From positions 61,194,001 to 61,258,000 of the forward strand of contig NC_135893.1 in NCBI RefSeq assembly GCF_964194155.1: a stretch of 64,000 bases of DNA, written 5' to 3'. The position numbers were made by a program, and so were the translations under genes. This DNA is from Cetorhinus maximus (lineage: Eukaryota). Below the pieces are notes generated by a model that was not told the origin of the DNA, did no database searches, and saw nothing but the letters and a program-made list of their open reading frames with translations. Positions 1-64,000 of the stretch are shown here, one piece after another (positions within the stretch are counted from its first letter, which is position 1; each line of letters opens with the position of its first letter).

Positions 1-135
1 AATAGAAACAATGTGCAGGATTACGGGGAAAAGGCAGGAGATTGGCACGAAGTTCAAATGCTCAGAGAGCCGGTGCAGGTATGATGAGCCAAATGGCCTC
101 CTTCTGCACCGTAACAATTCTGTGATTCTGTGAGC
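1..135 (+). mobile_element. CR1-type LINE 3' tail fragment
   Basis: Ends in 'ccaaatggcctccttctgcaccgtaacaattctgtgattctgtga', the CR1 3' UTR motif with a short (ATTCTRTG)n tail. Confidence 0.65.
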
Positions 136-137
136 TG

Positions 138-2255
138 TCAGATTTTCACATGCAACGCTAATGTCTTACAGCGTTGCGATGCCTTAAGACCAACCTTATA
201 CACAACATACACATCAGTAAACATGACAAAGGGGTGGTAATGGTCATCCTTAACAAGCGTGACTAAATCAACAAAATGCACACCACTCTTAATGATGGGT
301 CCAAATTTGTATCCGTTGGACCTGACACTCAACACAACCAGACTGCTTTGCTCAAAAGTAAGCTAAAAAAACGTTTGCTGGACTTGTGTAAGAGTGATGA
401 GCTGCTGCGTGATATTTATAAACAGGGTTCGTCTTCACAGCTCGTTGCATCCACCAATGTATGGGCTGGCCAAGACACACAAAAGCGATATCCCATTCCG
501 CCCTGTCTTATCTATGACAGGTTCTGCATAACAAGAATTGGGCCAAATGGTTGGGTGAATTGTTACAACCAGTTTAGAACAAGTTTTCCACATACACAGT
601 GAAGAATTCCTTCACATTTGAGAAGGTCATACAGGACTTGCATATCGATAGCAATGCCATGTCCATGTGCTCATTTGACACTGCTAGCCTATTCATCAAT
701 GTTCCACTTAAGGAAGCCATAGATATTTGTGCTGTAGCACCATATCAAGCCGATCTAGACCTGCCACCATTGCGCAAATCAGTATTCATTGAGCTCATGA
801 ACTCGGCAGCTCGCCGATTCTGTTCAGTTCAGTTTTAATAACACCATGTATGCCCAAATAGGTGGTGTTGCCATGGGATCTCCTCTAGGCCCAGTTCTTG
901 CAAACATCTTGTTGGGTTCCAAGAAAAACATGTCTTCGATGGAATGACACCTAACCTCCTACCCCTTGCATATTTCTTATAAGTGGATGAAACGTTTGCT
1001 ATTTTTAAATCCGCAGCTGCATGTAATAATTTCCTTACATATCTTAATGGGCTCCCATCCTGAGCTCAAATTCATCTTTGAAATGGAGCCGTCAAATGAA
1101 CTCCCTTTCCTTGACATACTAGTTGAGAACTCTGCCAGGGTGTTCTCTAGCAGGGTCTACCGCAAACCTACCTTCACTGGTCAAAAACACATTGGGATTC
1201 TTACAGTTCCATGCGCTATAAGATTGAACTTATCAGCAACCTCGTAAATAGGGCTCACCATGCAAGCTTGATGCTGAAATGAGGCACATCAAAAGCATCG
1301 TGCGGGACAATGGCTACCCTGATCAGATTATGTTGTGCTGTATATCACGCAAACTCAGGAACGGGCCCCAAGACCATCACTTTTGGCCCTGAAAAGTGCC
1401 CAGTCTACCTCAGATTACCCTAGAAGGGCAAGATATCTCAAAAATTGGAGCAACAGGTGAAGCTAGCTGTTTCATGCTGCTACGATGCAGTAGCAACATG
1501 AGTGGTATTCGCCACTAACAGGATGCTGCCGTCAAGCCAAAAAGACATTCTGCCTGTCACACAAATGAGCAACGTGATATATGAATTTCAGTGCTGGTGT
1601 GATGCTAGATATCTAGGCCATACATCCCAAAGACTGGCGGATTGTATCAAGCAGAATGTCCCTTCCACTGTTTGCTGCAGGGAAGGTACAGATTGTAACC
1701 AACCAGCTCGTGCTTGCAAAACTCAAAAAAGTGTCCAACATTAGATGTAATTCCATGATTGGACAACATTTGCTAAATAATCCTGAGAATTACGCTGACA
1801 ACCAATTTAAGATTGGCAGTCAGGCTCGCAATGTGGCACATTTGCATGTACTGGAAGCTGCATATATTAACATACAGGGCCCTGTTCTTTGCAGACAGAA
1901 AGAATATGTATATAAATTGTGCCTGTTTCTGCTAAACAAAATAAGTGACAGCCATTTGCTGGTTCATTTCTCAGGGCAGTGCCTTGACCAATCAGAGTCA
2001 AGCTGCCTGGGTTAAATTTCAAACAATGTTTGGCAGTTAACTGTCAGTTACCATTCTCCATGGGAATAACTCTACCAATCAGAGTCCACTTGCCAGCTAA
2101 TCAGCACATTCTTCTCATACAGAATAAATTTGTTGTCCCTCTTGGAATTGTATTCTTGCAAAATGTCCTGATGAGTGCAAGACGAAAAGCTTTGACAAAA
2201 AATCTCTTTTTTCAGCAATATTCAAGTTCTGTACCACCAAACGACAAAGATAGGA
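138..2255 (+). mobile_element. Degenerate Penelope-like element (RT + GIY-YIG, probably Penelope/Poseidon group)
   Basis: Frameshifted fragments: SFDTASLFINVPLKEAIDI (RT), GVAMGSPLGPVLANI (about 862-910), ELPFLDILV..VYRKPT (thumb), NVIYEFQCWCDARYLGHTSQRL (GIY-YIG), VLEAAYI. Hammerhead motif near the 3' end. Confidence 0.85.
2164..2197 (+). ncRNA. Minimal type I hammerhead ribozyme motif in PLE 3' terminus
   Basis: TGTC-CTGATGA-GTGCAAGAC-GAAA-AGCT-T-T-GACA. Helix I TGTC/GACA, canonical CUGAUGA/GAAA core, palindromic AAGCTT helix III; helix II is weak. Confidence 0.6.
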
Positions 2256-2404
2256 TATGAATACAGTTGCATTGTGAACTTGAATTAGTGTTACTCACTT
2301 GGAGACAAGGGTGGTTTATTTAATTTCTTCTTCTTGGGTTTCTAAATATGAAAAACAAAGTGCATCAGTAAATTAACTTATGAATATTTCACTTTGTTAT
2401 TAGC

Positions 2405-2900
2405 TGTGGCTCAGTGGTACCGGAAGGTTGAGTGTTGAGACTTGTCCATAAAATCTAGGCTGACACTCCAGTACAGTACTGAGTGTGATGCACTTTTGGA
2501 GGTATAGCCTTTTGTATGAGATGATAAAATTGAGGTCCTGTCTGTCCTTTCAAGTAGCATTAGGGTGTTCAGGGTTGAAAGGCACTGGAGAAACAGTACC
2601 ACCTACATGATGATGTAAGAAGAGACACACAACCAAGAGAGGGAGAATGCTCATGGCTTAGACTGAATAACACCAAGTCTTGTATATCTGTATATCGTTA
2701 TGTTCATCCAATAAACCTATTATTGTTCAGACATACCTATGTCTCAGCAGTCGTTCCTTAGCCATTCACAACCAACATACAACAGATGATAAAATTGAAG
2801 TTCCATCTGTCCTCTGGCACTATTTGAAGAGGGTAAGGGAGCGGTGAGGCGTCTGCTTAACCCTTAACCAACATCAAAAAAAGTTTTTCAAAATTGATCA
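2405..2900 (+). mobile_element. tRNA-headed Deu-domain (SacSINE1-like) SINE interrupted by a short LTR-like insert (about 2566-2783)
   Basis: A-box-like 'tggctcagtggt' head and 'ggctgacactccagtacagtactgag' body shared with many copies in the window. The insert contains AATAAA and ends 'caaca'. Confidence 0.5.
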
Positions 2901-3011
2901 GTAGTTTGTGACCTATGGATGCCCATTGCCTGGAGTCAGCCAGCACCCAAATTTTGTACTACTTCCTCATTTAATTGATAGGAGCATGTAGCCCGGTGTG
3001 ACCTGCACTGC

Positions 3012-3873
3012 TGGTGATCATCTGAGATCATAAAGGGCACTTATTAAAATGCAGGTCTGTCTTTCTTTCCTTTTTTAAATTCTGATTTATGCCCTGAAAG
3101 TTACTGACACTGCTGGCTGGCTGCACACTTAACAAGGAACCTAACAGTGTATGAGGCTAGCACATACTCCAGCTAGTCTCCAGCTCTCAAAAGCAGTCTT
3201 TCTTAAAGGGAAGCTGAACTGGATAACAGAAGGCTGCTGTAGATTGATATTGATGCAAATCTGAGCAAGGGATATGGAACACCACTCCAGAGAGAGGACT
3301 TCCAGGTTCACAGATGCGGCACTGGAGACATTAGTAACAGAGATAGACAGAACAGAGGCCATCTTTCCATGAGGGGCCAGGCGCACGACAGATTCTCTGA
3401 TGGGAGCAGCTGGCAAATGAGGAAGATGCTGAAGTCTGGCCCACAGCACCGAGCAGCACTACTGAAAGAAGTTTAATGACCTTTCATGAGTGTTCAAGAT
3501 TAGCAACTGCGTCTTCACATCACATCACATGCTCATAAACCACCAGCCTCCATAAAATCAGCCAGTAGGGGTGATTGGTGTACACGACAGCACCAGCTTC
3601 TGCCATAAGCAAGGGACAGCCAAGCGAATGCTCTTCTCAGAATGGGGTGCAGTGGAGGCCGCACTAGAAGTAGCTGGAGGAGCAGTGGTGCTCCATTAGA
3701 AGGGGCTTTGGTTTCTGTAATGCCATCTCCAGCATCTCCATGCTTCAAAAAATTCTGAATTGACTGTAAAGTTTGGTGATCATCTGAGATCATAAAGGGT
3801 ACTTATTAAAATGCAGGTCTGTCTTTCTTTCCTTTTTTAAATTCTGATTTGTACCCTGAAAGTTACTGACACT
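3012..3873 (+). repeat. 100-bp direct repeat (3012-3111 and 3774-3873) flanking about 660 bp
   Basis: 'tggtgatcatctgagatcataaaggg...gaaagttactgacact' is present twice with about 3 mismatches. Confidence 0.9.
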
Positions 3874-5479
3874 TTCAGGTGACTCTGTAGTTGCTGCCTG
3901 AATTACATTCGCAATTAGTTGTTTAAATTAGCACAGCCTTCCCACTTATTTTCAGCGCTGATCTGCTGCTGTTCGTCATGTCAAAACGGAGATGTTCAGA
4001 TTCGGGATCTGAGGTGGGGATAGCGAGGAGATCCTGTGTGATTCACAATGTCATTAGATTTCATCTCAACCATTTGCCTACCTGGGGTGTGCCATATCAT
4101 AAGCTGTAAGCACACAATCTTCAGAATTCTACATTTGATATTTCCTTCTATTTTTGTTGACATACTAGCACAATATTTAAATTGGTCTACGCTGTAAAAA
4201 AATGTTTTCTGGAATGATAGAAATTGTTTCCCTTTTGGCACTGGCAGTGTCTGTCAAATGGAGCCCTGGAGTGTGCCAGTGGCTTCTGGGTGAAGGGGAA
4301 AGAGAGGAGAATTTTGAGCATCAATATCTACGAGTGATCCTGAGGAGTGTGTCAATATTTGTTGGTGATCCCTAGCAGCATGTCAACATTGGTGGGGGAT
4401 TTCAAGGAATGTGTCAGTATCTATGGAAGTATGGGAAGGAGATTTTACAGGCAGTGTGTCAATCGAGATGAACAAAAGGCAGTTCTCACTGCACGGTACA
4501 GTACCTTTTCGATATTGGATTCCAATGTGATGATCGAAAGTTCATCCTCTCCCTGAAACAGAAAAATACCATATCATTGGGCTTGGACTGAATTTCATTG
4601 CACTGGAAAGCAGCTCTTTGTCCCATTCTTACTCCCATTGCAGCATGGATTTTCTTATTCCCTCAGTCAGATAATTGAGGGTTAAAGTCTCACTACAGAG
4701 ATTTGAGTATAAGATATATATTGACACTTCGATTGTGGTAGTGAAGGAACGCTGCACTGTCCCAGATGCTGTCATTTGAATTAAACCAAGGCCCCATATG
4801 TCGGGTGAATTTTAAAGGGAGACGTATTCCTTGCCACCCCCCAGGTCGAAAGGTTGGTCGGCACCACACCAACTTTAAAACTGGCTGCCCAGCAGCGATA
4901 ATATTCTGGGGGTAGCCTTAATGAGGTAAATGTGGGACCTCCAGCCCTCAGGTAGCCCCAGCAGGGTCAGAACTGGGACCAAAGGAGTCTTGAGAAGGAC
5001 TCGGTGACTTAAAGTCCAAGCATTTTGGTTGGGCATGCAGGGGTTGTGGGGGTGGGGTAGTGATGGGCTTCAGGTTTTAGAGGCCGGAGCAGAGCCATTA
5101 ATCACTCCCCCAAAATATGAGACACAGGTGGGGAGGCGGTGAGCTACCCCCACCCGAAGTTTTTTATATGTCCCCTGCCTTCAAATATGCTGGCGCATTC
5201 GCCATGAAACTTTACTCATTGTGTGATGTGAGAGGATACCTATTCAGATCAGTAGCATTATGTTTGGTCACAAATTGCCATCTGATGGCATCTACATTTA
5301 TGATTAACTAAAGATACCACATTTAATTCAAGCTATGAAGGGTGAAAGGAGTACAAGGCAAGGAGTGAGGGGTGCAGGGGTGGTAAATGGAGGCAGAGCC
5401 GGGAGGGGGGGAGGTGTGGAGGAGGCCAAGGTGTGGTGGTGGGGCAATAGGGCATGCTGGAACAATGTGGAACTAGTGG

Positions 5480-8400
5480 GGTGGGGGGGGGGGCACGAGG
5501 TGGGGGGGGCGGGAATACGAGGGCACGAGGGGGAGCGGGGGCACGAGGTGGGAGAGGGGAGGGACGAAGGAGGGGAGGGGGGAACGAAGGAGGGGAGGGG
5601 GGGACGAAGGAGGGGAGGGGGGACGAAGGAGGGGAGGGGGGACGAAGGAGGGGAGGGACGAAGGAGGGGGGGGACGAAGGTGGGGGGGACGAAGTAGGGG
5701 GACGAAGGAGGGGGACGAAGGAGGGGGGAGGGGGGGACGAAGGGAGCGGGAGGGGGGGACGAAGGAGGGGAGGGGGGGGACGAAGGAGGGGAGGGGGGGA
5801 CGAAGGAGGGGAGGGGGGGACGAAGGAGGGGAGGGGGGGGACGAAGGAGGGGAGGGGGGGGACGAAGGAGGGGAGGGGGGACGAAGGAGGGGAGGGGGGG
5901 GACGAAGGAGGGGAGGGGGGGACGAAGGAGGGGAGGGGGGGACGAAGGAGGGGAGGGGGGGACGAAGGAGGGGAGGGGGGGACGAAGGAGGGGAGGGGGG
6001 GACGAAGGAGGGGAGGGGGGGGGCGAAGGAGGGGAGGGGAGGAGGGAGGGAGGTAGCGGAGGACAAGGGAGGTAGCGGTAGACGAGGGAAGGAGGGGGGG
6101 ACGAAGGGAGGGGGTTCAAAGGGAGGGGGAGGGGGTTCAAAGGGAGGGGGAGGGGGGTCGAAGGGAGGGGGAGGGGGGTCGAAGGGAGGGGGGTCGAAGG
6201 GAGGGGGAGGGGGGTCGAAGGGAGGGGGAGGGGGGGTCGAAGGGAGGGGGAGGGGGGTCGAAGGGAGGGGGGTCGAAGGGAGGGCGGTCGAAGGGAGGGG
6301 GGTCGAAGGGAGGGCGAGGGGGGTCGAAGGGAGGGCGAGGGGGGTCGAAGGGAGGGCGAGGGGGGTCGAAGGGAGGGCGAGGGGGGTCGAAGGGAGGGCG
6401 AGGGGGGTCGAAGGGAGGGCGAGGGGGGTCGAAGGGAGGGCGAGGGGGGTCGAAGGGAGGGCGAGGGGGGTCGAAGGGAGGGCGAGGGGGGTCGAAGGGA
6501 GGGCGAGGGGGGTCGAAGGGAGGGCGAGGGGGGTCGAAGGGAGGGCGAGGGGGGTCGAAGGGAGGGCGAGGGGGGTCGAAGGGAGGGCGAGGGGGGTCGA
6601 AGGGAGGGCGAGGGGGGTCGAAGGGAGGGCGAGGGGGGTCGAAGGGAGGGCGAGGGGGGTCGAAGGGAGGGCGAGGGGGGTCGAAGGGAGGGCGAGGGGG
6701 GTCGAAGGGAGGGCGAGGGGGGTCGAAGGGAGGGCGAGGGGGGTCGAAGGGAGGGCGAGGGGGGTCGAAGGGAGGGCGAGGGGGGTCGAAGGGAGGGCGA
6801 GGGGGGTCGAAGGGAGGGCGAGGGGGGTCGAAGGGAGGGCGAGGGGGGTCGAAGGGAGGGCGAGGGGGGTCGAAGGGAGGGCGAGGGCGGTCGAAGGGAG
6901 GGCGAGGGCGGTCGAAGGGAGGGCGAGGGGGGTCGAAGGGAGGGCGAGGGGGGTCGAAGGGAGGGCGAGGGGGGTCGAAGGGAGGGCGAGGGGGGTCGAA
7001 GGGGAGGGCGAGGGCGGTCGAAGGGAGGGCGAGGGCGGTCGAAGGGAGGGCGAGGGGGGTCGAAGGGAGGGCGAGGGGGGTCGAAGGGAGGGCGAGGGGG
7101 GTCGAAGGGAGGGGGAACGGGGTCGAAGGGAGGGGGAACGGGGTCGAAGGGAGGGGGAACGGGGTCGAAGGGAGGGGGAACGGGGTCGAAGGGAGGGGGA
7201 ACGGGGTCGAAGGGAGGGGGAACGGGGTCCAGGGGGAACGGGTCCAGGGGGAACGGGTCCAGGTGGAACGGGAGGGGCGATGGGGGGAGGAGAGAACAGG
7301 GGGAGGGGGAACGAGGGGGGAGGGGTGACGAGTGGGGGGAGGGGGGACGAGTGGAGGGGAGGGGGAACGAGAGGAGGGGGGAGGGGGAACGAGGGAAGGG
7401 AGGGGGAACGAGGGAGGGGAACGAGGGGGGGAGGGGGGAACGAGGGGGGGAGGGGGAACGAGGGGGGGGAGGGGGAACGAGGGGGGGAGGGGGAACGAGG
7501 GGGGGAGGGGGAACGAGGGGGGGAGGGGGGAACGAGGGGGGAGGGGGAACGAGGGGGGAGGGGGAACGAGGGGGGGGAGGGGGAACGAGGGGGGGAGGGG
7601 GAACGAGGGGGGAGGGGGAACGAGGGGGGAGGGGGAACGAGGGGGGAGGGGGAACGAGGGGGGGAGGGGGGAACGAGGGGGGAGGGGGAACGAGGGGGGG
7701 AGGGGGAACGAGGGGGGGAGGGGGAACGAGGGGGGGAGGGGGAACGGCGGGGAGGGGAAACGGCGGGGAGGGGGAACGGCGGGTAGGCGGACGGAGGGGG
7801 GTAGGCGGACGGAGGGGAGTAGGGGGACGGAGGGGGGTAGGGGGACGGAGGGGGTAGGGGGACGGAGGGGGTAGGGGGACGGAGGGGGGTAGGGGGACGG
7901 AGGGGGGTAGGGGGACGGAGGGGGGTAGGGGGACGGAGGGGGTAGGGGGACGGAGGGGGAGGAGGAAGAAGGATGCGGGGGAGGGGGGACGGACTGAGGG
8001 TGGGGCGGACGGACTGAGGGGGGGGGGGCGGACGGACTGAGGGGGGGGGGGGGGCGGACGCACTGGGGGGGGGGGGGGGCGGACGGACTGAGGGGGGGGG
8101 GGGGCGGACGGACTGAGGGGGGGGGGCGGACGGACTGAGGGGGGGGGGGGCGGACGGACTGAGGGGGGGGGGCGCGGACGGACTGAGGGGGGGGGCGGAC
8201 GGACTGAGGGGGGGGGGCGGACGGACTGAGGGGGGGGGGCGGACGGACTGAGGGGGGGGGCGGACGGACTGAGGGGGGGGGGGCGGACGGACTGAGGGGG
8301 GGGGGCGGACGGACTGAGGGGGGGGGGGGCGGACGGACTGAGGGGGGGGGGGCGGACGGACTGAGGGGGGGGGGGCGGACGGACTGAGGGGGGGGCGGAC

Positions 8401-8740
8401 GGACTGAGGGGGGGGGCGGACGGACTGAGGGGGGGGGCGGACGGACTGAGGGGGGGGCGGACGGACTGAGGGGGGGGGCGGACGGACTGAGGGGGGAGGG
8501 GACGGACTGAGGGGGGAGGGGACGGACTGAGGGGGGAGGGGACGGACTGAGGGGGGAGGGGACGGACTGAGGGGGGAGGTGGGACAGGAGGGGGACGGGA
8601 GGAGGGGGGGGAGGAGGGGGACGGGGGACGGAGGGGGGACGGAGGGGGAGGAGGAAGAAGGATGCGGGGGAGGGGGGACGAGGGGAGGGGATGGAGGGGG
8701 TGACGAGGGGACAAAGGGAATGGCGAAGGGAAGGGGGGTG
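5480..8740 (+). repeat. Compound G-rich minisatellite of 18-25-bp units; G-quadruplex/triplex-prone
   Basis: Successive blocks: GGACGAAGGAGGGGAGGGG (about 5560-6040), GAGGGCGAGGGGGGTCGAAGG (21-mer, about 6300-7100), GGGTCGAAGGGAGGGGGAACG, GGGGAACGAGGGGGGGA, GGACGGAGGGGGGTAGG, GGCGGACGGACTGAGGGGG (about 7990-8580). Confidence 0.97.
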
Positions 8741-8799
8741 GGAACGAATAAATTAGATGTTTATCTCTGAATTCAGGCAATGAAATCCTAGCTGTCTCT

Positions 8800-9007
8800 T
8801 CCCGATTCCGGCCTCTTACTCCCAGATCCTCTTCGGTCCCGTCACTGAACGACATCTCGGCCAGAGGATAACCAAGGCTTGTGGGGTCTGGGTCGGACTG
8901 TCCAGCGGCCCTGCTTCCGCTCCGTGTCGAGGCTCCGGGTGTTTGTCGGCGAGGCTATAGCAACGGGAGCGAGTCCCGACCCGACACCGCTGGCCGACTG
9001 ACAGTTT
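8800..9007 (+). promoter_or_regulatory. SNX8: SNX8 CpG-island promoter / 5' UTR
   Basis: Locally CpG-dense. ETS-like 'gcttccgc' at about 8913 and RFX half-site-like 'ctatagcaac' at about 8955. Lies directly before an ATG exon with a GT donor. Confidence 0.65.
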
Positions 9008-9041
9008 ATGGGGAGTGAGTGTGAGAATGAATCTGTCAGCG
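9008..9041 (+). CDS. SNX8: SNX8 putative coding exon 1 (MGSECENESVS-G)
   Basis: ATG within the CpG island, donor G|gtatga. Phase cannot be verified because the start of exon 2 lies in the gap. Confidence 0.55.
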
Positions 9042-9299
9042 GTATGAGTGCATTATAAAAAATAAAACAATAACCGAAGTGCGGGTGAGAGGGACTGAGG
9101 AATTGAATGAACAGGATAACCCCTGCAAACTAGCAGTCGCTGAAACATTCACCTGCACATGATGCAATTGGGAATAACACCACTGTTATCGTTATCCCTA
9201 AGGGCCAGGTTGTGATCCTTCATATCGCAGTCTGTTCTCAGGGATTGTCCCCTATAGCCAGAGATTGTTGGCTATAGGGTACGAGTTTTCTCTCAATTA

Positions 9300-10597
9300 A
9301 TTCATGGGATGTGGGCATCGCTGGCTAGACCAGCATTTATTGCCCAGCCCTAATTGTCCTTGAGAAGATGGTGGTGAGCTGCCTTCTTGAACCACTCCAT
9401 TCCATGTGGTGTAGATACACCCATAGTGCTGTTGGGGAGGGAGTTCCAGAATTTTGACCCAAGGACAGTGAAGGAACGGTGATGTATTTCCAAGTCAGGA
9501 TGGTGAGTGGCTTGGAGGGGAACTTCCATATGGTGGTGTTCCCATGTGTCTGTTGCCCTTGTCCTTCTAGATGGTGGTGGTCGTGGGTTTGGAAATTGCT
9601 GTCTAAGGAACCTTGGTGAATTCCTGCAGTGCATCTTGTAGATGGTACACACTGCTGCTATTGTGCGTCGATGGTGGGGGGAATGAATGATTATGGATGG
9701 GGTGCCAATCAAGCAGGCTGCTTTGTCCTGGATGGTATCAAGCTTCTTGAGTATTGTTGGAGCTGTACTCATCCAGGTCCATCACACTATTCCATCACAC
9801 TCCTGACTTGTGCCTTATAGATGGTGGACAGGCTCTGGGGAGTCAGGATCATGAGTTACTCGCTGCACAATTCCTAGCCTCTGACCTGCACTTGTTGCCA
9901 CAGTATTTATATGGCTAGTCCAGTTCAGTTTCTGTTCAATGGTAAACCCCTGGATGTTGATAGTGGGGGATTCAGCGATGGTAATGCCATGGAAGGTCAA
10001 GGGGTGATGGTTAGATTATCTCTTGTTGGAGATGATCATTGCCTCGCACTTGTGTGGTGCAAATGTTACTTGCCACTTAAGCACCCCAAGCCTGAATGTT
10101 GTCCAGGTCTTGCTGCATTTGGACATGGATTGCTTCAGTATCTGAGAAGTCGCGAATGGTGCTGAACATTGTGCAATCATCAGCGAACATCCCCACTTCT
10201 GACCTTATGATGGACGGAAGGTCATTGATGAAGCAGCTGAAGATGTTTGGGCCTAGGACACTACCCTGAGGAACTCCTGCAGTGATGACCTGGAACTGAG
10301 ATGATTGACCTCCAACAATCACAGCCATCTTCCTTTGTAATATGTGTGACTCCAATCACCTGAGAGTTTACCCCCGATTCCCATTGACTCCAGTTTTGTT
10401 AGGGCACCTTGATGTCACACACGTTTGAATGCTGCCTTGATGTGCAGGGCAGACATGCTCACCTCACCTCTGGAGGTCAGCTCTTTTGTCCATGTTTGAA
10501 CCAAGGCTGTAATGAGGTCAGGAGCTGAGTGGCCTTGGCACAACCCAAACTGAGTGTAAGTGAGCAGGTTATTGCTAAGCAAGTGCCACTTGATAGC
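9300..10597 (-). mobile_element. Non-LTR retrotransposon (CR1/L2/Jockey-group RT), 3' portion, cut off by the gap
   Basis: GVPQGSVLGP, FINDL, FADD, QQDLDNIQAW motifs. 3' end 'gatgcccacatcccatgaat'. Confidence 0.9.
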
Positions 10598-10797
10598 NNN
10601 NNNNNNNNNNNNNNNNNNNNNNNNNNNNNNNNNNNNNNNNNNNNNNNNNNNNNNNNNNNNNNNNNNNNNNNNNNNNNNNNNNNNNNNNNNNNNNNNNNNN
10701 NNNNNNNNNNNNNNNNNNNNNNNNNNNNNNNNNNNNNNNNNNNNNNNNNNNNNNNNNNNNNNNNNNNNNNNNNNNNNNNNNNNNNNNNNNNNNNNNN
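10598..10797. other. Assembly gap (200 N)
   Basis: Run of N; it hides the 5' part of SNX8 exon 2. Confidence 1.
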
Positions 10798-10892
10798 GCC
10801 ATTTGCTGGTAACTAGGGAGGACCAAGTGCGGAGAAGTGTCTTTCGTAAATTGTTGAACAGGACTGAGCTGCCACCTATTATACAAAACCAG
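10798..10892 (+). CDS. SNX8: SNX8 exon 2, visible 3' part (..TREDQVRRSVFRKLLNRTELPPIIQNQ), EH-like N-terminal domain
   Basis: Donor CAG|gtattg, phase 0, joins in frame to IAEIV of the next exon. Resembles the EH pattern LxxSxLPxxxLxQIW. Confidence 0.7.
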
Positions 10893-11028
10893 GTATTGAA
10901 GTAATCCCTCAGCAAGCTCTGACACAAGATGCGATGTTTGAGTCTGTTGCACGGAGAATATTAGTTAACTCAAGTGTTCTATAATGCAAATTGACCTATG
11001 GAGAGGTTTACTGGAGAGATGGAAATAT

Positions 11029-11482
11029 TGTTATCAGTGTGAAGTTTATAAGGTTATGTTTTAAACCATCTGTTTAAGATAAAATGGGTAATGAAGAGAG
11101 TTGTGTATTTGCTTCGGGATTTCTCAAACTGAAGGAGGTGCCTTTTGACAGTCACTCAATGTTACGACTCGAAACAGGGAGAAGCAGAGCCTTTGGAAGC
11201 TGTAAGTGATGTTTATCTGGTTATTGTAAAAGCAGCAATTCTGCAGATGTGGGCAGGATGTGTGAAGTATGACTGGCGTGGGATTTTTTGTTTGTGTTAA
11301 GTGAAGGGAGGGATATCTTTTCTAGAGTATTACTTGGCTGCTAAAAGGCTTTTAGTCGTTGCTTTTAGTTAGTTACAGTAAAAGTCTTAAAACTTGAAAC
11401 CTTGTCATGTGATCCTTTCATTTGGTCATTGGGAATTCAAATATCTTTTTAAAAGTTATTGGTCTCTGTGGGGATTGTAACA
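11029..11482. mobile_element. Solo LTR (Gypsy-like)
   Basis: TGTTA...TAACA termini with a 4-bp TSD ATAT (11025-11028 and 11483-11486). Confidence 0.7.
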
Positions 11483-13018
11483 ATATTTAAAGAGGATTGC
11501 ATTTGGAGTTGGAGAGCTGATTGATTGTATAAACTGTTGACATTTTTGTCAAGTTTCCTCCCCGCCCCGTCAATGGAGTTCTCTCTTTGATGGAGCTTGA
11601 GTTCATAAAATAATGACTTGTTGGAAGTGTTGGGGACAGATATTGGACAATAAGTGTACTAAATGTAATCAGCATCTGGGCAGGCATCAGTGGCGTTTTG
11701 TTGTCGTGTTCTGCCTGCATGTCACGGCCGGTCTCTGCTCTGAAAGTGTGTTGTCCTCTTTGATCACCAGAAAGCTTGAGTTGGCACTTAAAGAAGGACA
11801 GCTGCATTTCTTTGTCTAAGGTGTGCTGCTGCTCTCCAAAGCTAAGGTAGTGACCAGATATTCTGTTATGATATATTGTTTGAGAGATAAATATTGGCCA
11901 GGATACTGAGCAGAGGCTCCTCAAAATAGTACCATGAGATCTTTTACATCGTCTGGAGAACAAATGGGGCCTCTGTTTAATGTCTCATCGGAAAGGGAAT
12001 TGGATACATACTTTTAGGGGAAAAATTTGGAGAGCTATAGGAGAGTATGGGACTAACTGATTGTTCTTTCAAAGAGTTAGCCCAGGCACAATGGGCCCGA
12101 TGGCAGCCTTCTCTTCTGTATTACACATGACAAATGGATTTCTGTGTTTTAAGTTGCTTCTTTGTAATAAATCTGCCAACTGTTCTGTTATGCTGTGTGG
12201 GGAAATTCAAGTTGTGTAATTGTTTTCCTCCCCCTTTCAGTGTGGACTGTTTGGTGATTTCCTGCTTAACTGATTGCTTTGCTGTGAACAAAGCTTAGTT
12301 TAAAAAAATAGAAAGTGATTGTACATTGGACTATTTAGCCCATTGTACTGGGTATTGACCAGAAACCTATGGACTCAACTATTGAATATTTCACATGGCT
12401 TTGCTTTTACTGGAGATTGGTGGTATTACTGGAGACAGGAAGTATTTAATGCAGAATTACCCTATGGAAACCATTTAAAGCCATTGTCTTGATCTGGAGA
12501 AGTGATTGTAAGTAAACTGCTGCATTGATTTCTCTCTTACCAATTTTTCTCTCCAAGTGTGAGATCCTGCCCTCCTTGTCTTATCAACTTGTCACTCTTT
12601 AAAATGTTAGTGCAGAACAAGAAAGAAAAAAGAAAACATTGCATTTAAGTGTCTCTTTCACCACCTCCAGATGTTCCAAAGCCCTTTCCAGTCAATTACT
12701 TACTTTTAAACTGTAGTCGTTTTTGTAGGAAACATGACAGCCAATTTGGACAGAGCAAGGTCCCACAAAACGACACTGACTTTACCAGACCAAGGGAGAG
12801 AAAAAATTGCAAGAGTATCATTCCCCAGCACTTCCCCAGCTTAGACTTAATGAGTACAAAAGGTTCACTTGCCCTCCTCTCATCCCAGAAAAAAATATAA
12901 TGTACATGAAGTTTGCTATTTCAATTAATGGTGAGATTTGTCTTTTTTTGGAATGAGGTGAAAGAATATTGACTAACTGTGTTCTCCAGCGGGTGACTTC
13001 TATATGCTATGTTTCCAG

Positions 13019-13148
13019 ATTGCTGAGATTGTAGAATCCAAGGATGAGTCCATTACCAAGTCAGCTCTGTACAAAGCTTTGGTGTTGATTGCTCTTGCTC
13101 AGCAAGGGAAGCAGCCTTCAGCCAAACTGCTGGAGAACGTCAGACAAG
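13019..13148 (+). CDS. SNX8: SNX8 exon 3 (IAEIVESKDESITKSALYKALVLIALAQQGKQPSAKLLENVRQ)
   Basis: Acceptor ttccag|, donor G|gtatgg. Phase 1 joins AA-TAT of exon 4 to read E-Y-P-K-P-Q-L. Confidence 0.85.
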
Positions 13149-14429
13149 GTATGGTGAATTTCTCTAGTAGTTCCTCGAGAAGGATCAATGAATGAAAAGT
13201 TGTGCACTAGATATTTCCAAATTTTAAAAAATTCATTATCGAGATATGGGGTCTCTGGCAAGGCTGGTATCGCCTGGGTGCTGGTGAACCACCACCTTGA
13301 ATTGCTGCAGTCCATGTGGTGAAAGTGTTCCTGTAGTGCTGTTGGGTAGAATCCTAGAATAACTAAGGAAGAGGATGGAAGTGTAGGTGCCAATTCTGGT
13401 TTGTACTTTGCCACAAATGTGAATGTCATGCTTTTTTATTTTTATTTTGGAGTTGCCTCATACTTGTTTTACCTTTTGGTGGCCTCCAATCCTACTTTCT
13501 GCATCTTGTACGTTCTGCAGAGGAAGGGCCAGTGGCTCTTCTGCAAGTAACCTCCAATGGTGTTCTTCACCAGCCACTAAGAGGTGAGAAAGAGGATGTC
13601 CCAATGAAGACTTCTAACTCCATGTCTCCTGTTGCAGGGAATTTGTAATTCCAAGTTTGCCCCTTGCCCCTTTGGGCATTGATGCCTACTCTTGCACATT
13701 TCTGAAATGTTTTATCATTTTAATAGGAGAAATGTGCAGGGAAGTGGAACTAATTGGTTGGCTCTTTCAAAGAGCTAACATAGGCCTGATGTGCCAAATA
13801 GTCTCCTCCTGTGCTGCATGATCTCAGTCTATGCACCTCCCCCTACAGATAGTAAGAGCTGTGTACACTCCATGTAAAATCAGACATTGATCCGCCTGTG
13901 GTATGTGCATCTTACAGGAATGCTGTACTTTATGCAGAAGACAAGCGCATTGTTTATATAGCTGCTATTCCCTGTGTTAAATTAATATTCACTCCTTTGG
14001 ATCATGTTGGATCAGTGAGTGAAGACGCTTGCTATTTACAGCAAAAGTATGCTGATTTCAGTTGGGTCTAATGGTTTACTGGGATGTGGCTACATTTAGC
14101 CTCTGCACTCATAGACTAGGATAGAATCAGTTTGTCTATGACTCTCTGGTGACCCCTATTGAAGTGTGCCTGGTGTTGGATGAGGGCAGGATCAAGCTCT
14201 GCCGTGTATATACTGCCTGTAGTTGCGTTGCCCTGTAGACCTAGGGCAAAGTGCCAAAAGAGTTACTGGCATTTGTCAGCACCTTCAGTTGGAGTAAATG
14301 TGGGCGGAGAGATAAGTTTACAATACATGATAAATGCAGAGAAATATGCCATCAGATGAGAGTTAATGTTGTACTCTGAGACGCCCAGAGTTCAGACTAC
14401 TGTGACTGTAGAGAAGCTAAATAAAAAAT

Positions 14430-14815
14430 AAAGAATTAGCATTTTTCATAAACTCTGGATGTCCCAAAGCATATTCAATGAAGCGGTTTTTGAAGTGTTG
14501 TAATGTAGGAAATTTGTGCACGACAAGATTCCATAAACAGTAATGTGATAATGATTGAGGAATAAATATTGGCCAGGACACTGGGGAGAACTCCATTGCT
14601 GCTCTTCACATGATGCCATACGATCTTTTACGTTTACCTAAAAGGGTGATAGGGCCTCAGTTTAATGTCTCATTTAAGATGGCACCTCTGACAGGGCAGC
14701 ATCCCTCAGTACTGTATTGGGAGTGGTGGTCTGCACTTTGTGCCAGTCTCTAGAGTGGGTCTTGAATGCACAATCTCCCGACTCTGAGGTGTGACTGCTA
14801 TCCACTGAGTCACAG
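14430..14815 (-). mobile_element. Deu-domain SINE (SacSINE1-like); similar copies at about 11860, 17262, 22910, 26950, 33340, 42670, 44030, 51271 and 63530
   Basis: Shared core 'aaagatcccatggcactattt..gtgtcctggccaatatttatccctc', tRNA-like head and L2-type tail 'ctatataaatgcaag'. Confidence 0.75.
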
Positions 14816-15068
14816 CAGATGCATGTAGTAAGAGAAAACTCGGGCTGAAGGCAGGGAGAAGTTCGTAATTATTGCAAAGAAATAAAGTATCAGATGGGAG
14901 CAAATAGTCTTTTATCCATAGTATGCTAAGTATGTCAGGAGATTATAGGAACCTGTACTAAATTTCTGCGCCTATAGTGACTGCAGGGAGGATGAAAGTT
15001 TAGCTGTCAGATTGAGGGGCTGGTTGGGGTTCCCCGTGTTGTTCTTTAACAATCTCTTTCTTCCCAAG

Positions 15069-15247
15069 AATATCCAAAGCCTCAGCTACGTGAGCTGGAG
15101 TCGATCCAGATGCAGGCTCAGGGAAATCCCATCCTCCTCTCACAGACTCTGCAAGACTTATTGCATATCGACACGGTGCAAGTGGAACTCATTCCAGAGA
15201 AGAAGGGTTTGTTCCTAAAACATGTGGAATATGAACTTTCCAGCCAG
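15069..15247 (+). CDS. SNX8: SNX8 exon 4 (..GNPILLSQTLQDLLHIDTVQVELIPEKKGLFLKHVEYELSSQ), start of PX domain
   Basis: Near identity to vertebrate SNX8 DTVQVELIPEKKGLFLKHVEYE. Acceptor aag|, donor CAG|gtgagc. Confidence 0.95.
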
Positions 15248-15973
15248 GTGAGCTTGGCCAAGGGTTTTATCCCTCATTAGCTGGCTGATGGTGTTCTGGA
15301 TTGTCCTAGCTGTCTCTTCTCAGTGATCTTTAAGCTTCAGCCTTGTACTCACAGACCTACATTGGCTCCTGGTCCACCAAAACCTCAATTTTAACATTTA
15401 CATCCTTGTATTCAAATCCCTCCATGTCTCGGCCCTCCCTATCTCTAACGTGTTTCAACCCTCCAAGATCTCTCTGCTCCTCTAACTCTGACCACTTATG
15501 CACCCCAATTTTTTTTGTTCCATCATTGATGGCTATACCTTTATATGTCTAGGCTCTCAGCTCTAAAATTCCATCTCTAAACCTTTCCATCAATGTCTCC
15601 TTAAAACCTACCTGTTTGACGAAGCATTTGTCTCCTCTGGCTTGGTGTCAACTTCTGTCAGATCACACAACTTTGATGCTTTGTGGGATGCTTTGCTACT
15701 TTAAAGGTGCTATATAAATGCAAGTTGTTTTATATGTCAATGCTTGGCATTACTGAACCCATGCCTCTCTATTTTAACCTTGGTGACTCTCTGCAGTGTG
15801 AACCTTGAATCTTCACATCCTGCTGTCACTGCTTAAGTCTCCTCTTTGCCTGTGGTTGGTTGTTAGTAAGCTGATTGTTTCACTGGGTATCCCAATGCAA
15901 ACCTTTTTTCTGGACATGGTTCTTTGGTATCTATATTATATTTCTTTCCTAAGGCAGGAAAGGCACTTGTATA

Positions 15974-17248
15974 AAACAAAAACGGAATTACCTGGAAGAA
16001 CTCAGCAGGTCTGGCAGCATCGGCGGAGAAGAAAAGAGTTGACGTTTTGAGTCCTCATGACCCTTCAGAACTGAGTAAAGTTAGGAGAGGGGTGAAATAT
16101 AAGCTGGTTTAAGGTGGGGAGAGAAGCTTGGGAGATGGGGGGTGGGGGGTGTTGGTAGTAGGGACAAGCAAGCAGTGATAGGAGCAGATAATCAAAAGAT
16201 GTCACAGACAAAGGATCAAAGAGGTGTTGAAGGTGGTGATATTATCTAAGAGAATGTGCTAATTAAGAATGGATGGCAGGACACTCAAGGTACAGCTCCA
16301 GTGGGGGTGGGGTGGAAAGACTGACAGGGCATTACAGGTATAGATTTAAAAATAATGGAAATAGGTGGGAAAAGAAAAATCTATATAAATTATTGGAAAA
16401 AACAAGAGGGAGGGGGAAGAAACGGAAAAGTGGGTGGGGATGGAGGAGAGAGTTCAAGATCGAAAGTTGTTGAATTCAATATTCAATCCGGAAGGCTGTA
16501 AAGTGCCTAGTCGGAAGATGAGGTGCTGTTCCTCCAGTTTGCGTTGGGCTTCACTGGAACAATGCAGCAAGCCAAGGACAGACATGTGGGCAAGAGAGCA
16601 GGGTGGAGTGTTAAAATGGCAAGCGACAGGGAGGTTTGTGTCTTTCTTGCGGACAGACCGCAGGTGTTCTGCAAAGCGGTCGCCCAGTTTACGTTTGGTC
16701 TCTCCAATGTAGAGGAGACTGCATTGGGAGCAACGAATGCAGTAGACTAAGTTAGGGGAAATGCAAGTGAAATGCTGCTTCACTTGAAAGGAGTGTTTGG
16801 GCCCTTGGACGGTGAGGAGAGAGGAAGTGAAAGGGCAGGTGTTGCATCTTCTGTGTGGGCATGGGGAGGTGCCATAGGTGGGGGTTGAGGAGTAGGGGGT
16901 GATGGAGGAGTGGACCAGGGTGTCCCGGAGGGAACGATCCCTACGGAATGCCGCCGGGGGGGTGAAGGGAAGATGTGTTTGGTGGTGGCATCATGCTGGA
17001 GTTGGCGGAATTGGCGGGGGATGATCCTTTGAATGCGGAGGCTGGTGGGGTGATAAGTGAGGACAAGGGGGACCCTATCATGTTTCTGGGAGGGAGGAGA
17101 AGGCGTGAGGGCGGATGCGCGGGAGATGGGCCGGACACGGTTGAGGGCCCTGTCAACGACCGTGGGTGGAAAACCTTGGTTAAGGAAGGAGGAGGACATG
17201 TTAGAGGAACTGTTTTTGAAGGTAGCATCATCAGAACAGATGCGACGG
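15974..17248 (-). mobile_element. 5'-truncated young Neptune-type PLE copy
   Basis: GIY-YIG (NLVYCIRCSQCSLLYIGET), 3' pseudo-LTR, 13-bp TSD AGGCACTTGTATA (15961-15973 / 17249-17261). Confidence 0.92.
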
Positions 17249-17977
17249 AGGCACTTGTATAGTGCCTTTTGCAGCCTGCCTGCCCCAAATCACTTTACAT
17301 CTGATGAAGTACTTTTGAAACCTAGTCATTGTTGTAATGTATGAAATGCAGCAGCCAACTTGCACATAGTATGGTCCCACAAACAGAAATGAGATAAATA
17401 ACCTGATAATCTGTTTGTAAGTGATGTTCGATGAGGGATAAATATTGGCCAGGACACAGGTGGAGGGAAGACTCTGTTTTCTCTTAAAATAGTGCCATGG
17501 GAGTTTTTACATCAACCCAAGAGAGCAGACAGGGGCCTCAGTTTAATGTCTCGGCTGAAAGCCTGCACCCGCAATAGTGCAACACTCTCCTAGTACTGGA
17601 CTGGATTTTGTGCTAAAGTTTCTGGAGGGGTACTTAAACGCACAACCTTCTAACTTAGCGGGTCGCAGTTGGTTAAATGCAGTTTGAGGACGGTTACCCT
17701 GATCTAATAGAATGGTGGAACAGGCTCGAGTGGCTCAGTGGGCAGCTTGTGCTGGCAAATGGACATCAGATGGGAAGAGAAACTGACTTCGCCGTAACTG
17801 CATGCCATACCTCACAGTCAATAACTGCCTGATACTCACTGGTGGAAGTGTGGTGCAATTGTACCCCTGTGTGTAGATCATCACCATCTTAGGAGAGAGG
17901 GTTTGTGGCGAAGAAGAAAAGGAATATAAGCTGTGTAACTAAGAAATTCCCAATCTCTTGCTGCATTTTTCTTTCAG

Positions 17978-18095
17978 CGATTCAAGTCATCGGTTTACCG
18001 AAGATATAATGATTTTGTGGTGTTTCACGAGGTGCTGCTCCAGCGGTTCCCATATCGGATGGTGCCGGCATTGCCACCAAAGAGAATGCTAAGAG
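17978..18095 (+). CDS. SNX8: SNX8 exon 5 (RFKSSVYRRYNDFVVFHEVLLQRFPYRMVPALPPKRMLR)
   Basis: PX RRY motif and PxLPPK. Acceptor ttcag|, donor G|gtaaaa. Confidence 0.97.
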
Positions 18096-18520
18096 GTAAA
18101 AATTTGGTGTGGCAAAATTATGATGTAATTGTGAAACTAGAAGTCTTCCCAAGTGCTCGGCTTCTTTGTTTGCCCTTTTTTGAGGGAGATTTGGTAATGT
18201 TCAGCTTGTAGATCGGATTAGCACCATACAAACAAACAATTAATGAATATCAACAGGGAATGAGAATGTACTGTTTTTGTTGACCTGCATGTGTGGGAAT
18301 CATCCATCCAATAACAGCACACGTACATTGCACCAGGTCTTCGAGGAAAGCCAAATGTGGCCTGAGTGTGCAATGCAGGGAGGGAGGAGAATGTGGCTAT
18401 GTAGTGAACTTCAGTGATGTGTTGTAAGTCTACAGCCTGACTGAATTGAATTACACCTTCCAGGCAAAGTACATAGTGATTATTGTTGTCCCACATGCTA
18501 GCACTGCCACTATATATCTT

Positions 18521-19718
18521 AAACAAAAACAGAATTACCTGGAAAAACTCAGCAGGTCTGGCACCATCGGCAGAGAAGAAAAGAGTTGACGTTTCGAGTC
18601 CTCATGACCCTTCAACAGAACTAAGTAAAGATAGGAGAGGGGTGAAATATAAGTTGGTTTAAGGTGGGGGGAGAGAAGTTGGGGGGGGGGGGGGGGGGTG
18701 GGTTGAAGGGACAAGCAAGCAGTGATAGGAGCAGATAATCAAAAGATGTCACAGATATAGGAACAAAGGTGTTGAAGGTGGTGATATTATCTAAGAGAAT
18801 GTGCTAATTAAGAATGGATGGCAGGACACTCAAGGTACAGCTCTAGTGGGGGTGGGGTGGAAAGACTGACAGGGCATTACAGGTATAGATTTAAAAATAA
18901 TGGAAATAGGTGGGAAAAGAAAAATCTATATAAATTATTGGAAAAAACAAAAGGGAGGGGGAAGAAACGGAAAGGGGGTGGGGATGGAGGAGGGAGTTCA
19001 AGATCGAAAGTTGTTGAATTCAATATTCAGTCCGGAAGGTTGTAAAGTGCCTAGTCGGAAGATGAGGTGCTGTTCCTCCAGTTTGCGTTGGGCTTCAGTG
19101 GAACAACGCAGCAAGCCAAGGACAGACATGTGGGCAAGAGAGCAGGGTGGAGTGTTAAAATGGCAAGCGACAGGGAGGTTTGGGTCTTTCTTGCGGACAG
19201 ACTGCAGGTGTTCTGCAAAGCGGACGCCCAGTTTACATTTGGTCTCTCCAATGTAGAGACCGCATTGGGAGCAACGAATGCAGTAGACTAAGTTAGGGGA
19301 AATGCAAGTGAAATGTTGCTTCACTTGAAAGGAGTGTTTGGGCCCTTGGACGGTGAGGAGAGAGGAAGTGAAAGGGCAGGTGTTGCATCTTCTGTGTGGG
19401 CATGGGGAGGTGCCATAGGTGGGGGTTGAGGAGTAGGGGGTGATGGAGGAGTGGACCAGGGTGTCCCGGAGGGAACGAACCCTACGGAATACTGCCAGGG
19501 GGGGTGAAGGGAAGATGTGTTTGGTGGTGGCATCATGCTGGAGTTGGCGGAAATGGCGGAGGATGATCCTTTGAATGCGGAGGCTGGTGGGGTGATAAGC
19601 GAGGACAAGGGGGACCCTATCATGTTTCTGGGAGGGAAGAGAAGGCATGAGGGCGGATGCGCGGGAGATGGGCCGGACACGGTTGAGGGCCCTGTCAACG
19701 ACCGTGGGTGGAAAACTT
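18521..19718 (-). mobile_element. 5'-truncated young Neptune-type PLE copy
   Basis: CPHRRCNTC zinc knuckle plus GIY-YIG. Probable 11-bp TSD ctatatatctt / ctaaatatctt (1 mismatch). Confidence 0.92.
18584..18622 (-). ncRNA. Minimal hammerhead ribozyme, CUGUUGA-core variant
   Basis: Reverse complement: AGTT-CTGTTGA-A-GGGTC-ATGAG-GACTC-GAAA-CG-TC-AACT. Confidence 0.65.
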
Positions 19719-21166
19719 CTAAATATCTTGCTAGTTATACGGAGTGATGTTACTAAATGCAGCCAACATAAGTAAAAAAGATCGGAACACCAGTGCTTGC
19801 TCTACCCACTAGACAATGCAACCTGGTTCACCTCCCTCAACATTACTGGGAATTATAATTCCTGAGAGAGGGAAATCCACGTAATCTGTTTCAGGAAAAA
19901 GAAACTTGCTCCCCAAGAGATTAAAGCAAACTTTAGAAGACCATGGTCACAGTGAAGCATCAGTAAACATCATTATACAATATTGCCAATCATCCCCAAC
20001 CCAATATAACCCACTTAGGAACATAAGACTGTACAAGACTGGGAGTGGCCATCTCACTGACTGCAGAGATCACATGTTTTCCACCTAACCTTTAGTATTC
20101 CTGTGTGAGGAAAGAAATACTCTTCACTCTTGTAATATTTATTGGGAGAGGAAAATCCAGATTTTTCTGCTCCCCTCCCCCTCTCTTCCCCTTCTCCCCA
20201 CACCCCCACCCCCTTATTGCCCCAGGGTTCTTATCCTGTTTTCATGCTTCTCCCCGGATGTTACATATTTTCAGCTGTGTGTGGTTTGGGTCTAGGAACT
20301 CACTAGTCATGAACCTTTGAGCATCCTGGTGTGGGGCAGGCTTGATGGACCAACTGGTCTTTTCCTGTTCATCAATCTTATATGTTCGTATGTAACATCC
20401 TCTTCCTTCCACTGACTCCCTATTTGGACAATTACACTTGGTTACAGCCATCTGCTATGGAAGAACAGAAGTAGGCCATTTGCCCCCTTGAGCCTGCTCT
20501 GCCAGTTAGTTATGATCATGGTTGATCTGATTGTGGCCTTAACTCCACTTTCTTTTCTGTCCTCCATAACCTTTGACTCTCTTGTTCATTGATAACCTGT
20601 AACTCAGCCCTGAATATATTTTTCAGATTCTTGAGAATATATGCTGGATTGTTTTTGCTGAACTGTTTGTTCACTTTTTTGTTTGGGGTCTGAATTTAGT
20701 GTAATATTTCACTAAATTTGCATCTTAAGCCTAGGAGTAAAAGCTGTGGCTGTTCAGTCATTGAGTATATTCAAGTCTGATAATGATAGATCTTTGGATA
20801 TTAAGGGAATCAAGGGATATGGGAACAAGGCATGGAAGTTGAGCTGAGAAATAAGATCAGCCATGATCTTATTGAATGGTGGAGGAGGCTCGAGGGGCTG
20901 TATGTCTTACACCTACTCCAATTTCTTATGTTCTTAATGTTGAGCAAGATTTATACTGACAACTTGTAGAAACTCATATTGGCACTGAGCAGTTGGTTCC
21001 TTGAAACTATGCTTGCTATTGAGCATTGTACCAATCTTTGCTACTTTGTAGATGAGGTTTTTTAAAAAAAAGTAATGCTTGGAATTTTGAATAATGTGGC
21101 TGCTTTATTTTGTGTTTACTGTGCCATGCAAGTGTGTTGAACTGTTTTGAATTTACCCCCATCCAG

Positions 21167-21288
21167 CTGACCGTGAGTTTATTGAGTCTCGGCGACGTGC
21201 TCTGAAACGTTTTGTTAACCTGGTGGCTCGTCACCCATTCTTTTCCGAAGATGAGCTTCTGCAGATTTTCTTGTGCTTCAGTGGTCCT
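21167..21288 (+). CDS. SNX8: SNX8 exon 6 (ADREFIESRRRALKRFVNLVARHPFFSEDELLQIFLCFSGP)
   Basis: End of PX domain. Acceptor ccag|, donor |gtgagt; phases consistent. Confidence 0.97.
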
Positions 21289-22283
21289 GTGAGTATAGTG
21301 TAGAGCAACACCCTTGAGTTGATTTGTTTGCCATTTCTCACATTCAATAAGGTTTCCTGGAAATGACTGGTTGGAGCGTAGAACGAGTAGTGAGCAATGG
21401 GCCCTATCTAGAGCAGTGAGAGAGTGTTGCACAGAACGGAATGGTGAAGGGTTGTAGAAACAATTTCTTCCCCGCCTTGCTGCTGAGTGCCTGGTCTCAG
21501 CTTAGCTGTGTTGAGAGGTGTTGAATGAAGCCAAGTCAAGGACCTCCCTTTCGGGGGTTGGGGTGATGAGAGTGGTCAGGGAATTCTCACCATGCCCCTG
21601 ATGCCCATTTCTTTATAACAGCCCACCTTTCTGCACTGAAGTGTGGGCAGGGTGGAAGACCTAAGAGGGGAGAAAATCTCCCAGAGCTACAACTGATGTG
21701 ATCTCAAAGAAAATATGGATTTTTTTTTTTGTAACATTTTGATACCTTGCTTTATGATTATAGTGAAAAGGTTGCTATGACTACAAAACAGAATTGCCTA
21801 AAATTAAACTGTTTATTAATCTAATGCTCATTTTACTCGGTTACTGGGGACAACATTAAGAGAAGCCTCTCAACCTGTTAATGGTTGAAGTATCATGTTT
21901 TAACGTGTATTATTGATGACTAGATATTTCCTACTGTCCTTTTTTAAAATAATAAAATGGCTTCCAATCTTCGTGTTTCACATATCCTTGAGAGAAAGAA
22001 ACCTGTCTAAATCTAAATTTGTGACTCCTGTTCCATACCAATGGGCCTGACTTTTAACCATCCTTCATAATGACCAAGTGAATCACTCTGTTGTATGAAA
22101 CTGCTACACGCCACGTTAATTGCACTGGTTGAAGAACAAAATCCACCATTAACTTGGAGGGGCAAAAAATGCCAGCCATACCAGAAACCTCCTGAGAATG
22201 AAATTTAAAAAAAAAAAATTGTTTGAAGATTGACCCTGCCCTTGAAATAGGATTTTACATATTTTCCCTTTCTTTTTGAAAAG

Positions 22284-22364
22284 GATGTCCAGAATAAGAT
22301 TCGGGAATCATTGCGAGGAGTGGGTGATGAGTTTATGACATGTGGAATCGCAGCAACAGCTAAG
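22284..22364 (+). CDS. SNX8: SNX8 exon 7 (DVQNKIRESLRGVGDEFMTCGIAATAK)
   Basis: Matches SNX8 DVQNK..VGDEF. Acceptor aag|, donor AAG|gtaacg; 81 nt. Confidence 0.95.
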
Positions 22365-23382
22365 GTAACGATTGGATCATTGCTGTTGTAGGGATAAATA
22401 TTTCCTTGGCTAACCCAGTGATGTTTTGTATACTAAAGTTGTTGGCATGAGGGTTTCAGTGAAGTAATCTTCATGCTACATCCACTTGCAAAGCAACCAA
22501 GAGTATAATTTCAGATCACGTTCTTCCAAACTTGGGTTGTCTGCAGAGAGCATCCTGGAGTTTAATATTAAGTACTGCTGGTTACAGATCATATCACTAG
22601 CCATGGGAACTATTTGAGGTTCTTCAGTCAAAGGTGTTACACAAAAAACTAAATGCGTGACATGAAAGGGTCTGTATTTTGGTTTTGAACTCTAGGGCTC
22701 CAGATCATGCATCAGAACAGGAGTTGATCATTCAGCCTCTTGAGCCTGAAGTTCAATTAGGTTGTGGCTGATCTGCAACTCAACTCCATTTACATGCCTT
22801 TGCTCCATATATCATAATATCAAGACCGAGCAGAAATCTCATCTCTGTATGAAGGCTTCAGTTGTCCCAGTATCCACAGCCTTTTGGGGAAAGCAATTTC
22901 CAAACTGGTATAAAATAAATAACTAAATCATCTATTTGTGTCATTGGTTGAGGGATAAACGTTGGGCAGGACACTGGGAGTGGAGAGCTCCCCTGCTCTT
23001 TAAATAGTGCCACGGGATCTTTTATGTCTATCCTTGAGGGCAAACAAAGCCCCGGTGTAATGTCCTAACCAAAAGACAGCATCCCTGACAATACAGCACT
23101 CCAGGTGCAGCCATGCTAGATTTCGGACTAGTGCAATGAGGTGACGCAGAGGTGGGAGTGTCAGCCTCAATTATGTGCTCAAGTCTCTGAATCTGGTGTT
23201 TATTAATCTAACGTATGAAGTTCAATTGATATTCTATAGTTGCATCCTTCAAGGAAGGAAGTGCCCAGCTTTCAATTGTTTTATTGAAGGAAAAGACAAG
23301 TACTGCTATGTTAATTCCATGAGTTCAATTGATTATGTAAGGATTTTTCTCTTCTCCACTCAAAACGCCTGAAAAAATGCAG

Positions 23383-23543
23383 GAACTACTTCCTCCTGAT
23401 ATCCAGACTCAGTTTGGTGCCAGCAGGGAGCTGATTCGAAACATCTACAACAGCTTCCATAAGCTGAGGGACCGGGCGGAGAGAATGGCAAACAGGTCTG
23501 CTGAGAATGCCACTGATCTCCTGCTGTTCGGAAAGGAATTGAG
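23383..23543 (+). CDS. SNX8: SNX8 exon 8 (ELLPPDIQTQFGASRELIRNIYNSFHKLRDRAER..FGKEL), GC donor
   Basis: BAR helix matching SNX8. Donor AG|gcaagt, phase 2, joins T-ACC-CTA-GGC. Confidence 0.93.
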
Positions 23544-24664
23544 GCAAGTGTTGAGACTTTCTGCGATGTGGGACCACTTATGTCACAATCTATTTGCCTG
23601 TTACTGTGACCTGTGTCAATGGATTTTTAGCAGTTTTTTAAAAAAAAACCTGCTCCTGTCATTCTTGCAGTCCTGTCATGTGCTTTTCTTTGCTTGTGAG
23701 CCCCTACAGCTCTAACTGGCTTTGGGGAGGAGAACAATGTTTCTTGTTCTTTTTTTTTTAATCCCCCTCCAGCTTTTCCCTAATCTCAGAAGCAGCTCTG
23801 TCTATATATCTCCTGCTTTACTCTCCCCCTTCGCTGCCCCCGCCCTCCCCTTCGCCGCTGGAAGCGAGCTATTGAAATGTTATTGAGGGTATATTTGCAT
23901 CATAAAAGCTTGTTCTTTGTGCTAATTTGGAAGCTATTGGCCCAGCTAAGTTTTAAAGGGGTGCATCACAAACCGTTAATGCCATTGCCAGTTACTTAAG
24001 GATGGAAACAGTCTCAGTCAAGCCCACAAAAGCTGTGTTCAGTGAAGCAGTGAGCAAGAGTTAATTTGTCAGGAATTCAGAAGCCATAGCAGTGATTGTG
24101 TTACCATAATCGATGTGCTAAGGAAGAACAGACCATAGAGGTAGGGTGGAGGGGTGGGAAAAATAGGCCGAGATTGGTTGGCGGGGGAGGCAGGAAGAAT
24201 AGAAAGAATGTTTTTCACCAGGCAGTGAGATTGGAAACAGCTGTCGTTTGTTTTTGCAGGAGTGAATTTACGGAGAGCTCTCAGTTGCAGGGTCAGCGAC
24301 TGAACGAGACTCAAAATAGCAACCACCCCCAATACCCAGGAGAAGCTCAGGGGCCATCCTGAAGTGAGCAGAGAAGTGGTTCTGGCACAGCGAAGCAGGA
24401 AATGTTTGTGCTGATAGAACCCAAGGCTCCTGCAGACTGAGGAGGCTAATTAAAGCTGAGCAAAATGGGACTTCATTCACTGTTTTTCGTGTGGCAAACA
24501 AGATTAAATTGTCTTAAAGTTTAACCTGCATTTGCACTTGCTACTGTTAAAATAAGGAAGAACTTTCATGGCATAAGCTCATTTTACAACCATTGGATGC
24601 CCAAAGTGCTTAATAGCCAATGAAGTACTTTTAAAGTGTAGTCACTGTTAAGTTAGGTTTACAC

Positions 24665-26400
24665 ATTCATGGGATGTGGGCATCACTGGCTAGGCCAGCA
24701 TTTGTTGCCCATGACTAATTGCCCTTGAGAAGGTGGTGGTGAGCTGCCTTTTTGAACTGCTGCAGTCCATGTTTGTAAGTACACCGAAAGTGCTGTTAGG
24801 GAGAGTGTTCCAGGATTTTGACCCAGCGACAATGGAGGAACGGTGATATATTTCCAAGTCAGGATGGTGTGTGGCTTGGAGGGGACCTTCCAGGTGGTGT
24901 TCCATTGCATCTACTGCCCTTGTCCTTCTAGATGGTAGTGGTCTTGGGTTTGGAAGGTGCTGTCTAAGGAGGCTTGGTGAGTTCCTGCAGTGCATCTTGT
25001 AGAGGGTACACACTGCTGCCACTGGTGGAGGCAGTGGATGGGGTGCCAATTAAGCAGGCTGCTTTGTCCTGGATGCTATTAAGCTTCTTGAGTGTTGTTG
25101 GAGCTGTACTCATCCAGGCAACTGGATAGTATTCCCTCACAATCCTGACTTGTGTCTTGTAGATGGTGGACAGGCTTTGGGGATTCAGGAGGTGAGTTAC
25201 TCGCCATAGGATTCCTAGCCTCTGACCTGTTCTTGTAGCTACAGTATTTATATGACTAGTCTAATTCAGTTTCTGGTCAGTGGTACCCCCTGGATGTTGA
25301 TAGTGGGGGGATTTAGCGATGGTAATGCCATTGAATGTAAAGGGCAATGGTTAGATTCTCTCTTGTTGGAGATGGTCATTGTCTGGTACTTGTGTGGCGT
25401 GAATGTTACTTTCCACTTGTCAGCCCAAGCCTGGATATTGTCCAGGTCTTGCTGCATTTGGACATAGACTGCTTCAGTATCTGGGGAGTCATGTCTGATG
25501 CTGAACATTGTGCAATCATCAGTGGACATCCCCACTTCTGACCTTATGATGGAAGGAAGATCATTTATAAAGCAGCTGAAGATGGTTGGGACTAGGACAC
25601 TAACCTGAGGAACTCCTGCAGTGATGGAACTGAGATAATTGACCTCCAAAACCACAACCATCTTCTTTTTTGCCAGGTATGACTCCAACCAATGGAGAGC
25701 TTTTCCCCCTGATTCCTATTGTCTCCAGTTTTGCTAGGGTGCCTTGATGCCACACTCTGTCAAATGCTGCCTTGGTGTCGAGGGCAGTCATTCTCCCCTA
25801 ACCTCTGGTGTTCAGCTCTTTTGTCCATGTTTGAACCAAGGCTGTAATGAGATCAGGAGCTGAGTGATCCTGGCGGAACCCAAACTGGGTTTCAGTTAGC
25901 AGATTTCTAAGCAAGTGCCACTTGATAGCACGGTTGATGATCCCTTCCATTACTTTGCTAATTGGCCGGGTTGAATTTGTCCTGCTTTTTGTGTACAGGA
26001 CATACCTGGGCAATTTTCCACATTGCCGGGTAGATGCCACTGTTGTAGCTGTACTGGAACAATTTAGTTAGGGATGCAGCAAGTTCTGGAGCACAAGTCT
26101 TCAGCACTATTGCTGGAATATTGTCAGGGCACATAGCCTTTACAGTGTTCAGTGCCTTCAGCCATTTCTTGATATCATGTGGAGTGAATTGAATTAGCTG
26201 AAGACTGGCATCTGTGATGCTAGGGACCTCTGGAGGAGACTGAGATCGATCATGCACTCGGCACTTCTGGCTGAAGGTTGTTGCAAATGCTTCTGCCTTG
26301 TCTTTTGCACTGATGTGCTGGGCTCCCCATCATTGAGGATTGGGATATTTGAGTTGTTTAATTGTCCACCACCATTCACAACTGGATGTGGCAGGACTGC
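24665..26400 (-). mobile_element. Non-LTR retrotransposon RT fragment, same family as 9300-10597
   Basis: PDNIPAIVLKTCAPEL, QFGFR, AFDRVWH, GVPQ, QQDLDNIQAW motifs; frameshifted. Confidence 0.9.
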
Positions 26401-26769
26401 AGACAGACAATTTACCATAGGGTCATGGCATATTTTGAAAGTCCTGAGCATGACCAATTCTTATCTTTCTAAAATATATCTATTCGGGGGATATGGCTGT
26501 CATTGCCATGGCTGGCATTTATTGGCTTCAAGAAAGTGTTGGTGAGCCACAGCCTTGAACTACTGAAGTCTGTGTGGTGAAGGAACTTTCAAAGTGCCTT
26601 TAGGAAGGGAGTTCCAGGATTTTCACCTGGTGACAGTAAAGGACCGCAGTCAATATATGTCCAATTCAGATGGTGTGACTAGGAGGTGATGCTTTTTTGA
26701 TGTGCTTCTCAACAGCTGTAACTTAGGTTTTGTTTATCTAACCTCCTCCATCCCTTTTCTGTATCTCAG

Positions 26770-26902
26770 TACCCTAGGCTCTGACACAACACCGGTTCCA
26801 TCATGGGCATCAGCAGCAAGCAACACATGGGGTACCCTGAAGCAAGCCCTTAAAGGCTTATCTGTGGAGTTTGCATTACTCGCCGATAAAGCTGCACAGC
26901 AG
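26770..26902 (+). CDS. SNX8: SNX8 exon 9 (STLGSDTTPVPSWAS..TWGTLKQALKGLSVEFALLADKAAQQ), GC donor
   Basis: Near identity to SNX8. Acceptor ctcag|, donor CAG|gcaagt, phase 0. Confidence 0.93.
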
Positions 26903-27441
26903 GCAAGTCCAGTAATTAAACACTGCCTTCTGCCACTGGGCTACAAAGAAAGAAAAATCTCTCATTTATAAAGTGCCTTTCATGACTAAGGACACCCCAA
27001 AGCACTTTACAGCCAATGAAGTATTTGTGAAGTGATGTAATGTAAAAAGAAGGCAGCAGTCAGTTAGTGCACAGCAAGATCTTATAGAAACAGTGTGACA
27101 ATTACCAGATAATCTGTCCTGTTAGTGATGTTGGTTGAGAGTTAAATATTGGCCAGGGCACTAAGGGGAACACCCTGCTCTTACTGGAACAGTACCATGG
27201 CATCTTTTATATTTACCTGAGAGGTCAAATGAGGCTTTTGTTTAAGATCTCATCTGAAAGATGCTACCTTCGACAGTGCAGCACACTCTCAGTACTGCAC
27301 TGGGATTGTTGGCCTAGATTTTGGCAAATCAGTTGCGGGTGATGAGTGGATCAGAGACACAGAAGAAGGGACAAATGAACTTTAATTGGAGTATAGAAAC
27401 TTGTTGCACAGTTTCTAAGTTTGATTCCATGCCTTGAACAG

Positions 27442-27510
27442 GGTAAGCGAGAAGAAGAGGAAGTGGTGGAAAAACTCAACCTTTTCCTGGATTTATTGCA
27501 GTCCTACAAG
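27442..27510 (+). CDS. SNX8: SNX8 exon 10 (GKREEEEVVEKLNLFLDLLQSYK)
   Basis: Matches VVEKLNLFLDLLQSYK. Acceptor acag|, donor AAG|gtcagt. Confidence 0.96.
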
Positions 27511-27716
27511 GTCAGTGTTACTACTGTGAATTACGTTTGAAGCGTGTCTGAGCTGCATTCCTAATGGGTCAGTCAACATGCAGAAATGGAGATGGGTTTT
27601 TCTTTCAGATATAATCCTTCAAGTTTTGATGATTGGATACACCCTGTGATTTAAGCATTTATTTTTAATTTAGTTTAGCCATAGTGCTGCATGCTATTCC
27701 AAGCATGAAGGCTGGC

Positions 27717-27800
27717 CTGGCCTACTGACTGTTGACAGTTCCCCATTCCAGTGCTCTGGCCTACTGACTGCTGAGAGTTCCCTATTCCAGTACTCTGGCC
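27717..27800. repeat. 39-bp tandem duplication
   Basis: 'ctggcctactgactgttgacagttccccattccagtgct' about 2.2 copies. Confidence 0.85.
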
Positions 27801-27983
27801 AGCATTGGTGACCCATCTGACCAACTGGCAATAGGAGGGAGCTGATGATGTACCTGCAGGACAAGACAAAATGGAAATTGTTTAATTTTTGGTCAGTTGT
27901 GGGAATGTATTATTCATTTTAGAGGTTACTTCAATCTCCTAAATTGAAGTTGAATTGCCTGTATTTGGACTTCTTGCTTTCAG

Positions 27984-28133
27984 GATTTGTGCGAGCGTCA
28001 TGAGAAAGGTGTCCTTCATGAGCACCAACGAGCGTTGCAGAAATACAGCTCCATGAAACGGCAGATGATGAGTGTAACTGTGCAGAACAAGGAGCAAATT
28101 TCTGTGGAGCAACTGGAGTCACGAATTGTGCAG
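27984..28133 (+). CDS. SNX8: SNX8 exon 11 (DLCERHEKGVLHEHQRALQKYSSMKRQMMS..VEQLESRIVQ)
   Basis: Matches SNX8. Acceptor ttcag|, donor CAG|gtgctc; 150 nt. Confidence 0.96.
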
Positions 28134-28519
28134 GTGCTCTACTCCTTTTTCATGTTTGCTGTTGTAGACTAGTCCAATCAAGTTTAGTATAACCTAATGA
28201 GTTTTAGCTGGCTCTTGGATTAAGGGTGGACCCCCAACAAAAATGAGGGGGTGTTGGTTCGATGAAGAGAAACTGAATTATGGGAATGAGTTGAAGATTT
28301 AATGATTGCACTGGGTGCTAGTTTTGTGAGTATGGAAGGTGTGTAATATGAAGCAATTGGAACACAGAAGAATTCTGAGTCCAAGCCTGCCCTTGACATC
28401 AAGAGAATGGTCATAAGCAGCTCTTGTCATGTGTTGAGGTCCATAAGTACAGGGCTCCTCAAAGAAAGTAAATCCATATTGGTGGTTGAATGATGTTGAG
28501 TTGGGGTTTTCAAACGACA

Positions 28520-28910
28520 ACAACTTGCATTTATATGGTGCCGTTAGCAAAGTGTCCCAAGGTGTTCCATAGGAGCTTAAGCAAACAAAGTTTGACAGCT
28601 AGCCACATAAGCTGCTTTTCGGGTAGAGGTAGGTATTAAAGAGCATCTTATAAGAAAAGAGAGCATGAGCAGCAGAGAGGTTTAAGGAGGGAGTCTTGCG
28701 CTTTAGGGCCTTTGTAGCTGAAGGCACATCTGCCAACGGTGGAATGATTAAAATTAAGGATGTGCAAGAGTTGAAGGATTGCTAAGATCTCGGAGACTTT
28801 TAGGGCCAGAGGAGGTTACTGAGATAGGGAGAGACAAGGCCATGGAAGGTTTTGTACACAAGGATAAAAATTTTAAAATTGAGGAATTTCTGGACAGGGA
28901 GCCAATGTAG
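28520..28910 (-). mobile_element. L2-type LINE 3' end; similar copies at about 15350(+), 38530, 40215 and 41605
   Basis: Tail 'caacaacttgcatttatatggtgcc' and body 'ttagggcc..agctgaaggcac..ccaacggtgg' recur across the window. Confidence 0.65.
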
Positions 28911-29413
28911 ATCTATTGAAAAAGTGATTGTGGGTAGAAGCGGGGCGGGTGCATGATGTGGAGTTTTGAGGTCCTGGGAAAGAACAAATTAAATTGAGAC
29001 GATTAAGGGAGGCGTTTGGCTATTTAGGAAATATTGGAAGAACTCAGCAGGATGAGGCCCTTCAGACTAATCCTTCAGTAATGGGTTGGGCGGGGGAGGG
29101 AGTGGTGATGGGCTGGTGGAAGATAAGGCACAAGGTGTGATTATCTTTCTGTCCCTCCTGTCATTTTCCCCCCACGCCTCCCAACTCCCATTTCTAATCT
29201 TTCTGTGGAGCAGTGGCTGTCATTAAGGCCATAAATATTTTAAAAATAGTCTGGAGTTTGAGATGTCATAAAGGTGGTGGCCTCCCATCAGAATGGCAAT
29301 AAACTGCTGGTAAATTCTGTTGAGCTGGGGCAGGTGGAATGTTACCTCCAGGCACTTTTGTAGTCTTTGTTCCTTTTTCACTAATATTGCCTTCAACTAT
29401 GACCTCATTTCAG

Positions 29414-29563
29414 CAAGAAAATACAATCCTGACCATGGAGCTCCGGAACTATTTCTCAATGTTTTGCCTGCACCAGGAGACTCAACTTATCCACACCTAC
29501 CTGCATATCACCTCCCATGTGCTGACTGCCTTCATTGATTCCCAAATCCAAGGGCACCGAGAG
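29414..29563 (+). CDS. SNX8: SNX8 exon 12 (QENTILTMELRNYFSMFCLHQETQLIH..SQIQGHRE)
   Basis: Matches MELRNYFS..CLHQETQLIH. Acceptor ttcag|, donor GAG|gtatgg. Confidence 0.96.
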
Positions 29564-29962
29564 GTATGGCTGGACCTGCAGTAGTGGCTAATGTATTTTC
29601 TTGTTATTTCTCCTCCTATCCTTGCTAAGGACTTGTGTACCCTCACGGTTGTGTGTGTGCTACCTGCCCTCCGGTACCTGGCCCATATGTCCATTCAGGC
29701 ACAAGCCTAAGAATGTTTGGCTGCTCAACTGTATGAGGTATCACCACTGAGTCCGATCCTTTCTACACATTTTTGCTAATGCTTGCCAGTTCCCTCAATA
29801 GATTTAATGGTTGGTGGCTCTGGAGGTTCTAATTTCACCATAACATTTAGTATTATGAAATATTGCAGCATCTTGGAATCTCCTTCAATGCTATTTTAAA
29901 CTACTGGTTGAATTAGTAGTTACTGGCTTGTGATTTGTATGTGTTTTTTTTTCCCTGCTTAG

Positions 29963-30082
29963 ATGAGTGAGGTGTGGAATGACTTGAAACCAAAGCTGGG
30001 AGGCCTTCTGCCCAATGGAATGCCATCACCCCCTCTGTCCCCAGGAAATTGGCAGAGCCCAACCTCCTTTTTCCCACAGTGA
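29963..30082 (+). CDS. SNX8: SNX8 last coding exon (MSEVWNDLKPKLGGLLPNGMPSPPLSPGNWQSPTSFFPQ*)
   Basis: Acceptor cttag|; VWNDLxPKL conserved; TGA at 30080-30082. Confidence 0.93.
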   Translation: MSEVWNDLKPKLGGLLPNGMPSPPLSPGNWQSPTSFFPQ

Positions 30083-33000
30083 ATTGAGATGTTCCTGCGT
30101 TTTTGATGGACAATTAAGTTTTTTCTTACCTCTTCCATGAAACATTCCGGATTCCTTTCTTACTAAAGGATGTTATCCAGAGTATGGTTTAAAATTGGTT
30201 ACTAAACCACAGCGACGCAAAGTTAAGTGATTGGAAAGCCAACCCATTTGTGTTGGACCAAGTGCTGCTGTTTAAGCAGAGATATTGGACCATTGAATTG
30301 AGTCTCTTCTCCCTTTGTTAATTGTCATTGTGTGGATTTATGGCCAATGTTTGATGTAATTGGAGCACGACTACATTGAAGTAATTGGGAAATTGTCTTA
30401 GTTTAGTTTAAGAAAATATTTAGAGTTGTCCTCGAAATAGTCACAGTGCCTCAGTGGGGATGGGAAACAGCTTTGGCAGAACTTCCCCCTCTCAGAAATG
30501 TAGCTAGGATCCAGATTACCCTGAGGTGCTTTATTCTAACTTCCTGGTAACTGTGTGCAGGCTATCAATCAATAAGCAATGACTATATCATTGAATGTTA
30601 CTTCTAACGCTGCTGGAAGAAATTACATTATTCTTCCCTTGTTTCACCTGCTTGAATAGCGCTGCTGGTTAATTGCGAAGACCTCTTGAGATGTGGTTCT
30701 AATCCTGGGGGGTTGGCAGCAACAAGTGGTACTTTGGTAGACCTGCTGAGGCAATCAAGAGTTTTATTCTTGGGGCTGTGGTGAGTCAGAACTAGTCCCA
30801 TTGCTTGCTTTTGAACAGTATATTCTATTTCATTCTCTTCTCCTCAAACCAGTAAATAAAGCTGAAGGATCTGATTAGAGAAACTATTCACTTTTGGTTT
30901 ACTTGAACCTAATGGGAGTCTGGTTTAAAAATGGACTGTTTAAGATTTGCAGATCTTGCTCCCAACTGCAATCTCTGCAGCCTAGAATGTTCACTTGGAC
31001 CCTAAGCCAACATGGATTTAAAGATGTATTGGCAATTGTGCCCGATGTGTACTCGTACTGATTTTGGTGTGAATGCACTTAATTGTTTTGATTGGAACTT
31101 TCCATTGCATTAACACTCCAATTGCACATGTCTAAAGAATTTTGTGAAGGTGCAAAGCAAAACCAAGTCTGTAATCTTGTTTGTGAGCAAAATCATGTCT
31201 TGTTAAAATGTCTTGTGGTGTGAATTCAGCTTAATTTCTTCCCTCCTCCAACTGCACGGAGGTTCTGCTCTGTAGAAGATCAAATTGTTGGCTGCAGATA
31301 TATATGTTGTACAATGCCCCTTGCAAATTGAAATTATAGCTTTTTTTTGTTTTTTGAAACTGTATATCGATTTTCACTTCAGTGTTGTGGACTGGAAGCT
31401 CAGCTTTTGAACAGTCGCATATCTGAAATACTTTTACACCTCTGAGGGTTTTGGAGAGGGGCTGAAGTGCTGGCCTCTGAAAGCACAACGGGAAATTCCA
31501 ATTTATACATGGAACTACAATCCTTTTTTAAGGTTTTGAGGATTTTTGTTAGGAATTGGCTGATTCCTCACAGAAAGCTATTCAATTATTATTTTTTAAA
31601 AATCCGAAATAATTTTAAGGATTTTTAAAATGGGCATATCTGGGTGTATAAATATGAGAATAGCAAGCTTTGGAAAAACAGGTTTGTCAGCATTTTTAAA
31701 AAGGAAAATAACCTTTTTGAATATAGACCTTTTAGACCAAATCCAGAATGGATTCACCTGAAATGTTAAGCAGTCTCCACAGATCACTGTATTGCGACCA
31801 TTTGAATGCAATAACTGACAGGGGCTATGTTGTCTACAATGTAGCACATTGATAGAACTCTTTACAAACTACTAACTCAATGGGGGTCACCTAAATCATG
31901 AGACATTTTCATGTAGATTATCAATGTCCCTTGAACTCCAGGACCTTGTAAAAACAGAAACAGATGCCATGCTGTAAACTCCCTCTATCTTGTGTGTGTT
32001 TTGTTCTGTTTTATAGCTGTTGCACAAGTTCCCAGGGTTTTTTGACAGTAATGTGAGGTCAAAATGGTGAAGTCAACCTTTGGGTGTTGGGGTGAGTGTT
32101 GATGAAGGACTCTTGGGTAGGATTGCAGGTTGATCTTGTAGAAAACACATTTATTGTACTTTATCTTGAACTGGTTTGGAATCAGGTTAAGCCTGTGAAA
32201 TCCAAATTTCCCTCAATTTGAGGGGAAAAGTTAATCAACTCTCTAAATTCGCAGTAGATTAGGAGGCAAGTGTCTTTGTCACAAAACTTGGAGACACAGG
32301 CCTTCATTATTTATATACACCCAGTAATTATTATTGCTACTGGTGTTAGCGTTCACAGTAAGAATACACTAGAATCCTGTAATTTCACAAAGTATTTGAA
32401 TCTTACCTTAAACCCTGTCATTGAGGGTTGGGAGAAATAATATCCATTTTGAAACTTCCTGTGGAAGTAATTTTTTTCAGCAACCTTTTCATTTCCTTAT
32501 CCAAGTTTTGAGCATGTTGGATTGTAACCAAATTTCCTACAACACAGCAGTGATTACACTTCAGAGAGTATCTCTTTGACTGTGAAGTGCTTTGTGATAT
32601 CCTAAGCTTTTGAGAGGCGTTACAGAAATTTGGTTTTTACTTTTTCCCCTCAACCTCTTGCCCTCCCTAACAACTAAAGCTTGTAAAATGAGTGTGGAAG
32701 GACTGAAACTCATTGGGATTGTTGTTTTGAAATGCCTCCAGTTCATAAAAAGATGTCACCTTTTCCATGGTGCACTACACCAGAGAAATACATGCAACAT
32801 GATGCTTATTCCAACTACAAAGTAATCAGCTTTTCTGCCATCCAGAATGTTGGTGTGTGGGTTTCATTTTGTTCTCTCCCTCCCACACTTAGTTCCTGAA
32901 TTTCCCTCCCTCTCATCCTTGATTTGGGTGATAGCTGAGCCTACTCACTCTCGGCAAGAACTTGAGAGAGGCAGCACAGAAGTAGTCATTGGGCTCCTTT

Positions 33001-36000
33001 TATGTGTTCGCTAATCCTAAACAAAGGGTTTAACAGTTAAACAATTTAGCTATCAACCATCAATTGATACAAGTGCCCAGCACAAATGTTTCTCCAGTGA
33101 CTTTAATGATGGTCTTTCAGGCTCTGGTAATCTTGCCTATTTGCTGGCTGAAAGCTCCTCAGTCCTGTACTGATGTAGTTCTTTCCAGCAGCCTATTTTA
33201 AAATGGGTGATATGCGGCCAAAGGCAACGCGTTCCTGCTGGATTTTTAAAATATTACAAACGGGGAAACTCCATATCTCTTTCGTTGCACTGTATTAATA
33301 TCCTGTCATTTACTTCTGCTAAAAATCCCCTTGCACTACATTTTGAGGAAGAGCACGGTAGTTCTGGCCAATATTTATTTCTTAATCAGCATCATTATTT
33401 AAAAAAATAAACCGGTGATCAGGTCATTATTTCATTGCTGTTTGTGGGAGCTTGCTGTGCTCAGTTTGGCTGCTACATTACTTATATTACAGCAGTGACC
33501 ATACTTAAAAAAATACTTTGCTTGTAAAGCACTTTGGGATATCCTGCAGTCATCAAAGGTTTCTACAAATGCAAGTCTTTTTACACAGGAGACCAAAAAA
33601 ACCCAGTGAATGTTTCCCTGTTACTGACTGGGGAAGAGCTGTCCTGCAGGCACCTTTTAGAGCTTTCATTTCCTGATTGTGTTGCTGACTAACTTGGCAT
33701 GGGTAACAGAATTATTGATGCGCTGAGCATTAAGCCACAAAAAGGTCCTCCAGGAATTACTAAAATTAGATTTTTTTTTTGTACTTTGCCATTTCTTGAT
33801 TTATGAAGGAGCCTGGAATGCTGACTTTTCATGTTTTGTTTGTGTATTTCCACCCAGTGGTGGCAGGATGCCTTTGAGATTGTGCGAAGTGATCCTTTTG
33901 TCACCAAATCAATGGCTGCTCCGAGTAAGGACTAAACATTCTACTTTTGAGGAAGCTGGCGGGAGGTGCCTGGAATGGGATATCAGAGAGGAGCCTTTAC
34001 TTATATTTTTCCTTGAATATAATTGAGCTTGCCGAGCCCTGAGATAGGGAGATGCCCCTTTCCCTTCACCCAAATGTGCTTTAAAACGTTCAGTTGAAAT
34101 ATCTGTTTTATTTGCGACAAAGTCCATTAATCAGAGTGCTGATTGATACCAGTCAGAGTTGGAGGTGGGGCAGGGCTCACAGCAAACATTTGATTTTTAT
34201 AGCAAAGCATATTCATTGAGCGGAGTCTACAGAGTTTATTTGAAGAATTTATGAATTATAACAAATGACCCATGACCAAAACTGCAACGACCGTCTCCTG
34301 GTAAAAGCAAGGTAATTTCTCCAGCAAAATGCAGTGAATGGAGGATAGTTTCAGAATACAAATTGTGTGTAAAATCAATTTGATTCATTTTCAGTGAAAT
34401 CTTCAGGCGTGATTGAAGGGAATTATCCAATCATCTCTCTTCTGGCTGGGAATAGTGACGTCACTGTATGCAGTCCCTGTTAATCAGGAGATTCCAATGT
34501 AAGACTCCACAATGGCCTTAAGTCTCTGTCTTCCTGGGGACTGGGTGCTCCCAATTGCTGTTTCATCTCTGACGCCTTGATTTAAGTTTATTGCAGTTTG
34601 CCTACGTGACTTATGTCCCATTCTCCGGACAGGGTTTGAGTGTAAATTTCGTTCATAGTAGAAATTATTTCTAAATTGGCATTAGAAATTGACCAGCTCA
34701 CTTGAGGTCCCAGAACTGGGTATTTGAAGAAATTGAAACCTCCAACTGAAACTGCTGGAGAGTTTGAAGCTAACACACCTTGCTTTGGGCAGAGGGACCT
34801 TACAAATTAACTGGCTGGATACCTGACCAAGGAGTTCTTGACAATGTACCTAACCTCCCCAAAAAAACTTCACAGACAGCAAATGAGTTTTCTCATTACG
34901 GCTGAAAAAAAGTGGATGTTTTAAGTAGAGGAGCAGCATGGAGAATTGTATTAAATAAGTGTGCTTTATAGAGAATTACCTCAGATGGAAATAATCAGAT
35001 TTAATGAAGAAAATTTATCAATTGGATTACTTAGCTCTGCAAAAGAGGTAAGACCCAGCAACATTTTTCTGAGCAATATGCACATCTTTCCTTTAACGTG
35101 ATTTAGAAAAATTATAATGTATAGCCTTTGATCTCCCAATCGGGCTGATTGTGGGTTGGGAGCTGTAACTGATTTCATCCCCATGTTCTTTTACTGTCAG
35201 TTTTTTTTAAAGAAGCAATGAAGACATTTTGGTGAGGGCGGGGGGAAGGAAGGAAAGAAAGGAGGAGAGAATCGGTGGCTCAGGAAATTGTTTCATGCGA
35301 GATGTTTATAGGGAAGGATGTTAAAATATAAATGGTTCTTGCTAATCTGGAGAGTTGTGTTGATTATCTACATGGTATATGCTTATAAGGTAAGATATTA
35401 TACAATCTGCTCAATCAGTTGGAGGCGTTTAATATTTGATGCACTTTACTGAATAACATTGATATTAAAATTTTTCAGATTATATACAGAATATGAAGCA
35501 AACTCATTGGTTTGCAATATATATTTACTGTGTATAAGAATAGTCTACAATAAATTATGTAAACCTCTGGAATGGTATGTCTTCTGTGTTCTAAGCAGTT
35601 GCTCATTAAGAAATTCAATTTTTTTTAACAATATAACTGAGTAAATGAGAACAGCCCCGATTACAAGAGAGGACTAAAACAATCCTCCATAGAGTTTGTG
35701 GGACAGATGCAACTATCTAGAAGACTGTATTTAGATTGAACAACACAATGGGTGCTCAAGTTTCTTTGAGCCCTACATAGGGGAGGATCTTGGAAAAAGC
35801 AGGGAGGGGGATTAATTGGCTAGCTCTTTCAAATTACCAGCACATCCATTCTATGAACTATGTGTCTGGCTGTCTAATATAATTGTACACTTAGGAGAAT
35901 GTTTGGAATTAAGGAGATTACACTCCAGATCTAATGTAATGCAATAAGATGGATGGTGTTCATTCTAATTCAACTCTCTAACCCTTTAATGGAATGGTGG

Positions 36001-37242
36001 AATGAACGAAGCCCCTGGTGAGAGATTCTGCCATCAGTGTCCAGCATCGCTAGACCTTTTAATCTTTGTATCCTTAAATATATTTGGTCAGTAGAATTTA
36101 TTTCCAGATTTTCCTAATACATGACAAGAAGGAAGGGGAAATTCTGATTTATTTTGTAACCTGCTACCCACATTAGAGCTGAAAGTTTAAGATTTAGTTT
36201 TGAATTGATTATAAGAGCTGCTCTTTGGCATTATAACATCACCAATGTATCAACATGTGCAATATGGTGGTGCTTACATACAAAACCCTTGTAATTCCCA
36301 CATCTTTCGAATTATCTGTTGTGAGGACACACACTGATATTGGGCTGTAGTTTCACATGCCCATAGCTCTCCGGTACTTCTTCCAAAAGATCAATTGTGC
36401 CACCCGGACAGCAAGTCTTTGAACTAATCTACCACAACAAGCATTACTCCAACTCCTGATCCCTGTACTTTGCAGCAGCACTCTAGGTTTGCTCCCTTTT
36501 CATTGTAGATAGAATTCCCCCTGTAGCTATGGCAATGAGAGTATGTGGCCCTTACCAACCAGCCAGGTCTCCATCAATATCAACAGGGCATGAACTGTGA
36601 GTGCATGTCTGAGACACAGTTATTCTGTGCGTTAAGGGTTGGGGAATGCCCTGGCCAGGATGGGAGGGAGATTCCTGTTGCAAACCCCCCATCCCTTGCT
36701 TTCTCTCCACAAGTTGCTGTTTCGACCCTCAATCCAGAGTGTGGTCAACACTTTAATCTCTTCTGCTTTCCTTCCCCTTCCTGCCCTGTATGCTCCATTC
36801 ACTCTAAGGAACAAGACTCCAGATATGATTCAGCTAGGGTATGCACGCCTAATCCTCCACCTCCTCTTCTCACTTCTCTTTCCTTGCCCTCCCTGTTGAA
36901 TTTATTTATTTTCATGTGAACACCTTTTGGGAGCCTGAATCCAACTCTGGTTGTCTCGGTGAGATCACCCCAAAAGGGGGGCATGCAGGATACTGAGGAA
37001 ATAAACCAGTGCTTGCGGTGAGTGAAATGGCTTCTGTACTCGGCTTTGTGAAATTATGTTGCCACCCACCTCATTTCCTGCTCTTAAGTCATTGTGATGA
37101 AAGAGGGAAGGGATGAATAACAGTTGGAGTTTAATGTAAGAGATTTATGCACTTGTGCAAAGATTTGGCACGGTTTAAGAATAAAGGAAAAGATTGCTGG
37201 CATTGGGTTTTGAGTTAGATTGTTGACAAATAACTGCCCTTT

Positions 37243-37260
37243 TGCACCACCTAGTGGCCA
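37243..37260 (-). promoter_or_regulatory. CTCF-binding motif between the convergent SNX8 and NUDT1 3' ends
   Basis: Reverse complement TGGCCACTAGGTGGTGCA fits the core CTCF consensus TGGCCACYAGRKGGCGC. Confidence 0.6.
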
Positions 37261-38256
37261 ATTTCAGAGAGGCACTTAGAATATCTCCCCTTGTCCTCTC
37301 CAAAGACTGGGAGAAACTTTGGGAGTTTCCTCCTTTTTAAAAAAAAAATCAGTATTATAAAAAAGAAAGCAAATTTGCTTGTGACCATGAATACAAATCG
37401 CAGTCTAGAAAAAACACATTTTATATTACAGCAAATGGATCATTCAATCTATATGGAATCTGAACAACATCCAGTAACAAGCCTCCAAATCTCTACATAC
37501 TCCATAATTTGTTGTCCAGGTATCACATTAAGGCAATGAGCTTCCACTTGTGTCCAAATCATCTTAAAACTATCCAACTCACTTGTATTTTCCGCTACCG
37601 TACAAATACACCGCAGAGATTTTCTTGCTACTGTTCAAACGATGTGATGGATCACATGGGGTGGGGTAGGGAATATTGGAAAATTGGGTGTCATTCTTGA
37701 ACAATGTGTGTATCAACCCCACCTGATTATCCTATAATTGCTGTGCTGAAGCATTCCAGTGCAGCAAGACACAGACCCAGGATCAGGGTTGTAAACTCTC
37801 CTGGATTGACTTGGCAGTGATTAATCTTTAAATTCCAAGAGTGGCATAAATGAAAAATTATTGGAGTATCAGGTAGCCCAAAAGCAGTTTAATTGACGAG
37901 CCAAAAATCATCAAATCAGGTAATGAATTGATTCTCTAATTGGTATGGGAAAGGAAGATGGATGTGTTGGGTGATTAATGGTGGGAGTGTGAAGGTGGGG
38001 CAGTTGGAGGCACAAGGATGTGATGAAATCTCCTGGAGTAATCCAAGTAGAGTTGCTTACTCGAGGTTAAATCAGCTATTAAACCTCCAGAGCAAAATTA
38101 TAAAAATATCAACAGGATTTAATTCTTCCACTGAAAAGAAAATTGCAACAGCTATTGGTAACAGTTTGCTGCTGTGTATGTCCGTAGTTTCTCAACGTTT
38201 GTTAAAAGTTCCCTCAACCCCCATCTCCCTGTACTTCAGAGTGCAAATTGTCTGAA

Positions 38257-38447
38257 TCAGGACTCTTTGTCAGCTTCTAGCTCATCCACTTCCTGCAGTG
38301 TGTATTCTAGGATGGTGTTATGTCCTTTGAACTTGAAATGACCCTTGAATTTCTTCTTCTGGAGCAACAGAGGGAACCAGAAAATGTCATCGGCCCACAT
38401 CTTGTCAAACGGAACCTTGTCCAGGTCGAACCACTGCGGGCGCATCT
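38257..38447 (-). CDS. NUDT1: NUDT1 last coding exon ([54 protein letters not shown])
   Basis: MTH1 C-terminus with the W-x-D-D substrate pocket. Acceptor ttcag|; stop TGA. Confidence 0.96.
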
Positions 38448-38909
38448 CTGAAATTCAGTGAATAGTGGTGTTTTTCAAATCCAAAACAGCAAATATAAAG
38501 CCAAGATAAAAAGTTGAGTGACTGTACCAGTACCAAGGTGCTTCACAGGAGCCTAATCAGACAAAAGTAGACACTGAACCACATAACAAGATATTAGGGT
38601 AGATGACTACAAGCTTGGTCAAAGATTTTAATGAGTACCCAATAGAAAAGAGAGTTTTTAGGCAGAATTTTAGGGAGGGAATTCTGGAACTTAGGGCCTA
38701 GGTAGCTGAAGGCATGCCTGCCAACGGTGGAGAGATGAAAATTGGTGAGATACAAGAGGCTAGAATTGGAGGAGTGTGGATGTCTGAGGGTTGTATGGCA
38801 GGGTAAGTTAGGAAGGAGGGGCAAGGCTATAGTGGGATTTGAACACATGCTTACTTCACCCTAAAGCATCTTTCAGTCAATGAATTATTTTTGAAGCATG
38901 CTTATTTAC

Positions 38910-39055
38910 CTTCCGATTCCACTGGTTCCCCTTGGTAACTATCTGTATGAAATATGTGAACATCCAGTAGTTCTCTCTCACCGACAAATTCAAACTTGAT
39001 CTCTCCGACTTTTTCCAAGCTGTCTACAGTCAGGCTGCTCTCCTCCCATAATTCT
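38910..39055 (-). CDS. NUDT1: NUDT1 middle exon ([49 protein letters not shown])
   Basis: Second half of the Nudix box plus FEFVGE..DVH.F and ES.EM. Canonical splice sites; phases consistent. Confidence 0.96.
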
Positions 39056-39359
39056 CTGAAGAAGGAATTATCTTTAATTTAAAAGAGGTTGCGAAAAAGC
39101 ATTTCTGATGGCTGAAGCATGGGAAACAGGAGCAGGCCATCAGCCTCTTGTATCTGTTCTGCTATTCAATTGGATCATGTATGATCAGTACAATACCTCA
39201 ATTCCATTGAACAGCATTGAGTTGCATTCACTGACATACAGATCAAAGAAAGGCCAACAGTTCCCTTGATGCCTCGTGGTGAAAGGTAGCATGATACTAA
39301 ACCAGACCAGAAGGTTCTGGATTCAAATTCGTGTCTGTGATGAACTAGCCAGAGTTTTG

Positions 39360-39880
39360 TGTCCAATACTGGGCATCGCAGTTTTGGAAGAATGTTTTCG
39401 AGAGGGTGCAGAAGAGATTTACTAGAATAGTACTAGGAATGAGTGACTTCAGTTATGTGGAGGGACTGGACAAACTAGGGCTGTTCTCCTTAGAGCAGAG
39501 AAGATTAAGACGACATATTTAATAGAGGTATTGAGAACTGTGAAGGGTTTTGAAAGAATGGATAGGGAGAAACTGTTTCCACTGACAGGACAGTAAGTGA
39601 CCAGAGGTCACAGTTTTAAGATAATTGGTAAAAACCAGAGTACATGAGAAGAATTTTTGTTTTAGGAAGTGAGGTACAAAGATCTGGAATGCATTGCCTG
39701 AAAGGGTGTCGGAGCAAGTTCAATAATAACCTTCTAAAAGAAATTGGATAAATACTTGCAAAGGAAAGGAAATGAAGAGTTATGGGGAAAGTGTAAAGGA
39801 AGTGGTACTAATTGGATAGTTTCTTCAAAGGGCCAGCACATGGGCCAAATGAAGCATGCAACACACTATTCTAGGCTTGA
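39360..39880 (+). mobile_element. CR1 LINE 3' fragment
   Basis: Reads like LERVQKRFTR..SYxE.L.KLGLFSLEQRRLR, the CR1 ORF2 C-terminus. Confidence 0.8.
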
Positions 39881-39979
39881 ACAGGGTGGCTGGAATTGTA
39901 CCCCAGTTAGACAAACCACCTTTCTCAGCAGTAAGAGGGAGAAAGAAAAATTGGTTAAAAAAAGCTCCACGAGTGTTAC

Positions 39980-40131
39980 CTCTTTGCTCCTTCCTCTATG
40001 GTTTCTCCGGGTTGCACTTTGCCTCCAAACCCATTCCAGCGGCCGGCCCCGAACCCTCGTTTCTTTAATCCCAGGAGGATCTTCTGCTGCCTCACGACCA
40101 TCACTAGGGTCAACAACTTCGTGGGGATCAT
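39980..40131 (-). CDS. NUDT1: NUDT1 first coding exon ([50 protein letters not shown])
   Basis: MTH1 signature [17 protein letters not shown]. Acceptor ttacag|AAAG-ATG, donor AG|gtaaca. Total CDS 489 nt (162 aa). Confidence 0.97.
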
Positions 40132-41029
40132 CTTTCTGTAACAGTATCTTCTCAATGGCTGGCAGCTCTCAATCAGGAAGAAATGGGTGTAAAATAGCAT
40201 TGATATACCATTCAATAACTTGCATTTATAGCATTGTAAATCCTCCCAAAATGCATCACAGCAATGTAATCATAAAAAAATTGACACCAAGCCCCATAAG
40301 GAGATATTAGGAGAGGTGACCAAAAGCTCGACTAAGGAGCCTGGCTTTAAGCAGCGCCTTAAAGGAGTGACGGGTAGACTGGGAGAGATTTAGGGAGGGA
40401 ATTACATCGCTTAGGGCCAAGCCAGCTGAAGGCACAGTCACCAGTGGTCGAGTTAAGGAGTTGGGACGAGCAACAGGCCAGAGTTCGAGTATTGCAGAGA
40501 TCTGAGAAGGAAGGACTCACGTTGGTCTACAGTGAATTCGGGAACTCTTTCGAGTTACCAACAGTCACAGATTGCAACTCTTTCGAGTACAATCACAGTT
40601 CTTGGTTTCCGGGAGTGGGACATGAACCCACAACCCTCTGATTCAAAGGCGAGGGTGCTATGAACTGAGCCACAGCTGACCTGAGAAGGTTGTAGGGCTG
40701 GTGGAGATTACAAAGATAGGGAGGGAGTGAGGCCTTGGTGCAATCACCAACTCTGGTAGTGCGATTGCACAGCCTGATGAGACTCTTCAAAAATAACTCC
40801 CGCTCCTGAGAAGACAATGAGATGTGCGAAGAGGGTAATGGGAGTATAAAATAAACAATTTGCATTAACATAGCGCCTCTTACGACTTCAGGCCATCTCA
40901 AAGAGCTTTCCAGTCAGACAAGTACTTTTTTGAAGTGCAGTCACTGTTATAATGTAATCTTATCGCTGTAAATGCCGTTCACTAATTCAGGAGCACTGGG
41001 CAATAGTTAGAAGCCTGGATGTTTGGGGA

Positions 41030-41550
41030 TTAGTTGAGAGCCCGGGACAGGTACCTTGGTTGGTTGATTGACAGCTCGCCTCCCGCCAGCTGCAATGGGT
41101 CAGAGAGATCGAGAGCCCCTCGAGCGCCAACAATGAGGATCGAATGGGAGCTCGTGGAATGGGGAGTTACACTCTATACACACCGGATGGAAACAACAAG
41201 TGAGACAGATGGAGGCCATTTTTGCGCAGGATTTTGTTTCTGTATCGCCAATACTTTAAAACAGAGTGAATGCATTTTAAATTTGATTTTTTTTTTACTG
41301 AAAATATCTGTGCGGCCGGTTCAGGGGAGATTCTTTACAAAGTTCACCTTGGCTGGTAAATTTGTAGAGTTTTGTTTCCTGGGGGACAGTTAGTTGTGAC
41401 TCATGGAGCCTGGGCTCGGGGCGAGCGATTCCAGCTGGATTCGGCGGGGTTTTCATGTTCTTTGAGAACACTTTTGCGCTGCGCTGCCTGGTCAAGGTCC
41501 GGTTTGTGATCTTCATTTATTTAAAGCGCTTTATCTCCCTGTCGAACACG
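41030..41550. promoter_or_regulatory. Bidirectional CpG-island promoter of NUDT1 (-) and MRM2 (+); candidate NUDT1 non-coding exon 1 donor at 41055 (CAAG|gtacct)
   Basis: CpG-enriched patch between head-to-head genes, the same arrangement as in mammals. Confidence 0.65.
41455..41501 (+). CDS. MRM2: MRM2 candidate exon 1 (MFFENTFALRCLVKVR)
   Basis: ATG in the CpG island, donor CG|gtttgt. Phase 2 fits exon 2 and gives a presequence-like N-terminus. The donor is weak. Confidence 0.4.
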
Positions 41551-42334
41551 TAATCAATAAACTGGCATTCGCTGCCCTTTCATTTCTCTGAAGTGTCATA
41601 ACAATTCGTATTTATGTAGCGCCTTTACGGCCCAAGGCGCTTCATGGAGGTATTATCAAACAAAATTTGATACCGGGCCACATAAGATATTAGTTCAGAA
41701 TACGAAAAACTTGACCAAAGAGGTAGGTTTTAGGAGGACATTAAAGGGAGAGATGGTGGGGTGGGAGCCAATCTGCTGAAGGCATGACTGTCAGTGCCTG
41801 AGAGAGTAAAATCGAGAATGTGCAAGAGACCAGAATTAGAGAAATGCAGAGATTGTGGGGGATTGTAGGACTAGAAGAGGTGACATAAATACAGTGCTTT
41901 CCATTCAGCCAATCACTATCTAAATCCACTCCCTGTTGCTATGTGGTGAACCTGCAAATTCGACCACCACTGCCCTATTCCATCCCCACTGCTACTGAGA
42001 CTCTCGGCTATGCTTCACTACTTCTGCAATCTGCTCCCTGGTCTCCCACGTTCTGTACCCAACAAACTATAACTCATCTAAACCACTATCACCTGCACCC
42101 TATCCTTCACTGAGTTCTGCGCCCTGATTACCTTTGTCCTTATTGGTGCCATGTTAAAGGTGTATATAAATGCAAGTTGTTGTTGCCCACAACATCCACT
42201 CTACATTTCACTTGACCTATTGCTGAGTGGAATCTGTCAGGGGGAGTCAGAGGGAGAGATGATAGAATTAGGGAGAGAAATGGAAGAAGTGTGATCCCTG
42301 AAGTGAAAAAACAAAACATACTTGAAAATAGTAA

Positions 42335-42649
<315 letters not shown>

Positions 42650-43306
42650 TGACATACAACTCAAGGTGGACAAATGGTAATATGATAATGACCAGAAAAT
42701 CTGTTTTTAAAGATGTTGGTTGACAAATAAATATTGGCCAAGACATCAGGAAGAGCTCCCCTGCTCTTCATTGAATAGTGCCATAGGATCTTTTACATCC
42801 ATCTGAGAAGACAGGAGGGTTCCTGGTGTTTTTGCCTCAGTTGAAAGATAGCACCCCCAACAATGCAGTGAAAGGATAGGGAGAATATATAAATGAATGA
42901 ATGGTCCTACAAATCATTAGTTTGCAATTCCCTTGAGAATAATCGTTCTTTGTCATTCAGAAGCATCAGCTTTACCTGAGTGTTTTTCTAAAAAGTAATC
43001 CCGGATGACTCATTCCTGCTTGCAGGTGATTTTAAGTGTGCACTGGAGTGTCAGGCTAGATATTGTGCTTCAGTCTCTTGGGTGTGATTGGAACCCCCAA
43101 TATTTTTACCCAGATGAGAGTGCTACCCACTGAACAACGATAGACACCTCTGACCATGTGCCACTTGAGAATGCCACTTGGGTAAGGTGCCAACCTGCAG
43201 ATTTTTCACTTCATATCTTTCCTCTTGGAGAAGGAAACAGGTAAAATTAAAGGAACTAATCACTACAAATGTGCCTGGGGATGTGTCCCCTCTTGACTAA
43301 GGTTAG

Positions 43307-43873
<567 letters not shown>

Positions 43874-45424
43874 CATTACGGAGCTACTGTTTATGCTCAA
43901 GGAAATTTCCATTGCAATCTAACAATTTTTGGGACTGTTCGTTCATTTGTATTTTCTCCCCATCCCTCCACCAGCATTTCTCCCTCATGCCCAGGATGAT
44001 AGTCCACCACCTAGTCAGAGAAAAAAAATGCATTTCTATCCTGCCTTTTATGACCGCTAAACTTCTCAAAAATGTTTTATAGCAATGAAGTACTTTTGAA
44101 GTGTAATCATGTTGTAATGTAGGAAACATAGCAGCCAGCTTGCATGTAGCAAATTCCTACAAACAGCAATGTGATAATGACCAGATAATCTGCTTTTGTG
44201 ATGTTGATTGAGGGATAAATATTGGCCAGGATACTGGGGAGAAGCTCTTTAAAGTATTGCCATGGGATGTTTTATGTTCACCTGAGAAGGCCTTGGTTAA
44301 ATGCTTCATCCAAAAGATGACAGTGCAATGCTGACTCAGTACTGCATGGAGTTTGAGCTGGGATTTTGTGCTCATGTCTCCGGAATGGGACTTGAACCCA
44401 CAATCTTCTGACTGAGAATTGCAAGTACTATGCACGGTGCGACAGCTGACAATTAAAATCACTGCTGCCCTGTACTTCATTACAAGGAGAAGCGCAGGAA
44501 CTCTGGGTACATGTCCCTCTGTTTCACAAGAATAAGAATACTCCCCCAGTGTATAGTCAACCAACTGACTAAAAATGAATTCCATTTAAATAGTGTTTCT
44601 CATGACCTCAGGACATACAAAGTGCTTTCGAGCCAATGAAATATTTTTGAGTTGTAGTCACTGTTGTTATGGCCAGAATGGGAGAAGTGCGTAGTCGATC
44701 TAGCCCCACTACTCCACAAGATCACTTACCAAAATGGCCAATCATTTACATTCGCTACCGTTGCCCAGAATAAAATAAACTTTAACCAGGCTTCTTTAAA
44801 TAAACAACAAACTTATTAGTTTATTATAAAACTAGTCTTGTTGAAAGCTTATTAATATACAGTATGGAATATGAAAGTATACTAATTACTCTTTCAAGAT
44901 ACCCTAAGTCTCTCACACACAGACTCTCATAATAAAAAAAATAATAAAATAAAAATAGAGAAACTCTGCCAAAGGTTAAAAGTCAATGGTTCAAGGGAAA
45001 AGGAAAGATGGTGGAGTCCTTGAAATGGCGTCTGGGTTATGCAAAACAATTGATGACCCTTGCATTTCTTTTCAGGTGGACTCCAGGAACAATAGCAGGT
45101 ATACTATTCCAGCACCAAGCAACTTAGGAGCAGCTTATATTCACTTCCTGCTTGGACTGGCTCTGGGCAAAAAAGCTGCTGTTTTCCTTTCACAAGCAGT
45201 TGGTCCTTTCTCTTCTCAAAACAAAACCAAAATCAACTTTTAAACACAGTTTTTCCAGGCATGTTTTCTTTCAGAGCCATAAACAATCACGTGATCCCTT
45301 TTGTAAACTGTCCATCAAGGTCAAAAGGTTTCCAGCTTCTTTAAAACTGCTTAATTACCTTTTCTATAAAAGAATATTTTTTTACCAGGAAGAGCAATCA
45401 GAGTGCTGCATTAACCCTTTAAGG

Positions 45425-48400
45425 TAGGGGTGGGAAACCTACGGCCCATGGGCCAGATCTGGCCCATTGCTCAATTTCATCTGGCCCACAGCAAGATTTC
45501 TAAAAATTAAAATTAGCTCAAGTTTTGTGTAGCCTGAATACATAAATCTATTGATCTTTCTATTTCCTAATTTACTTTTTTTTTGTTGTCTCAGATGATT
45601 TTTATTCACTTCACAGAATGTTGGTTTTGCCATCTAAGCCAGCATTTATTGCCCAATCTTAATTGTCCTTGAGAAGTTGGTGGTGAGCTGCCTTCTTGAA
45701 CCGCTGCAGTCCCTGCGGTCTAGGTACACTCACAGTGCTGTTAGGGAGGGTGTTCTAGGGTTTTGACACAGCGACAGTGAAGGAACGGCGATATATTTCC
45801 AAGTCAGGATGGTGAGTGGCTTGGAGGGAAACTTCCAGGTGGTGGTGTTCCCATGTATCTGCTGCCCTTGTCCTTCTAGATGGCAGCTGTCGTGGGTTTG
45901 GAAGGTGCTGCCTAAGGAGCCTTGGTGAATTTCTGCAGTGCATCTTGTAGATGGTACACACTGCTGCCACTGTTCGTCGGTGGTGGAGGGAGTGAATATT
46001 TGTGGAATCAAGTGGGCTGCTTTGTCCTGAATGGTGTAAAGTTTCTTGAATGTTGGAGTTGGACTCACCCAGGCAAGTGGAGAGTATGCCATCACACTCC
46101 TGACTTGTGCCTTGTAGATGGTGGACAGTCTTTGGGGAGTCAGGAAGTGAGTTACTCGCTGCACAATTCCTAGCCTCTGACTTGCTGTTGTAGCCAAAGT
46201 ATTTATGTGGCTAGTTCAGTTCAGTTTTTGGTCAATGGTAACCCCCATGCTGTTGATAATGGGGGATTCAGCAATGGTAATGCCATTGAACATCAAGGGG
46301 CTATTGTTAGATTCTCTCTTGTTGGAGATGGTCATTGCCTGACACTTATGTGGCCAGAATGTTACTTGCCACTTGCCAGCCCAAGCCTGGATATTGTCCA
46401 GGTCTTGCTGCATTTAGACATGGACTGCTTCAGTATCTGATGAGTTGTGAATGGTGCTGAACAGAGTGAAATCATCAGCAAACATTGCCACTTCTGACCT
46501 TATGATGGAAGGAAGGTGATTGATGAAGCAGCTGAAGATGGTTCGGCCAAGGACACTACCCTGAGGAACTCCTGCAGTGATGCCCTGGAACGGAGATGAT
46601 TGACCTCCAACAAATACAACTATCTACCTTTGTGCAAGGAATGACTCCAACCATTGGAAAGATTTCCCCCTGATTCCCATTGACTCCAGTTTTGCTGGGG
46701 CTCCTTGATGCCACACTTGGTCAAATGCTGCCTTGATGTCAAGGGCAGTCACTCTCACCTCACCTCTGGAGTTCAGCTCTGTTTGAACCAGGACTGTAAT
46801 GAGGTCAGAAACTGAGTGACTGTAGCAGAACCCCAACTGAGTGCCAGTGAGCAAGTTATTGCTAAGCAAGTGCCAATTGATAGCATTGTTGATGATCCCC
46901 TTCCATCACTTTACTGATGATGGAGAGTAGACTGATGGAGCAGTAATTGGCCCAGTTGAATTTGTCCTGCTTTTTGTGTACAGTACATAACTGGGCAATT
47001 TTCCAGATTTCTGGCTAGATGCCAGTGTTGCAACTGGAACAGCTGGCTAGGGGCGCGGCAAGTTCTTCAGTACTATTGCCGGAATATTGACAGGGCCCTA
47101 ACCTTTGCGGTATCCAGTGCCTTCAGTCTTTTGTTGATATCACATGGAGTGAATCGAATAGGCTAAAGACTGGCATCTGTGATGCTGGGGACCTACGGAG
47201 CAGGCAGAGATGGAGCATCCACTCAGCATTTCTGGCTGAAGATTGTCGCGAATGCTTCAGCCTTATCTTTTGCACTGATGTTCTGGGCTCCTCCATCATT
47301 TGAGGATGGGGATATTTGTGGAGCCTCCTCCTCCAGTGAGTTGTTTAACTGTCCACCGCCATTCACGACTGGATGTGGCAGGACTGCAGAGCTTAGATCT
47401 GATCCATTGGTTATGGAATCGCTTAACTCTGTCTATCACTTGCTGCTTATGCTGTTTAGCATGCAAGTAGTCCTGTGTTGTAGCTTCACCTGGTTGATAC
47501 CTCATTTTTAGGTATGCCTGGTGCTGCTCCTGGCGTGCCCTCCTGCACTGTTCATTGAACCAGGGCTGATCCCCTGGCTTGGTGGTAATGGTGGAGTGGG
47601 GGATACATGAGGTTGCAGATTATGGTTGAGTACAGTTCTGCTGCTCCTGATGGCCCACAGCGCCTCATGGATGCCAAGTCTTGAGTTGCTAGGTCTGTTC
47701 GAAATCTATCTCCTTTACCATGGTGGTAGTGTCATGCAACACGATGGAGGGTATCATCAGTGTGAAGATGGGAATTCGTCTCCACAAAGATTGTGTGGTG
47801 GTTGCTCCCACTAATACTGACATGGACACATGCATATGCGGCAGGCAGGTTGGTGAGGATGAGATCAAGTATGTTTTTTTCCTCTTGTTGGTTCCCTCAC
47901 CACCTACTACAGACCCAGTCTAGAAGCTATGTCCAACTTGGTCTGTGGTAGTGTTACCAAGCCATTCTTGGTGATGGACATTGAAGTCCCCCAGCCAGAG
48001 TATATTCTGCGCCCTTGCCACCCTCAGTGCTTCTTCCAAGTGTTTTTCAATATAGAGCAGTACTGATTCATCAGCTGAGGGGGTGCAGTACGTGGTAATC
48101 AGCAGGAGATTTCCTTGCACATGTTTGACCTGATGCCATGAGATTTCATGGGATCCGGAGTTGATGTTGAGGACTCCCAGGGCAACTCGCTCCTGACTGT
48201 ATACCACTCTGCTGGGTCTGTCCTGTCTGTTGAACAGGACATATCCAGGGATGGTGATGATGATGTCTGGGACATGCTCTGTAAGGTGTGTTTCCGTGAG
48301 GCTGTTGCTTGACTTGTCTGTGATACAGCCCTTCCAATTTTGGGGCATGCTCCCAGATGTCAGTGAGGAGGACTTTGCAGGGTTGACAGAACAGGGTTTG

Positions 48401-49017
48401 CTGTTGTCAGTTCCGGTGCCTAGGTCGATGCCGGGTGGTCCGATCGGCCTCATTCCTTTTTATTGACTTTTTAGCAGTTTTGATACATTTCAGTGGGCAT
48501 TTAAGAGTCAACCATATTAATGCGGAACTGGTGTCACGTGTAATCCAGACCAGGTGAGGATGGCAGATTTCCTTCCCTAAGGGACATTAATGAACCAGAT
48601 GGATTTTTAATGACAATGGTTTCGTGGTCATGATTAGAATTTTAATTTCAGATATTTATTGAATTCAAATTCCACCATCTGCCGTGATGGGATTCGAATC
48701 CACTGCCTCATCATGACAGCATGGCTGCTCATTTGTCTTTGTAACTGACGTGATGGCATGTGAAAACAATTAAGTCCCAGGTGAACGTTAGACTTTTGGG
48801 TTGGGAAACTTAATGACACCAGGAATGCCGGGAAACATTATCTTTGACTGCTTGCTGTTCTGTGGGAAGAGCTCATATCAGCAGATTACAAGTTGACGAT
48901 GCAGTTTTATGCACTAATGCTCCATCCACATTGTTGCTTTGTGTGTGTGTGTGTGGCCTGTGGCTGATTTTGTCTATGTGTAATGGCCCATGATAAGAAA
49001 AAGGTTCCCCACCCCTG
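45425..49017. mobile_element. hAT/Charlie-type MITE, interrupted by a LINE
   Basis: TIRs taggggtgggaaacct / aggttccccacccctg; 8-bp TSD ctttaagg / ctttaaag; subterminal ggccc motifs. Confidence 0.8.
45633..48705 (-). mobile_element. Near full-length degenerate APE-RT LINE (same family as 9300 and 24665) with tRNA/SINE-like 5' head
   Basis: APE motifs LTETHL, GDFNVHH and RT motifs. The 5' end reads (reverse complement) GGATTCGAATCCC, a B-box. Confidence 0.85.
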
Positions 49018-49110
49018 CTTTAAAGGACAGTGTCTTTTAAAACACAAATTCTTCCAGAATGTTCTTAGTCCTTAAAGATGAACCATTTTCTGTGATTAAA
49101 GTGTTCATGG

Positions 49111-50561
49111 TGTTATGATCCCAGTTGAGATTACCCCGGACAAGCCTGATCCCAGAGAGGAACCCAGCTTGATAGATCCTAACTTTTAATTTTGTTTGTT
49201 TAGATACGTGGAGAGTGGCTACTGAACAGAGTCACTGGAGTCAGCTAATGAACTTTTAACAAAATAATAAAACATTAAACAAAATATGAACTATATTACA
49301 ATACTCCTTCACCCACAACTATTTCTTTACAGATATGTACAGATTTGTAAAGATAACACAAGTTACAAAAACTATTTTATACTTCAATGTTCACAGTAAG
49401 TACACAGTCCAAGTAAACCAATTGGAAACCTGTGGTCAGACACACCACACTCTGAAACCAAGTGACAGATGCCACCCGAGACAGATGCTATGGATCTCTC
49501 TCCTCAACTCCCCCCTCCAGACGCTTGTCACACCGTGAGCCAACCAGTCTCGCCTAACTCCATCTTTCACATGAGCGTTTCCACTCTCCACTCTACAAGA
49601 CCTCGCCTTGGATTCTTCTCCCAGATCAAACCTTTCTCTCAGACGCCTTCCGCAAGGGTTCACCTCCAGGGTTTGAAACTCTCCTTCTGATATTCCTCTT
49701 CCCTGGGTCACCACATGCATTCAAGCTTTCTTCCACGCACTCTCTCTCACCGACTTAGCTGTCAACAGTACACCACTACTTCACATGCCCATAGCAAAGA
49801 GTTACAGAACTTCAGTTGTCTCTTTGGACCTTCTGGCCTCTTGCAAGATATTCTTGCTTTAAATCTGCTTTCTGTAGCTTTTGTCTCTTTAAATATGAAG
49901 CTTGGAGCCTTTCTCTCTGCCCCTCTCTCTTAACTTCACGTAACAGGACCTTTTCCAGGTTCCTGTCCTTCATTTGACTAGAAAGTCTGCTTGGGACTTT
50001 CTCCTGTTCCATTCTCTTGGATTTTGGGGTCTTCAGCGTCTGTCTCGGGTGGCGTCTGTCACTTGGTTTCAGAGTGTGGTGTGTCTGACCACAGGTTGTC
50101 AATTGGTTAACATGGGACTGTGTACTTACTGTGAACATTGAAGTATAAGATAGTTTTTGTAACTTGTGTTATCCTTACAACTGAGACTGGATATCTGACC
50201 CCTTTGCCCCAGTCTCTCCTGCAGCTACTTTCAAAACCAACTGAACTCAAACAGCTTCCAAATCAAACTGCTGTTTCTAGTTTCTTCTATGTTTCTCTGT
50301 GAGAGGGACTTGCCCCTCTGAACCCCTGTTGTTACGTAACAGCCCAGTTTCTCTACTCTTGTTTGCTTTACTTAGCTTAGAGTCATAAAACGCTCATTGG
50401 AAACACAGGCACCTTTTAAAGTGAAACTAAAACTCAACTTGACCTTTCCTTAACACACACATGCAGAAATACAAATCAAACTTAAACTTTAAAGCTAAAA
50501 CTCATTCCTAACACCCACAAATACAAATATAGCTTAATTAAACTATCTCTATTTCCTAACA
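49111..50561. mobile_element. Solo LTR (LTR B, Gypsy-like) with internal inverted repeat
   Basis: TGTTA...TAACA termini and 4-bp TSD ATGG (49107-49110 / 50562-50565). Confidence 0.75.
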
Positions 50562-51588
50562 ATGGCACTTATACTATCAGAAACGCAGCAGCTAATTTGC
50601 GCACAGCAAGCCCCACAAACTACAATGGAATAAATTGTTGTTGATGAAATAAATGACTAGATGATGTGTTTTTCAGTGGTGTTGGTTGAAGGATAAATAT
50701 TGGCTAAGAAACCAAGGAGAACTCCTCTGTTCTTCTTTGAAAATTGGTCATATGCTCTGACATTTTATAGTGAGTTTCACTGCTTGATATTTGCTGCTCA
50801 CTAAGCAAAGGCTCAAGCCCATACAAGGTGGTTGTCTAATGATCAGGTAGCTTTTAGGTGGCATTCTTGGCTCAATGATAGTGCACACCAAAGCCTATTA
50901 TTTGAATATTGTTTAAAGTCCCGTGACGTACATAGAAAGTCCTGGGCGCAATTTGAATCCTCTGCTGACCTCAGTCAGAATGGCAGTAAGTGGTGGTACA
51001 GTTCACCTCTGTGCCCCTGGACCAGGGTGGGGAAAAATCAGATGCATTCACCACTTAGTGACTTCTCCGGGAAATTGCTTGCAACGAGTCAAGACAGGAT
51101 CCAGCTCAGCTATGATGACTTTGGTAGTTGAATAGCTTTGCAACACTCTCAGCCTGGGTGCATTAGCACTGGAAAACTCTCACAGAATAGTGCACAAAAT
51201 GTGTAAAATGCATTGAGACATCTTCCTGCCGTTAAGTGTTACAGATTTATGAGTCACTGGCATGCTAGGTGTCAGCATAGCTCAGTCGGTAGCACTCTTA
51301 CCTCTGCACAGGAAGGTTGTGGATTCATAATCCCACTCCAGAAACCTGAGCACTAAATGTTAGCTGACACTCCCAGCGCAATACTGTTGGAGGTTTGGAT
51401 GGGACATTAAAGTGATGCCCCCATCTGTCCTCCCAGGAGGATGCAAAACATCCCCTGGCACTTTTCAAAAAAGAAAAGTTAAGAGTTTGACAAAGGAGAG
51501 ATTGACAATCTCCTTTTCCCCCATCCAGCATCACCTGCTCCTCCCCACCTTAAACAGTATAAATTTCAGCACATTTCTGCTTTGTTTT

Positions 51589-51627
51589 AGCTCTGAAGAA
51601 GGGTCATAAGGACTCGAAACGTTAACT
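51589..51627 (+). ncRNA. Minimal hammerhead ribozyme (canonical CUGAAGA core) in old PLE 5' pseudo-LTR
   Basis: AGCT-CTGAAGA-A-GGGTC-ATAAG-GACTC-GAAA-CG-TT-AACT. Confidence 0.7.
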
Positions 51628-54600
51628 CTGTTTCTTTCTCCACGGATTCTGTAGACCACCTGAGTTTTTCCAGCATTTTCTGTTTTTGTTTCAGATTTTC
51701 AGCATCCACAGTATTTTGCTTTTATCTTAGTATTTAATTCACTGACACTTCACTTCCAGGAATGCTTACCTTGAAGGAGTACTGCTCTTCTCTCCGACAG
51801 GATTTCTGTTTGTCTCTTTGGCCCTGTTCCCTGCTGGTGTTTGACAAGGTGTTTACCAAAACTCGCCTTCACAGCCATATTTCCTTTCTCAGCGACTGTC
51901 TCTGTCTCCGACTTACCCAATGTGGATTCCAACTGAAGTTCCATCCCTCATGTTTTGAATCCACCCAGGATTTCAGGTATCTCCGGGACACACAATGTTC
52001 TTTGGACGGTTGTTCTCGCCGCATCCATGCACCGCCATATGAACACACTTGACCTTTCCATCCAGCAGCACCAAACCATCCTATCTCAAAGCTGTCTTTG
52101 ACCCCAGTTTCATTTTATTCTTCGTCTCATCCGATGCCTTAACAAGAAACTTTTCCTCTTCCTTTCAGGTGTTAAGGAATGCAAGCACCAACAATTTATT
52201 GATATCAATGCCCATCCTGAACCCTCCACCCCTTCCCGTCACTCTGACCCCATCCCTTCTTCTCATCCCAGCCCTTGCCTCTGACCTTCCCCTTTCTGAT
52301 GCTAAACGTTCATTACTCAGCAAGGGACTCAGTTTCATACCCTTACACCCTCACCTCAATGAATTTTGGCTCGGTACGATGCTGAACTCTTCTTCCACCG
52401 TCTTCGTCTCCACGCTTACTTCTTTGGGCAGGAGTCCTCCCTCTGTTCCACGGATCCTTTCACCCGCCTCCAGTATTCTCCCTCCACCTGGACCCCTCCC
52501 TCTGGCCGCTTACCTGCACTTACCTGATCTTTTCATTGTGAACTGTTGGCGTAACATCGGCTGTCTCAATTTCTCTGCTCCTGTAACCCACTCTAACCTA
52601 TCTCCTTCTGAACTCTGTTCTCTTAGTTCCAACCCTGACTTTGTTATCAAACTTGCCGACAAGGGTGGTGCTGTTGTTGTCTGTTGTACTGACTTCTACC
52701 TTGCAGAGGCTGAGCGCCAACTCTCAGACACTTCTTTCTATCTGGACTATGACCCCACCACTGAACATCAAGCCATTGTTTCCAGGACTGTCACTGACCT
52801 CATCTCCTCTGGAGATCTTCCCTCCACAGCTTCCAACTTCATAGTCTCCCAACTCGGGACAGCTCGCTTCTACCTCCTTCCCAAAATCCACAAACAGGAC
52901 TGTCCCAGTGAACCAACCGTGTCAGCCTGTTCTTGCCCCATGGAACTCATTTCTTCCTCTCTTGACTCTGTTCTCTCTCCCCCTCTCCAGTCCCTTCCAC
53001 CTATATCCGTGATTCCTCTGATGCCCTATGTCATATCAACAACTTCCAGTTCTCTGGCCCTAACCGCCTCCTCTTCTTCATGGACGTCCAATCCTCTACA
53101 CCTCCACCCCAACACCAGGATGGTCTGAGGGCACTCCGCTTCTTCCTGGAACAGAGGCCCGAACAATCCCCATCCACTACCACTCTCCTCCATCTGGCTG
53201 AACTTGTTCTTTCACTGAACAATTTCTCCTTCAACTTGTCTCACTTCCTTCAGATGAAAGGTGTGGCTATGGGTACCTGCATGAGCCTGTCTCTTTATGG
53301 GTTATGCGGAACATTCCATGTTCCAGTCCTACTTGGACCCCCTTCCACAACTGTTTTCTCGGTACACCAATGACTATTTCGGAGCTGCTTCGTGCTCTTG
53401 TCTGGCCTGGAAAAATTTTATCAGTTTTGCATCCAATTTTCACCCCTCCATCACCTTCACATGGTCCATCTCCGACACTTCTCTTCCCTTTCTCGACCTC
53501 TCTGTCTCCATTTCTGTTGTCAGACTGTTCACCAATATTCACTACAAGCTCTCTGACTCCCACAGCTACCTCAACTACAGCTCCTCACACCCTGCTTCCT
53601 GGAAGGGCTCCATTCCATTCTCTCGGTTCCTTTGCCTCCGTCGCACCTGTTCCAATGATGCCACATTCCAAAACAGTGCTTCTGACATGTCTTCCTTCTT
53701 CCTTAACCGAGGTTTCCCATCCACTGTGCTTGACAGGGCCCTCAACTGTGTCCAACCCATCTCCCACGCCTATGCCCTCACACCTTCCCCTCCCCCTCAG
53801 AACCATGATAGGGTTCCCCTTGTCCTCACTTTTCACCCCACCAGCCTCCGCATTCAAAAGATCATCCTCCGCCATTTCCACCAACTCCAGCATGATGCCA
53901 TCACCAAACACATCTTCCCCTTACCCGTTCCCCCCCGTCAGCATTCTGTAGGGACCTTTCCCTCTGAGACATCCCGGTCCACTCCTCCATCACCCTGAAT
54001 ACCTCATCCCCTTCCCATAGCACCTTCCCATGTGATCGCATAAGGTGCAACACCTGCCCCTTTACCTCCTCCCAAACACTCCTTTAAGGTGAAGCAGCGC
54101 TTCACTTGCACCTCCTTCAATTTAGTCTACTGCATTCGCTGCTCCCAATGCTGTGGTCTCTATGTTGGGGAGACCAAACGCAGACTGGGTGACCGCTTTG
54201 CGGAACACCTTCGGTCTGTTGCAAGCATGAACAAGACCTTCTCGCCGCTTGCCATTTTAACACACCATCCTGCTGTCATGCCCACATGTCCATCCTTGGC
54301 CTACTGTAATTTTCCAGTGAAGCCCAACGCAAACTGGAGGAATAGCACCTGATCTTCCGATGAGGCACTTTACAGCCTTCCAGACTTAACATTGAGTTCA
54401 ATAACTTCAGACCATGAACTCTCTCCTCTATCTTCACCCCTTTTTTAATCCCTTTTTCCAAGTTTAGTTTTATTTTTATCTAATTATTTTAATTTTTATT
54501 CATTGTTTTATCTCCTTTTTTATTCTCCCTTTTTTAAAATCCCATTTTCAATCCTTTTTCCCCACCACCACCCCTCCCCCAACCCACCCCAAAAGGGCCA

Positions 54601-54932
54601 TCTGTTACTTGTTCCATGGTGTTCTTTCACAGAGTGCTTACCCTTGTTATGCTATTATCACATTCTGCTTTCTTACCTTTATGCCACTATCAACACCTTT
54701 TTTAGCCCTTACCACTACCATTTACACTCCTTGACTTCATGACATCTTTGTCAGTCTCTCCATTGCTCCCATCCAGTTTCACCTGCTCCACCCTCCTTAA
54801 ACAGTATAAATTTCATCACATTTCTACTTCTCCTTGGCTCTGAAGAAGCGTCGTACGGACTTGAAATGTTAACAAAAACAGAATTACCTGGAAAAACTCA
54901 GCAGGTCTGGCAGCATCGGTGGAGCAGAGAAG

Positions 54933-54970
54933 AGTTGACGTTTCGAGTCCAATGACCCTTCAACAGAACT
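54933..54970 (-). ncRNA. Minimal hammerhead ribozyme, CUGUUGA-core variant (3' pseudo-LTR)
   Basis: Reverse complement: AGTT-CTGTTGA-A-GGGTC-ATTG-GACTC-GAAA-CG-TC-AACT. Confidence 0.65.
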
Positions 54971-55349
54971 GAGTGTAGTTAGGAGAGGGGTGAAATATAA
55001 GCTGGTTTAAGGTGGGGGGTGGGGTGGGGTGGGGGGAGAGAAGTTGAGGGTGGGGTGGTTGTAGGGATAAGCAAGCAGTGATAGGAGCAGAGAATCAAAA
55101 GATGTCACAGACAAAATGATCAAAGAGGTGTTGAAGGTGGTGAAATTATCTAAGAGAATGTGCTAATTAAGAATGGATGGCAGGACACTCAAGGTACAGC
55201 TGTAGTGGGGGTGGGGTGGAAAGATTGACAAGGTATTAGTTGTAGATTTAAAAATAATGGAAATAGGTGGGACAAGAAAAATCTATATAAATTATTGAAA
55301 AAAACAAAAGGGAGGGGGAAGAAACGGGGTGGGGATGGGGGGAGGGAGT

Positions 55350-58085
55350 TTAAGATCTAAAGTTGTTGAATTCAATATTCAGCCCGGAAGGCTGTAAAGT
55401 GCCTAGTCGGAAGATGAGGTGCTGTTCCTCCAGTTTGCGTTGGGCTTCACTGGAACAATGCAGCAAACCAAGGACAGACATGTGGGCAAGAGAACAGGGT
55501 GGAGTGTTAAAATGGCAAGCGACAGGGAGGTTTGGGTCTTTCTTGCGGACAGACCGCAGGTGTTCTGCAAAGCGGTTGCCCAGTTTGCGTTTGGTCTCTC
55601 CAATGTAGAGGAGACCGCATTGGGAGCAACGAATGCAGTAGACTAAGTTAGGGGAAATGCAAGTGAAATGCTGCTTCACTTGAAAGGAGAGTTTGGGCCC
55701 TTGGACGGTGAGGAGAGAGGAAGTGAAGGGGCAGGTGTTGCATCTTTTGCGTGGGCATGGGGAGGTGCCATAGGTGGGGGTTGAGGAGTAGACCAGGGTG
55801 TCCCGGAGGGAACGATCCCTACGGAATACCGCCAGGGGGGGTGAAGGGAAGATGTGTTTGGTGGTGGCATCATGCTGGAGTTGGCGGAAATGGCGGAGGA
55901 TGATCCTTTGAATGCGGAGGCTGGTGGGGTGATAAGTGAGGACAAGGGGGACCCTATCATGTTTCTGGGAGGGAGGAGAAGGCGTGAGGGCGGATGCGCG
56001 GGAGATGGGCCGGACACGGTTGAGGGCCCTGTCAACGACCGTGGGTGGAAAACCTTGGTTAAAGAAGAAGGAGGACATGTCAGAGGAACTGTTTTTGAAG
56101 GTAGCGTCATCAGAACAGATGCGACGGAGGCGAAGGAACTGAGAGAATGGGATGGAGTCCTTACAGGAAGCGGGGTGTGAGGAGCTGTAGTCGAGGTAGC
56201 TGTGGGAGTCGGTAGGCTTGTAATGGATATTGGTGGACAGTCTATCATCAGAAATTGAGACAGAGAGGTCAAGGAAGGGAAGAGAAGTGTCAGAGATGGA
56301 CCATGTGAAAATGATGGAGGGGTGGAGATTGGAAGCAAAATTAATAAATTTTTCCAGGTCCCGACGAGAGCACGAAGCAGCACCGAAGTAATCATCGATG
56401 TACCAGAGAAAGAGTTGTGGGAGGGGGCCGGAGTAGGACTGGAACAAGGAATGTTCCACATACCCCATAAAGAGACAGGCATAGCTAGGGCCCATGCGGG
56501 TACCCATAGCCACACCTTTTATTTGGAGGAAGTGAGAGGAGTTAAAGGAGAAATTGTTCAGTGTGAGAACAAGTTCAGCCAGACGGAGGAGAGTAGTGGT
56601 GGATGGGGATTGTTGGGGCCTCTGTTCAAGGAAGAAGCTAAGGGCCCTCAGACCATCCTGGTGGGGGATGGAGGTGTAGAGGGATTGGACGTCCATGGTG
56701 AAGAGGAAGCGGTTGGGGCCAGGGAACTGGAAATTGTTGATGTGACGTAAGGTGTCAGAGGAATCACGGATGTAGGTGGGAAGGGACTGGACAAGGGGAG
56801 AGAGAAGGGAGTCAAGATAACAAGAAATGAGTTCCGTGGGGCAGGAACAGTCTGACACGATCGGTCTGCCAGGACAGTTCTGTTTGTGGATTTTGGGTAG
56901 GAGGTAGAAGCGGGCCGTCCGAGGTTGGGCGACTATCAGGTTGGAAGCTGTGGGAGGAAGATCTCCAGAGGAGATGAGGTCAGTGACAGTCCTGGAAACA
57001 ATGGCTTGATGTTCCGTGGTGGGGTCATGGTCCAGGGAGAGGTAGGAGGAAGTGTCTGTGAGTTGACGCTCAGCCTCCGCGAGGTAGAGGTCAGTGCGCC
57101 AGACAACAACAGCACCACCCTTGTCAGCGGGTTTGATAACAATGTTGGGGTTGGACCTGAGAGAACGGAGTACAGTAAGTTCAGAGAGAGACAGATTGGA
57201 ATGGGTGAGAGGAGCAGAGAAATTGAGATGGCTAATGTCATGCCGACAGTTCTCAACGAAAAGATCAAGAGAAGGTAAGAAACCAGAGGTAGGGGTCCAG
57301 GTGGAGGGAGAATATTGGAGGTGGGTAAAAGGATCCGTTGAACGGGGAGAGGACTCCTGCCCAAAGAAGTGAGCACGGAGACGAAGACGGCGGAAGAAGA
57401 GTTCAGCATCGTGCCGAGCCCGAAATTCATTGAGATGAGGGCGTAAGGGTATGAAACTAAGTCCTTTGCTGAGCATTGAACGTTCAGCATCGGAAAGGGG
57501 AAGGTCAGGGGGTATAGTGAATACGCGGCTGGTGCTGGGATTGGAAGATGGGGTGGGGACGGAGGGACAAGCAGGGGTGGAGGGTCCCAGATGGGTGTTG
57601 GTGTCAATGAGTTGTTGGAGCTTGTGTTCCTTAGCACTTGAGAGAAAGAGAAAAAGTTTCTTGTTGAGGCGTCGGATGCGGCGAAGAATAAAATGAAACT
57701 GGGGGCACGCGCAGCTTTGAAAAAGGGTGCGGCAGTGCTGCTGGAGGGAGAGGTCGAGTGTGTTCATATGGCGGCGCATGGCACTGAGTGTGGATCTCAG
57801 AATGCGACGGGAACAGCAGTTAGAAAAACGTTTTATGTCCCGGAGATACCTGTAATCCTGGGTGGGTTCGAAACAAGAGGGATGGAATTTCAGTTGAAAT
57901 CCACGTGGGGTGAGTCGGAGACGGAGACAGTCACTGAGAAAGGAAATATGGCTGTGAAAGCGGGTTTTAGTAAACACCTCGTCAAACACCAGGAGAGAAA
58001 TGGAAAGCAATGAAAGTGGACAAGGCAGAAGAGACAGGCGGAAATCCTGTCGGAGAACAGAGCAATACTTCTTCAAGGAAGGCAT
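55350..58085 (-). CDS. PLE reverse transcriptase + zinc knuckle + GIY-YIG endonuclease (ATG at 58085; frame open from 58109)
   Basis: IKPADKGG, FYLLPKIHK, GRPIVS, MDVQSLYTSIP, GVAMGTRMGPSYA, YIDD, LPFLD, CPRKRCNTC, VYCIRC..LYIGET. No stops or frameshifts. Confidence 0.95.
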   Translation of the reverse strand: MPSLKKYCSVLRQDFRLSLLPCPLSLLSISLLVFDEVFTKTRFHSHISFLSDCLRLRLTPRGFQLKFHPSCFEPTQDYRYLRDIKRFSNCCSRRILRSTLSAMRRHMNTLDLSLQQHCRTLFQSCACPQFHFILRRIRRLNKKLFLFLSSAKEHKLQQLIDTNTHLGPSTPACPSVPTPSSNPSTSRVFTIPPDLPLSDAERSMLSKGLSFIPLRPHLNEFRARHDAELFFRRLRLRAHFFGQESSPRSTDPFTHLQYSPSTWTPTSGFLPSLDLFVENCRHDISHLNFSAPLTHSNLSLSELTVLRSLRSNPNIVIKPADKGGAVVVWRTDLYLAEAERQLTDTSSYLSLDHDPTTEHQAIVSRTVTDLISSGDLPPTASNLIVAQPRTARFYLLPKIHKQNCPGRPIVSDCSCPTELISCYLDSLLSPLVQSLPTYIRDSSDTLRHINNFQFPGPNRFLFTMDVQSLYTSIPHQDGLRALSFFLEQRPQQSPSTTTLLRLAELVLTLNNFSFNSSHFLQIKGVAMGTRMGPSYACLFMGYVEHSLFQSYSGPLPQLFLWYIDDYFGAASCSRRDLEKFINFASNLHPSIIFTWSISDTSLPFLDLSVSISDDRLSTNIHYKPTDSHSYLDYSSSHPASCKDSIPFSQFLRLRRICSDDATFKNSSSDMSSFFFNQGFPPTVVDRALNRVRPISRASALTPSPPSQKHDRVPLVLTYHPTSLRIQRIILRHFRQLQHDATTKHIFPSPPLAVFRRDRSLRDTLVYSSTPTYGTSPCPRKRCNTCPFTSSLLTVQGPKLSFQVKQHFTCISPNLVYCIRCSQCGLLYIGETKRKLGNRFAEHLRSVRKKDPNLPVACHFNTPPCSLAHMSVLGLLHCSSEAQRKLEEQHLIFRLGTLQPSGLNIEFNNFRS

Positions 58086-58227
58086 TTCTTGAAGAGAAGT
58101 GGCAGTCAATTAAACACAGAGATAAAAACAAAAAACTACTGCGGATGCTGGAAATCCAAAACAAAAATAAAAACAGAATTACCTGGAAAAACTCAGCAGG
58201 TCTGGCAGCATCGGTGGAGAAGAGAAG

Positions 58228-58265
58228 AGTTGACGTTTCGAGTCCAATGACCCTTCAACAGAACT
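58228..58265 (-). ncRNA. Minimal hammerhead ribozyme, CUGUUGA-core variant (5' pseudo-LTR)
   Basis: Same sequence as the 54933-54970 copy. Confidence 0.65.
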
Positions 58266-58959
58266 GAGTGTAGTTAGGAGAGGGGTGAAATATAAGCTGG
58301 TTTGAAATGTTAACACTGTTTCTCTCTCCACAGATGCTGTCGGACCTGCTGAGTTTTTCCAACGCTTTCTGTTTTTGTATATTTAAGTTGAGTTTTCCCT
58401 GGTATCCTGGCCAAAATTTATTCCTTGACCAACACCGGAAGCAGATCACTTTGCTGTTTATGCGACCTTGTGCACAAATTGATTGTCGTCTTTCCTACAT
58501 TACAACTTCAAGTCTACTTCATTGACTGTAATGTGCTTTATGACCTTGAGATTGTTAAATTTACATGTCTTTCTTTTAATGGCATCTACATTAAAATGTT
58601 ACACTATTTATATCTACTTAAAAATCATTTTCTTATTCAGCTATGGACCCTGAATATATGTAGTCCAGCTGGGTAATACTGACCATATATTACCTTCCGA
58701 TGGTAGAAAAATCAAGCAAAATTCTAACAATGATTTTACTATCATATTGGAAATATTTGTAATCTATTAAACATAAATAATTTTAATTTCAAAATCTGAA
58801 TCACAATACGCTTATGTTGGAAAATGTACCAAAAACACAGAATCACGGAGTCTCTATGTAATATATCTTTTATAAAAATATATTGATACACAACTTCTTA
58901 AAATTTGGCACTAAAGTAAAGCTTTCTGTCTTTCAAGGGAGTGGAAAATAAAGGAGTGG

Positions 58960-60390
58960 AAGTCCTCAATATCATCCAGGACAAAGCACCCTGCTTGATT
59001 GGCATCACATCCACCCACCTTAAACATTCATTCTCTCCGCCTGTGACGCACAATGGCAGAAATGTCTACCATGTACAAAATGCACCTGAGCAACTTTGAC
59101 AGCACTTTCCAAACCTATGATCTCTGCCACCCAGAACGCCAAGGGCAGCAGATGCTTGGGAACACCACCAATTGCAAGTTCCCCTCCAAGCCACACACCA
59201 TCCTAACATGGAACTATAGTGCCTTTCCTTCACTGTCACTGGGTTAAAATTTTGGGACACCCTCCCTAAATCACTGAAGGTGTATCTTCACCAATGGACT
59301 GCAGTGGTTCAAGAAAATGTCTCACCAACACCTTCTAAAGTGCAATCAGATAGTGTTCTAGGCTCAACCATCTTCAGCTGCTTCATCAATGACCTTCCTT
59401 CCATCATAAGGTCAGAAGTGGGGATGTTGCTGATGATTGCACAATGTTTGGCAGCATTCACGACTCCTCAGACACTGAAACAGTCCATGTCCAAATGCAG
59501 CAAGACCTGGACAATATCCAGGCTTGGGCTGACCAGTGGCAAGTAACATTTGCGCAACACAAGTGCCAGGCAATGTGTATCTCCAACAAGAGAGAATCTA
59601 ACCATCGCCCTTTGACATTCAATGGCACTACCATTGCTGAATCCCCCCCCCCCATATCAATATCCTGGGGGTTACCATTGACCAGAAACTGAACTGGACT
59701 AACCATATAAATACTGTGGCTACAAGAGCAGGTCAGAGGCTAGGAATCCTGTGACGAATAACTCACCTCCTGACCCCCCAAAGCCTGTCTACCATCTACA
59801 AGTCACAAGTTAGGAATGTGATGGAATACTCCCCACTTGCCTGGATGAGTGCAGCTCCAACAATACTTAAGAAGCTTGACACCATCCAGGACAAAGCAGC
59901 CCATTTGATTGGCACCCGATCCACAAACATTCACTCCCTGCACCACTGATGCACAGTAGCAGCAGTGTGTACCATCTACAAGATGCACTGCAGGAACTCA
60001 CCAAGGCTCCTTAGGCAACACCTTCCAAACCCATGACTGCTACCATCAAGAAGGACAAGGGCATCAGACACATGGGAAAACCACCACCTGGAAGTTCCCC
60101 TCCAAGCGGCATACTATCCTGACTTGGAAATATATTGCTGTTTTTCACTGTCGCCGGGTCAAAACCCTAGGACTCCCTGCTTAACAGCACTGTGGGTGCG
60201 CCTACACCACATGGACTGCAGCGGTTCAAGAAGGCAGCCCACCACCACCTTCTCAAGGGCAATTAGGGATTGGCAATAAATACTGGCCTGGTCAGTGATG
60301 CCTACATCCCATGAATGGATAAAAAAAAACAACAAATGCTGGCCTAGCCAGTGATGCCCACATCCCATGAAAGAATATTTTAAAAAAAAT
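58960..60390 (+). mobile_element. Two stacked 3' fragments of the CR1/L2-group LINE family, ending in A-rich tails
   Basis: FINDL, QQDLDNIQAW, VCTIYKMHC motifs; duplicated 3' end 'gatgcc(c/t)acatcccatga'. Confidence 0.85.
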
Positions 60391-61560
60391 TATGCTACAT
60401 TTGCATAAGGCTCTGCTTAGACTACATCTGGAGTACTGCCTTCGGTTCTGGACACTGCATCTCAGCAAGCATTTTTTGCTTTGGAGTGGCTATGGTGTAG
60501 TTTCACCAGATTGATTCTTAGGCTAAAAGGCTTCGGTAATGAGGACAGGTTGACTCGAGTAGCTTGTATTCCCTTGAGTATAGAAGATTAAGGGGCAATG
60601 TAATTGAGTATTTAAGATAATTATAGTGTTTGAAAGGGTAGATAGAGAACAACTATTTCCTTGGTGGAGAGTCCAGAACAGGGGAGCATAACCTTAAAAT
60701 TAGAGCTCGGCTGTTCAGTGATGATGTCAGGAAGCACTTTTTCACACGTTGCATAGTAGAAATATGGAACTCTTTCCACCAAAAAGCTGATGATGGTGGG
60801 GGCCAACTGAAAATTTAAAAGCTGTGATTTATTAAATGATTGTTAGGTAAGGATATTAAGAGGTGGATTCAATCTTGGCTTTCAAAAGGGAATTGGATAA
60901 TTATCTGAGGAGAAGAATTTTCCAGGGATATGGAGAAAAGGCAGAGGAGTGGACTAGCTGCATAGATCTTACAGAGAATGGACAGGATGCGCCTATGGTC
61001 TCCTAGTAACCAAGGTGACTAGATGGAGTTAAGATACAGATCAGCCATAATCTAATTGTATGGCAGAACAAACTTGAGGATCTAAATCCTGTTCTTATAT
61101 GAGAACGGTCCTGGGGATGAGACACTTCAGTTATGTGGAAAGATTGTTGAAGCAGGGGTTGTTCTCCTTAGTGAAGAGAAGGTTGAGAGGAGATTTGATA
61201 GTGGTGTTCAAAATCATGATGGGTCTGGACAGAGTAAATTGGGAGAAACTGTTCCCATTGATGGAAGGATGGAGAACTAGAGGACACTGATTTAAGGCAA
61301 TTGGCAAAAGAACCAAAGATGACACAAGCAAAAGTCTTTTTACGCAGTGAGTGGTTAGGATGTGGAATGCACCTCCTGAGAGCAGGAGACGGATTCAATC
61401 TTGGCTTTGAAAAGGAAATTGGATAATTATCTGAGGAGAAGAATTTTCCAGGGATATGTGGAAAAGTTAGAGGAATAGACTAGCTGAGTAGATCTTTCCG
61501 AGAATGGACAGGATGGGCTAATGGCCTCCTGAGCTGTAAGCATTCTATGATTCTATGCCC
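60390..61560 (+). mobile_element. Cluster of CR1 LINE 3' fragments
   Basis: SYVERL..GLFSL.KRRLRGDLI motif and 'attctatgattctatg' tail. Confidence 0.8.
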
Positions 61561-61779
61561 AGTGACTGGTTAGAATGTGGAACTTGTTACTGCAAGGAAT
61601 TGAAGTGTCTAGCATAAACACAGGAGGTTTAAAGAAATAAATAGGTTGATGTGGTTGGGTGAAGTTTCATGTGGAGCATCAACACTGCCAGCAGATTAAG
61701 GGGGCTTATTAGCCTTTTTCCGTCGTTTACATCGAGTGTGCGGATTAAGCGGAACAAAAATACAATTATTAGGATAATT

Positions 61780-62130
61780 ACGGTATTTTTCAGTGTGCGC
61801 CTCTAATAGGAGGAGAGCGGTAAGAGGTTGGCGCTCCGCATGGAGATTTCGCGAGATTTGGGAGGAGGGGTGAGTCGGTGAAGAGGGAGATCCAAGCGGA
61901 GAGCGGCAGGTGGCCGGGGAAGGGGCATAGGTGGCAGGTAAATAATACAGACCGTGGCCTCAGCCGGTACTTGCGGCCACAGGACGAGGTCAGAAAGGAT
62001 CTTTTTGGACGGATGCCAGTGGCGGGTCTGAGGTAAATTTGGCTGCGCTCCCTCAGCGGCTCCAGGCCAGCCTTTCCATTCCAGCGAGTGGCTGTAGCCG
62101 CTTGGCTCTCAGCATCTCTCCCTCCCGCCC
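61780..62130 (+). promoter_or_regulatory. MAD1L1: CpG-island promoter and non-coding exon 1, probably MAD1L1
   Basis: CpG-rich; E2F-like TTGGCGC (about 61828); BANP/M4-like TTTCGCGAGA (about 61847); donors CAG|gtaaat (61937) and GAG|gtaaat (62032). Gene identity rests only on SNX8-NUDT1-MRM2-MAD1L1 synteny. Confidence 0.55.
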
Positions 62131-62834
62131 CCCCCAGTGATAGCAGAGCCCAATCCTGTTGTTCAGAAGGATCTCTGGATTGAGGAATCCTGTCTGATTT
62201 ACGTTTCCTGCCTTTTGCTTGTTCGCTGATTGTTGAAGCCACCCATATCTCCAATCAGCCAGCTCAAAACATCATGAATTGAACGTTGGGATTTCCTGGG
62301 GGCAATTTGTTTTCCAACTGAGCAATTGGACGATATTTTTTTGCCGGGAAGTGTTTCAATAAAATATTTGATCTGATAACATCGTTCATTCAAAATTGAA
62401 TGTTTTCTGTATAGGACGAAACGTTGTTCTAAGGGCTTCCTTTTGTGGTTTGTGAAGTTATCCCAGTAAGAATCCATGAAAATCGCAGATTCGATTTTGT
62501 GGTGTGCTGAGTTTTGTGATCAGAGTTGGGGTAGTGAGAAGATGCTGCAGTTTGCCTCACTGCCTCTCTCGGTTATGCCTTGGCGCCTGCTTCCGATCCT
62601 TGTACAGCAACCCCTGCTGGGCGTGAGTGCGCTCAAACATTGGGTGGCGACAGTAGCATTTTCAACTGAGTGGTTTTTTTTTTGGTTGAATGGACTGCGA
62701 ACGATGTGAAGATTGCCCCCTTGGAAGAGATGGCCGTAAATGACCAACGCCTGTAAAAATGTAACTCAGCAGGCAGTTAAAAAAACAGAACTTTTCACGA
62801 CCATTGGACGTCTCAAAGTGCTTTATATCCAATG

Positions 62835-63008
62835 AACAGAAAATGCTGGAAAAACTCAGCAGGTCTAGAAGCATCTGTGGAGAGAGAAACAGAGTTAACG
62901 TTTGGGGTTGGTATGACCCTCCTTCAGATCACATGGACTCGAAACCTTAACTCTGTTTCTCTCTCCACAGATGCTGCTAGACCTGAGTTTTTCTAGCATT
63001 TTCTGTTT
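62835..63008. mobile_element. Fold-back element made of two inverted PLE pseudo-LTR ends
   Basis: Left arm 'aacagaaaatgctggaaaaactcag..cagagttaacgttt' is the reverse complement of right arm 'gaaaccttaactctg..gcattttctgtt'. Confidence 0.85.
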
Positions 63009-64000
63009 TTCTTGCACCTTCCACTGTTTAATGCCCAAAAGTGTTGATAGTGTGTTCTCTGGTTTCTGTCAGTGTTTTTCCCCCTAAGAAGACATATCAG
63101 CGCAGCTGAGGCGGACGCTATTCTAAGCTTTCTGCCCTCTTGGGGAAGTTGAGAAATCCTTGGTTCTGTCACTGATATGGTACCTTGCTTGTATATCAGA
63201 GTATTCACTGTTAGGCTGTTTTAATTTTAACAGAAATCATTAGTTGGAGTTCAAAGTTTATATTTAATGCTTGGCATATAAGTTAAATTGCCTGCTCTGG
63301 GAGTAAATATGTGGGGTAAGAGCTACTACCTCTATGGAAATAAACTATTGTCTTTTTAAAGAAAAGTTATTGAATAAACAGCATGTCTGGATAGATAAAA
63401 ATAAAGTTGTCTGAAAATTGTGTTTAAGGTTGAAATACTCTAATGGATGTCCATACATCACTGCTTGTCTCTGGCGATTGAGCCCATAATTCAGGATGAC
63501 ACTTGCAGTGCAGTATTGATGAGTGTTACACTGTTGGAAGCTAAACCCAGACCCCATCTGCCCTCCCAAGTGGATGTAAAAGATACCATGACACTATTTT
63601 GAGGACATTTCTCCCTGGTATCCTTCTAATATTTATTCCTCAACCAACATCATTAAAACAGATTGCCTGGTCATTATCACATTACTGTTTGTGGGATCTT
63701 GCTATGCCTGGATTGGTTGCTGCGTTATCAACATTTCAAAGTGACTATACTTCAGAAAGCGCTAATTGGCTGTAAAGCACTTTGGAACACCCTGAGGTCG
63801 TGAAAGATGTTATACAAATGCAAGTTTTTCTTTCTAGTTTGAAAACCTAGAAATTGTTTGTATAATAAGTGCCTACAATGTTTTACTATATTAAAGGCAT
63901 TTTATAAATGCAAATTACTATTTGTGATGATCAACTGTTGTGATTACAACAGCCACACGGAAGGATGAATGACTTAATGTAATCTTGTTTTTGAAATTTT

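Follow-up and report, generated by a model that had tools for sequence, protein, structure and literature searches.

A young Neptune-type PLE in the hammerhead segment of an older relative marks a recurrent target site that probably reflects a general flank preference

The window (the whole 64,000-nucleotide stretch of Cetorhinus maximus DNA that was analysed) contains an intact young Neptune-type PLE (54875..58301, minus strand) that interrupts, in antisense, the 3′ pseudo-LTR of an older PLE on the plus strand that is approximately 80% identical to it (80.8% over 2,977 bp). The young element consists of a truncated pseudo-LTR, a tail, an open reading frame and a full 3′ pseudo-LTR, and is a direct partial tandem without an inverted arm, and it carries a 138 bp direct repeat with 98.6% identity (54871-55008 and 58166-58303). 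The second of these copies is the 5′-truncated pseudo-LTR (58166..58303, minus strand), which is followed by the tail (58120..58165, minus strand), a segment that is missing at the 3′ end. A hammerhead motif is present in each copy (54934..54966, minus strand, and 58229-58261), with a CUGUUGA core in which U replaces the canonical A6.

The frame of 919 codons (55350..58109, minus strand) features RT motifs (DKG at 329 and YIDD at 570), a CX4CxxC linker (CPRKRCNTC at 785) and a GIY-YIG region with LVY at 822, YIG at 835 and an internal CxxC (LVYCIRCSQC...YIGET at 822-839), with histidines downstream. Pfam matches to this protein were weak, both falling under the curated cut-offs (RVT_1, E 1.6e-5; GIY-YIG, E 2.2e-4). 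The arrangement is that of EN+ PLEs: one ORF encoding RT plus, at its C terminus, a GIY-YIG endonuclease, a putative CCHH motif, two cysteines of which lie between GIY and YIG, and a partial tandem with pseudo-LTRs, a tail at one end and a target-site duplication. The motif ahead of the nuclease reads as the CX2-5CxxC linker that the available text of PMC8557442 gives as a feature of the Neptune/Nematis clade.

The older PLE retains a 5′-truncated upstream pseudo-LTR (51509..51690, plus strand; 83-84% identical to the halves of its 3′ pseudo-LTR) and a reading frame disrupted by stop codons and frameshifts (51738..54411, plus strand), which tblastn with the young protein recovered as six pieces in three frames with 48-81% identity. 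Its 3′ pseudo-LTR is split into a left part (54757..54874, plus strand; 83% to 51509-51626) and a right part (58316..58378, plus strand; in register with the 5′ pseudo-LTR at 84%). The preliminary description had stated that the old pseudo-LTR resumes after 58315, and this is borne out: the two halves match their own 5′ pseudo-LTR end to end, at 83% up to reference position 126 and 84% from position 128. The putative minimal hammerhead core of the interrupted copy, CTGAAGA...GAAA TG TT, spans 54840..54870 (plus strand) with a predicted scissile bond after 54870, using the numbering of PMC4209133. Stem II is worn in this target copy and the stem III palindrome ACGT has become ATGT, while a motif scan found the upstream motif unbroken (core 51593-51623). 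Old copies carry CUGANGA and GAAA cores, with a stem II fold at 51585-51635 and z-scores of 0.0-1.0; an Rfam scan of the window returned no hammerhead family at E 1 or better, and monomer folding gave no signal.

The 14-bp target-site duplication of the young PLE, TTGAAATGTTAACA, occurs at 54861-54874 and 58302-58315 (both plus strand) and covers stem III of the old hammerhead. The last four bases of the left copy (AACA) and the first two of the right copy (TT) also match the ends of the element, so the plus-strand nick may lie at the scissile bond (0) or as much as 4 nt beyond it. The antisense insertion into the old hammerhead stands, whereas a placement exactly at the cleavage site does not follow from these junctions. 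A nick at 0 corresponds to an 8-10-bp duplication and a nick at +4 to one of 12-14 bp at this locus. Among 94 unselected insertions, for which only duplications of at least 10 bp were scored, 66 had lengths of 12-14 bp and four had 10 bp, which favours a plus-strand nick at +3/+4 here. Obligatory microhomology at the priming end was rejected, as 27 of 58 junctions had none and 15 had a single base.

Misassembly is not favoured, given that the duplication is intact, the halves of the old pseudo-LTR are in register and one exact contig (run X18) crosses the left junction. This contig equals 54814-54893 without mismatch; the 19 letters beyond the junction fall short of the 31-letter bar for bridging, and it probably derives from the assembly's own sample. 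Among the contig matches listed, the right junction was unbridged and no empty allele appeared, in searches of the same and two related organisms that were swamped by repeat contigs. The unique right flank (58506-58960) is present in all of these organisms, so an empty site may exist. Contig depth is approximately 8-10 near the left junction and 16 on the right flank, and this halving may reflect two haplotypes.

Genome-wide, approximately 30 independent insertions share the same duplicated segment, which establishes the hammerhead spot as a recurrent target. The preliminary description had gone further, suggesting that RNA pairing or recognition of the palindrome brings PLEs in antisense to the cleavage site and generates tail-to-tail pairs. 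Beyond the shared site, such homing is compatible with the junction here and in most antisense cases, where a scissile-bond nick is formally allowed, and with two events whose nick is unambiguously at 0 (L070 and L359). However, the remaining unambiguous nicks lie at −1, +1/+2, +2, +4 and +5 (L428, L077, L430, L358 and L434, respectively; L427 and L435 were left out, as their duplication calls fall inside element-like sequence), and the short ends at this site are 16 antisense and 13 sense, so that neither orientation nor register is fixed. Nor do most copies occupy one target sequence: none of 152 unselected young ends lies at a hammerhead, the other two young copies in the window sit outside hammerheads, as already described, and the hammerhead-site events make up approximately 0.1% of an estimated 25,000-33,000 young ends. 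Young ends fall into long and short classes, with an uncertain short-end share of 55/97 or 152/204.

Insertion rates along the pseudo-LTR weigh further against homing. Behind 146,337 exact-match anchors, which miss diverged targets, 14 junctions fell within 30 bp past the hammerhead core, compared with 13.4-17.6 expected if uniform. Locally, positions 0 to +4 are raised roughly 3-fold (eight seen versus 2.3-3.0 expected per anchor set), with no net excess over the region. The part of the pseudo-LTR near the tail, which most resembles the RNA, is depleted 4-5-fold (4 versus 16-22), which argues against RNA-DNA pairing as the means of targeting, and none of the 14 junctions carried the young GTC-type anchor, even though young copies (approximately 98% like the RNA) account for 15 of 73 sampled anchors. 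The ACGT palindrome was already lost in the target at this locus, and a role for it as determinant is not supported by the position of the informative bases, which sit in the flanks outside the duplication. As for inverted and tail-to-tail PLE structures, a head-to-head inversion within a single duplication characterises 67 of 94 unselected insertions, and homing is not supported as their explanation. The insertion rates largely refute homing, and the available text of PMC11167929 reports that, in vitro, priming took place in the absence of homology and ribozyme cleavage was dispensable; we regard homing as very unlikely.

Unselected insertions instead favoured symmetric flanks of the form RnCARnC | 13-14 bp | GnYTGnY, in which the right side mirrors the left and the pattern is identical at both insertion ends. 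Across 112 half-sites from 56 such insertions, a purine occurred at -7 in 89 and at -3 in 99, and C at -5 in 54 and at -1 in 47. A model of these flanks reached a leave-one-out AUC of 0.91, and in a held-out set of 11 insertions all 22 half-sites had a purine at -3 (AUC 0.97). Although the duplications are 66% A+T, A+T richness alone was rejected as the preference, the strongest positions being purine and C in the flanks. With its 14-bp duplication, this locus ranks among the highest-scoring 1.9% of window positions. When applied to 27 intact old hammerheads, the model gives 16-20x at +2/+3 and 0.2x at the scissile bond, placing the highest peak of the pseudo-LTR 2-3 nt past the ribozyme cut. 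For 73 unselected anchor copies, the summed fold over 0 to +4 was predicted at 17.6 (bootstrap 6.3-44) and observed at 13-17, or 12-15 without this locus, while the point estimate over-predicts the hits at the site (17-22 versus eight seen). Peaks as high as that of the hammerhead occur in 45% of random 105-bp stretches. The recurrent hits are thus likely a consequence of the fit between hammerhead DNA and a motif preferred throughout the genome.

These data also bear on pure chance in A+T-rich DNA, by which some of tens of thousands of insertions would coincide with some of approximately 160,000 hammerhead cores. The total rate over the region does equal the genome average, and 2.3-3.0 events would be expected at 0 to +4 per anchor set even under uniformity. 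However, eight were seen, 13 of the 14 junctions fall in two narrow clusters that recur in the opposite orientation, and the flank motif is strong and not simply A+T-rich. The held-out motif test refutes this explanation, which is scarcely credible.

The second cluster lies 20-21 nt downstream of the hammerhead site (five antisense and five sense events) and is under-predicted by the model, at 25-33x observed versus 0.2-6.9 predicted. A control site within the reverse-transcriptase region of a LINE, chosen after its appearance in the data and unrelated to PLEs, was hotter still: all ten junctions behind 9,952 anchors fell there (240-320x), with differing inserts, making it approximately 20 times hotter than the hammerhead site. 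This repeat, which we take to be CR1-like from its SKFADDTKLGG motif, gave only a faint Pfam match (RVT_1, E 0.094), and its site is likewise under-predicted, with 12-210 expected from two empty copies only. The flank model is small, and some of the signal escapes it.

Two symmetric hot spots within 25 bp of pseudo-LTR, the downstream one above the model's interval, could point to mild self-targeting, in which pseudo-LTRs would be better substrates than the general motif explains, either through having been shaped to that end or through binding that involves an additional recognition element; this would account for both sites. The lack of net excess over 30 bp, the depletion nearer the tail, the absence of hammerheads among the 152 unselected ends and the hotter, equally under-predicted non-PLE site all argue against it, and we consider it improbable. 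The hot spot most probably represents a general sequence preference of the integrase combined with a DNA sequence present approximately 150,000 times, with no homing to the ribozyme. In the mechanism that we propose, in which the dimer and nick positions are derived from junctions, the GIY-YIG protein would read one half-site per strand, probably in dimeric form, and nick both strands approximately 14 nt apart. From the plus-strand nick, reverse transcription would then start on the short end of the RNA, and the far end of this insertion would be joined via a 2-base overlap. The ribozyme itself would have no role, its DNA being one good site among many.

More specifically, we lean towards a Neptune-type PLE integrase that acts as a symmetric dimer and recognises a spaced half-site (RnCARnC) on the outer side of a fixed stagger of 13-14 nt; we did not find this target code in print. 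That the pseudo-LTR has in addition been shaped to hold two such sites, one of them on the ribozyme core, drawing copies in beyond this code, seems doubtful. Homing, if true, would have linked the choice of target to the ribozyme and accounted for inverted structures of PLEs, neither of which is supported. The useful by-product is the target code: the available text of PMC11167929 describes one protein active in vitro, preferring A+T-rich DNA, and a symmetric half-site with a fixed stagger predicts exact nicks on both strands, so that models of a dimer and of two-ended priming can be tested directly. Recurrent PLE insertions at one base of an abundant repeat are to be expected and should not be read as signs of homing or shared ancestry.

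The literature searched, which lay outside Repbase and most subscription journals, yielded neither a description of a hot spot at hammerheads nor a target logo for PLEs. PLE hammerheads are described as thousands of dispersed single copies, including in fish Neptune elements, in the accessible text of PMC4209133, which does not discuss insertion targeting; its hammerheads have a Type I minimal core, an extra base before stem II and a palindromic stem III, which the putative hammerheads here would share, while the young family differs from its core in having U at position 6. Neptune and Nematis, EN+ PLEs covered in the accessible part of PMC8557442, are described as having moderate target preferences, variable duplication lengths and a bias towards microsatellites that is attributed to the linker. 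In contrast, duplications here are mostly 13-14 bp, the preference takes the form of a symmetric motif in the flanks and none of the 32 14-bp sites listed is a microsatellite. A parallel to the nested arrangement is Pen2a_Av in Pen3 of Adineta vaga (PMC3846280), likewise a PLE in a PLE in opposite orientation with a duplication, and inverted structures are mostly head-to-head there too. That example has a 9-bp duplication and is a single case without a rate test, and the sections available do not state its position relative to a hammerhead. PAc, a Poseidon element of the green anole (PMC11167929), belongs to a different clade with a reported preference for A+T-rich DNA with ATT, and the available main text and the text supplements mention neither a spaced motif of two half-sites nor a hammerhead hot spot. 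According to the same text, PAc can nick its own pseudo-LTR, and its insertion in vitro needs no ribozyme. As proposed here, it cuts and extends both strands and is a predicted dimer, with a tail delimited by two start sites and priming that requires no homology.

The old Penelope-like element (PLE) occupies 51509-54874 of the plus strand and resumes at 58302-58378, its 3' pseudo-LTR being interrupted by a young PLE on the minus strand (54875-58301) that shares 80.8% identity with it across 2,977 bp. The young element has a single open frame of 919 codons in which a CX4CxxC linker accompanies the reverse transcriptase (RT) and GIY-YIG domains; on sequence, this agrees with the definition of the Neptune/Nematis type in the accessible text of PMC8557442. 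Its pseudo-LTR copies are 98.6% alike, versus 83-84% in the old PLE, whose reading frame is broken. As the preliminary description had proposed, the 14-bp duplication lies over the old hammerhead, where it takes in stem III along with the GAAA core, and the old pseudo-LTR continues beyond the young element, its halves aligning end to end with the 5' pseudo-LTR. The left junction is matched exactly by one contig. The putative hammerhead cores of young elements read CUGUUGA, CUGCUGA or CUGCCGA versus CUGANGA (54934-54966 and 58229-58261 in the window; junction loci L361, L362 and L410).

Placement of the insertion exactly on the cleavage site is not shown by the data. The A-rich start of the young PLE end equals the target AACA, so the plus-strand nick could lie anywhere from 0 (the scissile bond) to +4, where a nick at 0 gives an 8-10 bp duplication and one at +4 gives 12-14 bp. 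The stagger is fixed. Of 152 unselected short ends, 94 had a duplication that could be validated (scored from 10 bp upwards), with lengths of 10 bp (4), 11 bp (8), 12 bp (10), 13 bp (24), 14 bp (32), 15 bp (11) and 16 bp (5), which makes +3/+4 the likelier reading at this locus. Unambiguous nicks elsewhere range from -1 to +5, with two of seven at 0, a spread that speaks against homing.

The 3.99 Gb genome contains 44,487 matches to the 16-nt young PLE end and, given the short, junction-forming share of sampled ends (55/97 or 152/204 in two samples), an estimated 25,000-33,000 young junctions. Old hammerheads held four of the five rows in one junction pattern and 7/18 in another, six of these at stem III. 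An opposite-orientation pattern had 6/19 rows in pseudo-LTRs (five at the same hammerhead site), an anchored set had 8/14 at 0 to +4 and five at +20/21, and the site also received 11-12 of 48 rows in a further pattern and all three of a long-tail pattern. In the sense orientation, 10/16 rows (nine events) fell at the site, one a few bases away and five at +21. Merged by place, by hand, this gives short ends in both orientations (16 antisense, 13 sense) and two further long ends, window locus included, a lower bound since anchors (the stretches of target repeat behind which junctions were counted) are exact matches. The hammerhead spot is therefore a recurrent target, and nearly the same segment is duplicated in either element orientation. 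Identical junctions at five places on contig C24 and on C785, and likewise at L430 and L431, were counted once each; those on C24 point to segmental duplications there.

Contrary to the earlier suggestion, the young PLE does not home on hammerheads. Insertions at this site represent ∼0.1% of young insertions, none of the 152 unselected short ends lies at a hammerhead, and in only six does the 114-bp flank match a PLE at all. There is no net excess in the 30 bp past 146,337 anchors (14 junctions versus 13.4-17.6 expected at a uniform rate), although the distribution is uneven, with eight junctions at 0 to +4 versus 2.3-3.0 expected; the anchors include young copies with a shorter period of exposure, which would raise the ratio modestly. 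Pairing with the element RNA fares no better as a guide, as the part of old copies that most resembles young RNA, closer to the tail, received four junctions behind 176,663 anchors versus 16.4-21.6 expected. Nor does homing account for tail-to-tail arrangements: true tail-to-tail joints are rare, and the common inverted form, in which the insertion ends in an inverted element tail within a single duplication (67/94 unselected insertions), is the head-to-head layout that PMC3846280 describes in its accessible text.

A symmetric target motif, which probably accounts for the hot spot, was built from 56 unselected insertions whose duplications measure 13-14 bp; hammerheads played no part in choosing them. 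Both flanks show the same preference, mirrored: across 112 half-sites, a purine at -7 in 89, C at -5 in 54, a purine at -3 in 99 and C at -1 in 47, with A/T preferred just inside the duplication. The leave-one-out AUC was 0.91; for 11 held-out insertions, a set in which the last target base had to be a pyrimidine, it was 0.97, with a purine at -3 in 22/22 half-sites. On 27 intact old hammerheads the top peak of 105 positions falls at +2/+3 (16-20x), since the GGAC that precedes the GAAA core serves as left half-site and the CTCTGTT that follows the cut as right, and the scissile bond scores 0.2x. Across 73 unselected anchor copies, the summed model fold for 0 to +4 was 17.6 (bootstrap 6.3-44) versus 13-17 observed; the model point estimate is about twice that 17.6 fold. 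The 14-bp site of the window locus ranks in the top 1.9% of positions across the window. Among random 105-bp stretches, 45% contain a peak as high as that of the hammerhead site, which makes the hammerhead a good target but not an exceptional one. Two 5'-truncated young copies also lie in the window: 15961-17261 has a 13-bp duplication, AGGCACTTGTATA, with a middling motif score, and the ends of 18514-19729 share no more than a 7-bp repeat, ATATCTT.

The 48-row pattern had placed eight junctions at a single place in an unrelated repeat. Its translation, SKFADDTKLGG, with a faint Pfam match, is that of a LINE reverse transcriptase, and we take the element to be CR1-like. In a dedicated count behind 9,952 anchors, 10/10 junctions shared one register, 240-320x the average, an effect size biased upward as the site was picked after being noticed. 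Per copy this is ∼18 times the hammerhead rate (10 per 9,952 versus 8 per 146,337). The inserts differ among the six loci read, the junctions at the SKFADD codons include L157, L159, L173, L174, L180 and L184, and the left flank is a perfect RnCARnC. Pseudo-LTRs of a middle-aged subfamily have a second hot spot, 20-21 nt downstream of the ribozyme cut and with no tie to that cut, which is hit in both orientations (antisense L144, L145, L151, L152 and L153; sense L420, L422, L426, L432 and L435). Here 25-33x was observed versus 0.2-6.9x modelled. The LINE site likewise exceeds its model interval, and the two excesses together indicate that the model is missing some determinants; a mild extra pull toward pseudo-LTRs beyond the motif is a less probable contributor.

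Elsewhere in the window, a head-to-head fold-back (62835-63013) joins two old pseudo-LTR ends within their hammerheads; no duplication of at least 7 bp was found, and the fold-back explains a sub-threshold Rfam mir-14 match. A G-rich minisatellite array of 15-42-bp units (5328-8954) has several open frames of up to 1,208 codons; it is low-complexity and probably not a gene. Another repeat, by appearance LINE 3' ends, is present in four copies of 81-86% identity (9300-10597, 24658-26403, 45634-47390 and 58969-60323).

As posed, the nested insertion is ordinary and the homing reading fails. Antisense PLE-in-PLE nesting (PMC3846280) and pseudo-LTR hammerheads (PMC4209133) are both reported in the accessible text of these papers. 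A search of paper listings and accessible article text turned up neither a hammerhead hot spot nor a spaced half-site motif. The target motif is a modest, testable addition. A dimeric RT-GIY-YIG protein could read one half-site on each strand and nick the strands ∼14 nt apart, and priming would start from the nick without need for homology, given that 27/58 junctions have none. Such a mechanism would agree with that of PAc. In the accessible text of PMC11167929, PAc is a predicted dimer that cuts both strands and extends them, primes without homology and does not depend on ribozyme cleavage in vitro.
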